Source: Camelus dromedarius
Taxonomy: Eukaryota
Direction: 5' to 3'
DNA length: 64,000 nucleotides
NCBI RefSeq assembly: GCF_036321535.1
Contig: NC_087436.1
Location: 69,814,001 to 69,878,000 of the forward strand
Below, piece by piece: positions 1-64,000 of the stretch. The position numbers and the translations under genes were made by a program. How positions within the stretch are numbered: the first letter of the stretch is position 1; each line of letters starts with the position of its first letter. The notes under the pieces were generated by a model. It had not been told where the DNA came from. It made no database searches and saw nothing but the letters and a program-made list of their open reading frames with translations.

Positions 1-131
1 CTTTAAAAAATGCAAATTAATCAAATCCCTGTTTACAGTATACACAGAAAAGGTAAATGATTTCAGAACTTCTAAAACCTCTACTTAAAAATGAAAACTC
101 ACATGTTAATTTGACTTCTTTCTTTCAACAG

Positions 132-293
132 GTCAGTGACAGAAATGAACTACCTTCGCAGCTTTGTTTGCCCCCTTACCGATATCCATTTGGCACATAT
201 CCACCATTCCTATACCCATGGCTTAGCTACTTTTATCCTCCTATTCCAGTACCTGGGTCTGCCCCCACACCTATCCCTCTTAATGAGCAGTAA
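132..293 (+). CDS. FDCSP: Follicular dendritic cell secreted protein, last coding exon (exon 132-331; 5' exons lie outside the window)
   Basis: Acceptor ttcaacag|GTC at 131/132. Translation VSDRNELPSQLCLPPYRYPFGTYPPFLYPWLSYFYPPIPVPGSAPTPIPLNEQ* resembles the human FDCSP C-terminus (ISDSDEL...PIPIPESAPTTPLPSEK). Donor G|gtaagt at 331/332. Expected position just upstream of CSN3. Confidence 0.88.
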   Translation, partial: VSDRNELPSQLCLPPYRYPFGTYPPFLYPWLSYFYPPIPVPGSAPTPIPLNEQ

Positions 294-1156
294 ATAAGAA
301 AAATAAAGTGCAATTTAAGATGAAATAGGTGGTAAGTATATAGAGGAAAGCATGTTTTTTCTAACTTTGTTCTTTGTGGATTGAAATGCATCATTTCATG
401 AAAAAAAATGTTATAATGTTTTCACTTGGCACCACTAAGTTACAAATTATTTCAATCTTGTTCTCTGGTAGAAATTGTTAGGATCTCTACTCAGAGGTAC
501 AAACACGTGTCCTTCCATGATCCAACCAACACAGCAGCTTAAACCCCTCACTTGCTGTGATGTAATACAAATAAACTCTGTCTTATTAAAATATCTTCTG
601 CAAAATATTTTTTAACATTTTCTACTATCATCAAGGGCTGTGCATTTAAGGGCTGAATCAGAGCACTAAAGAAGGCAAAACTTTAACCAAAGATCATAAT
701 AGATGAACTTGTGGATTTAGAGTCTAAGGTAGACCTCAGCCTATTTCCTAGAAAATCATGCATTTTTCTAATTAATATTAAAACCCTAACTTCTGATGGT
801 CGCATTACAATAAAACCCTAAAGGCTGAATACTCCACTTGTAACAGAGGTCATTATCGTCTCATCATCTCAAAAACGAACTGATGGTCCGTTCGTTATCA
901 ATGAATTGAGGAAATGTAGACTATACTAAAGATTATATTAGGACCCAGAGGACAAAATCTTTCATCTAATACCAACTAGTAAAGACCTGTGACTTCTTTC
1001 CTGCAACTACTCAGTCTTCCCGAGCAGAAAGTTTCCCAGTCCTTGAACTAGATATACTTTTGAGGCACCATTTATAATTAAAAAGTAAAAAACTTACGCG
1101 TTTGCGAGCAAATGACCCACTGAGATTAATAACTATATGCCTGTGATTTATTTCAG

Positions 1157-1245
1157 GTCACTGTAAAATTGAACGTGAGCCACTTCCTTGAAGAATCCAT
1201 ACTTCTGTTAATGAAAGAAAAATAAATGTAATTGAAATATTATAC
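1157..1245 (+). other. FDCSP: FDCSP terminal non-coding exon (3' UTR)
   Basis: Acceptor tttcag|GTCAC at 1156/1157; gagccacttccttgaagaatc resembles the recalled human FDCSP 3' UTR; AATAAA at 1221-1226. The 3' end is approximate. Confidence 0.75.
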
Positions 1246-2920
1246 AGTGTTCTCTCATTAATGTATTTGGCACTCCTCTTTAGTAAACATGACAGAGAAG
1301 ATCTTGGTTTCCCATTTTCTAAGTGTGTGTTGCTGGTAGGAATGCAAAATAAATTTTAACAGATTTGAATATATACTTCCTGTTGACTAACTATTCTAGG
1401 GAAAGCATTGGGAGTGGAGGTGACCAAAATCAACCAGTCCTGGAATTACCTTGAATGAAAGTCTATTCAGTAGCTTACGGTTGTACCTCTGCTGCTTGTA
1501 TTAAGGAGAGCAGATGATGATTTAATTTTAAAAAACCTACTGAATAATTGAGTCTGATTACTCAATTATGCAACTGAATCTGTGATTTATATGCCATAGG
1601 ATATTAAGCTTGATGTGTTGGTTTAGGATATCAAATCAATCAAGTAATATCTCTAACATCAGAAAAACAAAAAGGAGATAATGGGTGGAATCCTAAAAAC
1701 AGCATTTGTATCATGCATATAGGTTATAAAGTGCTTTCTCAAATCATTATATCACAGAACCTCCACATAATCTTGGTACAGTCCTCACATCTCATATGTG
1801 GGGAAATTGAAGACCATGAAGTCCTGTGTCCTACACGCTTGTAGATCCAGTATGTAGCAGAAAAGTAAAAACCTGGATCCAAGTCTTATGCCTTATGTTT
1901 CAACAGCATATCTAGTAAAATAAATTCTGTTTCCAGGACTCCACAATGACAATGACAGCACCAAAGAAAATTCAGACTCATGCTAATAAGGGTAACTTCT
2001 ACAGCACCTCCTGTGCTAATCTAGCTGCCACACCACCATTAGAGCTGTCTTTGAAAACCTGCAATGACTTACAGTTCTGTCTTGCTCAAATGCCTTGTAA
2101 GGCTTCTTTTTGCCTCTAATACAAAGTCCATTTTCCCCCACAAGGCATTCAAGGCCCCTACATACTAAATTCCAACTTCCTTTCAAATCCCCCTCACCCC
2201 GCCCCCACCTCCAGCCCTGCCTCCCAGGCATCCTCCAGGGTCGAACAGGCCACTGCCACTCCCCACAGCTGGCCCTCCCTCACACACAACCGTGCCTTTG
2301 CTAATCATGCTCTCTCCTCATGGAATGTCCACTCCTCTGTTTCACTGTTAAAATCCAATTCATCTCTCAAGATCCAAGTCCAATATTAGGACCTGCATGA
2401 AAAACTTCCCCCTATCTCTCCAAACTGAATGAATTACTTATCATTCTGACCCTCTCCCTCTGGATTTTTTCCACTTTTTTATGAATATTATTATACTCTT
2501 CCCTCTAGTAAAACAATTCATTGGCACTTGTTTCCTTCTTGAATAGATTATAAGTTCCTGGAGTATCGCAATAATTTAACTATTCCCCAGTACTTAGCAC
2601 AGTAGAAAGTACTCCATGAAAGTTTGATAAATGGAATATATTAATAAAAGTTTCAAAATACCTAATTTTCAAAAAAAGAGCTTTTTCATATCTCTGACCT
2701 ATATGAACATCTAAGTCAGCAAAAGATACCTTCTTATTGGAGGGAAAAAATTCTTAAAATCAATATTTAAATGGTAATAGTTCTCTCTTACTTAATTGTA
2801 ACATTAACACAACAAATTGGGTAAATTTGTCTACACATACTTTGCTATAGAAACTGCAGAGCCCATAAAATGTCAAATCATGAATAAAATTCTTTGTCCC
2901 AAGACAATGCAAGCATCACT

Positions 2921-2952
2921 CACACACACACACACACACACACACACAACAC
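2921..2952. repeat. (CA)n microsatellite
   Basis: Direct reading of cacacaca... Confidence 0.95.
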
Positions 2953-2958
2953 ATAAAA

Positions 2959-4160
2959 TTCTTGAAGCATTTAACATTTTCATCAGCTATGGGAAAACCA
3001 AGCTCACAGGTTTTCAGTTTATCAAGTATGTTTTCCCTCCCATACAAAGCAATGCATACAGTAAAGGTTTTGTGAAATTTGTTGAGGAACAATTTGTCCT
3101 ACTTATCAGTTCCCATAAATCCCATGATGAACACGCTAGAAACAAACCCCTGCAGGAGAAAAAGGTAGCAGGTGGCATTGAAAAGAGCCTTCCTATAGTC
3201 TGTGACAGACTCATCCAACAAGATTCTACTCGCAAAAGGAACTTTCATTGTATCACAATGGCAGCCTTTGTCCCACAGGTAAATGATCAGGAAATCAGAA
3301 AAGTTCTCCGAGTGATGACTACATTTCTCCACACCAAGTTTAAGTTGTTCATTGCTGAGATCCTTAGCATTATTGCGGGAAACTCTACCATGACCCCATG
3401 ACCCGTAAGCTGGCTAAAGATCAAGGCCAGCCTAATGAGCCTCTTGGCGTGGCTTGAGCAAGGAAACTGCTGTCTCTCTTGGCCATTTTCAGGGATTAGA
3501 GGTTCCTCCAACATTAAACATTTATTCTTCGGTATTAAAGTCAGTGATCCCAGTCCACGATGCGAATGACAACAAAGTGGACCAAACTGTCTTCAATACA
3601 ATTTGGTAAATTAATTTTATAGGAATTGTTCCCTATCCTTACAGCTGACAGGTTGTAGGTCACTGAATGATTAGTGAAAGGTAGTCATGGGAAAGCAAAC
3701 GGAGGGACACAAAGGTAGAATTCAGAGCCCCGAAGAGGGGCCAAAGGAAAATCCTGGCTGCTCTGAAGATTAGGAGGGCCAGCTCTGCAAGTAATTCACT
3801 ATCTTCCCTCCTATTTTTTTTTGACTTTGATGTATTTCTTAACTCTCAGATTAGAATTTTTATGTTATTCACCTCAAATTATGTCATTGTAACTTCCTGG
3901 GGGAAAAATAAAACACTGTCATTTACTTTTAACTGCTGGATTTGTGAAGCAAATAAACTCTATTACGATTAATAAGTTTTTCCCCCAGTGGATTTGGGCA
4001 AAGTCCTTCCTGGTCCTGACATCTTTGATTATTGTGGTTAATGGGATAGTTTTCCATATAAATCTGTCAATCGAACCTCCACTTTCCTCTGTAACCCAGT
4101 GTTGGCTAACAGAGACAGGAGCCACTAAATCACTGTTTACTAGGGTGTTTCTTGAAGCAT
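2959..4160 (+). other. Unidentified coding-like segment (possible decayed retrocopy or endogenous viral element)
   Basis: Stop-free frame to 3401 that can be extended through frameshifts; about 13 CpGs versus about 1 in each flank; flanked by the 12-bp direct repeat ttcttgaagcat (2959-2970 and 4149-4160). Product not recognised. Confidence 0.3.
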
Positions 4161-5070
4161 AATCTCACTAGATGCCCCCCCCCAAATAAGTATTTATCCC
4201 CAAAATATCTCTTGGAAATTTATAGTATATCTACACATAGTAACATTCTTGAAAATGCCAGTTTAAAAAATCATTTTGCTTAAATACATTTGCCAAACTA
4301 TATTGACCATAGAATGATGCTCATCTCATCTAAAACAGCTGGCAAAATTAGTGTGTCCCCGAACACATTAAGCCATTTTAAAATGTAATCAGAGATACTA
4401 CATAGCACATTCATGTACAGTTTATATAATAATTATTAAAAGAGGCTTTCATGGAATAGTAAACAGAGAGCTAAATTCATCTCCATTATTCTGTTACTTC
4501 CTTGGGGAGACAACTCACATGTCCCTCAGGTTTCACCCATTCATTAAGAAACTAAGTATTATTTTTGTGGCACTTGTGCTAAATGCTAAAGATTTAGAGT
4601 AAAGTAGTTTTTTTCACCTTTAAGGATTGTACAGTCTACTGAGGGGAGATAAACATATATACAATTTCAATAAATGTAATTAGTGCTCCAAAAAAGTATT
4701 CATGGAGGTTTTTTGTTTGTTTGTTTTTGTATTTTAAGCAAAGGGAAAATTAGCTCTGCCTACACAAATTAGGAAAGGTCCCATTAGTGACTTTGAGCTG
4801 AACCTTAATGGATAAATAGGTTACTGACAATGAGATAAGCACAAATTAGATGCTCAACAGATGTTTACCAGGCAGATAAATTCAACACTAAAATTGGTAT
4901 TTTTAATGACATCAACTCAGCAAAATAAAAGAAAGAAAAATGGAAATAAAATAGAAGCTATTTCTAATGAATATATAAATAAGTATATAAACTTGTTTTA
5001 TTCTTAGAAATAACCTCTGACCTGAGAAAGAAAGGAAAGATAGTAAGTATCTTAGCAATAGTTTTGTTCA

Positions 5071-5210
5071 GGGGTTGGAAGGCATAGATCAGTGGTAGAG
5101 TGCGTGCCTAGCATGCATGAGGTCCTGGGTTCAATCCTCAGTACCTCCATTTAATAAATAAATAAATAAACTGAATTACCACTCCCCAAAAATAAAATGT
5201 TAAAAATGCT
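5071..5210 (+). mobile_element. Camelid tRNA-derived SINE (Vic-1-like)
   Basis: A-box-like tagatcagtggtag, B-box ggttcaatcc, (AAAT)n tail, probable target-site duplication ttgttcag on both sides. Confidence 0.85.
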
Positions 5211-6394
5211 CTTGTTCAGAATATAACATTTATGTTATACAGATATAGAGAACAAGTATCACCTGATAAGTAATTTTCTTATGTAAGTAGCAAAGATATC
5301 CACAAGATTGTATTTTCCCAGATTTCTATGTCAATTTATTAATAATACCCAGGGAGTGTTGAAAACTTCTGGCCAAAGCTGGCTCAAATCAAGGTAGCCG
5401 AAGGAAGTTAACAGCAACAAAACAAGGTGAAAAGTGAGGCACTGACAACTGAAGTGCCCTCCTTTCAATAACTTAAGAAAGCCTCCAGTTTGCCTCAACA
5501 ATCCAAAACTTTGGTACTGGAATGAAATAAGACCAGAAGACCATGCTGAAATCCAGCTGCAGTCGCTCCAAATGAGAGCCCAGCTACAGCCAAGCTTCCC
5601 AGCAGTCAGGGAAAGTCAGTTCTAATGCTCTCCAGAAAAATTAACCCCAGAAAAACACATCTCTTAACCACATATACTAGCTCTTCAGTGAAATAAATCA
5701 GAATTTCAGGGGAAACAGACAATACGCCTGTCTACTTTAGAAATTCTTCATGACCAGGTTCTGACTTCATCAAGAAGAAAGTAGTGATTCCCAGACTTCC
5801 ACTTGCTGTCTTGAATGGTCAGAAAGGAAAAAAAGACCTACTGGAGTAAACATAAGACCAAGTTCTAGAGGGTCCTAGGATCATACTGGATAAATAACAC
5901 TTTATAGAAATAAAAAGTTTTCTTGATTACTCCTTGTATTTTGTAATGTGTGTCTTTAAAAGGAACCTGGAAACCCTGGGATCCTAAAAGTTACTAAAGT
6001 ATGAATTTATGTGTGCACTAATGCTAAAGTCGTAATGAAACCCAACTCTGGGCTCCAGATGACATGTCTCCTCACAGCCTCTCTATCAATGTCCAACAGA
6101 AAGCATGTTCTCTTTAGATGTTCTCTGCAAATAGAGATCGTGGCTATCTACTGTATTCCTCAAAGAGCCTCATTTTTAGTAAGAGCCATATATATCTGTA
6201 CATTGCTTATTAAACTGAATGATGTATAGGAGGGCAAAATTGTGATATTCCATTTTGCTAATGTTGAAAAAATTTTAAGAATGTTTTATGCTGTTTTCCC
6301 AGGATTTTTACATTTCACAGCAATAGCTTCTAAAGCGTACAAATTTCTTTTTTTTTATAACTTGCAAGTTTAAAATTTTATATTTATAGACTTC

Positions 6395-8048
6395 TTTTTT
6401 TAATTTATTGAAGGATAGCTGATTTACAATGTTTTGGGTATACAACAGTGATTCAGTTATGTATTCATAACTTTTATAAGTTATATATATATAAACATAT
6501 ATTTCAAATTCATTCCCATTGTAATTTATTACAAGATATTGAATAGAATTCCCTGTGCTATACAATAGATCCTAGTTGTTTGTTTATTTTATATATAGTA
6601 GTGTGTATCTGTTAATGTCAAACTCTTAATTTATCCCCTACTCTTTCCCCTTTGGTAACCATAAGTTTGTTTTCCATGTTGGTAATTCTATTTCTGTATT
6701 GTAAAGAATTTCATTTGTATCATTTTTTTTAGATTCCACATATAAGTGATATGATATGATATTTGTCTTTCTCTAACTTATTCATTTAGTATGATGTTCT
6801 TTGCATCCATCCATGTTGCTGCAAATGGCATTATTTCATTCTTTTTTATGGCTGAGTAATACTCCTCTCTGTATATGTGTGTGTGTGTGCACGCGCGCGC
6901 ACAAACACCACATCTTCTCTATCCAGTCGTCTGTTGATGGACATTTAGGTTGCTCCCACACCTTAGCTATTATAAATAGTGCTGCTATGAACATTGGGGT
7001 GCGTTAGAGTTTTTGAATTAGAGTTTTCATCTTTTTAACTTAGAGTTTTCATCTTTTCTGGATATATGCCCAGGAGTGGGATTCATGGATCATATGGTAA
7101 CTCTATTTTTATTTTTTTAAGGAAACCCCAAACTGTTCTTTATAGTGGCGGCACAAATTTACATTCCCACCAACAGTGTAGGAGAGTTCCCTTTTCTCCA
7201 TACCCTCTCCAGCATTTATTATTTGTAGATTTTTTTGATGATGGCCATTCTAACTGGTGTGAGGTGATACCTCATTGTAGTTTTGATTTGCATTTCTCTA
7301 ATAATGAGTAATGTTGAGTATCTTTCCATGTGCTTATTGGCCATCTGTATATCTTCTCTGGAGAACTATTTAAGTCTTCTGCCCATCTTTTGATTGGGTT
7401 GTAGTTTTGTTTTGTTTTGATATTGAGCTGTATAAGCCATTTGTATATTTTGGAAATGAATCCCTTGTCATTCACATCATTTGCAAATAGTTTCTCCCAT
7501 TCTATAGGTTATCTCTTTGTTTTGTTTATGGTTTCCTATGGTGTGCGAAAACTTTTAAGTTTAATAATATTCCATTTGTTTCCATTACTCTAGGAAACAG
7601 ATCTAAAAAAATATTGCTGCAATTTATGTCAAAGAATGTTCTATGTTTTCCTCTATTAATTGTATGGTATCCAGTCTTACATTTAGGTCTTTAATTCATT
7701 TTGAGTTTATTTTTGTATATGGTGTTGGAAAATGTTCTAATTTCATTCTTTTACATGTAGCTGTCTAGCTTCCCTGGCACCACTTATTGAAGAGACCATT
7801 CAAACAAAAAATTCTTAAATTTGTATGGAAACACAGAAGACCCTGAATAGCCAAAATAACCTTGAGAAAGAAGAATGGAGCTGGAGGAATCAAGCTGCCT
7901 GATCTCAGACCACACCACAGAGCCATAGCAATCAAAATAGTATAGTACTGGCACAAAAACAGACACACAGATCAATGGAACAGGATAGAAAACCCAGAAA
8001 CAAGCCACGCACCTGTGGTCAATCAATCTATGACAGAGGAGGCAAGAA
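6395..8048 (-). mobile_element. 5'-truncated LINE-1 with 5' inversion (antisense 3' part about 6395-7796, sense ORF2 piece about 7800-8048)
   Basis: T-rich tail, antisense L1 3' UTR and ORF2 C-terminus (cattcccaccaacagtgtaggagagttccc), then sense ORF2 (ggcacaaaaacagacacacagatcaatggaac). Candidate TSD tatagacttc 6385-6394 / tattgacttc 8049-8058. Confidence 0.88.
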
Positions 8049-8444
8049 TATTGACTTCATTCTAAAAATAAAGTTGGACTGGCTCTACATTCTAGGTTCA
8101 AATCATTAAACAAAACTTGATAAACATTGTCTTCTGGTCTTTTGGCATATAATGTTCATGGGTTCTGATTCATATTAGTTTCCTTTTTATTTCTATTCAT
8201 TTTTAGGATTTTCTTTTGATTTTTATAATATTAAGATTTTAATTGAATTTGATTTTTTACAACTTTCATTATGTGGTATTTCACAAAGTCTTCCAAAGAA
8301 AAGTGCAAAGTCTTTATCCAAGCCTGGGGGTTGTTTTCTATTATTGGTTTAATGTAATTCTACCTACTGTGATCTCAGTTCTCAGATATCTTTAAACTCT
8401 TACATATATATTAGATCTTGTTCATCTTTTTTTGTATATATATA

Positions 8445-8940
8445 TTTTTTATTGAATTATAGTCAGTTTACAATGTGTCAATTTCTGGTGTACAGCATAA
8501 TGCTTTAGTCATACATGAATATACATATATTTGTTTTCATATTCTTTTTCAACATGTTACTGTAAGAAATTTAATATAGTTCCCAGTGCCATACAGTATA
8601 AACTTGTTGTTCATCTGATTTTTTATATATTTATTAGTATCTGTAAATCTCAAACTACCAATTTAATCCTTCCCACCTCCTTCTCCCGCCAGTAACCACA
8701 ATTTTGTTTTCTATATCTATGAGTCTGTTTCTGTTTTGTAAATAAGTTCATTTGGTTTTTTTGTTTGTATGTGTGTTTGTTTGTTTTAGATTCCACATAC
8801 AAGTGAATTCATATGGCATTTTTCTTTCTCTCTCTGGCTTACTTCACTTACAATGACAATCTCCAAGCCCATCTGTGTTGCTGCAAGTGGCATTATTTTA
8901 TTATTTTTTATGGCTGAGTAGTATACCATTGTATAAATAT
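8445..8940 (-). mobile_element. LINE-1 3' end fragment
   Basis: Same antisense L1 3' UTR motifs as 6400-6870 (ttagattccacat, ttttttatggctgagta). Confidence 0.8.
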
Positions 8941-10976
8941 GTATCAAAGGATGAAAGTTTGAAATGCTTTGTTTTCCTCTACAGTCCTGCAGGCTTGTTT
9001 CCCCTCTAGATATCTTTCCTGGATTTGGATATTCTGAAAATTAACAAGACAGGTCAACTCATAGTTTTCCCTCTAAGAGGAGCTTTAAGACAATGAGTCA
9101 GGGTTAGCCAGCATAGCTATCAAGGTAATTACCAGTTCCTGAGTGACACTGAGTATCCCATTTTCTCTGTTTCTCCTCCTTCGCTCCCCCACCCACTTTC
9201 CCTTTCATCTTCTTTTTCTTTTCCCCATCTATTCTCTTAATCTTTTCTTTGCTTTCATTGTTATTTTTCAAGAGGCCTATTAAACATGTGCTCCAATGCG
9301 TATCTTGAATGAGAAATCCTCACCATATTATTTTAAGCAGTGTTTTGGGGGACCTCATGAGAGAATCTGAAGGTATTTTATATATCTACTTCACATTTTT
9401 ATTGAGGAAGTTCTTGGGCCAGCCCCCTTTGATTCTAAAAATGAATCTATGTGTTTTAGAATAATATCTATGCACTTTACTCATGGTTATATAAACCCAG
9501 TCATTGTACACAATATGGAAGGTCTCATAATTTTAGTACCATAACATGCCAACTATATATTTTAGAGTGGTGGTTCTTTTTGCCAATTATGGTTATGCAT
9601 TTTGATTTTGATGTTATTCACTAGGATTAACCTTCATGATTTTGAAACATACAAATTTCTGCACTAAAATGTTACTTTTCAGATGCCTTAAGAATTAATC
9701 ATATAGAGAGTTGTTAGTGATTTACGCTGCAACTATCACAAACCCTGTTGTACTTCAAGCGTACAGTAGAGTATTGAGATAAGCCTGACACTAATGAAGT
9801 TGCTGAAAAATAAAGTGGGACCAAAAATAATAATAAAACCACATGCATATGAATACCACCAAAAGAAAATAAAGTACATATCAGATGTAAAAACACTAAC
9901 AGAATAAGAGGAAGTTGTTATGGGTAAAAGAATGCATATAAGTCTATAATCATCATTTCACTTACTACAAAAATATTTATTTCACAGTGCCAGAAGTATG
10001 AACTTCTCACAAAACACAATAGCTCCACTGCGTGAGAGTTATATAAATGGACACTTCCTATCAGTATCTAAACAAGAGGAAGCTGTTGCTTGACTGAGAA
10101 GCCCTGCTGGTCCTCCTCCCATACTCCAGGGATGTTTCAGGAGTTGGCTTTGGCCCCTCAGATGAATATGTGACTAGATCAAGGCTGGTGAATCAGTTAT
10201 AGATCACAAACACAGTAAGTTTTGAGGCTTTGTTCAACATCAACCCAACATCCTGGGAGATTTCTTTTCATAGGAGTTCTGATTCTCCCTTTGCTTTACT
10301 TTGGAAAACACCAGGGTATCTGAATAGCTCCAATATATAATTCACCTGGATCATCTACAACAATCACTCAAAAGTCTTTTAGCTCTCTTAGATTGCCTTA
10401 GGTCAATAAATATGACATGAGGAATGTTCAGTGTCACTAGTACTGGGTAAGCGTTAGACTATCAGCTTCACAAGGGCAACAATTTTTGCCTGCTTTGGTT
10501 ACTAATTAATCCTTAATGTCAGGAACAGTATCTGAAATAATTTAAGTGCTCAAAGAATAATATCCAGTTTTGCAAAGTTCCCAAGAGACCTAGGTTAGTG
10601 TCTGAAGTAGATGGGAGACCCCTGCTGTAGAATTGTTTTTCTGTCAGTAGGGGTGAGGATACCAAGCATTCCCAGGTGAAATACATTATGCTGACAAAAC
10701 AATATCATTGAAGGTATTCTGATCCTCTGGTACTTGTGAATTAAATAAAGACTCAACTGAAAGTCAGTATCATTCTACGGCTCTAAATCAATGGCTGAGA
10801 AATTACCATGTGGAATAGAGCACCTTCATGATTTGGGGACTGATCAGACCATAGTCTTCTAAGCATCATTTGACCCTAATGATCAAAGGAAAATGATGTG
10901 ACTGAACAGTCCAAATAGAATGGCTGGTCTTCTTCCTTTAGCAGCTTGTTTTAGCAATTTTGAAACTCTGCCATCT

Positions 10977-11277
10977 TTCTCTGAACAGCAGAAGCCAACT
11001 ATTCTGAGAAATAGAAAATCTCAACTTACTCTGTGCAAACTGAATAAACATTTTAGGGTTCTAAATATCACTCCTAACTTTCTAAGACATGAAATACTTC
11101 TAAGAAAAAGAGGACTACAACACAATGCTCTTATTATTTCTTGTTTGTGTTCTGGCAGTCCTCATTGATTCCTGTAAATACCTCAATCTGGCCAAGGACT
11201 TCATAGCTAAGGTGAAGTCACAGTTAACATTTTTTTCCCCAGAGAAATGTATGCAAAAGAAAATATTCTTCTCTGAA
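10977..11277. promoter_or_regulatory. Cluster of four STAT5-type GAS motifs (TTCnnnGAA), putative CSN3 upstream enhancer
   Basis: TTCTCTGAA 10977-10985, TTCTGAGAA 11002-11010, TTCTAAGAA 11098-11106 and TTCTCTGAA 11269-11277, about 0.8-1.1 kb upstream of exon 1; octamer ATGCAAAT at 11545-11552. Casein genes are known STAT5 targets. Confidence 0.6.
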
Positions 11278-12080
11278 TCATCTAAGCAAATTATTTGGTT
11301 AGCTATATTTTACCAAAATATCTCCCATATTGGTAGTTTTATGATATATACTTTGTAAGTTAGAATGAGCTGTCTTTGAAACAAAACAATTATTCTGAAT
11401 TCAATAATTTAATTTTGTATTTCCCGAATGTTTCACCTGTATTATTGAAATTTAAAAATCTAAATGCAACATTGATTCATAAAAGGTTAATCAATCAGCA
11501 AGTATACACTGAATGTTTATACCATGAACTTACTGAAGAATAAAATGCAAATGGCTTTGCTACTTTATATTGATTAAAATATTTCATATTTAGATTTAAC
11601 TTGTATGAAGTTGCTCTTGGGTATTTAAGAAATGGTCTGTTTTCTAATTTCTAAAAATCAATGATTGTAATTCTGGAAGGAAGATGACCAACCACAGCCC
11701 ATAATATATATAGAGGGTCACTTGATATCCAGGTTCTTAAACTAAAAAGAAACATTTGAATATAAAAGTGTTGTGACCAGCTATTATCATTTTAACAATA
11801 CCTTCCAATTCAAATAGGTGGAATTCGTTGATTGAGAATGCAATTAATTTTTTAAAACTCCTCTATATTTTTTCATAAAACATACAAATGCATTCTTAAA
11901 AAGGTGGATAGTCTCTTTTCAAGCTTTATAAATGACAACTCTGTTTCCTCCTATGCATTTCACTAACCACAACTGACACAAAGATGACTCTGCTATCGTC
12001 AAATCTTTCCTTTTTGTCATCTTCCTATTGGGTGTAATGTAGGAGGAAGATAAATCACATGATGCAAAGCACTAACACCC

Positions 12081-12176
12081 TTTAATTAGTCTCCAGTTAT
12101 TTACCTTGGGTCTTCTTTATAGTTGAGAGGCCAGCTCAACCTACTGCCAAGCAAGACCTGACAGGCACAAGGGAAG
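12081..12176 (+). promoter_or_regulatory. CSN3: CSN3 TATA-like box (tttaatta, 12081-12088) and non-coding exon 1 (about 12112-12176)
   Basis: Casein-type TTTAAT box followed by an exon ending gggaag|gtaatc at 12176/12177. The start is inferred from the recalled exon length of about 65 nt. Confidence 0.8.
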
Positions 12177-12799
12177 GTAATCAAATTGAAATGTCCAGAG
12201 AGAATGACTCTTTTTCACAGGAGTTAATCATAATTTCTTCCTCTTAGTTTTTATTGCTAAGCTTGAATATGCCTTGGCATCATTTTGACATTAGTTTCTA
12301 ACCTAAACCTTAGATTCTGTATAATGTTATGATTAAATTTATTTTTAACTTCACTTTGGGTTATTATTATCTTCACTACTGGCTAAACTACTGAAGACAA
12401 TGTAAATTGTAAAGAAAAGTTGTTCAAGACAATGAACTTATTCCTACAGACATATGTGGAGGGCTAACTTCTCAGAAAGATGAATGTGTCATAATAATCC
12501 AGATTGACCCCTTAACTAATTTAAAATTTTTATTTCTATCTAAAGATTATAATTTTATATGTTACGGTATAACTTTTTTAAAAATTATGAGTTACATATC
12601 CTCACGAAAGCTGAATAGTTCTGCTGTTTCATAGACTTTTCCATCAAGTACTCATTGGTTTAAGTAACATAAGTAAATTATGGTCTTATCTCTCTGATTT
12701 CTGTTTATGCTAAAAAAGAGGATCTACTGTCATTTTACAGATTGCTTGTGTGACTGTGTGTGTAAGTCTGTATATGTGTTATAATTTTGCTTGAATTGA

Positions 12800-12993
12800 A
12801 AACATCCTAAGAGAGATCTTAACTATTCCAACTACAAAAAAGAAATGATAATTATGTGACATGATAGAAGTGGTAATTATCACTACAATGGCAATCACAT
12901 TACAATATATAAATATATCAAATCAACATGTCATATAATTTAAATTTACACAATGTTATATGTCTAATATATTTGTGTTAAAAAATGAAAAAA
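12800..12993 (+). mobile_element. Old LINE-1 3' end fragment in CSN3 intron 1
   Basis: L1M-type terminus (aaatttacacaatgttatatgtc...aaaaaatgaaaaaa). Confidence 0.65.
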
Positions 12994-14712
12994 GGTAACT
13001 GGCAAGTGAAGAATTAATAGGGAACTCCATTCTTTTCATTGAAATTTGAGTTTGCTTGTAGATCTCACATGAGTTCTTTTCCAACCAATGATATCCTATC
13101 AGAGGTTCTGAAATCAGTTTAGTAGACAGTCTTTCTAATCATTATTATCTGTGAATCAAAAGCAAATGGAGTCTAGTGTGTTCCCTTTACCAAGCCTGGA
13201 CTTTAACTCTGTGACCCTCTCTTGTAAAACTCAGTTTGCAAGTCTCAAATCTATACAAGTAGGTCAATAACAGTAGTTGCAACAAGATGTGGTTAGCATT
13301 TATTTCACAAATACCACATATACTGAAATATTAAAAGCTTAAACTGTTATATGTATCTTTCTAAAAAGACTATTTTTAAAAAATCAAATAAGCAGGTGTG
13401 ACTCCTATACTCCTTTAGAAAGATAAGGCTAGTTTATTTCTTTAAATATTTCAGTCAAAGCCCTGTCATTGTCATACCTATGTTTTTATTAAAACAATCA
13501 AGTTAATCTCATCATTCATGATGACTGGAGAAGTAATTGTGAAGAATGCAGTTTCAGTATACCCTCCATCTCCTCCATCTTACATGTTCCTGTTAGACCA
13601 ATCATGGAATTACAGAATTTCAGAAATTTTAGTTCAAACTTTCATTTATAGGTAAGAATAGTAAGGCCCAGATAAAGGAAATTACTTGGACAAAATTGCA
13701 CAAGTAGAGATAGAGCCTGAGATGGAACTCAGTTCTCCAAAGGAATGTGTAGTCACACAGTCTCTGGTCCTGAACCACTCAGCTGGTTTCCCTTGTTTAC
13801 AAAGCCTTGCCTACTCTTCAGACTGGCATGGGAAGCCTCTCCTTTTGCTGCCCTAAACCTTCTTTCCAACTTTATCTTTCCCTTTTCTCCATTTAAATGC
13901 CCATGGATATTCAGAAGGCTTTCTCTTCTATTTGAATGTTCTCTATTAATCTCTGCGTGAGTAAGTCCCACCTGTATCTCCCACACAAGTAGTTTGTTGA
14001 TTTCTTAACTGAAAACTTCTATATGTAGAAAGCCACTTTTGTGACATTTTCGACTTTCTTTCCTCTAACAGTGACTTGTTGTTGCAACTCTCTTCCTACA
14101 ATTGATGCTACTGGGTAAGACTAGCAAGACCAATTCACCTTGATAATCTCAACACTTGACAGTGCCTTGTTCTTTATATATATAAGCTAAAATTTTTATT
14201 TATAGGTAAGAATAGTACCTATAAATGTACATATATATTTATAGGCACCATTATGTGCCTATACATTATATATGTGTATGTATATGTGTATACATAGGGA
14301 CACATTTTTTTCCAACAAAGTTTAAAGTTATTCAAACTACCTGTCCTTCTCTACAACAGAATAAAATTCTTATGTAATTTAATTATTTATAGAAAATTGT
14401 GTCTATGACTTTCCTTATTAATGGCCTACTAGTAGGTTCCTGGTACATGTTAAATGAATATATGATTAACCTTGTAATGATACTTTTAATATTATAGCCA
14501 AAAATCAAATTCATACACATTATACTGTTTGGTTTTTCTAAAGTTTTTAATAAAATAAATTTACCACATTGGCTATATCTACCCATAAATCTAGTGGGGT
14601 TTTTCCTTAAAGCAAAGAAAACATTGTTCCAAATCACTCCTAAATTATTAGTAATAGATCCTTTTAATTTAATTTTTTTTTAATTTTTTAATTTTTATTT
14701 TTAGGTGCAATC

Positions 14713-14766
14713 ATGAAGAGCTTCTTCCTAGTTGTGACTATCCTGGCATTAACTCTACCTTTTTTG
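14713..14766 (+). CDS. CSN3: Kappa-casein exon 2 coding part (signal peptide MKSFFLVVTILALTLPFL; exon 14705-14766)
   Basis: Acceptor ttag|GTGCAATCATG, 18 codons, donor TTG|gtgagt. Confidence 0.97.
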
Positions 14767-16041
14767 GTGAGTTAACTGCATCTAATGAATTTGTATTAAA
14801 ACTTTAAGAAAATTTTATTTAAAGGCTCTAATTATGTAAATTTCTAAATAGTTATATTTATAGAGCAAAATAGCTGCATACTAACTATATTTTCATAAAA
14901 GTAACTCATTTTTACATTTATTTCTATTACAAAATTTAAAAGATGTTCTGGACATCAGTTTTCAAGAATTAAGAAATCACACTTTATCATGTATAAGAAA
15001 ATCTTTAAAATTCTCATGTGATAGAGAAAATATATTTTTGGGGAAAAACAATACTGAAGATATTTTTTAATTATAATATGCTCTAAAAAATAATTCACAA
15101 AAAATAAATGCAAAAATCATAGTTCAGGATCAGAAATGTTTTAAATTAAATTCCTATCTCACACAGACCCCAATCACTTTAGAGACTAAATTCTTAAAAG
15201 ATTGGGAACTTGTTTAAGCTTTTTTACCAGTTTCAAAGACCTTGGCACATCTACCTTTACCGTCAAACATAACTGTACATTTTATTGTACTCTTCCCAAC
15301 ACGTCAGCTGACTGACTCCTCCCCAGGGATACTGTCCATAATCAAATCTAATTTTCAGGCATTTTTTTAAAAGTTACATTCTGTGTATTAAAGCTATCTG
15401 AAAAAGAAGAGGGTTTTGGGGGATTTTTTTTCTTTTAATTTTTAGACTTGTTTTCATTGTCATTTTGGCTATCACCCTGCTTTACTTTCACGTTCAATCG
15501 GCGATCCCAGGCACTTATTTGCAAACAGCAAGAACAGGAAGGCAAACATACGATGTTTTGCGTCCTCCTCTTAGACTGTAAAATTTGGAAGGCCCTTAGT
15601 CCTTGTTTCATAATTCATTTATTATTAAATTTAGACTTGCTTTTAAGTTAATATCTCCTAAATAATTCTATGAGGTAAATTCGTGGAGTCAAACTTTTAA
15701 AAAATTTTGAACGACTATGACATTCACATTTATTTTCTTTCATTTATTCTTTGAAATTTGATTTTATTGTGGCACCTGCACATTTTGAAAGTGGGCTTTC
15801 TCTTTGAGTGACAGGGATTGAACTTTGTATCAGAAATGATCCATGACTGCCTGACCTGCAGCAACCACTTACTGAGTTACTGGAGCCTGGTGGAGCCCAC
15901 AGACACTGCTTCCTGCTTTCACAAAGCTGCAGGCCCCACAGACATGAACAAATAAATCAAAGGAAGAATCAAAGTTTATAGATTTTTTACCATTCAATCT
16001 TATGAATGATCAAAATGATACAAATTAAAAAAGTAATGTGA

Positions 16042-16250
16042 AACAACAAGTTTCTTCTGTGTAGCACAAGGAACTATATTCAATATCTTGTAGTAACCTA
16101 TTATGAAAACGAATACATGTATATATATGCATGACTGAAACATTATGCTGTACACCAGAAACTGACACAATATTGTAAACTGACTGTATTTCAATTTAAA
16201 AAAAGAAAAAAAGAAATAAATTATTAAATTCTTCAAAAAAAAAAAAAAAG
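16042..16250 (+). mobile_element. Short LINE-1 3' end with poly(A) in CSN3 intron 2
   Basis: L1 3' UTR motif (tgtagcacaaggaactatattcaatatcttg), A-rich tail, TSD aaaaagtaatgtga 16028-16041 / aaaaagcaatgtga 16245-16258. Confidence 0.85.
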
Positions 16251-17687
16251 CAATGTGATAGCATCTTTTATGTGCTAAATGTATTCCTTCTCTCCAAAAT
16301 AAAAATAGTTAAGATAATATTTATTACTAGCAATTATGAGATGAACTGCATAATCCATAGACTTTTGGTGGCTATAAGTTGGCACAACTTTTCATTACAG
16401 CAGTTTAATAATTTCTACAAAGACTTTTTGTCCCCCCAAACCCACACTTTTGAAAAACTATCTTAAGGAATCAATGAAAACTATTTAAAAGGCCACTGAT
16501 ATCCAGATGTTATGCATCCCTCTATATACAATAAAATATTTTTTTGAAAAAAGCTTTATGGTTAGCAATAACGAACAAACATTTCAGGACATAATCATTG
16601 ATCATTTATTTTTAAACTATAAATGTATAAGTATGAAAACTATGAGATAATGAAAAAATAATATGAGAGATCATGTTTCTTGAAAAAAAATAAGATGCAG
16701 GATACGAAAATGAATGTATAGCAGTTGTACGTAATACATATAAGTTAATATTATATTAAGATGTCTAGATTATCAGAATTTTTGAGTGTAGGCAAACTTT
16801 CTACAATATTCATATTACTTTTTAAATTTTAAACAAATGATTTAATAAATTTAGAGAAAAACAAGTCTCTGTCTCAACACACCCTGAATTCTATTATTTT
16901 TTTCAAATTTCTATACCTACAACATTCAAAAGGTTTCTAGAGTCTTTTATATCCAAGGAATATGTGTGCAATGTCCTAAACTCGAACTGCCATTTTAAAA
17001 TATTTAAAATTATGACCTCATCGCAAAAGTTTATAAAACTTTTGGGAGTTTTAAAGTTTTATATATACATGCCTATGGAAATTACTTTCTCATTCCTGAC
17101 TCATAATGTGTGTTGCAATCCAGAATTAAGAAAAATACTATAAAAACAAATGAAAGTTGATTTTTAAAAAGCATAATTATAAAACATTTATATATCGATG
17201 TTATGCTAGGAGCCATTTTTTTAACCTAGAAGACTTCAAAAATCATCTTAATAGGAGGCAGAAATATATTCTCAATGTTCTTCTTATTTTTAACAATATA
17301 GATTCAATACAAACTGAATATAAGTTATTCATATTTTTCATTTAAGCAAATATCACGTGTATTTGTTGGCACAGGAGTCAGATGATCACATTCTCTTCAA
17401 CCTTGAATTTTTCTCCCTAGACAATGATTTTTAAAAGACAAATTAACTGTAGAGTTCATTATTACTATTTAGTTAGTATATCACTGTTGCTTCTTGAGTG
17501 GTTCACAGGCTTTTTAGATTAGTTAACCATGGAAAATGCTTTATAATATTTTACAATACTAAAATAAAAACAAAGAAAACATGTTTTGTCTTTAATATAA
17601 AAGGTATCTTTAAAACCACAAAAAAAATCTAGAATTCTTGCTTTTTTTTAACTTTGTGTTTCTTATTACTTCTCTGAATCTCACCAG

Positions 17688-17720
17688 GGTGCAGAGGTGC
17701 AAAACCAGGAACAACCAACA
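17688..17720 (+). CDS. CSN3: Kappa-casein exon 3 (GAEVQNQEQPT)
   Basis: ccag|GGT...ACA|gtaagt, 33 nt, phase 0. Confidence 0.97.
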
Positions 17721-18910
17721 GTAAGTTTGTCTCTAGTAGAGACATGGACTCCAAAGTAAATTCTACAAAGTTTATTCTGCAAAGTTTAATGATATTAAAA
17801 TGCCTTTTGTCTAAAAACTAAGTATTTAAACCCCATAAAATAATCTAATAATCTGTGTAAAAGTCATCAGTTAGCAATCAATCATGTGAATTAATCTCAA
17901 AGTTCTTCTAAAAATCTTGGTATCATCTTATAGGCCAAGTCACGTCTTTCGGCTTTTGTGTGTATTTAGCAATATGAGAAAACTCTCTCAGAATTTAGTA
18001 CTGGAAAAAAATGAAAACAAAAGTAAAGTTTAATACTTCTTCTGCCTACTTTTTAAGACTTGGGGAAAGATCCATCTTTGAATACTTCTCATACACTTAT
18101 ATTTACTTTCTCCTTTTGTTTCCCCAACATTCTGTTTGAATGAATACATAAATATGTCTTCTTTTATGAGAAATAAAAGTGTAATTTTTATTTGCAGTGT
18201 AATTTTGTTGATTTGTTTCTATTTATATGGAAAGACCTAATGACATATTTTTATAATTGCACATAATCAATAGAATGGAGTCAAATAAAAATAGAAAATT
18301 TCCTTACTGATATTTAACAGATAAAATTAAGCTGAAAAAAATCCAAAATATACATCCAGGAAGTCTCCTACATCACTTTATTTTTCTATTCTGATATAAT
18401 TAGGTTGGTGGGGGGATGTGCCCTCAGCCTTCTCTCTAGGTAAATAAAATTTGTAAACAATTACAAACATGTGGTGAGAATACATATATATATACATATA
18501 AATATGAAAAAATATGTACGTATTTTTCCTGTGTGTGTAGTATGTTTGTGCAGAGTATGCCAAAGCTCTCTATGAGATTTATCTTATTGTTGTACTTCTA
18601 ATATGCAACATTTACTGAGCACTTTTTATATGTGCCAAGCTCTGGGCAACGTGGTTTACATTATGAATTATCTTACCTAATTTTTTGAAACTAATGTTAT
18701 TTTTAATATTTGCTGAAAATCAAGAAGTGAAAGGAAAGTGTAAAAATTCATATCTTGTAAAATATTATGGTTATTGGGTTCACTATTTCCAATGTTGTAC
18801 CTACTTAACATCAAATACTGTAACATATTATTTCAAAAAATTCTGATTTAAAATATCTCTACATTCCAGCTTACAATAATACCATTCTTCATAATTTGTT
18901 CTTTTTGCAG

Positions 18911-19372
18911 TGCTGTGAGAAGGTGGAAAGATTGCTCAATGAAAAAACAGTCAAATATTTCCCAATTCAGTTCGTGCAGAGTAGATATCCTAGTTATGGA
19001 ATCAATTACTACCAACACAGACTAGCTGTACCAATTAATAACCAATTTATTCCTTACCCAAATTATGCAAAGCCAGTTGCAATTAGACTACATGCTCAAA
19101 TTCCTCAGTGCCAAGCCCTGCCAAATATCGACCCACCTACTGTGGAACGTCGGCCACGCCCACGTCCATCATTTATTGCCATTCCCCCAAAGAAAACCCA
19201 GGATAAAACAGTCAACCCTGCCATCAATACTGTTGCTACTGTTGAGCCTCCAGTTATACCTACCGCCGAACCAGCAGTGAACACTGTAGTTATTGCAGAA
19301 GCTTCCTCAGAATTCATCACCACAAGCACACCCGAGACCACCACAGTCCAAATTACTTCGACTGAGATCTAA
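18911..19372 (+). CDS. CSN3: Kappa-casein exon 4 coding part (exon 18911-19404)
   Basis: gcag|[23 protein letters not shown]...[13 protein letters not shown]...QITSTEI*; the spliced protein is 182 aa; donor ACAG|gtaaat at 19404/19405. Confidence 0.98.
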
Positions 19373-21296
19373 AAACTAAGGAAACAGCAAAGAAGACAAC
19401 ACAGGTAAATGAGCAAAACACAAAAATAAACACTAGACAAGATTCATGGATTTATCAACACAATCATAAAATCTAAAATAGTGTCGATGGATAAATTAAG
19501 TCTGTTACGGGAACAGGCAAAAATGGGCTAATTTTAATTTTAATTTGGTGGGGCCATAGCATTGATACACTAAATTATTTTCCAACAGGAAATGAAAAAT
19601 AACATTATTTTACGAAATGAATAAAAATTGGGGATTTTATTATCAAACTTTTTTTTTTTTTTTTTGACAAGTGGAACACTCCTCGAGCTTAATAGTTTTA
19701 TTTCATTCCTGGTCACACACGAAGACAGTAGAGTAAAATACTATGTTAAACTTATGATTTTTCTTATCTCCAAAGTAAACTTTCTTAGAACAATTTATAT
19801 ACGGTATGACTTTAAATGCATTTTAATTGTTTAACAGTGTTCTTGAACTCTAATTTTGATACAAATAGAGTGAAAGGAAATGATACATTTCCCACGTGGA
19901 ACATGGTGGATCCTCTCCCATGTAGCTTCATGGATCCTCTCAGACATCATTTCTGAAAGGATCCATGAAGTTAGGCACCCCAAATTTCCTATTCGAAGAT
20001 AAACCCATGGAAGAATTATAATTCTTAACCTGAAAAACATCTACATACTCAAAGGATACTTTCAGAACTTTAAATGTGATGTAAAATATTTCTGTTTATT
20101 GGGTCAATGGATAATGGCAGAGTCTAAAATAATTTAAAACTTATATGAAGAAGTTAAATAAAGAGAAAGATTAATAAAACAGAAAATAACTAAAGAATGT
20201 GAAATAATTTGGGGAGAAAGTGACAAAATTTTGAGAGTCTCTACAACAAATATTTTCAGTGCATCACACTGTCTACATGTTTTATGATCTAAAATACAAC
20301 TCGTGATCTATGATATAATAATAATAGCATTAGATCAGAGAAGGCTGCTTCTTCCCTTGTGTGACCTTATATAAGTCATTACTGTCTTTGAACTTTCATT
20401 TTCTCATAATTTTGGTTGCTATGAGATTCAAGTGAGAAAGCACATTGTGAATGAGTTGTAAAAATTGATCAATCTGTGAAATGTAATGTTCTAGAAAAGA
20501 TAAAGTAAAATTAATAAATACTAAAATTTACTTTCAACCAATATCTCAAGTCCTTACTAAATAATCAAAACTACATAACTATCTCAGTTTATTCCTATAG
20601 CAGCCATATGGAATAGATTATATTACTATCTTGAATTCACAAATGGAAAAAAATAGGCCAGACCTGTAGATTTTAGATAGTAAGGCTTAATTAGTTTGAC
20701 ATCTATTTCCATATGGCCTAACTTGCAAAAAAAAAAAAAACAAAACAAAACAGAAAACATACTTTAGTTTCCCAAGATCAGCATATGTATAAATTTTATC
20801 ATTGAGTTCATATTTAATAGGACATCTGGTAAGAAAAAAAATGATAGTAAGCTGGATAAATTGTTGACTTACTAAAATTTTGAAAACAAAATGAGAAAAT
20901 TAATGGTGACAACATGAAAACAAGTAATTGAATATACTTTTATCTATTGATCCAAATACATTATTACATGATTATATTTTTAATAGAATAATCATTATCT
21001 TAACAGTTACATTTGTTCAAAACTCATGAACCCAGATTTCTAAGTTCATACCTCTGTATAATATCACTTATAAAAAGACTGTAAAGAATTGTGTCTTTCT
21101 AGAAATATGAGGTGAAGTCAATTATTTTCAGTTCACTATATGTCAAATTTAAATATTTAAATTTAGATATTTAATTTGATAAACTCCTTGGATATGGACA
21201 TGAGACAAATCATGGAAGCTAAATAAAAGTCTACATGTCATGAGAACCACTAACACACAATGAACTAAATTCCTAAACTGTCATCATTTTTTATAG

Positions 21297-21470
21297 GTCT
21301 TGCTGAAACCAAACGACCAGTTCAAACTCTCCTTTGGCCAGCTGTCTGCCTTCAGTCAAGAGAGAATATGATTTTCACAGATTCAGCTCCTTTCTCTTCT
21401 CCCCTTACATTTTACATTCATGCCACATTTAATTTTTTGATCTTGCATAATAAAGCTAATTGAATGCAAC
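21297..21470 (+). other. CSN3: CSN3 exon 5 (3' UTR)
   Basis: Acceptor ttttttatag|GTCTTG; AATAAA at 21449-21454. The 3' end is approximate. Confidence 0.85.
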
Positions 21471-21965
21471 TGGATCTCTTGAAAACAGTCTGTGAATACA
21501 CCTTAGGGATCTTTGAAACTTTGAAATTCCAAGATAAATTTAGTGTGAGTTTGAGTATATACATTTAATTGGAGGCAAAGTTCATAATTTCCTCTGATTC
21601 TCAAAGTGGGTCCATTGTTTAACACTGGTTAAGAGTACCTTCTGCAGTATGACACTGGAATATCTAAATTCATGGCTAAGTCACTGGGACCCAAGAAGAA
21701 CTAAGCCATAGTGTTAGAATCCAGAGGACCACACAGTGACTCTTGGGAGCCATGAGAACTCTAGAGTTAGCATTAAAGTATCCAAATGTAATGCTAATTT
21801 TAGTCTAGATCATTCCCGAGAGCAATTTCTGGACACAGACAGGCTACAGATAACTACAACTACAAACACAGACATACGGCAAAATTAATGGGAGTTGATG
21901 GAGACTCTTGACCTGCATGTTCAGTTTCCTCCAGACTTGAAGCTACAGACTCACACCTGTACACA

Positions 21966-21989
21966 GAAACACACACACACACACACACA
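21966..21989. repeat. (CA)n microsatellite
   Basis: Direct reading. Confidence 0.9.
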
Positions 21990-22849
21990 TCAGGAAGCTT
22001 CTAGAACTGAGGTCTTTTAGTCTACAAAATTTAGTGAATACTCAAAATCCAAAAATATGCCAGTTTTTCCTTTAAAGAAACAGTGCAAAGAAAATGTGCT
22101 TGCCCCATATTTAGCACATTGTGCCAGGAAAAATACAAATCACTCAACATTTACAAAAAGCTTACTGTCACCCATCTAGTCTCTTGCTGAAACCCTCAAT
22201 AGATGTTCTATTGCTAAGAGTATTGTACAAGCCTTTACCTTCTCTCTCTCAAATGCTAGGGTCTGGAAGTGAGGCCTGGTCAGAAACATGGCATGGTTGG
22301 GCTTCAATTATAATGACCATTAATAATATTACTAATTCCAAGTAAAATAAAGTAAAATTGTGGAAGAAATAGAATTTATTTCATTAATTTAAAAAATTTA
22401 TCACAAAGTACTATAAGAATTCTTGTGGAATATAAGACAATAATAATATTAAATAATAATAAGCAATCAACAGTTATATATTACAAACCGAAGGTCTTTG
22501 TTCACATGTATTTAATTATTTAATATGTACTCATGGACTACATATTATTGTAGTTGTTATCATTATTACTGCAAAAGAGAAATGAAGTAATTTTCCCCAA
22601 GTAGGCTTCAATGAATGTTTATTTTCTCATCCGTAAAGGACATTTACCATCCACAAGATAAAGTCAACTTTCATGATCTTGCTGTTACTACCTTCCTACG
22701 TCATCTCTTACATCCTCATGCCATTCACCCCAGTGACTCAAAAACTCTCATGACAGCTTTAGCTGTGCTACCATCACCACCAGCACTTTTTTGAAGCTAC
22801 TAAAATCCTTTTGATAATTTATATCACATAATCAAAATCTGACTCCTTG

Positions 22850-23110
22850 GCTTAGATACCAAATCTTTAAGAAAAACTTTCCTAAACTTTCAAGATGAAG
22901 TGCTCCACTAATGTGCTACCACAGCATCCTGCCCCTACCAGTCGCTTTCCCCTTAGTACCCATAAACCTCTGTTACACCTGCCTGTCAACCTCTCCTGCT
23001 GGGATATTAGCCCTATGAACATAGGAACTATGTTCTCTCACTACTGTCCCTCCAAGGTAAGGCCCAATACAGTGCAGGAACTAAATAAATGTTTGCTAAA
23101 CAAATGAGTA
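22850..23110 (+). mobile_element. LINE-2 3' end fragment
   Basis: Ends in aggaactaaataaatgtttgctaaacaaatgagt, an L2/MIR-type tail. Confidence 0.55.
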
Positions 23111-23223
23111 AGTAAAGGGATAAACAGATTGCTAATGGCTGAAACTGAAATATCCATTTAATAGGATTAAATAATCTAGGCTTTTCTTATCAAAGTCCAG
23201 AAAAGAAAAATGATGACCTTAGC

Positions 23224-23263
23224 AGTTTATTACTGATCATAAAAGTTTATTACTGATCATAAA
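23224..23263. repeat. Perfect 20-bp tandem duplication
   Basis: agtttattactgatcataaa twice. Confidence 0.95.
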
Positions 23264-24124
23264 CTACCAAAGGCAGTGATAAATTATTAGGTTAATTTTA
23301 AACTCAAAAGAAAATTGCTGCAAGTCATAATACTAATCACAGCAATATAAAAGTGTAAACAGAAAATGTTTTTACAATTTAATCTGTTTTCAAGGAAAGA
23401 AAGTTGAATGTCAACAGAATGATAACCAAATTGCTATATCAATATTATGTATTATCGTAACTCTAGCATACTATTTAGAAGGAGGTGATGGTGTATCCTC
23501 TTCCTAATCTTCCTAATGTGATAAACTGTAGTAGTGGCCGAATGCCTGGATTATTGGGATAAAGGCTATAAACCTAACAGTCAAGACTAAAGAAAAAAAA
23601 TGGGCTTGAAAGATCAATTTTCTTCTTTTTATGTGTATATTTTATTAGAATATATGGATAAATCCAGAAACTCTTGAAGGCAAGATTAAAGTCCTAAATA
23701 TCCCTATAAAATTAACATTTGGCATTAACATAGTTACTTTCCACATTTAAAAATCATTCTTTTGAATTAGTCACCATAAAATACCTATAATCATTGTTGG
23801 GATGGTCAAGACAAGAACCTTAAAGAGTAAAACTTTGACATACCTCATGACACAGAAATAATAAACTTTAAACTGATGATTTCAAGTAATAGTACAAATG
23901 ACAAAAATTTTATAAGGAATAAAATTATTCTTTCTTTTTCCTAAGTAAAGGTGTAACAGTGAAACATAATATTTCCACAAGAAGAATCTACACAAGAAAC
24001 TGATTTTGTCAACAGGCTTGACTTTCTTTTAATCGGTATTAACCCTTGCCAACAGCAATCATATTAAAGTCTTCTCAGTCTATCCCCAAAAGGAAATAAG
24101 TAGGAGGGACATTCAGGGATGAAA

Positions 24125-27100
24125 GCTTTATTTATTCAAAAGGGACTCGCTAGTTTTCATTTGGAGACAACAACCACCAGAGAAGTCAGAGCGATTAAGA
24201 GAAGATGAAATCTTATCAGAACAGAGGAGAAACCCCTTCTAAGGTATCTATGCAGATAAGATATTGGGACACGGATTTTTCTTTCAGGCCCCAAGCTTGC
24301 CACAGTTTGGACTATGGAAAAGTAAATTTAATAACTGAGATTATCTTCTGACCATTAGACAAATTAAACTTGTTTCTAACACTATTAAACTGCTGATGGG
24401 AACCGATCATACCCACTCAAAGGCTAGATTCCCACCCACTTACACTATCTACAATTTAATCAATGTTTATTCCTATGAATTACTCAAGTTCTATGGCTTG
24501 ATAGCAGCCTGTGATAAAATGCAATTTAAGTGAAAAATCACAAGGTAAACATTTTTTTGTTGAGTAAAAATAGTTATAACAAGAATGCCTCATTCTGCCT
24601 AAGGCATTTCTTGTTGATAAATTAAGTGCAGACTTCAGCACTTGCCTTAACCCTTCCAGGTCGATATGGAAGCACTGGCTTTGACATCTTAAAAGTGTGA
24701 AATACAATTTTTTAAGCTAAAAGCTTTTTTAAAAATAATGTTTACTTAAATAATTAATTTATTCTTATATTTAGAGAAGCATTAAGTTGTTAACCCTAAT
24801 GACTCTAAATTATGCTCATATCCTTAAAAATTTATAAATGGTGCAAAAAGCTCTTGAATAACCAGCAAATTACTTACTGACAGTATTGCTTTCTGAGAAG
24901 TCTTAATATCATCATTTTCCAAAATAAATATGAATTTGAAAATCTATTTGTCACTACACAATTAAATATGGACTATCTGTATCACTTTTTCTTGCTAGTG
25001 TCCATGAAGAAAATATGAAAGCCCTCAGCTTATCTACGATCATCTGGAACCTTACTACATTCTTCTTGGTAAGGTTTCAATGCTTTTCAACAGGTAATTT
25101 TCTTCTCATTTAGAAAAAGATAAAGATGTTCTTATCAATCATATGCCACAAAAACATCTCAGACTGAAACATCATTGTGTTTGGAACCAGGATAATTCAT
25201 GCTATGTTGCTTTAAAAAAAAAGTACCATGAACTTTACTATCTTAATTTCTGAATATTCATACATGGGCATATCTATACATGTAATATAAATATAAATCA
25301 GAAACTTACATCCACACGAAAACATGCACACGGATATTTATAGAAGTTCTATTTATAAAGGCCAAAATTTGCAAGCAACCAAGATGTCCTTCAGTGATGA
25401 GTGAATAAACTGTGGTGTATATATATAATGAAATATTTTTCAGCATTAAAAACAGAGCTCTCAAACCATGAAAAGATATGGAGGAAACTTAAATACATAT
25501 TACAAACTGAAAGGAGCCAATCTGAAAAGGCTATATATTGTATGATTCTAATTATATCACATTCTCAAAAAAGTACAACTATAAAGACAGTAAAAATATC
25601 AATGCTTGCCAGGAGTTAGGAAGGATGAACAGGGAAAGCACAGTGGATTTTAGGTAGTGAAATATTCTATAAGATGCTATAGTGGTGGACACTTGTCATT
25701 ATATGTTTGTCAAAACCCACAGAATGTACAATACCAATAGTGAACTCTAATGTAAACTATGGACTTGGGTAATATCATGTCAATGTAGCTTCATTGATTG
25801 CAACAAATTACCTCTCCCGTGGGGTGTTGACAGTAGGGGAGATTGTGCATATGCTGTGGCAGGGAGTATATGGGAGCTCTCTGTAGCTTCCATTCAATTT
25901 TGCTGAGAACCTAAAATTACTCCCAAAAGTAATGTTTTAAAAAAATATAAATCAAATCTGAAAAAAAATTTAAATGGCTATTTTTAGATACTTACTAATG
26001 AATATTTTTAAGTACACTCAATGTGACTTGATGCCACACATATTTAATTCTTTACTTGTATTTTTTTTACTTGCAGTCAGATGAGAGTCTTAAAACTTAT
26101 GACCAGTCAAGACAAATGCTATCGAGGTTGAATTCACCTTCTAAAATTAGAGAAACAAAGTCATCTTAAGCACAAGCTGCACTAAGATGAGCCCAGGCCC
26201 AGACTATTAAGTCACCAAACCAGTTTTCACTTCCTGGAACTCAACCAAAATTGTCTCTATCTGTTTTACCAAACCCATCTGTGGCATCTGAATTTAAAAA
26301 ATCTTCAACTTCCAAGTCTACATCCAAGCTCTCATTACCTTCCCAAGATGCAGCAAAGAGGTCTGCCTCTATCAAAAAGCAATGTTTAGCTAACAACATT
26401 GCACAAAAACAGCCTCAGTCAAAATCAACCTCAGAAAAACAGAACTTAATCCACAAGTCTGCATGCAAACTGACCTTAGATGACAAGTCTACGTCCAGTT
26501 ATCTCCCTCCAAGACTGGTATAAAAAGAAAGAAAATTACTAAGCCTAAACAGAAACAGTCAAAAGTTACCAAGTCTGCACCCAAGAAGACATCATCTTCA
26601 CACAATACAGGAAAAATTTCTTCAGTTGCCAACACTACACAGAAATCAACTGTAAAGACAATAAAACCAAAGAGTCCAGCTGCCAAACCTGTTCTTAGAC
26701 AGACATCATCTTCCCTAGGTACAGTGAGGAGTCATTTGGTTCCTAAGTCTAAAAGGCCAGAGTCTAAAGTTTCTGGGACTAAAACAAGGAGAGTTGTTTC
26801 TAAGTGGTCTCCACCAAACAATTTAACAGGCTCCAAACATACTTCAGAAAGAACTGCTAAGTATCAAGGATGCAATTCTGCCAAAAGCCAGCATCTAGCT
26901 TCCCAAAACAAACAAAGGAAGATGAAACCTTTGCATTCTGTTAACCAGTTTTCAAATTTTCCAACATCACGCAAGCACCATGGACACAAACATCATCCAC
27001 CACCATCCTGTCTGATAAAATCTCATTCCTCTCAACTTCAAACTCAGACATCTAAACCTCATAAGTCTACACCTTGTCCACATCAACCCAAAAAGCAGCC

Positions 27101-27935
27101 ATCTGAGAATCCTGGAGAAGTAACGATTGCATCATACACAGTACCAACTCCTGCCTTTGCAGATGCCACCACGACAGCCACTGGAGAAGCTAATGATACT
27201 ACTACCAGCATTGCTCAAACTGTACCTACCACAAAGCCCTTACTGCTACCCTCTCACCTACTGTCACTACCTCTGCGTCTCAAGTCACCACCCTGTCGGC
27301 TGACACCTCCACCACCAGACAAGAGATCACAACCCTTGAAGGCGACACAACTATTACTCTAAGTGACACGACTGCTGCTCCAGCTGATGAAACCACTTCT
27401 GTAACTGAAACTGCTATGTGAAAGCTGGCACAACTATTGGAGAGACGGCTGTAACTGTGACTAGTCCTGCAGCCACTGCAGTGAACACTAATTGTGCAAC
27501 TGACACTGCACCCACTACAGAGGTCCTTAAAAGCACAACAGCTGCTCCAGGAGTGGACACTTCTACCCTTGGCACTACTCTGCCTGTGATCGCTGTCACT
27601 TCTGCTCTCCCTAGTGCCACCGCTGCTCCAGGATATGCCAGCACTACCACCACTACAACTGTTGGCACTGCACCTGAAGATGTCACCAACCCTGAATAGT
27701 ATACTTATGACACTGAAGATTCTGATTTAGTCTCAAAATATGAATATGACCCAGCACTCCCTGAAAAGTCCAGAATCTAATGCCACAGACCCTGTTACTC
27801 CTTCAACTCCAGGTGCCACTCCTCCTATATAAGATGTCTCAGGACCCACAAATGACATTACCCAGTACCTATGGGTGATAACTACCACACAGAGCCCTTG
27901 AATACTGATTGAATACCCCCCAAAATAATAAAAAA
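24125..27935 (+). pseudogene. Gene A: disabled SCPP-family secreted Lys-rich/Thr-rich mucin-like gene
   Basis: Candidate exon 1 ending 24243 (aag|gtatct). Exon 2 is 24999-25068 with ATG at 25015 (MKALSLSTIIWNLTTFFL|gtaagg). Exon 3 starts at 26077 (ttgcag|SDES...) and encodes K/S-rich, H/P/C-rich, then T/A-rich sequence. Stops at 26167, 26188 and 27697; frameshifts near 26505, 27240, 27415 and 27770; AATAAA at 27927. Confidence 0.8.
25300..25960 (+). mobile_element. Old LINE-1 (L1MB/L1MC-like) 3' end in gene A intron 2
   Basis: aagcaaccaagatgtccttcag, aataaactgtggtgtat, gtcaaaacccacagaatgtacaa motifs. Confidence 0.8.
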
Positions 27936-28779
27936 TATGAGATTTTAGCAGTGAAAATATCACAATTCTTTAAGTACACTTTATTGTATTGTAGTTTTTA
28001 GTCTTTCTTCTTTATCTATCACCAACATATCATGTCACATATTTGAAGTACCACAAGAAGACTTGTCATTGCATTTTACTGTGATGACTAAATTCACTTT
28101 ACAGGCCTCAGTACTTGACATGGAAAAGGTATTTATCTCTTATTCTCACTCTAGTCTCAAAACTACTTGATGTCCTAAGAGCAAGTATCCCTAAATCCTC
28201 TTAATTCCATAAGTGCTGAAGGATAATGAAAAGGATAATTTATTAACTTGACAAATTTAATTTTATGAAAGGAAATAAACTCTTAAAGGTGCTTACCTAT
28301 AGAAAATACAAATATCTTACATAGGATATGAGATTTTGGGATGCTGTAAAAGCAGAGATATTATTCATGGCACCAAGTCCCCATGTTATGTTTACAAAAA
28401 TAAATCATAGATTAGGCCACAAATATAACCTCCCCAAATGTTAAAAACAAAGAGGTTCTATAATCGGGAACTTCTCTTGCTAGACTGCAACAAAACTAAA
28501 ACTTAATTATAAAATCTAACAAAAAATGTCCAATTACTCTTTCAAAGGAAAAGAACTGTAACTAGACAGTAGCAATAAAGAGTTTAAAATAAAAATAAGA
28601 CTATCTATGCAGGCTAATAGGATGTAATCAAAGTTAGGTGAAGAGGTAAAACACTGTATTAGTATCATTTTAAGGTAAGAGTAGATTTATCAAAAAGTTA
28701 TGCTCCTAGTTATATCCCAGAAATATAACAAAAGAATTCTAAATAGCATAGAGGGACTCTAAAAAGACTAAGATCTTTT

Positions 28780-29231
28780 AAATCCAGTTTTATTGAAGTA
28801 TAATTGAGAAAACTGTATATATTTAAAGTGCGCAAAGTGATGATTTGATATGCATTTGTGACATGATTGCATCAAGCTAATTAATACATCCATCACCTCA
28901 AATGGTTACTCTTTTTTTTATTGCAAGTATACAAAACAGTGTTATTAGCCATAGTACAATGCTGTACTTTAGATCCTCAGAACTTATTCATTCTATAACT
29001 TAAAGTTTGTACCCTTTGACCAACATCTCCCCATTTCCCCAACCCCAACCCTTGCCAATCACCATTCAATTCTGTTTCTGAGTTTGGTTTATTTTTTTTA
29101 ATTTCACATATAAATGATACCAGATAGCATTTGTCTTTCTCTGTCTGGCTTATTTCACTTAGCAAAAATCCTTCCAGATTCATCCATGTTGTCACAAATA
29201 CCAGGATTTCCTTCTTTTTACAGCTAATATT

Positions 29232-29262
<31 letters not shown>

Positions 29263-30220
29263 CTGTGTCTGTGTGTGCGTGATGTTTTCTTTACCTACTC
29301 ATTTGTTGACAGACACTTAGGTTGTTTCCATATTTTAGCTATTGTGAATATGGTGCAATGAACATATTAGTACAGAAGTGTCTTCAAGATAATGATTATT
29401 TTTCCCTTCATATATATACCTCACAGTAGGATTGCTGGATCATATGGTAGTTCTATTTTTATTTTTTGAAGAACCTCCATACTGTTTTCCACAATGACTG
29501 TACAAATTTACCTTCCCACCAAGAGTGCACATGGATTAACTTTTCTCTACATTCTAGCTAACATTATTGTCTCTTGTCTTTTTAATAATAGTCATCCTAA
29601 CAGGTGACAGGTGATATCTCATTGTGGTTTTTATTTGCATTCCCCCAATGATTCATGACTTTGAACACCTTCTCATGTACCTGTTGCCCATCTGTATATA
29701 TTCTTTGGAAAAATGTCTGCTCAGGTCTTCTGCCCATTTTTTAACTGGATTATTTGGGGGTTTTTTTGCTATTGAGTCATGTGAATATCCTTTTGGATAT
29801 TAGCCCCTACCAGGTATGTGAGTTGCAAGTATTTCCTCACATTCCATGAGTTGCCTTTTCATTTTGTTGATTGGTATTTTTTTGTTCTGAAGAAGACTTT
29901 TAGTTTGATGTTGTCCCACTTGTTTATTTTTGTTTTGTTGCATGGGCTTTTGATGTCATATTCAAAAAATCATTGCCAAGACCATTATCAAGAAGCTTTT
30001 CCCCTATGTTTTCTTTTAGGAGTTTTACTAGGCGTTTTACCAGGTTTCAGGTCTTAAAATCCTAAAATTCATATGGGACCATGAATACTAAAACAATCTT
30101 GAAGAAGAAAACAAAGCTAAAGCAATTACATTTCCTGCTTTCAAACTATATTGCAAGGCTTTAGTAATCAAAATAGTTTGGTGCTGGCATAAAAACAGAC
30201 ACATAGACCAAGGGAAGTAG
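28780..30220 (-). mobile_element. LINE-1 3' part (antisense, about 28780-30055) with inverted sense ORF2 piece (about 30056-30220)
   Basis: Antisense L1 3' UTR/ORF2 motifs, then sense ggcataaaaacagacacatagaccaa. Contains a (TG)n tract at about 29235-29280. Confidence 0.82.
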
Positions 30221-33139
30221 AACTAATACCCAAGTAATCACATAATTGTTCATTATTTTCCTCTCTCCTGGTGTAATAAAAGTAGAAAGAAGAAAACATA
30301 TTCTTGATATTCTCATTCAATTAAGATTATGCTAACTTCTCAATATAACCAAGTGTCACTGATTCATTCCTAGGACTCCAAAGATCCCCAACACATTTGC
30401 TGTGAAGGAAACACCACAGTCTTCAGAAATGGTCCCTTTTAATAGATTCTAGGCATATATTAACAAATCTATAATCTCTTTTTATACTACCCTTTACATT
30501 TCTCCATTTTGCTTTGAGTATACATAACATGTTTGAAGTATCTGTGTGTAGTTTATCAATAAATAGAGTGTATTTTTTAACTAGCAAAGATGAATAGCTG
30601 AAATGTCTGGAGCACAATTTTATCCAACTTATTCATCTTTAGCTTAGAATTCAGGCAGGTTGTCTCATTTGCTCTTTTCTGTCCTCTCAGAAATTATATA
30701 TCCTCAATGCTAGAAGTCAAATCCTCATGCTGAAATATTAAATATGTTTTCTCTGAAGTCATGAGGAAATTGCTAGACTCAGAGCTACTTCTTTAGGTGA
30801 TTTTAAACAAAATAAACAAGATGGATGCCTGTTTGATTATGAAACTCACTGATTACCTGAAAGGTTTCAGATTTTTGGATGGTGATAATTCTATTCACTT
30901 TATTTATGCTTATACACAGCTACTTCAACATAAATTACTCAGCAAAGCAAAAGAAATATGATATAATAAAATGATAAGCTAGTCAATAATAATGAGACTA
31001 AAGAGAGAATGAAATAAATGGAATATAACTAAATAGAAAATATAATTATTTAATATGAAAGAAAAGTAAAGGAAGTAAGGAAAATAAGGAAAAAACTTCA
31101 TTAATAATATATTCACCTCAAAATATTTATAATAATAAATGGAAAGCAATCTATCAATTAACTAATGGAAAAGTACCTGTGGAATATCTATATGGTACAA
31201 TCATGTCATTAAAATTATGTTTATAAAAGATTTTTAATAGAATTTAATGTCTATATAATATTTTGAGTGTGAAAAATATAATACAGAATTTTTTACATAA
31301 TCACTATTAAAAATTTAATATAGTTAACCTACTAATTTGTTTTTAATTTTTTAAGAAAATTATCAAGGTTATGTGATTAAAACTTATTTTTAATTTTTTT
31401 CTTTCAAATTTTTATTTTCTAATTTTCTATCATGAGCATTAATTACTTTGGGAATTGAAAGAAGCAACCTTTGAAATATGTAAAATTTAGTAAAGCTTAT
31501 GCATTAAAAATAACTGAAAATAGACAAAAATAAAAAAAAATCAGACTTATAGTGCTAATATATTTTTAAAATATATTCTACTCATTACAACAGTAAATAT
31601 TTTAACTAGGAACTTCTTGGAGGTCTTATTCAAATAAGTGAGAAATTATATTACAAAATTGGTAAACTAAGGAAGCCATTTAAACCATGTAGAACCATCA
31701 ATTATTTTCAACTACTAGCCCCGGTGTTCTCTGAAACCATGTTGTGAAGCTGGTGAGCACAATAGAAATCACACTTCCCAAATGAAAAAATATACTGGAG
31801 TTCATATTTTAAAAAAAAAAAATTCAGCACCAATAAATTCATATAACCAAACACCAAAGCCAGAATAAACATACAGTTCAAAAAATTGTTATAAGATTTG
31901 TCAAAGAATAACTTTGAGGAATTTAGTTATTTACCTGCATTGAGGGAGACTGTTTTCAATGAACAAAGAGAAAATGAGAATTGTGATGAGGAGAAAGGAG
32001 ACGGGGAAAAACACTGTCTAGAAACACTAAGTCATAATTTACATTTTGGGGGTAAATCAGCAACTGGCAAGGAAGGGGTGAACAATACTGCAATTACTAT
32101 CCAGTCTGAAGATATTTTGTTTTTTATGCCTAGGACTATGTCAGTGTGTACATCACCTAATTTTTAATACTCTGGTTGGATCCTTTAAAATATTCCTTGA
32201 TCTATTATAATATAATCCCTAACCTAATATCATCATAAAAACTATTAGCATTTATTCAGTATTTAGTTATGTTCCAGACAATGTGCTAAGTACTTTACAT
32301 TGATTTATTCATTTAATACTTACAACAATCCTATAATAATGAAGAAAATGAAGCAAAAAAAGATGAAACACAGCTAGCAATTAAATCCAGACAGGCTTAC
32401 ACGAAATCCTAAACACTTAGCTACTGAAATATTTCTAGATAAGCCTTTCTACATTAAAATTGTAAAATATACATTTATCAATATCCAAGGAAAAGAATTT
32501 GGACTGAACTAAATTGTATACTTCTTTAGGTTAAATAATAGGAGAGGTTCTTTCCATAGTCTCATTAATACTCAGTGTCAGTCAGTATAAGCTACATTAC
32601 TCTGAAATTTCTCTTGACTCCATTTTTTTCAAGAAAAAATATTGGAAATGTTTGTATAACATCTTATTGAAAAGATAATAAAAGAAAATGAAGTAGATAT
32701 GGACCACGACTTCAAGGAACTTAAGAGTTTATTTGAATATTAGCCAGCTACATGTTTCATGTCAAAATAAGAGTGGTAAATTTCATAAAAGAGTACAATG
32801 GGGTTTCAGATGAGGTAACAACTACTTCAAACTGGGCATATAGGAAGGTTTCCAAGAGGTGAAAGTATTTGAGCTGGGCCTTAAAGAACACAAAGGTCAC
32901 TTAGACCCTTAGGTTAGAAAGCTAAGGACGTTCTAGACAGTAAAGAACATCAAAGAAGCAAAATATCTTTAAGGGAAACAGGATGTAGTTTACATAATCA
33001 AGGGTATAAGGTTCATGCAGAAAGCAACAGAGAGGGAAATAAGATTAGAAAGAAAGGCGGGGTTCACATAGAATTTTGAATGAAACTTTTTACAAGTACA
33101 ATAACTGGTAGTTGAGCTTCTGTCACTCACAACCTGCTA

Positions 33140-33740
33140 ATTTCTGTCATTTTTCTAAGCACAGATACTGTTGTCACTATCACCTCCAAGAATCTATCAG
33201 GTATCACCACCTCATTAAGCCCCACTGCTGTTACTACTCCCAGCCAGCCCGCAAACCTATCATTTCCACAAGCACCACGTAGAACCAACACCAACATGCT
33301 CCCAGAGTTACCCACCACATCTCTTCTGGCACATACATCACTGTAATGTCAGCATCAACCAACAAAATTGAAACTACGTTTAGCACCAATGGATCTACAG
33401 GCAAAATGAGTACTGAAAAAAAGTTGCACCTAAGACTTTGAATAAAGAGAAAACCAACAAACTTGGAACCACCCTGAAACTTACTAAATAAGCTCAGCAC
33501 TAATGGTGATAATGATCATTTGGATTTTGACACTGATCTCAAAGCTGACACCACTTTCAAAAAAGGAACAACTATTACTTCTCCAAATGGTGACAGTCCC
33601 AGGATGAGTATATTTCAATGTAATATATGCAATGAATAACCCTGCAATTACAATTTGGAAAAAGGTTTGCAAGAGTATGTGCCAAGTGCCAAGCTAGAGA
33701 GCTAAATGTGTAGCACTGTAGCAATTAAGAAATAAACTTC
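33140..33740 (+). pseudogene. Decayed Thr/Ser-rich mucin-like exon relic
   Basis: Frames read STDTVVTITSKNLSGITTSLSPTAVTTPSQP..., TYITVMSASTNKIETTFSTNGST..., DTDLKADTTFKKGTTITSPNGDS with stops and frameshifts. Pyrimidine-rich candidate acceptor near 33159; AATAAA at 33731. Confidence 0.5.
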
Positions 33741-34059
33741 CATTTTAAGCTTTCTATTGGTTTAATGCCACACAAAATAATTTACTGTAATTTTCTATTA
33801 CTTTATAGAGCAGTACTTTCAACCCCATTAAAAAAGAATACTTGATAGATGAATCACTAGAGGAAATGCTGTAAAAGACATTTAGCATATACTAATTTAC
33901 AGTAATAATAAAACCCCCATTGATCTCCAACTTCATCTGCCAATATACGTTTCTATTCAGGGAACCATTATTTCAAAGTTATATTCTTCTCCAAATCCTT
34001 ATTAATAGAACATATGAACAGATGACTGCTGCTATTCTTACTACTATTACTGACATTAA

Positions 34060-34330
34060 TAATCACTAACACCTCTGTAGTACTTACTATGGGCTTGACA
34101 CTATTGTAAATATTTCGCATATATTGATCCACTTAATTCTTACAACTGTCCTGTAAAATAAGAATTATCATTATCCCCATTAACAGAGAAAACTGAGGCA
34201 TGGATAAAGTAAGCCACTTATCCTAGATCACACTTCCAGCAAGCAGGGCAGCAAAGAACTGAACGCAGGTCTGTTGTAATCTGTGTCTGATCACTGTTCT
34301 GTAGATACAGCCACTCAACCTAAATATCCA
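34060..34330 (-). mobile_element. MIR SINE
   Basis: Core motif attatccccattaacagagaaaactgaggca. Confidence 0.7.
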
Positions 34331-34551
34331 ACTGAAAATATTCATAATCTGGTCATAGTTGAGGTTTTTCATACTGTTTCCATTTTTATAAGAACATATT
34401 CTATAAAGATTTTTTAATCCATTTAGTATAATTTTATTATAAGCTATCTTACTGGGAAAAGGTGAATAGTAAGTTGAGCTTTCCATGGTTCTTTTATGTA
34501 GCTCAGAGAATGCTTTCAGAATAAAAAGATTGAATAATAAAAAGAGTAGCT

Positions 34552-35305
34552 AGTGTGGTCACTATGGAAAACAGTATGGAGGTTCCTCAAAACATTAAAA
34601 ATAGAACTATCATATGATTCAGCAATTCTACTTTGGGGCATTTACCCAAGGAAATGAAAACACTAACTCAAAAAAGATTTCTGTACCCCCATGTTCACTG
34701 CAGCATTATTTACAATAGTTAAGATATGGAAACAGCCTAAATGTCCAATGATGGGTCAATGGATAAAGAAAATATGGCACATACATACAACAGAATATTA
34801 TTCAGCCATAAAAAAGAATAAACTCTTGCAATTTGCAACAACACAGATGAACTTTGAGGGCATCATGCTAAGTAAAATAGGCCAGAGAAAAAGAGACAAA
34901 TACTGTATTTGTACATATCACTTATATGTGGAATCTAAAAAAAAATAGCTCATAGATACAAAGAACAAAACAGATTGGTGGTTGCCAGAGCTGAGGTGGG
35001 AGGGAAGGGTTAGGTGAAATGGGTAAAGGGGGTCAAAAAGTACAAACTTCCAGTTTTAAAATAAATAAATCATGAGGTTATAATAAACCATGGTGACTAT
35101 AGTTAATAGCATTATATTGCATATTTGAAAGCTGCTGAGAGAGCAGATCTTAAATTTCTCATCATAAGAAAGAAAAATTTGTAACTATGTACAGTGATGT
35201 ACAGACTTATTGTGGTGACCATTTTGCAATATATACACATATCAAATCAGTATGTTGTACACCTGAAACTAATATATGTGAATTTTGCCTCAATAAATAA
35301 ATAAT
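34552..35305 (+). mobile_element. LINE-1 3' end
   Basis: ORF2 C-terminus (MFTAALFTIVKIWKQPKCP) followed by 3' UTR and an (AAAT)n tail. Confidence 0.9.
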
Positions 35306-35496
35306 TAGTGAGCAAGTTCTAGCTTATAGTCTGGGACACAGTTACACAAAAAATATATTCTAAAGAATGAATAAACAAACACACAAATTTGTTTTCAGCC
35401 TATTTAAATATCTTTATATTGAGACAACGAAAAAGAAAGATACTATAGAAATGATTTGCCTTATTTTATTGAAGAGGAAATTTGCACAAAAAGGGT

Positions 35497-35825
35497 CAGC
35501 GCTGTCCATTAGAAATATAATCCAAGCTACGTATGTAACCTTAGATTTTCCAGTAGCCAGAAAACTTTTTAAAAAGTTAAAAGAAACAGTGAAATTAATT
35601 TAAACTATATATTTATTTAACCTAATATAGCCAAAGTATTATCATTTGAACACTTAGTAAGCATTTAAAAAATTTTAAAGAGATGGCTTGTATTCTTTCA
35701 TTCATATGAAGTCTTGATCATTCAGTGTGTATTTTACACTTACAATACATCTCAATTCAGACTGGCTCCATTTCAGGTGCTCACCAGCAATGTGCGGATA
35801 TTGGCTATTGCACTGGACAGCACAG
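35497..35825 (+). mobile_element. MER33-like hAT/Charlie non-autonomous DNA transposon
   Basis: Terminal inverted repeats cagcgctgtcca...tggacagcacag, about 330 bp; internal sequence matches the recalled MER33 consensus. Confidence 0.8.
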
Positions 35826-37399
35826 CCTTGGGGTGCAACAGAGGAAGGGCTTCAGTCCTCTTCTATTCCCACTCCTCACCATCCCACAAATATTTAATAA
35901 GCACCCTCTATACATCTGGTAGTAGAAATACAATTTAGGGGAAATCAAGTGGGGATCTCAAACTGTCACATATGTGTGGAACACTAAACTAAGAGATCGA
36001 ATACACAAATGGACAATGGCCAGGCCATATATGACAATAAAACTCTGACCCATAACCTCTGGCAGCATATAGCTAGGGAAACCAAATAACAGTCATTCTA
36101 GAATGTTCAGGACAAACACACATACACATATAATATGTATAATATATGTATATATAATATACACACACACATGTATATATAATCTAATATTGGTTAAATA
36201 ATGAGACATGATATTTCCTACATTAGAAAAATCTATTATCATTGGAAAGTCACAAGTTATTCAATAGAATTGAGCTTTGTTGAGGCAACATTAAGCACTT
36301 TATAAATTAGTTTGAGACAGGCAAGAAGGTAGCGAGGACAAAAAGATATGAAGAGTTATGCGTATTCTAAGTTTTTTATTTTTTCAGGAGTGGAAGCAAA
36401 GGAATCTATATTAGTATCAGGTTAAGAAATTTTACTAGTATCTCTTAATTTATGGACATTTATATATATCTTATAATTTTTATCTAAATATCTCAAAATT
36501 ATACACTATTACAAGAGGGGAGAAATAGACTATATTGCTAATATTGGAATTTTCAAAAGAACTTACATAAGTAATATAAAAGCATAAGAAAATATTTTAT
36601 TTAGGAAAGGTTTTTTTTTTCTTTTCTTTCAGTTGTCTTTCAAACTCAATCAAGTATTTCTGCTATTTGAAAAATATTTCTTAGAGATTCAGTAGTACCT
36701 ATCTTCGGTTTGAATGTGATAGAGATTTAGGACCATGAAACCTTTCCCTGCATTTTGTCAGTGTACTTTCAAGTTTCTCAAGAGTAATCATCACTCTTTA
36801 GTAAAACATTCTGAAAGCAAATTAATCTTTGAAGCAATTGTAAATAACTGGATTAAACTAAAATTAATACTTATGTCATTTATATTTTAATTTTTTATAT
36901 TATTAGAAGAGTGATCTAAGTTTATTCCAAAATCTTGGGGAATAGAAGAAAAACAAACAAAACACATTATTCCTTCAACCCAGAAGAGGAGTGGGAAATT
37001 GTCTTCTAACCCAAGTGTACACATCTCAACACTGTTACAGAATATTTTCTCTGCTTATAGAAACAATTTCTGTATCATAAAACAGCATCATGTATAAAAC
37101 TCTTTATGGTATTTTTTCACCCTAATTTATGTAACCAATTCTCTGTCTGGGGGCAGTTTTTTTTCTCTTTTACAATCAATTCTGAGATACAAAACCTGGG
37201 ATCCACAATTATTTCTATGAAATAAAGCCCCAGACATGGAATGACTGGAGGCAGAACATTACACACACAAACATTTGTCCATAGATATTTTATGAGATGT
37301 TTTATATTCCAACTGCTAATCTTAGGAAAGTCGTAAAAAAGGTATAAGCAATAAAATGGTTTGACCTAAAACCATCACATTCTTGCTATAAGGCCTTGG

Positions 37400-37910
37400 T
37401 GTAGCAGAGACCAGGTCGAAGACCGTTAAAACAGATTAAGAACCAGGTGAGAGATGATGGTGGCTTGGATGAGGGAGGTAAAAAGAGGTAGGATCCTGGA
37501 TATTCTTTAAAGGCTTTCCTGATGGACTGGATGTGAGCAGTGAGAAAAATAGAGAGAATTGCAATGAATCCAAAGCTCTAGGTCTGAAAAACTGAAATAA
37601 TAGTAGAAGCTATGAAAGTATAGCAGTTGATTGTACTGTAAGGAATGTCAGGAGTTCCATTTTGAAAACATCAAATTTGAAATGTTTATTAGTGATCTAA
37701 TTAACAACAGCAAGTTAACAGTTAGATATTCAAGTCTGAAGTATAAGAGAGATGTCAGGACCCGTGAGATTATATATTTAAGAGTAGATGCCATAGAGGT
37801 GGCATTTAAAACCATGAAGCCAGGTGAGATCACCAAAGAAGTGACTGTAAATACAAAAAGCAAGAGGGTCAAACTCCAAGCCCTGGGGCACCTCAACATT
37901 GAGAAGCATC
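37400..37910 (-). mobile_element. LINE-2 fragment
   Basis: Purine-rich L2 motifs (ccaggtgagagatgatggtggcttgga, ggagttccattttgaaaacat). Confidence 0.6.
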
Positions 37911-40900
37911 TAAATGAAACCATAACTTATCATTTTAATTATTTTTATTAACAACAAAATTGAGTATGTTCTCTTCGATTAAATTTCTGAATCTCCTTGT
38001 GTTAACATTAGTAAAGATGTTTTAAAAATTTAAACAAACATAAACATATAATGTTAATATGAGATACTTTTCCCACTACAAACATTGTTAGCCAAATGGA
38101 CTCCAGGTGCAGGAAAATATTCTATACAGAGGGAACAGTTAAAGCAAAGATCACAATCGTTTTCTTAGACAGTTGTTAAATAAAACAACTTACAGCTTCT
38201 GACATTTGAGGACAAGAACTTCTTCACCCAAAAAACTCTCTTGGCAAAGCAACAATATCTGCTTAACAAAACTATAATTTTGAACTTCGTGAAGGAATAT
38301 ATAGTGATCAGTGTTCTGAAGCAAAAGGAAACTTACATGTGAAAAAAAGCAAATCACATTATGAGTCATATCAGTGTAACACTCTTAAGTGCCTGTGGCC
38401 TTTCTGGCTTGAAATTGATGACCTGACATCTCATGAAAAGACAGCATTATGTTTTATTCCGCTACTAGCACATTTACTATACTGTTGAGTATCCAGCAGG
38501 CATTCAGCTCAAGAGGTTCTTTGAAGCAAAGGTGAATTAGAAGACATATTCCCCTAATAGTAGAGGAATTGCCCAATGGGAATATATTGGATCTACTAAA
38601 AGCCGTCCTTTGAAAAAGAAGGCCATTCTTTTTCCATTTGATCTTTCATTAGAATCATTATTTATTGATGTATTCTCAGTATCTACTAAAGAGCCTAAAA
38701 ATATAATTCTTTAGTATTTTTGAATGAATGAATAAGTGGGATTTATTAGTAGAAAGTTATAATCAATATTTTTACTTACAAATCAAGTAAGGTAAACAGC
38801 TGTTAATTCAAGCTGTTAATTCAGTTAAATACATAAATGTTTAGGTTTTAATTTGTTATAACTATATTTACAAACAACTTTACACTGTATTTTATGCATG
38901 AGTAAATGCTCTCATTTAAATCTAAGACTATCTTCATGTATTAGGAAACTATTATTCTCTTTCTACATGAGGTTAAATGATCTCTCTGCAGACCTGATGT
39001 GACAGCTAGGACTTAAACATAGATCTAAATCCAATGACAACTCCATTTACCGTGTAAGAACTATCATTATTACTTCAATGAATTTTCAAATACACTAATT
39101 CTCATGTCTGCATTTCTTTGGCAATAGAATTTTTACTATCTTCCCTGGTTAGTGATTTAATATATATTTACATGTGAAAAATGGTAAATGATTAAGAATA
39201 AAATAACAAATATGCAGGCAAAATAACCTTCATATAATTAAGAATATACTCAGAAAGTTCTAAGGTAGCTGCAAATAAAATGGCTCTGATATTCACTTTC
39301 AAACAAGTTGATGCGAAAGAAGTTCCTTATATTTTTCTGAATAAAAGTATTTAAGAAAATATTTCAATATATTTTAAGCAATTAGAAGAATTTTGATTTA
39401 CATTTTCCCCTTGAATATTTTTATGCCTTGATTATTTCAATTCTACCAAAAAACCATGGGAGTAAATTATGCAAAAATAGAGTTGATTAAAGTTGTAAAG
39501 CTGTAGGAATATAAGATAAAATATTAATTATTCTATGATTAATATTAAATTACTAGATAATGTTTTTTTTATAAAGTTCTTCATAAAGAAATGATAGCCT
39601 AGAAATCACGGGATTTAATTATCCATCATGATGAATGATGAGTAAAAAGAAACAGGTTTATGTATATTTGCAATGATATACATAGCTAACCTATTTTACA
39701 AACATTTATGTGTGGCTTTCTATGTGCCAGCTACTAAAATGTACAGTGGGGTATACTTATAATCAAATAAATACAATCTCTGCCCTCAGAGAATTTGAAA
39801 TCCAGTATGGAAATCAGCATTTAAACATATAACTACATAAACTCATGTATGAATTTGTTAATTATGAAAAACCGCTACAAGTGCAGAAAGAGCAAATGAG
39901 ACACGGAGGTTTCCTGAAAAAGTAATTCTGAGCTGGGATCAAAATACTAGTGTAAACTTCTATTGTTTAGAAACTTGCAGGGTTTAACAGGACAACAGGG
40001 TTATAGCCTTTCACTTGCTGGCTACTGCCACTTTTTCCGCGGTAAAGATTTTATACACTGTAAACCAAGAACTCCCTAATATTGAGAAATTACACAGAAA
40101 TAGATTTTAGAGTGAGAATATGGCACTGTGTATTTACAAACTGGACAGAGTCAGGTAGAAATAAAGAAAAAGTAATGTCTTTCCTTCTTTCAACAGCCAT
40201 AAGAATGTGTGTACTTACTGTCTCTTTGGATTAGAAGAGAAAAATTAAAGAGGAGGTTGAAAGTAAGAATCAAGGATAAGCAAGCAAAGAATTCAAAGGA
40301 AAAGCAGGACAGAAAACATTTGAGAACATTGAGAAGTTCTCTAAGAGTTAGGAGGAATTAAATCTGTGAGAGATTAACAAAGCCTATGCTTTCTTTCTAC
40401 TTCCACATCCTCCCAACTCAAATGTAGATTTGAGGGGTGGTGTGTTCTGAAGTCTACAGGAGGAAGGGGTTTATTACATATCGAACTTGTTTGCTTTCAG
40501 CTAACTGAGCCAATGATTTTGTCTTTAAAAAACAAGAGTAATAAACACTCTTCCCACTCAAATATCAAGTATACAGTAGTTTCACAAACTGGACTATTCA
40601 GAAACATAGATTATATAATGTTATTTGTTTTTCTGAGACTGGGCCTTTTAATTTTAAACAATACTGCTTTTCTTTTAATATTTCTTGAAAGACTCATAAA
40701 ATAATTTTCTTATGTTTTTCCAGTTTAATTATACATTGTTCACCAGCTTCATATAATTTTGTGTAAGATGATACAGTTTTCACAGTTTCTATGGATTCAA
40801 TTTCTCTCAGGCCACGTGTGCAAATGCGTCTAAACAACTCCACTTTTTTAAGTTTTCCTCTCTTCTTTTTCCTTCATTTCTTAGAGAATTATTTTTACAC

Positions 40901-41027
40901 TTTAGGCCTCACCCAAGACTTTGACTCACAATAAAAATAAATTCATGTTTTTAGACTATTGTCTTCTAACTAATGAACATGGTAGATTCCTCTTTTTATT
41001 GGGTCATTTTTAATTCTGCTTAATAAT

Positions 41028-41584
41028 TGTGATACGCAGAATAATGCCCCCCAAAGATGTCTCTGCCCTGATCCCTGGAAGCCATGAATATGTTATTCTC
41101 CATGGCAAAAGGGACTTTGCATTCATGATTAAGATGAAAGACTTTAAAACGGTGAGAGCAGCTTAGGTTATGCACGTGAGCCCAATTTACGCACATAAAT
41201 CCTTAAAAGTAGACAAGGAAGGCAGAAGAGTAAGCCAGAGATATGACACCTAAAGGACTCAACTGAGTCTGAAGATGCAGGAAGCGGGTCGTGAGCCAAA
41301 GAATGTAGCAGCCTCTGAAAGTCAGCAACAGCTCTCAGTTTATAGGCAAAAGGAAATGGGCCTCTCAGCTCTACAACCACACAGAACTGAATTCTGTCAA
41401 CAACCCAAATGAGCAGGAAACAGATTTTCCCCTAGAGCCTTTGAAGAACAATACAGCCAGCTGACACCTTGCTGTCAGTCTGGTGAAACCCACCAGATTA
41501 TTTTAAGTATAATATAATAAAGCTGTGGTTTTTAAGCCACTAAATCTATAATACTTTGTTATGGCAGAATGGAAAACTAATACA
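41028..41584 (+). mobile_element. MaLR LTR (MLT1D-like)
   Basis: TG...CA ends, with aataatgccccccaaagatgtc and ggaaaactaataca terminal motifs. Confidence 0.8.
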
Positions 41585-41954
41585 GTAAAGTTCTATAGTT
41601 TTCAGAGTAGAGCTTGAACATATTATTAGATGAATTAAGTATTTTGGGTTTTTTAATATTATCATAAATGAAAATTGTTTTTAAACTTTATATTCTCTTT
41701 GTTGCTGATATATAGAGAGATACAATTGATTTTGTACATTAACACTTTATACAATGACATCAGTAAATTCACTTAGTGATTCCAACCATTTTCCTATGTA
41801 TTTGTCTGAATTTTCCACCTGAACAAACATGTTTGCAACTGATCAGAGTTTCATTTCTTTCTTCCCGGTCTTTGATTTTTCTTCATTCCTTAGTGCTCTG
41901 ACAAAGACCTCCAATATAATATTGTGTACAAATAGCGATCAGGCATTGCTATGC

Positions 41955-42830
41955 AGTAATACATAGATAATACAGATGTGGGTACCTGGGAGTGGGGTAC
42001 TGCTGTCACAATACCTAAAAATGTGGTAGTGGCTTTGGAACCAGACTATGAACAGAGGCTGGAAGGATATTAAGGAGCATGTTAGAGAAGTCCTAAATTT
42101 CTTGAATAGACAGTAGAAATAAACACTTTAAGGACATAAGGACACTGCTGGTGATGAGTCAGAAGGAAGTGAGGGCAAATGATTGGAAACTAGAGGCAGG
42201 TATCTTCATCTCCTGAATTTACTGGGAAATTAGAAAATATGCCTAGTGACTGGATGATCTAGCTAAGATCCCCACCCCACCCCCCACATTGTTAAAGGTG
42301 TGCCTGTTTTTCTCTCACTGCTTATAATACACAGGAGAATAGAAATAAATTATAAATCAAGGGACAGACTGTGAAAAAGAGTTGATTGTTCTGCAAATTC
42401 TCAGCCTCTACAGACAGCAAGATAGGCTAAACTTAATGAAATGGCTTCCAAACAAAGTTCAAATCCAAGGCACCATCTGAAAAATTTGATCTAGATATAA
42501 AACCAACAGTATAATTTTTTGTTAAGACCTCAGCACAAAAGTACTTCCAAGTACTCCTCAGTCACACAGAGAGCCCTTTAAAAGATTAAGTATGTGCCTC
42601 ACAGAGCTTCTCAATCAAACAGGAAGTTCTCTAGGAAGCTTAAGGATGCTGTTTCTTAGTCATCTCAGCAGGAAGTCAAAGTAGGTTGGGGTGTAATCTT
42701 AAACAGATTTGAGTGACACTTTTATTTAAAAGAATGAATCTTAGTAAGATTGACAAGAGATTCATGAAGTTTTTGAGAGAATTATATCAGCAAAACACCA
42801 CCAGCTTGAACTGAACTCAGAACAATTGCC
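41955..42830 (+). mobile_element. MaLR (MLT) internal sequence
   Basis: taatacagatgtgggtacctgggagtggggtactgct...aatgtggtagtggctttggaac is typical of the start of MLT-int. Confidence 0.65.
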
Positions 42831-45800
42831 CAAGTGTAAGTGGAGAATGGACTGGAGCAACTACCTTAAACAGCAATTATTTGCAGTTAAACTTTAAGTT
42901 AATAATCCCAGTGAGATGGGTGGATAACAAACCCAGGTTATAAGGCCTAGGACAGGATAGAGAGATCTGCCTAGATAATTCTGAAATTTTTATTTGAATT
43001 AACCATCCTTCCTCTAAGTATTATAAAAAGTAGCATCTCTAGAAAACAGCACTCCTTATAAACGTTATTCTTTACAAAATTTGCCTGGGCCTATTTTAGG
43101 GAACAGCAAAACTAATTTTTTCCAGTGATCTCCAAAGCCTAGTTTGTTGTTGTTGTTAATTAGATCTGTTTTCTAATTCAAATTTACCTAGATGTTGGGC
43201 TCCTCCTACTTTAGTATCTGCAGTGTTCTCTTGTCTGCCCAAGCTGTAGATTGGCTGATTGCTGGATGTTCTGAGTAGCAGTCTCTTGTTTGGTTCTCCA
43301 GACTAGTATTGGGAGCAAGGGCTTTGGTTCCCCTCAACTGCAAAGGCCCCACAGGCATTTTTGATTCTTGGTAAACTGATCTTTATTCAAATGGAAATAG
43401 GAAAATAATTATTCTGTGTCATGGAATTGAATGTACATCAAAATGACCTGGAAATTGCAAGGCCCACACCTGGCTTTACCATTGAGCTGAGTCTCTTCCT
43501 GTACCTCCAAACCCACTCTCCCTCTTTCCCAATCTGCTTTCTGGCCCAGGGGGCTCACCTGTGTGAAGTAACTCAGTATACTCCTTGCCTTCATTTTTTC
43601 TTCTTAGATTCAGCTAATTAGTGAACACCAGTATGGAAAGAAAGGAGAAACTCACTCCCTGACTACCTTACCATTTTCAGGATGAAATAAGAATGAATGG
43701 TTGAATACCTAGGTATAGAGGCAGGGTAAGAAAAGACTATTAGTTGGAAAAATATATTAATATAGAACCAGTGGAAGCTACACAGCTCTTCTGTCAAGAG
43801 AAATACGAACATACAGAAATTAACACAAAAAAATGAACTCTAAATTTCTCTTAAAGGAGATCATACAGAGATCTACATACTATTTTCATCACTAACCACA
43901 TTATAAAGTCATAGAGATTTTAGAAAAATAATGATTTTTAAAATTTTACTACAAGTAAATTTTACTTTAAGTAAATTTACTTCAACACTATTAAATTAAG
44001 AGGGCAAATAGTTTGAAAAATCTGTGACTGGAAATGTGGTATCTCATTACTTCAGAAAATTATCATACTGAGAGTTAAATTATACATGTTTGAATTCTGA
44101 CTTATTTATTCATTCAACAAACATTTACTAGCTTAACTTATAAATTATTGGGGGAATCATGTTTTATCAATTCTTGAACAGGCCATAATTTTGTGATCTT
44201 GGTGATAATTTTGAGTTGAATGATGATGACTGAGTGAAGAAAACATAAGATAATTATAAATGCAAAATATATTTTAAAATTTACACTGAGATTAATTGAA
44301 ACAAAATTATATTTTCTGTAATTTGCATATGCACATATATATCAGAATGAAGATATGTCTACTTAGTACATTTCCTTGTTCTTCAAATGACACTATAACT
44401 ACAAATTCTCACCTAGTTGTGAATTGCTAATCACTGCTCAGAATTAACCTAAGACTATAGTTTCTATTTATCCAACCACTTTTATCCTTCCTTCAGAAGT
44501 ATATGATACGTTTACTTTCCTTTCAAATCTTCTACCAAGCAATCATTTTACATTGTCTTGATTTTTCTAAACATTATATTTTAGGACAGATGCTCAAGTT
44601 GGTCTGAAACTTCCTTCTCTAACTATTAGATATGAGAGCCACGTGCATGTCAGCATTTTTTCTCCTACTTTTTTCAAAACAACCTGATAGAAATATATCT
44701 AAGGTCATATTAATAATTTGATAGGAATATGTCCAGGTATTTATTATCTAATTTAATCTTCACTAGTGTTTAAATGTTAAATGATTAGTAATCTCATTTT
44801 TCTATATCAGTAACATGTTAATAACTGTGTAATACAAGTTAATGATAACCCAAGGAGTTTGGTTTAATTTTCTAAAACTTCCTAAATACCCTTGAGTTCA
44901 CATTAGAGAAGGCATGAATAATTTTTACATAAACATAGAGTTTATAATGTTACTTGATAAAATTTCTATTTAAGGACTTTCCTTAACAAAGTTAGGTATA
45001 AACTCAAACTTAGGGAATATACAGAACAAGGTTATTAACCTCCAAAGTCCTACTGCATTCCAATATTCAGTCAAAATGAAAACCATAAATGAGAATACCT
45101 AAAATAATATTTACTTCATAAACAAGAGTGTTTTGATTAGTGTTCCAAAGTAATGACAAACATAAAAATGAAAAAAGACAAATCTTATTATGAGTCAAAT
45201 CAGTGTATTAATCATAAGTATATATAATTTTATTAACTTTAAAGTGATTACTTCAATTCATCAATTCATGGAAAAGACAATATTGTGTATTGTTATTGCA
45301 CAACCCTTATTATGACACTGATTATCATGCAGGCACCCAGTCATTCAAGTACAGCCAAACCCTGACTTCTGATCTTCATGAGGTTTTTAGATGAAAAAGG
45401 GAATGGAGAAAGTTTGTCTAAAAGAAGTGGCTCAGTGGAAACATACTTGCTCTGTTAACCAGATAGCAATGGATCAAAGCCACTTTTTTCTGTTTGTGTT
45501 ATACTCTTACCAGCAAATCCTTAGACTTTCAAAGCAGGAACTGGGTCTGTCCTATTCCTATTGAATCCAACAAGAGTGAATGTTCACTAAATAGCTGTTG
45601 AATGAATAATTAACTCAGAGTTATTATTTCATATTTAGTAATGTTGAGATTTAAAGTCATACTAAATATATCTATAAGTAACATTATTAGAAAAACTCAA
45701 AACATTAATAAATTATAAACAATATTGTCACACAGATCTATAGAGTTCACAAAGTAAATGAATATTCTAATTTAATTCTAATATGAACTCACTTATAATA

Positions 45801-46999
45801 AAATAAATAAAACAGGAATGATTCTCAACTTACAGATAAGAAAATGGCATTTACAAATAAGTTTACCCAGGTCACACAGTAATAAAATGACAGAGCTAGG
45901 AGTTAAATCTAGGCCTGTGATTCCAGGTTTTGTGCTCTTTTTACCATTCTAGAATTGCCTTTAGAATGTTTGTGCAATTTTTTCTCAAATACACTGGTGA
46001 TTTCTCACAGCTATATTTGTTCAGAAGCAGCTCATTTGCCATTGGTTCTGGTATGTGTTTCAACATAGATGAATATGTAAAAATGGTAAATAAATCAGTA
46101 TAAAATTAATAAAAACAAGTATGACAAATGAAAATTATCTATATTTCTCATTGCATGATCACAGCAATTGAAAAAGTATTCAGAAAGAAGATTACTAGGT
46201 AATTGGATGTGTTCTCTTAAAATTGGGGGGATTCTAAGTCATAAGGGTTGCAAGGAAAGGGAATGGGTGTGTAGTGGGGTAGACATATTTCACAAATCTC
46301 TGTAACATTGACACTTCGAGTTTATATGCTTAAATGTGTTCTAACTCAACGGAGGCGAGATTATTTATATCCTTTTATTATATTTTTTCAGACATTTATC
46401 TCTATTTCTATAAAACTTTGGAGTATTGAAGCAAATAGCAAAAAGTGAAATTGATCAAATTCTAAAAATTTGGAAACACATAATATATAAATTATTTCAT
46501 AATTACAAATAAGAAATTGATGCATAGTTTTCTTAGAATGGGTGATATACATAGAAGCTATAGTTTTAACTTATGAATTTTGTCAACTATCAGAGTTTAT
46601 CATTACCCCTTCTAAGTAAAATATAAGGTAGAGTTCTCAATGCTGGGACAAAAAAATCCAAAGGGCAAATGTTTCAAGATTAAACTGAAATGGGACTACA
46701 TATGCAATTTTTTTTCCTAGCCCCCACTCTCTACAAGAACTAATAGGCGAAAAGTAGGCAGTACAAAGGGAAGGCATGGTTGCTTTATTAGATGGAAGAA
46801 TCATTCAATCAGTTCTCTGTACACCTGCAGGCATCAAGTCTTAGAGGCACTGGCTGGATCAAGAAGAAGCAAGCCCTGACCAAGATCCAAAAGAGGCACC
46901 CCTCTGAAGGTAATTGTGTGGATAATGCCAGTGCTTATAGGGCACTCTTACTCCAGATTCTTCTTTTCTGTTTTAACTAATGCCTACTTTTTTAATCAA

Positions 47000-47500
47000 G
47001 AAGTGGCTAGGGAGCACTAATGAATTAGTTCAGTTTTGGACAGGCTACATTAAAGATGCAATGGTACAACCAAATGGAGGTGTTCAAGAGATACGAGTTT
47101 TGATCAATAAGCTTAGATGTTAGTGTATGGATGGAGGCTGTTTCCAAGTGGCTGCAGAAACTCACACAGGCCATTGCAATTGAGTGAGGAAAAGACAGGA
47201 CTGATGCCAGAACCCAAATGTGGGTAAGGAAGAAAGAAAATCCATGAATGAACCTAAAAAAGAACTTCAGATAAGTATAAAGAAAGCCAGGGTAAGGTGG
47301 CTTCACAAAAGCCAAAAGAAGAAGGAAGGACTCAAGTCAAACTCTAGACAGAATGCCAGCCTGAAGATAAGAACTAAATAAGACTGGGTTACTCCAATTT
47401 CTAGATGGAATCAAAACCCTTATTGCTGTGGACTGTGTAATAGAATATGTAAAGGCCTTCGAGGAAGAAAGGAGTATCATAAGCAATACACAGACAGACA

Positions 47501-47536
<36 letters not shown>

Positions 47537-48130
47537 GAGACCAAGAGAGACGTGACTGAAGAACAGTGAGAAGTGAGCTGCAAAGGACTTTATAAGTCAC
47601 TTGAAGAATGTTTTTTCTTTAGGATAAAGAACAATGGGAAACCAGTGAAAGGTTTCAACCAGGGGACTACAGCAATCAGATTTGTACTTCATTAAAAATT
47701 ATGTTGATTTAATTAAAAGCAGGGCTGTGGCTCAGTTAAGAGACTGCTTTTGTGATCATGAAAATTCCAGGGGGTCAGGAGCATTGTACTGCTCTTCCCT
47801 CTGTCCCCACCTCCTAGAACAATGTGTATTACATAACGGGAAATCACTAACTGTGTGCTGAGCTGAGAGGCCCAAGTAAAATACGGTACTAAGTTGGATA
47901 GGATACTGTTGGTGAAGATGAAGACAGGTGAACTGATTCAAAACACTGTCTAAGAAGCAAAATATAGGGAGGATTTAGTGATTGATAGACATGGGAGAAT
48001 GAAAGGGAAGTCAAGATTGATTTAGGATTCTGGCTTACACTAACAACTGGGTGAATAATGTGCCATTCACTGAAAAGGGGAATACTTGGATGGAATGTTT
48101 TATTGGGAAAGACAATGACATAAACTGATT
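47000..48130 (-). mobile_element. LINE-2 fragments with an internal (CA)n tract (about 47490-47533)
   Basis: gttcagttttggacaggc and gtgccattcactgaaaaggggaatac are L2-type motifs. Confidence 0.55.
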
Positions 48131-48169
48131 CAATTCAGGCTCAAACTGAAACACCAAATGGTTGCACAG

Positions 48170-48401
48170 TCTGACAGATTTGCAGATACTAACTATATAT
48201 AAAATAAACAACAAGGTCCTACTGCAAAAAACAAACAAACAAAGGTCCTACTGCATCGCACAGGGAACTGTATTCAATACCTTGTAATGGCCTATAACAA
48301 AAAAGAGTATGAAAAGGAATATATACGTGTATATATAAATGAATCACTATGCAGAAATTAACACAACACTGTAAATCGACTATACTTCAAAAAAAAAAAA
48401 A
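48170..48401 (+). mobile_element. LINE-1 3' end with poly(A)
   Basis: aacaaggtcctactgca (locally duplicated), cagggaactgtattcaatacc and an A-tail. Confidence 0.8.
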
Positions 48402-49110
48402 GATGACTTGTGACAATTTAAAAAAATTCTAAAAGTTGATCTGTTGGCACTGATGGCCAGTAAGCTAAGGGTCCCACAATCATTCTCACATGCCACGTGC
48501 TACTAGAGACCAGCTCATTTTTATTGAACTTCCTTAAGATAATTCCTCAGATAGTACAGTCTGTCTGTATTTTCCATTTTCCTTTCACAAAATTCTGGTA
48601 TCAGAAATCTTTTTCTTCTGTATATTCATCTTAATAATCTGGCATCAAAGACATATCATAGACTCTCCATGCACACAACTGTCTTATATTAGGAAGAACA
48701 ACATAGTGTTCTTCAAAACTAGATTAATATAGGTCAGAAATAGATTTCATCATTCAAGACCTTTAACTATGTTTACCTCATCTGAAAATCATTTATCAAT
48801 AGGAGAAGTACTTAATAATGTTTATAAAGTATTTTCAGAACAGGTATAAAATCCTATAGCCCAGAAACTATATACTGGAGGGAGTAGGAGAGCAAAAGCC
48901 AAACAGCATCATAGAATCTCAGGATTTTCTGGAAACTGTCCTTGAAACACAATAATACATAGAGCACTATGTCACCCATCAGACATACAGGAGCTGAGTT
49001 CCATGAAGCTGACCTCTCAACTTAATAGCACTATTCCTAGAACTCTGTTTGAGCCACAGCTCCTACAATTTTCCTAAATTATTATGGGAGCTGGGAAGGG
49101 AAGGAGAAGT

Positions 49111-49113
<3 letters not shown>

Positions 49114-49154
<41 letters not shown>
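49114..49154. repeat. (TG)n microsatellite
   Basis: Direct reading. Confidence 0.95.
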
Positions 49155-49156
<2 letters not shown>

Positions 49157-52100
49157 CACATGTGTGCACACAATGAGTGAATAACAGGGAGGTGAGGAAT
49201 TTTTTTTTTGTAGTTGTTGCTGTGTATTTTAATGCATTTTTTAAAATAAAAGTTTTAATTATGAAAATTTTCAAACTTACAGAAAAGCATAGAAAATATG
49301 TTTTCAGGCATGCATTTAACAAATGTTAAGCTTATACCATATACGCTTCAGAGAGCTCTATGCCCGTTTATTTTTAAAGAAATATTAGATACGAAGTCCC
49401 TCCCTCTTTTCTTTTTCTTTCTTCCTTATTTAGTTAATCAATTTCCTATAATTGGTGTATATCATTTCTGTAGTATGTTTTTATGCATAAACATTTATAT
49501 ATTCATAAACAATATATCATATATTTGTTTTGTTTAACAAAACAAAAATATATTGTTTATCATTGATGGATGAATATGTAAGTAGAGAAAAACAAACAAA
49601 AAAAGATATGTTGTTTATGGACACATAGACATGTAGTGATAGTATAGAATAGCTTGTCCCTCCCTTTCTCCCCCACCATGTATGTGTGTGTGTGTGTCTA
49701 TTTGCAACTTATTTTTTCACGCATCATGCATATTCCTACATGTAGCACAAATAGTTAATTTTAAACTTCTGTATACTGTTTCATTAGTGAATAAACACCA
49801 GCATATTCATTAACCTACTAATGAGCAATCAGGATGTTTCTAATTTTTTTCTATTACAAATGATTCTCAGTAAACATCCTTTTATGCACGTTTTCTTGTG
49901 TACATGGATGAGAGTTTATTTAGATTATAAACATGCAGAGTGGTAAGGATGTCTTTGGTTTCCCTGGGTAGTTCTAATTTCTCTGTAAAATTGTCATGTA
50001 ACTCTCAGCATCAATATATGAGAGGCTCCAGTGTCTCCAGATTCGCCCTCATACCTACTATTGTCTTCTAAATTTCACTGATATCATGCATATAGAATGG
50101 GTAACTCATTCTTTCAATTTGTAATTCCCTTTTTACCAGTGAGTTTTGGTACCTTTTTTATATTTATTAGCTTTTTAGGTTTCTTATTCTCTGAAGTACC
50201 TGTTCATAAAGGTTTTTTAGAACAGCAGTCAATTGGAATTTCAAAAGTATTCAACCTTAATTATCCAGACACACTAACTTCTTTTTGAATGGGCTCAATA
50301 TATTTTGTACTTTGAGAAGTAGTTTTCAGAGGAATCATATTTACAGTGATATGTGGATATTTTAAGATTAGAAAAGGGCATTCATGAGAGCTGAGCTCTT
50401 TCAAGGTGGAGAAAAATCAACTTTATGTACACAAGTCACCAAAAATAATGTTATTGACTGTTCTATTCTACTGGAACTTTAATCATCTACCTTATTTTTT
50501 TGGTAGTCTCGATTTTTTTCCACCTCCTGTGTTTTCTTCCCAAGTTCCTATACTTCTCTCAACAACTGATCAATATTATTTTGCATACACTCAACACATT
50601 GGTGAGGAATTTCTTAATCATTATAATTCTTTCTGGAAAATGAAGCTTTCCTGTTAAGTGAGAATTTTTTTAATAGTAGTTTCATTAACAAACCAAATGG
50701 AAAAACCTAATTTTAGTGGTTTCAAATAATAATGGTGTCTTCAAAAAAATATATATATATATATGCATCTTAATTTTACATCCAATTTTCAGTTCAACTT
50801 TAGGAAAAGAATTTTTTTCTTTATTATTAAAATTGCTACTAAAACTTTAGTTTTGTGTTACTGGGCAGTTTGATAAAACTCATTCCCTCATTGTCAAGCA
50901 CATAACAATTCCTTCCTCTTGTTTCTTTATGTATAGGAGTTAAAAGGACAAGTTGAAGACTGTAATCCTGACTGGGCTTATCCTGGTCTTTGCCATTTGT
51001 TTTCCGGTAAGATTCTATATACTTGAAAACTAGAAGAACTACCTAAAATTGAAAGCTATATAACACTGAAATGGAGGTCACAGTGAGATTATGTATTTTT
51101 AAAAACAGGACAGAGTCACATGAGATGGAAAGAAACAGAAACAATTACCCTCTTTTTCTAATATCCATGGAAATATGCCCATTCAAAATCACTTGGAATC
51201 TGAGGAGAAGGGGCAAAGCATGGGGAAGTGTGGAAGGGAAATGAAGAGAGAAAAAGAGGGAGAGAGAGCAGAGGCATGGCTATTAATTGAGGAGGGTAAA
51301 GTGTGAGAACTCTCCACATAAATTTGGAGGAGTAGAACTAGACTTGCAAAGAAATCACCCAGACTCCCACTTCTCTTTAAGGTCCATGTCTACCCACCAC
51401 CTACATTTTAAGGAGATTCCCCTCCCAATTTTGTTTTTCACTCAACCTCTGGGTCTATTATCACATTCTTATCATCAAAAGCTGTAATATGTTCCTCCAC
51501 TTAAGATATAACTACAAAAAGGAAGATGGTAAGAGGGTCTCTTTTATTAACATCTAAAATAAACAACTGTATTTCACATATTTGACTTATCTGGAACATA
51601 ACTTGTGCAAATAGGTTTTTAATGTACAAGAGCCTGGGTCTCTTGAATTTTATGGCCTTTTGCTTTTCTCTTTTATACCTCTTGCCTTCTGCTCTTGTGA
51701 TTCAATTACATGCTATTCACTAGTTCCTTATATCTCCATCTGATCAGAGAGCACAGTATCCGCTATTTTTAGAACTATATGTGATCTTCAAGTGTCTGTT
51801 CAATTCTGTTTAACCTACCATGTTTCATTCCAAGGATCCTTTCCTTTTCTGCCATCATTATCATTTCCTTGCAAAATTGTTCCCACAGTATTCAGTCCCT
51901 CAAAGTTTTTATAAGCAAGAGAAATAGCTTTTTGTTGTATTTTTTAATACCTAACTTTCTGAATTCAACACCAAATATTTCTCCTTTACATAATTTCTAA
52001 ACTGGAGTTTAGCTATAACGCTTTCATTGACATTCATGTAACATAGTTGTCTCTGTGATTTTTTTCATTAATTCCTAAAGGACATGACAATGATTTTACT

Positions 52101-52729
52101 CTGCAGTTTTTAAGGGAAAAACAAGTTGTCAGAAATTTAGTGGTAGTATTTTACAGAATCAACTAATTGGATTTCCCCAAATTTTATTTCTACATTTGGT
52201 TGGGTTTTCCTGGATTTTCTAAGTAAATACACTAAGCATTGAAAGTCATACCCAGGTACCTTCTCTAATCATCCACATATTGTGCCTTGTTATTTTAAAT
52301 TTATAGTGCAATTTATTCTAAATTTGTCTGACACTCAAAACCAAAACACCTCCTAGCTTTAAAAGTAGACCAGTTTCTGAAATTAAAATGAGAATACAAA
52401 ACAATAATTGACTGATTGTTTGATTTGGTAATATTTTCTTTTCTCTCCCCCTGCAGTTCAGTGAGAGTCAGCAACCGCGGCATCGAGCAACAGGAAAGAC
52501 AGTCAACAGTCGACCAGCGCTAAGCTCCCCTGCCAGGGCATCACAAAGTAGATCTTCATCGACCCAGGTCATTAGGAAACCTCAAGCCCTTTCTTGTGCC
52601 TCTGCCGGATCTATACCAACTAACAAAGCAGCCAGCCAATTACCTTCAAATCTGAGGACATCAAGCAAAAAGAAAAAGCCATCACAAAGACAAAATCTAC
52701 AAGGCAAGCCTAAGAAAAGTACATTGACC

Positions 52730-53760
52730 TCTGCCAAGAAAGGGTTGATCCCCCATTCATCTGGTCTAACAAGACGAACTATTCCACTGAAGGCAAGCAA
52801 AACTCTCAAACAGCCTAAAAAACGTCAAAAGACAACTGCCAAGAAACAGTCAAAACGGACTGCAGCAGCACCAAAATCATCCTCAGCCATAAAGAAAAGC
52901 CAAAATGCATCTGAAAAATGCCTGTCCACTTCTAGCAAGAAGCAGCTGAATCTCCCAAGAAAGGCTAAGGCTGCTTCAAAAAGAACTTCAGCTAGGAAGA
53001 AAAGTCCACAAAAATCCAAGAAAATCCAGTCTACACCTGCTAAGAAACAGTTAAAACAACCCACAATTGGAACAGCTCCAAAAACATCTCTACCTAATAA
53101 GAAATCTAAAGCCTTGTCTGTATTATCCAAAAAACAATCATCTAAGTCCACAGCAATAAAAGCTTCCCCACAAACTTCTCCAACCTCAAAGAAAAGACCA
53201 AGTAAATCTCACAAAACTCTGTATTCATCTGCCAGGAAAAACCAGAAGCAGGCAAAAGAAGTTAGAACAGTCCCCAAAAAAAGTGTGGCCAAAAAGAAAA
53301 TTCTAAAGAAACAAAAAAATAAACAATTAACTTCAGTCAAAAAAAAAAAAAAAGGGCAACTAAGAGGACAACAGCAACGAGATCAGCTCCTAAAGCCAGA
53401 AAGAAAAATCTAACTAAATCTAAAAAGGCAGCATCTGCATCTGCCAAGAAAAGTCTCAATCAGCCAAAAGAAGTTGCAACAAAAAGGAAAACCTCTATAG
53501 CCAAGAGAACCTTTACTGCACCTGCCAACAAACAGGTGAATCAGCCTAACGCACTAAATCAGTGCTAAAAACACAAACAGCCTCAAAGAAAAGACCACGT
53601 AAATCTGAAAGCTCCTTGCCTAAAACTGCCAGGAAGCATTCAAATCAAGCAAAAGAACGCAAACCTCCAGCTCTCAAAAAAACTCTGGCCAAAAAGAAAA
53701 AACCTAACAAAATTTAAACCAGTTGCCAAAACACAGTCTAAATCTGCTCCAGCAGAACCA
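52730..53760 (+). repeat. Degenerate ~100-nt coding tandem repeat in the Lys-rich region of gene B
   Basis: A ctgccaagaaa-like motif (SAKKQ) recurs near 52731, 52836, 52931, 53037, 53229, 53441, 53522, 53626 and 53724. Confidence 0.65.
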
Positions 53761-56700
53761 GAAAGATCTCTAGCTAAGAAGAAAATTCCCAAAAAGTCTA
53801 CACAGAAACAGCCCACAACAGGCAAAAAGACAACAAAAACTGTTCTTTCCAAGAGTAAATCTATAAAACCATCTAAAAATAGACAGCCCATAACTCAAAC
53901 AGCAAAGAAAAGAACAAGTAAATACAGAAAGGGACCATCCAAACCTCCTAAGAAAGGTGCAAATCAGCTTAAATCTCTTCAAGGAAAGAAAAGACCATCT
54001 CCCTTAGCAAAGCAAAACTATAAAACAATCTAAAAAAAGGAAATCTACACTTACCAAAAGATGGTTGAAACCATCTAAACCAAAAGGACCATCTAAATCT
54101 AAAGGTCCATCTAAACCATCTAAACCCAAAATTCAGGTTGCACGGAAAAAATGCCCACATAGCAAAGTCACAAAACCACTTCTATTACATCCTTCATCTA
54201 AAGTTCATCATACCAAACTTCCTTACCCACAACAAAATCGACCACATAAGTGCCCACTGAAGGTTCATCAATTCTGTCCACTTCCACCAGGACCGTGGCC
54301 AAGTGCCCTGCATTCCCAGGCACATCAGCAGCAGCATCACCAACCTCACAAGCCACCCTGTCATAAACCAAAACCTCCAAAAAAGGCCAACGGGCCCTGA
54401 AGGCATTACAACTGAAGGCCCAACCACTGCAACTAAGGGATCAGAAGCAACCACCAGAATACCTGAAACCCTGTCCTCAATGGCTGCCACTACAGCCCGA
54501 GTAGCATCAACCACTAACTCAGCAACTGTTAGTGGTGCTGGTGCTGGTGCTGTTTCCACCACAACTGCATCAGCATCTGTGACGACATCAGAGGCACCTG
54601 CAGTGGCATCTACATGGCAAGAGTCTACTGCTTCTAGCTCTACAATCTCCATAAACTCAGGAGCGAGCTCCACAACCCTCTTAACCTCTGCCTCCACCAC
54701 CATTACACCTGATTTAACCATGGAGGTCTCAGAGACTGAAGCAAACACAGCAGAAGATACCACTCTCCCACCGACAGATGTTTCCACCACTCAAGATGCC
54801 TCTACAACTTCAGCAAACTCAGGTACCACATCCCCTGCTATGGTGGCCACCACTGCTGCAGCCACAACCTCCACACGTGTTGAAGCCACAACTGTAACAC
54901 CTTCCACAACCCTAGGGACTGGTGCTACCAGTGCTGGTGCTACCTTATTATTATCCATTGTTGCCACAACTGTTGGTGCTACTACCACAAAAGTACCTGG
55001 AACTTTTAGCATGGCTTCTGGTTCTGTCACAACCACAGTTGCTCCTGGTCCCACAACCACGGTTGCACCAAGTTCTACAACTGCCAGTGCACTTGGGACT
55101 GCCACCACAGCCACATCAAGTTCTACCATCACACCAGCGGGTGAGACTACCACTGAAACAGTGATTGACACAACCACTGAAACTAGTGCCACAGTGAATG
55201 AGGAAACCACAGAATCAGCCAATGACACAACTAAAGCTGCCACCACAACTTCACTTGATGGAGTCACAACTGGTGCAATGGACTCCACACCTTGGAAACA
55301 GACTTAACACCCACTGCTACTACAACTGCTGGATCCTCACCCCCAGCGCTGGTAGGAACAATCCTCACAACAGCAGCAGCCTCTTCAACTCTAGGGCAAG
55401 ATACAACCACCAGCGGTACAGCCACAACTTCAGCCATCAGTAACACAACTGCAGCTGTTGGCACAACTGTAGCAGGTGCTGCCACTTCAACCCCTGTTAC
55501 TTCAGCCCCTACTGCTGAACCTGATGTGTTGACCAGTCTGGTAGAAACCACCACCCAGCCTCCTGGAGCTACAATTCCAGGGGAAGAGGCTACCATTGGA
55601 CCAGCAGATGACACAACCACTAAAGCTGTCACAACTGTACCTGCTGATGCCACAACCCCCCCCCCCCCCCAGTTAACGCTACATCCTCAGCAGTAGACTC
55701 CACATCTCCAGCTGCAAGTACCACTGTTTCGGCAACAACCACAGTATCTGAAGGAACTGCCACTATAACTACAGCAGCCTCCACAACTCCAGGGGTTGGT
55801 GCCACCACAAGTGTTACCACCACACCTTCAGTCACTCATGCCACATCTTTTGATACCACCACAACCACACCAAGTGCTGCCACCACCACACAAGGTATTT
55901 CTCACTCTACTACTGAATCTGGTGCATTGACCACCAATGGTGAAACCATTAACCAGACCCCCAGTGCTACAGCTCCAGGGGGTGAGGCCACCACTGAGTC
56001 AGCAGATAACACAACCACTGAAGCTGCCACCACTCCAGCCAAGGGTGCCACAACTGCACCCACTGATGCCACAACCCCTTCAGCTGACTTCACAACCTTA
56101 GAAGCAGGCACCTTATTTGTGGCTACTACAGCAACAGCTGCTTCAGCTACAACCACCATTCCTATAGCAGCCACCACTGTAACAGTGGCAGCCTCCACAA
56201 GTAGTGTGACCACACCGTCAGCCTCGGGTGCCACAACTGTTACCAGTATGGGTGTACCAGATACTGGCAATTCCATCCCAGTTACTTTTGCTTCCACTGC
56301 TGTACCTGATTCTTCAACCACTGAAGCTACACCTGCAGTGGATGATAAAATTTTTGAACCTGTAGATGGCGTTAGCTACACAGCGGCCACTACAACTCCA
56401 TCACTCTCCGTCACGACCACAGGCTCTGAAGCTTTAACCACAGGATTGGACCCAGCAACCACAGGAGGTGAAACCACTGCCACTGACAGTGAGGTCACTA
56501 CTACCTCAGCCAACGACACTACTCTTCCTGCGACAAGTACTGTAGCTACCATGACTCCTGCAGAATCCACGGAACCCTCTGCGGTTTCCACAGCTGCAAC
56601 AGATACTACCACTCCACCTCCTAAAGGAACCTCCGCTCCTCCAGCCATCACAATGGCAGCAGCAACCACCACTGAAGCTAACGTGATTACTACTGCACCA

Positions 56701-58278
56701 GCGACAACCATCAGTCCCACAACCACAGTCACCACCAACACAGCCTCCACCGAAACCATGTCTGCTGCTGACAGTGGCACACAACCACCACCCATTACTA
56801 CAACCACAGCACCTACAGCCAGCGCTAGTGTTTCTGTCTCACCATAAATCAGTGCAGCAGCACATTTCAACATGTCGGCAACAGGTAAATTACTGCATGC
56901 AAAGAATAAAATGAGGAAATTCAGTAGTGTTCTGTATATCCCCAAATAGCTTACATATGGTTAGTTACTCCTGATCTGCCCAAATTTTTTATAGTTCTAT
57001 GAAAGAGAGCAGATATTCTCCCATTGTACGTATAGAATATAGAGTTATGGGATTAACTCAAATTCAGAACACATGGTGGTAAAGCCAGGTCTAGAATCCA
57101 AATCTCTTAACACGTAAGCCAACAGTCACAAAGCTTGGAATTCTAGAATAAAGATCCCAGAAGATATTTTATTTGACAGTTGACTCACAATCACTTCACT
57201 TCTTTTCCAAAATAAAGATTACTGAGCTCTGCCATTCTAGATACTATACATATTTCAAAATATATATAGATTTTGTATCTGTAGTATACAAAATCCTTGG
57301 GGGGTGAGGAGGAGTCTGATGCAAGGTTACAGGTATGAAAACACCCAGACAGCACCTGAGAAAGGGAAATTGGCAGATATACAAGCTCAAACATGAGGAT
57401 GAGTATCACAGTCAAGAAACTGTAAGCAGCTGTACTTGACTGAACCACAGAAAAAATAAAACCTCCATTAAGTTCTGATGGAAATGAGAGCATAATGCTA
57501 TTATTATGAAAGAAAATCCTTAGAGATGAAAATAAATTTAGAAAATTTTATAGCCTTGAAGATACAATATGACAAAAAATTTCTAATGTACATTATAGAA
57601 CATGATATATTATATGATATAAAACTCTAAGATAGAAGTAGCAGATTAGGACTATTTCAGAGAAAAGATTACTAGAGCATATAATCTATCAAAATTTTAT
57701 ACAGAGTTTAAAAAAAAAAAGATGTAAACATTCTAGGTAGTAGTAAATGATGGATTAGGCCTTAAACAAAGCTAGCTAGCTATGCCTGACTCTAAACATA
57801 AAACATCTAACTAAATATGTTTTACTCTAAAACAGAATTATGAGCTGTCAGGAAAATGAGAGAGTGGTGCTGGGGGCAGGGGCGCATAGACCATATAGAA
57901 TGGAATTCATTTCACATAAGAAATAGAAAATAACAATTTTAAAACAATTAGGTGATGTTTATAGGACAGTGAAAATTAATTTTATATTTCCCAACATTTT
58001 TTCTAGGTCCTACTCTACCTAAATATTAAATTTCTCACCTTAACTTTTGGCGATATTGCCTCAAGAACTGACTGTCATACTTCAGAAATGAGACCATTGT
58101 AGAAATTTTGCTTCTTTCACTCTCTCACTTCTTAAATGCATTTGGATTTACTTCTTTAGCTTTTGTTCAATAAATCATTTTGAGAATCATTTTTCCCTGT
58201 TTATCTCACACATTAGGAAGTAAATTAAAAACTTCATATGCTTGGTCCCACTAAAAAGCTCCCCATAATGAGCAATAC

Positions 58279-58800
58279 TGAAATAGAAGGTTGACCAAAA
58301 CCTTAATGTTCCCCTCAGCTTGACTAAACTTTAAACAGGTTTCTTCCTACCACCAGACCCCTGGAGTCTTAGACCATCTCTTTAGAAAAATTTCAATTGT
58401 AAATTCTTTCTCTGCCCCTTTGTAATATAAATCTTTTTTAAAGCCTCTTTCTAACTTTACAATTGAGGAATGTCTTTCTTAAGGACCTGCGAGCCAATGA
58501 AGACAGTGCCCCTATCTCTCTGTCTCTGTGGGAGGGTAGCAACCTAACTTGGATAAGCACCAATTAGCAAACACGGATGGTCTAATCACAGAGGAAAACA
58601 TTTGCAGACTCAAGAATCATACAATGTGTGTGACATAACCCATTGATCAGCATGCCCATAACATCCTCCAGTACTGTTCTGCCAGCTCACCTCAGTACTT
58701 AAAAACCTCTCATTTTTTTCCAGCAGAGTTGACTATTGCAATAGTCTTGAATGAAGTCTTCCTTGCCTGTTTTAACTTTGTTCTGCAATTTTTGCTTTCA
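58279..58800 (+). mobile_element. Solo ERV1-class LTR (MER34/MER39-like)
   Basis: TG...CA ends, about 520 bp, with the motif cccctcagcttgactaaactttaaacaggtttcttcct. Confidence 0.65.
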
Positions 58801-59789
58801 CTAGGTAAATGTGTGGACTACAGAAACTCTAAACAAATAAAATATGGTTAAAATTCCCATCAGCCAAGCTCTATAAGAAGACTTCAGAGGAATGGAAACA
58901 GAGGGTCACGCTCACTAGTATAATCTGAAATGTCCTTGCCATTTTGCCTACTTTTAAGACCAGGGAAAATACATATTAAATTTTTGAGACTGAGAAATTC
59001 TGAATTAAATATAACAAATATGCTTTTAAATATAAGCTGACTTCAGAAGAAAATAATAGTAAGAAAAACCCCTACAATACAAAAACAAAGTGGAAATGAA
59101 ATCCAAGGAGGAGAAGTTGGGCGTGAACTCTGAGACTGCCCTGAAGGACATGGTTCAACTTGGTAATCCAGGAGCTTGAATTTTAAAACCCAGATGAGTA
59201 CAAAAGAATGGGCATTGAGCCCATTCCAGACAAATACTTGGGATCAAGTCTCTCCATGTAAATCAGAAAGCCACATCCTTCAAATGGATTCAAAAAATTT
59301 TGATCACTGGTAAAGGGAAGTGAGAATGTGCTATACTCACTTGAGCCTGAAAGATTAAACAGAATTTAAGAGACATGGGCATAGATTGAGAATGAATAAT
59401 TTCCTTCCAATAAAATAATAAAAACAAAGAAACAGAGGTAATATTCAAAGATATAAAGGCTGAGAAATAGTCATATTATTCACATTTTTATTAAAATAAC
59501 AGTCATGTAGACATTTTAATGAGACAATCCAAAACCTACATGAATCTTGACCAGACTTCCCCTTGAGTGGGATCTAAGTAGTAATCGCGCTAGTGGATTC
59601 ATTGGACCAGGCCTGACATAGGGGGACCTTCTTAGCAAATAAATCAACATCAGGGGAGGAATATGGACATTTTGAAGGCCAAAGTATTGCTCAGCTTGTC
59701 TGTGTAGCTGAAGTACTCTCAAGGTTACCACTTATATTCCAGAACAGTAACAATAACAATTACTGACTGCTAATATGAATGTCACATGT

Positions 59790-59930
59790 TCACTGAATCG
59801 AATTGAATCTTAGTAACAACCCCATAAGGTTGGTTCTATTATTAGACTCTTTCCAGAAGAGAAAACTGAGGTTTTAGAGAGATTAAGTGTTTTGCTCAAA
59901 GTCAAAGAGCTAAGAAGTGGTGGATCTAGC
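59790..59930 (-). mobile_element. MIR SINE
   Basis: gaaaactgaggttttagagagattaagtgttttgctcaaagtca core. Confidence 0.65.
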
Positions 59931-60759
59931 ATTTATAAAATTACATCTAGAATTAAGGTAAAATAAATGAAAAGTTAACACACAACTAATTTAATTGCAG
60001 GTAACATCTTCAGCATAGAAATCTGGCTCAAAGCATGTGAAGAAGGTAGAATTCCTCTGAAAGAAAAAGGAATATAAACTGAGGTAGTTTTGACACATGA
60101 TCCATGGTAGGATGGCTCAGAGAATTATACTGGATATTCAATATTTTCATTCTACCAAAGGCCTTAAAAAGACTGCTGAATATAAAAGAAAGCACCTCAG
60201 AAAAAGAAATGATATGAGGAAAACTTTATTTAGAATTTCCATTTTCTGATAATCTGTAAAAGTTAGAAGAGTGTCTTGGACAGCATCAATATCAACACGC
60301 AGAGCTCTGAGGGGAGATCACCTGACCCCAGGACTTATCCAATATAACAGAAGGCAAACAGTACTCCTTTCTAGGATTTAAACACACAGGAATTGTTTGT
60401 ATTAAATTAACACCTAAAATATACATGAAAAGAAGTATGTCATAATATTCATTTCTGAATTACTGAAATTCACACTTAGCCCTTGTTGGCATGGACATTA
60501 AAAACACAAAATGCAAAATCAGAAGTGCACGATCCAATTCGTGTTTCCAAGGGAGCACATCATATAACCAGCCGCTACCCAGATGAAGGAATAGAGCATG
60601 ATAAGCACAGAAGTCTCCCACATGTCGCCTTCCAGACATTATCCTCGGTAAAAAGTAACTATCGGACATTCATCACTTCATTCTTGAGCTCCAGATCCCT
60701 ACTCCAATTGCTCTGTGAATTGAAAATATCTGTCCAGATATCAGGGAAGTAACTCAAGT

Positions 60760-61125
60760 GCTACTCGGGCTGCCACAACAAAATACCATAGACTGGGTGG
60801 TTTAAACAACAGAAATTTATGTTCTCATAGCTCTGGAGGCTAGAAGTCCAAGATCAAGGTGCTAGTCAATTCTATTTCTGGTGAAGGCTCTCTTCCTGGC
60901 TCGCAGATGGGTTTACATAGGCTTACCTCTAAATATGCTCACAGAGAGGAAAAGATCTCTTTCTTCTCCTTATAAGTCCACCAGACCCATCAAATTAGGG
61001 CCCTGTCCTTATGTCTTCATTTAACCATAAATATCTCTTAAAGGCCATATCTCCAAATACAGAAACACTGAGGGTTAAGGCTTCAACCTACAAATTTTAG
61101 CAGGGACAAAATTCAGTCCATAACA
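60760..61125 (-). mobile_element. MaLR LTR (MLT1A-like)
   Basis: aataccatagactgggtggtttaaacaacagaaattt...aattcagtccataaca. Confidence 0.8.
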
Positions 61126-61149
61126 GTTGTCAACAAACAAGATGGGAAA

Positions 61150-62760
61150 AACTATGGGAGCTTTTTTGTTGGGGGTTGGTATTTGGAATATATCAAAAGT
61201 TTTATCTAGACATGACATGTCTATTGACATCCAACTGGCTCTGTTAAATAAGAAATCAGATACATTAGTCTGGAATTTAGGCTAGATATCTGAGCTGGAG
61301 ATATTAATTTGATTATTATTATCATTTTGATGGTATTTTAGAAACATGTGACTAAATAAAATCATCAAAGGAGTATGCACATAGAAGGGAACAGATTCAA
61401 AGATGGAGGCATGGAATATTCCAGATGCTTGGAGAGATGAGGAAGAACCAATTAAGAACTACAAGGAGAGACTAGTGAAGTAGAAGAACAAGAGCATGTT
61501 GTATATTAGAAACCAAATGAAGAAAATGTTTCATCGAGGAAAGCATGATTGGCTGTGTCAAACACATTGTTAAGTCAAGTAAAATGAGGCCTTAAAATGG
61601 ACAACTTGATTTGACAACATAAAGGCGTGAGCAATTAGAAGGTATCAACTACCAGAGCAGTTTAGGTAGTGAAGACAAAAGCCTTTTGAAGCAGGTTGAA
61701 AAGACTCTGACAGAGACACTGAAGACAATTTTTTTTTAGTTGTTTTATTATAAGAAGAGCAGAGAAATGGGGCAGTATCTGGAGGAGAATGTAAAGTCAA
61801 GAGAAAAAAAGATCTGCTTTTATTTTTTTGTTTTATGATGGAAGAAAGAACATCATGTCTGTATACTGATGATAATGAGCCAACAAAGAGGGGGAAATAA
61901 TAACACAGGAGAGAGAGGATTACTGGAATAAAATCTTTAAATAGGAAAGGGAGTGAGATCTAGTCTAAAATGGAGGAGTTGGCCTTAAGCCTAGCTTTGG
62001 AGAAATCATCCATAGTAATTGGCAGGAAGACAGATTCACAAATTCAAATTACAGGGTACAGGGAAATATGATGGTAGAACTTGTGAATGATCTCTTTTGA
62101 TTTCATCTATTTATTTTTTCATGAAATAAGGGGCAAGGTTATCAACTAAGAGTGAGGATTAGCAGGAAATGTTAGAAATTTGAAGGGGAAGCTATAATAA
62201 GAAGATTCAGAAAGTGAACGGATTAAAGAACCTTATTATAATTACCATTCAGCATTAAGAGACACCTATAAGTGGTCATCGACTATGGATTTCTCTGAGT
62301 GCAAGAACAAAGTGGATGGAGAGTTAGATTTACTCCAAATTGATGTTTTTCCAAGCAAGTACAATAACGCAAGAGCAGAATAGCAGAATGAGGTAATTAA
62401 TGGTGTATGAAAAGGAGGGACTATAGAAATTGTTCATGGACTGTGAGTTGGATGAAAAGGACATTAAGGACTCACAAGGAGTAAGGAAGAGTTAAAAGTT
62501 GGTAGGATCAGTGGACTGGAGGTGTTTACAAGGTTAAAGAATTGCTAGAATCAGGGTAGCAGAGGGCTTTGTTTCTAATAGGGATTGTTAGCAAAGGTAT
62601 TTTATTTATAGCCATGAAAATGAGTGGCTAAAACAGAACAAGGGATAAGCATATAGGAAAAAAGAGTCAAGGAACTGAGAGAACAAAACTTTCAAAGCGT
62701 CTTCTATGTGGACAGGAAATCACCAACAGTTGAAAAAGGAGTGGTTTAGTGAACCAGGAG
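61150..62760 (-). mobile_element. LINE-2 body (degraded)
   Basis: Long purine-rich stretch with L2 motifs (tctgagctggagatattaattt, agtcaagtaaaatgagg). Confidence 0.55.
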
Positions 62761-62768
62761 ATAAAATC

Positions 62769-63328
62769 TGTGATGGTTATTTTTATGTGTCAATTTGACT
62801 GAGCCAAGGAGTGCCCAGATTAAACATTATTTCTGAGTGTGTCTGTGATGCTGTTTCTGGATGAGATTAGCATTTAAATTGGTGAACTCAGTAAAGTAGA
62901 TCACGCTCCCCAATGTGGGTATGCATCATCCAGTCCTCTTGGATCTGAATAGAAGAAAAAAAGTGGAGGAAGAATGAATTTGCCCCCTTTTGCTTCCTTT
63001 CTTCCTTCCTGTTTTATTTGGGACGTCTATTTTCTCCTGCTTTTGGACAAGGATATACACCATTAGCTACCCTTGTTCTCAGGCCTTGAACTGGACTTGA
63101 TTGCTCTGGGTCTCCAAATTGCAGACAATTCATCCTGAGACTTCTCAGCCTCCATAATCATCTGAACCAATTTGTCATAATAAATCTCTTCATTCATATA
63201 TACACATGTGTGTAGGTTCCATATATATATATATATATATGGATACATGTACATATACATATACATACACATACATATACATATATATGTAACCTATTGC
63301 TTCTGTTTCTCTGAAGAGCTCTAACACA
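62769..63328 (+). mobile_element. ERVL LTR (MLT2-like) with internal (TA/CA)n
   Basis: Starts tgtgatggttatttttatgtgtcaatttgactg, ends ctaacaca; TSD-like aaatc/aaatg. Confidence 0.82.
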
Positions 63329-64000
63329 AAATGTTTACAAGATTTGGGGGAGTTATTTAAGTGTCACTAAATGACTAGAGGCACTGGACATGTAGTGGAA
63401 GGTATATAATGACACCAGAGTCCAAGTTGGTGAAAGTTTATAGAGAGACACAAAGTGATCTGAAGCATCAGTAAAGAACAAGGGAGATATCTAACCCATC
63501 TCCAGGTTCAAAGGTGTAAGAGCCATAGAAAAGAGGCAAGATTTTAAACAGTTACAGGTAAAACCATGTCTTCAAGTTGGAGAAGCTTGATTTTAGATAT
63601 TTTGGATGTCATGAGGAATAAAGTGCATAATAAGATTAGTCTTCTTCATGGTCTCAAGGAAATAGTGGTGTTGAGTTTGGGGCTAGGAAGGGGTTAAAGT
63701 CTTGGGGCCTTGGATTCACTCTTATATATTGAGACATGAAGGTTCAAAAAGGGCCAGTCTTACCCCAGGTGGATGAGATTCTACTTTGAGCCCAGTGAGT
63801 ATAGTGACATGAAAAAGGGAGGATTTAACTCGCCTCGGAGTTCCCAGGGCTTCCTCTAGATCTCTGCTGGCCTTACTCTTGCTCCAGGCTATGCATGCTA
63901 TGGAGAAGCATGGGGATCAGACATTCTCTCTTTTTAACACAATCAACTCTTAGAATTCTCATTTCTGAGCCATTGTTCATTCTTTTTCTTACACCTAAAA

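Follow-up and report, generated by a model that had tools for sequence, protein, structure and literature searches.

A disrupted mucin-like gene beside camel CSN3 probably represents an ancient, unnamed gene of the SCPP locus

The stretch of dromedary DNA analysed here (the window; 64,000 nucleotides of Camelus dromedarius contig NC_087436.1, positions 69,814,001 to 69,878,000, assembly GCF_036321535.1) contains a broken gene, gene A, that we consider to be a unitary-type pseudogene of an ancient SCPP-locus gene (probability about 0.8, with the window alone read for other copies). Several disablements of the reading frame in camel are paired with an intact orthologue in pangolin, one of the two marks of a unitary pseudogene, the other being that its genome has no second, working copy.

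Gene A sits just 3′ of camel CSN3, about 2.7 kb past the last CSN3 exon and on the same strand. Exon 4 of CSN3 identifies the locus as the mammalian casein/SCPP cluster, and gene A has the placement that P/Q-rich SCPP genes have, on the CSN3 side and in the same orientation, with AMTN beyond the window. The SCPP gene plan, attributed to Kawasaki, reportedly includes an exon 2 with a short UTR and the whole signal peptide, followed by a phase-0 intron. Gene A follows this plan with 16 + 54 nt, compared with 8 + 54 nt in CSN3 and 54 bp in MUC7. The features of CSN3 and gene A are as follows, gene B being a second broken gene further downstream.

14705..14766, + strand: CSN3 (kappa-casein) exon 2, 8 nt UTR and 54 nt of signal-peptide coding sequence, phase 0
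18911..19372, + strand: coding part of CSN3 exon 4 (Pfam PF00997, E 1e-65)
24074..24243, + strand: gene A promoter and putative non-coding exon 1, aligning to gene B 46723-46925 (z 6.1; reciprocal best window)
24999..25068, + strand: gene A exon 2, 16 nt UTR, ATG at 25015, 54 nt encoding a putative signal peptide of 18 codons, phase 0, AG/GT borders
26077..26927, + strand: exon 3, cationic head rich in K/S (284 codons; net charge +48), with stops at 26167 and 26188 and a frameshift near 26495
26928..27107, + strand: His/Pro/Cys hinge of exon 3 (60 codons, two of them Cys)
27108..27675, + strand: exon 3, mucin-type stretch rich in Thr/Ala (190 codons), with frameshifts near 27232 and 27417
27676..27832, + strand: exon 3, acidic Tyr-rich tail with conserved PVTPSTP at its end, a stop at 27697, a frameshift near 27766 and TAA at 27830
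27927..27932, + strand: putative polyadenylation signal AATAAA of gene A

The promoter has a TATA-like element at 24127, and the candidate exon 1, which contains a 15-codon upstream open reading frame (ATG 24205), ends at a GT donor after 24243. Exon 3 (about 585 codons) begins SDES, and the gene read through with X for stops gives 603 codons including exon 2, in agreement with the roughly 600 codons claimed for exon 3 in a first-pass annotation of this DNA. That annotation described a tripartite design; its head, hinge and Thr/Ala stretch are all present, and the acidic Tyr tail is a fourth part that it lacked. Lysine and arginine make up 21% and serine 19% of the head, histidine 15% and proline 17% of the hinge, threonine 31% and alanine 16% of the mucin part, and acidic residues 24% of the tail (27676-27829). 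Across five sequences, threonine plus serine reach 27–30% in the head and 32–39% in the stalk, above the mucin threshold of Pajic 2022 (~20%). No tandem array falls in 26077-27830 among 21 TRF rows, and no Pfam family was assigned to any of five gene A/B open reading frames or to five of six proteins, the sixth matching kappa-casein only. The whole A protein is predicted to be disordered: the Atlas model has a pLDDT of 0.39 and a pTM of 0.11, and the ESM Atlas gave no lead (best feature score 0.75, TM ≤0.19).

The nonsense codons and frameshifts first claimed for gene A are borne out (TAA 26167, TGA 26188, TAG 27697, and the four shifts in the list), and the same lesions appear in every frameshift-aware alignment of the one dromedary assembly to three full-length relatives. 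The likeness to these relatives is not chance, given tblastn E values of 1e-70 to 5e-115. A fourth nonsense change, of late date, may be TAA 27830, to which the pangolin protein aligns a Gln, and two other relatives also end at about this point. Camel exon 2 spliced to exon 3 encodes 48 residues before the first stop, so the camel gene cannot make its protein.

It is very improbable that these lesions are assembly errors hiding an intact camel gene. Each of the three in-frame stops is a substitution; the frameshifts sit in runs of at most four bases, outside long homopolymers. Of 436 sampled words, 0.99 are present in independent DNA runs (six rows from three studies that carry no mark as a possible source), whereas a loss of about 5% of words would follow from seven assembly errors (7 × 31 / 4171); the lesions are therefore probably real. 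Runs with small word shares (0.12, 0.05) were left out of this comparison. We also think it unlikely, although less so, that the locus is not simply dead and is still transcribed as a non-coding RNA or short-peptide source. It retains an intact promoter, intact splice sites, ATG and poly(A) signal, and two RNA-seq runs labelled reproductive system contain 0.47 and 0.42 of gene A words, near the shares expected from a spliced transcript (0.466 for three exons, 0.441 for exon 3 only). However, both runs belong to one study, the shares are also compatible with patchy genomic DNA, and residual transcription is common in pseudogenes and no proof of function. The upstream open reading frame and a less hydrophobic signal peptide also weigh against continued function; the peptide has a hydrophobic core, whose 10-residue Kyte-Doolittle maximum is 1.64 in camel, 2.5 in pangolin and 3.17 in the related protein P0022.

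Gene A belongs to a deep line of orthologues of its own and is probably ancient, at least boreoeutherian. The pangolin Manis javanica has a whole orthologue (XP_073092393.1, 591 aa, ‘uncharacterized protein’), a further orthologue occurs in M. pentadactyla (KAI5278927.1), and the tree shrew Tupaia chinensis has a long open frame (ELW70443.1) that is 50% identical. Camel A is 57–64% identical to pangolin P0008 and to P0001 and P0002, which are open-reading-frame calls of exon 3 only, over 564–571 aligned codons, XP_073092393.1 being 57% identical. XP_073092393.1 and ELW70443.1 share the four segments of camel A but, unlike it, have open reading frames. XP_073092393.1 also has the same 18-residue signal exon, which its RefSeq model joins to TSES; the exon 2/3 structure is thus kept elsewhere and a lineage with A intact exists, as the first-pass annotation had proposed to check. 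Among the pangolin, tree shrew and mole models, exon 2 is included in pangolin only, and those of tree shrew and mole start at an internal Met. The camel signal exon matches P0008 at 12 of 18 residues and P0022 at 11 of 18. In P0022, kappa-casein is fused in a single model with A exon 2 and the beginning of exon 3, which indicates synteny of A with kappa-casein outside camels.

Full-length relatives span 528–618 residues, and every one has four or five tail tyrosines with at least three acidic neighbours each. In whole orthologues the net charge is +44 to +67 in the head and −11 to −15 in the tail. Under assumed rates and the camel’s own lesion rate, drift alone would have kept exon 3 open for 60–80 My with a probability of ≤2e-6, which points to selection on the reading frame. 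Camel A groups (96/96) with P0002 and P0007, whose exon 3 is open, and with the partial open reading frames P0013 and P0004, a grouping with open-frame relatives that implies independent loss. Dating the loss by protein divergence was rejected, as the camel branch is not long: unique amino-acid changes in the dead camel copy versus open P0002 number 42 vs 83, 45 vs 98 and 40 vs 66, a poor fit to long decay. A near-length protein alignment search returned 2 of 7999 candidates and nothing new, and searches of JGI metagenomes for orthologue DNA gave 106 and 599 pattern matches, none confirmed. No description of the gene was found in the literature searched, which reached few subscription papers.

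One orthologue is already catalogued under another name. Star-nosed mole ‘MUC3A-like’ (GeneID 101631113) is listed as identity-by-descent group 8, a lineage-specific mucin of one species (PMC9417175). Its peptides are collinear with gene A through the head, hinge, stalk and terminal PVTPSTP, and six A motifs matched only this protein in the Pajic table, besides one unrelated camel MUC2-like peptide. The signal exon and roughly the first 185 residues are missing from the mole model, which has 27-bp repeats, where camel A has none and is broken. Orthologues in camel, pangolin and tree shrew indicate that this mucin is ancient, not mole-specific, and was lost in camels. The exonic PTS tandem repeats that define orphan SCPP mucins in Pajic 2022 are absent from camel A, which is mucin-like yet outside that definition.

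Two other genes of the region invite comparison. We take mouse 2310003L06Rik to lie between Csn3 and Cabs1, and A could in principle be its camel orthologue, already described by Ponting 2017; we find this improbable. In that paper (PMC5558704), 2310003L06Rik is a tongue-specific mouse SCPP gene whose product resembles A in being secreted, disordered and fast-evolving with near-neutral sequence evolution, and it has been pseudogenized repeatedly, in some lineages, with only the start codon and splice sites conserved. The same paper gives it a 3.7-fold range of length and repeats in dog, unlike the narrow range of full-length A relatives. A profile search with A orthologues matched 20 proteins, all A-like and none a named rodent or dog protein, and in the Pajic table the six A motifs led to the mole protein. 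2310003L06Rik is probably a different gene of the interval.

MUC7 shares with A the SCPP locus, a 54-bp signal-peptide exon 2 (one of two coding exons) and an N-terminus that is cationic, His-rich and unglycosylated and precedes a PTS region (PMC4997351), and its register F19-S20-E21 may be likened to that of A. Unlike A, which is first after CSN3, it is found at the opposite end of the interval, following CABS1, SMR3A/B and PROL1 (human order). Its head is short, its tandem repeats are Pro-rich and it ends in a leucine zipper, whereas A has a K/S head of about 285 residues, no repeats and an acidic tail. A as the MUC7 orthologue was rejected because of this difference in position and because MUC7 repeat peptides have no counterpart in A.

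The first-pass annotation had taken gene A for an older-decayed paralogue of gene B. Its account of A as a dead, secreted, basic-head mucin-like gene agrees with the composition, the lesions and the pangolin exon 2/3 model, but A has orthologues of its own and an acidic tail, both missed at first pass, and so cannot be read as B in decayed form. The downstream features that bear on this question are:

38283..41102, + strand: relic C, a truncated B-like duplicate (66% identity blocks, nhmmer E 5e-24 and 5e-25)
46723..56910, + strand: gene B, camel ‘MUC19-like’ (GeneID 105080436), whose peptides match Pajic 2022 table S1

Gene B is a catalogued gene of the same interval, placed in group 2 with ferret and pig ‘MUC5AC-like’ and seal ‘MUC19-like’ (PMC9417175). 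Its exon 1 donor follows 46909, its exon 2 (50937-51006, 16 + 54) has TTG replacing ATG, and exon 3 starts at 52457 with the FSES claimed at first pass. No homologue of its head was found among 7992 candidates. Relic C contains upstream DNA, a decayed exon 2 (~39981-40042; z 9.2) and part of intron 2, with no match for exon 1 or exon 3.

A and B likely descend from one old tandem duplication, on sequence similarity that shows it weakly. Both are neighbours on the same strand, with a 16 nt UTR and 54 coding nt in exon 2, E-S at residues 21-22, and a K-rich head, H/P/C hinge and T/A stalk in identical order. Among 2062 and 2064 windows, only their promoter/exon 1 regions are each other’s best match, and these have the same donor end (nhmmer E 0.022). 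B differs in length (about 1,480 vs 600 codons), in its more basic head (net +165), in lacking the acidic Tyr tail and in giving no significant coding alignment. It is less probable, although worth weighing, that A and B have nothing in common beyond the generic SCPP gene plan and that head, hinge and stalk converged from different short SCPP precursors, as in the mucinization of Pajic 2022. The 54-nt phase-0 exon is indeed generic, since CSN3 has it too, and A exon 2 is nearer CSN3 (8 of 18 residues) than B (4 of 18). The dot-plot style check (blastn of 23-29 kb against 45-58 kb) found nothing better than E 0.012, the exon 2 pair scores z 0.8 and the 3′ ends z −0.9, and the A-orthologue profile search returned nothing B-like. 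Coding similarity is marginal, being reached by 1 of 200 and 6 of 200 shuffles and by 2 to 317 of 500 in hinge tests. The tandem family first proposed thus finds support in the promoter and exon 1 and little in the coding sequence; of the two readings, we favour common descent.

The claim that A died earlier than B is suggestive only, although we lean towards it. Lesion density is 4.0/kb in A and 1.6/kb in B (P 0.07, or 0.04 if TAA 27830 is counted), and all three nonsense changes lie in A, one third of the target (P 0.04, or 0.01). Frame tracking of B exon 3 gave seven frameshifts and no stops; in a blind control on A it recovered two of three stops and three of four shifts and misplaced the tail. 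Simultaneous death, or earlier death of B by loss of its ATG, with the density gap due to chance, seems doubtful to us. It draws on a P of 0.105 when B’s start loss is counted and of 0.39 for frameshifts alone, on overlapping age intervals (point estimates of 13–32 My for A and 5–14 My for B under assumed rates) and on the Bactrian B model, which likewise avoids exon 2 and skips the broken region. Against it, the Bactrian model does not have the B frameshift near 55294, which makes one or more of the B lesions either very recent or an error, and two B shifts sit in 15-base homopolymers. A and B were probably lost separately.

The whole A protein (~590 residues) runs from signal peptide through cationic K/S head, His/Pro/Cys hinge and Thr/Ala stalk to acidic Tyr tail, and we hold with good confidence that it was a secreted, disordered, charge-polarized small mucin. 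By analogy with neighbour genes, from which tissue and activity are also argued, we put at about even odds an ancestral role as a non-gel-forming, MUC7-type mucosal or glandular mucin. Its unglycosylated cationic head would bind microbes or anionic surfaces, and its O-glycosylated stalk would serve both as a glycan decoy and as a spacer. Tyrosines of the tail may carry sulfate and bind a basic partner; their acidic surroundings fit the context described for sulfotyrosine clusters in PMC9372746, which makes the tail a candidate for sulfation.

Taken alone, the camel sequence is one dead gene more in a locus whose gene turnover was already known. It is valuable because it points to an unnamed mammalian gene with a frame of about 590 codons kept in several lineages and a distinctive conserved acidic tyrosine tail. 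One published catalogue entry is corrected, the mole ‘one-species’ mucin having orthologues across Laurasiatheria and in tree shrew, and birth versus loss in the SCPP locus becomes directly testable by genome alignment. Mucinization is not overturned, as the mole repeats may be that lineage’s own gain on an already Thr/Ser-rich ancestor. Tentatively, and as a whole rather unlikely, the CSN3-CABS1 interval of the boreoeutherian ancestor may already have held a tandem family of large, secreted, charge-polarized mucins: A, B and perhaps a 2310003L06Rik-type gene. A would then be an unrecognized member, its head cationic and antimicrobial and its tail bearing sulfotyrosine, patchy today through repeated loss (in camel, in some artiodactyl-like and carnivore-like lineages and in a tree-shrew-like lineage with broken frames), and might still be spliced and transcribed in the camel reproductive tract. 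If this is true, some of the ‘15 independent origins’ published for SCPP mucins would reflect loss and annotation gaps.

An open reading frame at 18824-19372 encodes kappa-casein (Pfam PF00997, E 1e-65), which places the window in the mammalian casein/SCPP cluster. Gene A, a broken mucin-like gene, is the first gene-like unit 3' of the kappa-casein gene CSN3 and lies on the same strand. The first-pass annotation had given it K/S-, H/P/C- and T/A-rich stretches, several lesions, an exon 3 opening with SDES and an exon 2 with the geometry of gene B, and all of these features are present in the sequence. Gene B peptides match the catalogued camel 'MUC19-like' gene, with a few residue differences from the Bactrian model; its exon 2 likewise has 16 + 54 nt, but with a TTG start. 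A 15-codon upstream reading frame (24205-25007) begins in the putative exon 1 of A and ends in exon 2 just ahead of the main ATG. Gene A and the other relics and repeats lie as follows.

24999-25068, plus strand: gene A exon 2, 16 nt of UTR and 54 nt of coding sequence
From 26077, plus strand: gene A exon 3, first residues SDES
33161-33640, plus strand: relic D, Thr/Ser/Pro-rich and frame-broken
38283-41102, plus strand: relic C, a shortened copy of gene B with about 66% identity
6479-8934, 28921-30216, 34558-35130 and 48228-48404: mutually similar interspersed repeat fragments, LINE/SINE-type as judged by eye

Relic C retains DNA from upstream of the gene, a degraded exon 2 near 39981-40042 and a portion of intron 2; no match to exon 1 or exon 3 was found. 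On mucin-like codon score, relic D (10.8; background -40.7, s.d. 11.1) ranks first apart from A, B and CSN3, and it has no DNA match to any of the three; its motifs found nothing informative in the available part of Pajic's table (PMC9417175), and judged from its sequence it is possibly a further decayed exon.

Gene A is not lineage-specific. Using its longest open fragment as query, we found three longer proteins among 1942 candidates, and one cluster includes Manis javanica XP_073092393.1 (591 aa) and M. pentadactyla KAI5278927.1, the latter an A orthologue evidently misannotated as 'Plasma Membrane Calcium-Transporting Atpase 3'. The Javan pangolin model has an 18-residue signal peptide, identical to camel exon 2 at 12 of 18 positions and followed by TSES; conservation of the exon 2/3 junction thus extends to another species. 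Searching 1.84 billion representatives with a profile gave 20 proteins (19 new), all alignable to A, including one from the tree shrew Tupaia chinensis (P0012). Another match, P0022 (UPI000328DEC3), is a mis-fused database model joining kappa-casein to exon 2 and the beginning of exon 3 of A; a second mammal thus shows this order of genes. With relatives in both tree shrew and Laurasiatheria, gene A is at least as old as their split. Compared by eye, star-nosed mole 'MUC3A-like' peptides in the available part of table S1 of Pajic et al. 2022 (PMC9417175) are collinear with A (mole TGKKSSVAN, LFPKSKCPE, KSHSSQLHT and TGPVTPSTP; camel TGKISSVAN, LVPKSKRPE, KSHSSQLQT and TDPVTPSTP); there the mole gene is the sole member of group 8, among 15 claimed independent events.

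Many further profile matches are short reading frames running out of frame. The frame-broken members P0015, P0020, P0023, P0024 and P0047 suggest, from sequence, a pseudogene in a much-sequenced mammal; P0047 is present on 269 contigs, and P0020 and P0023 have a distinctive tail in common with tree shrew. Tree building with 11 rows grouped camel with P0002 and P0007, whose exon 3 is open, and with the partial reading frames P0013 and P0004 (support 96/96); the camel gene was thus lost independently of a close lineage in which the frame persists. At assumed general values for neutral rates, drift would keep an exon of this size open for 60-80 My with a probability of at most 2e-6; on these rates, the frames kept open in tree shrew, pangolin, P0001 and P0002 imply selection on the frame.

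The first-pass annotation recognized a tripartite design and overlooked a fourth part, an acidic Tyr tail. Four segments are common to the five sequences compared. The head spans 273-290 residues and carries a net charge of +44 to +67; the Pro/His/Cys-rich hinge has 58-65 residues, the stalk 134-190 (Thr 25-31%, Ala 15-19%) and the tail 50-60 (Asp+Glu 22-29%, 4-5 Tyr). The tail is among the better conserved parts (pairwise identity 46-73%, versus 35-56% for the stalk), and its Tyr residues lie among acidic residues in every full-length relative. Gene B is without such a tail. Pfam has no family for the A protein, and the Atlas model is of low confidence over its whole length, as expected of a disordered protein.

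Frameshift-aware alignment of A to three full-length relatives (57-64% identity, 564-571 codons) recovered the nonsense codons called earlier, at 26167, 26188 and 27697, against each of them, together with one set of frameshifts near 26495, 27232, 27417 and 27766, all in base runs of at most 4. A TAA at 27830 lies opposite Gln in pangolin and is possibly a fourth nonsense change, though the frames of P0001 and P0002 close at nearly this position. Once spliced, the message would give 48 residues before a stop. As an indirect check on the lesions, 0.99 of 436 short words sampled from 24000-28200 were present in six rows, drawn from three studies that bear no mark as a possible source; by our arithmetic, seven assembly errors would remove about 5% of the words.

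For the paralogy of A and B that was first proposed, the signs are slight but on balance favourable. Blastn between them gave nothing better than E 0.012, and alignment scores were unremarkable for exon 2 (z 0.8) and the 3' ends (z -0.9). Exon 2 geometry is also shared more widely: CSN3 exon 2 has 54 coding nt, that of MUC7 is 54 bp (available part of PMC4997351), and A exon 2 residues match CSN3 at 8 of 18 positions versus 4 of 18 for B. An A-orthologue profile scored B slightly above local shuffles (reached by 1/200 and 6/200), hinge tests ranged from 2/500 to 317/500 shuffles reaching the score. On the side of paralogy, the exon 3 start gave z 3.2, in part from the acceptor, and the putative promoter/exon 1 pair stands out: 24074-24259 aligns with 46723-46925 up to a common donor (z 6.1, 0/300 shuffles), although the pair was chosen by eye. 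It was the reciprocal best among 2062 and 2064 windows (73.5 versus 68.5 and 73.5 versus 61.5) after exclusion of windows that overlapped the query or the central part of the second intron of A, and nhmmer found it at E 0.022. On this thin evidence, we put an old common origin of A and B at roughly 0.7.

That A died before B, as the annotation had it, is probable on suggestive evidence. Across 4388 nt of B, three of the four penalties tried gave seven frameshifts and no stop, and B has also lost its ATG; A has seven lesions in 1753 nt. Lesion density was higher in A at one-sided P 0.07 (0.04 counting TAA 27830; 0.105 counting the B start loss); nonsense changes alone gave 0.04 or 0.01, and frameshifts alone 0.39. 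At assumed rates A has a rough age of 13-32 My and B one of 5-14 My, with intervals that overlap, and unique changes in camel A, about half those of the open relative P0002, count against long decay. In the Bactrian model of B, exon 2 is avoided and the broken head is passed over; the gene is thus probably broken in that animal as well. That model reads through the site of the B frameshift near 55294, and the lesion in the window is therefore recent, polymorphic or an error.

Gene A fits the SCPP gene plan as generally defined and is mucin-like by composition. Identity with MUC7 was rejected, and mouse 2310003L06Rik is probably not the same gene given its 3.7-fold length variation (available part of PMC5558704). 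Camel A lacks the tandem repeats by which Pajic's study (PMC9417175) defines such mucins. No published description of gene A, or of a camel pseudogene here, was found in the literature covered, which is incomplete. Residual transcription is possible: two RNA-seq runs of one study labelled reproductive system contained 0.47 and 0.42 of the words from 24000-28200 (expected 0.466 from a spliced transcript, 0.441 from exon 3 alone), and two runs only guessed as RNA contained 0.58 and 0.36, word shares with which genomic DNA is also compatible.

The sequences show the signal exon, the distribution of charge, the stalk rich in Thr and Ala, the acidic Tyr cluster and the retained frame. By analogy, a MUC7-like working mode of the A protein has about an even chance. 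Its neighbours point to secretion from exocrine or mucosal tissue; the stalk would be O-glycosylated, and the tail, which resembles flexible anionic sulfotyrosine clusters (available part of PMC9372746), may be sulfated. The exposed cationic head and His/Cys hinge would bind microbes or anionic surfaces, as described for the histatin-like N-terminus of MUC7 (available part of PMC4997351).
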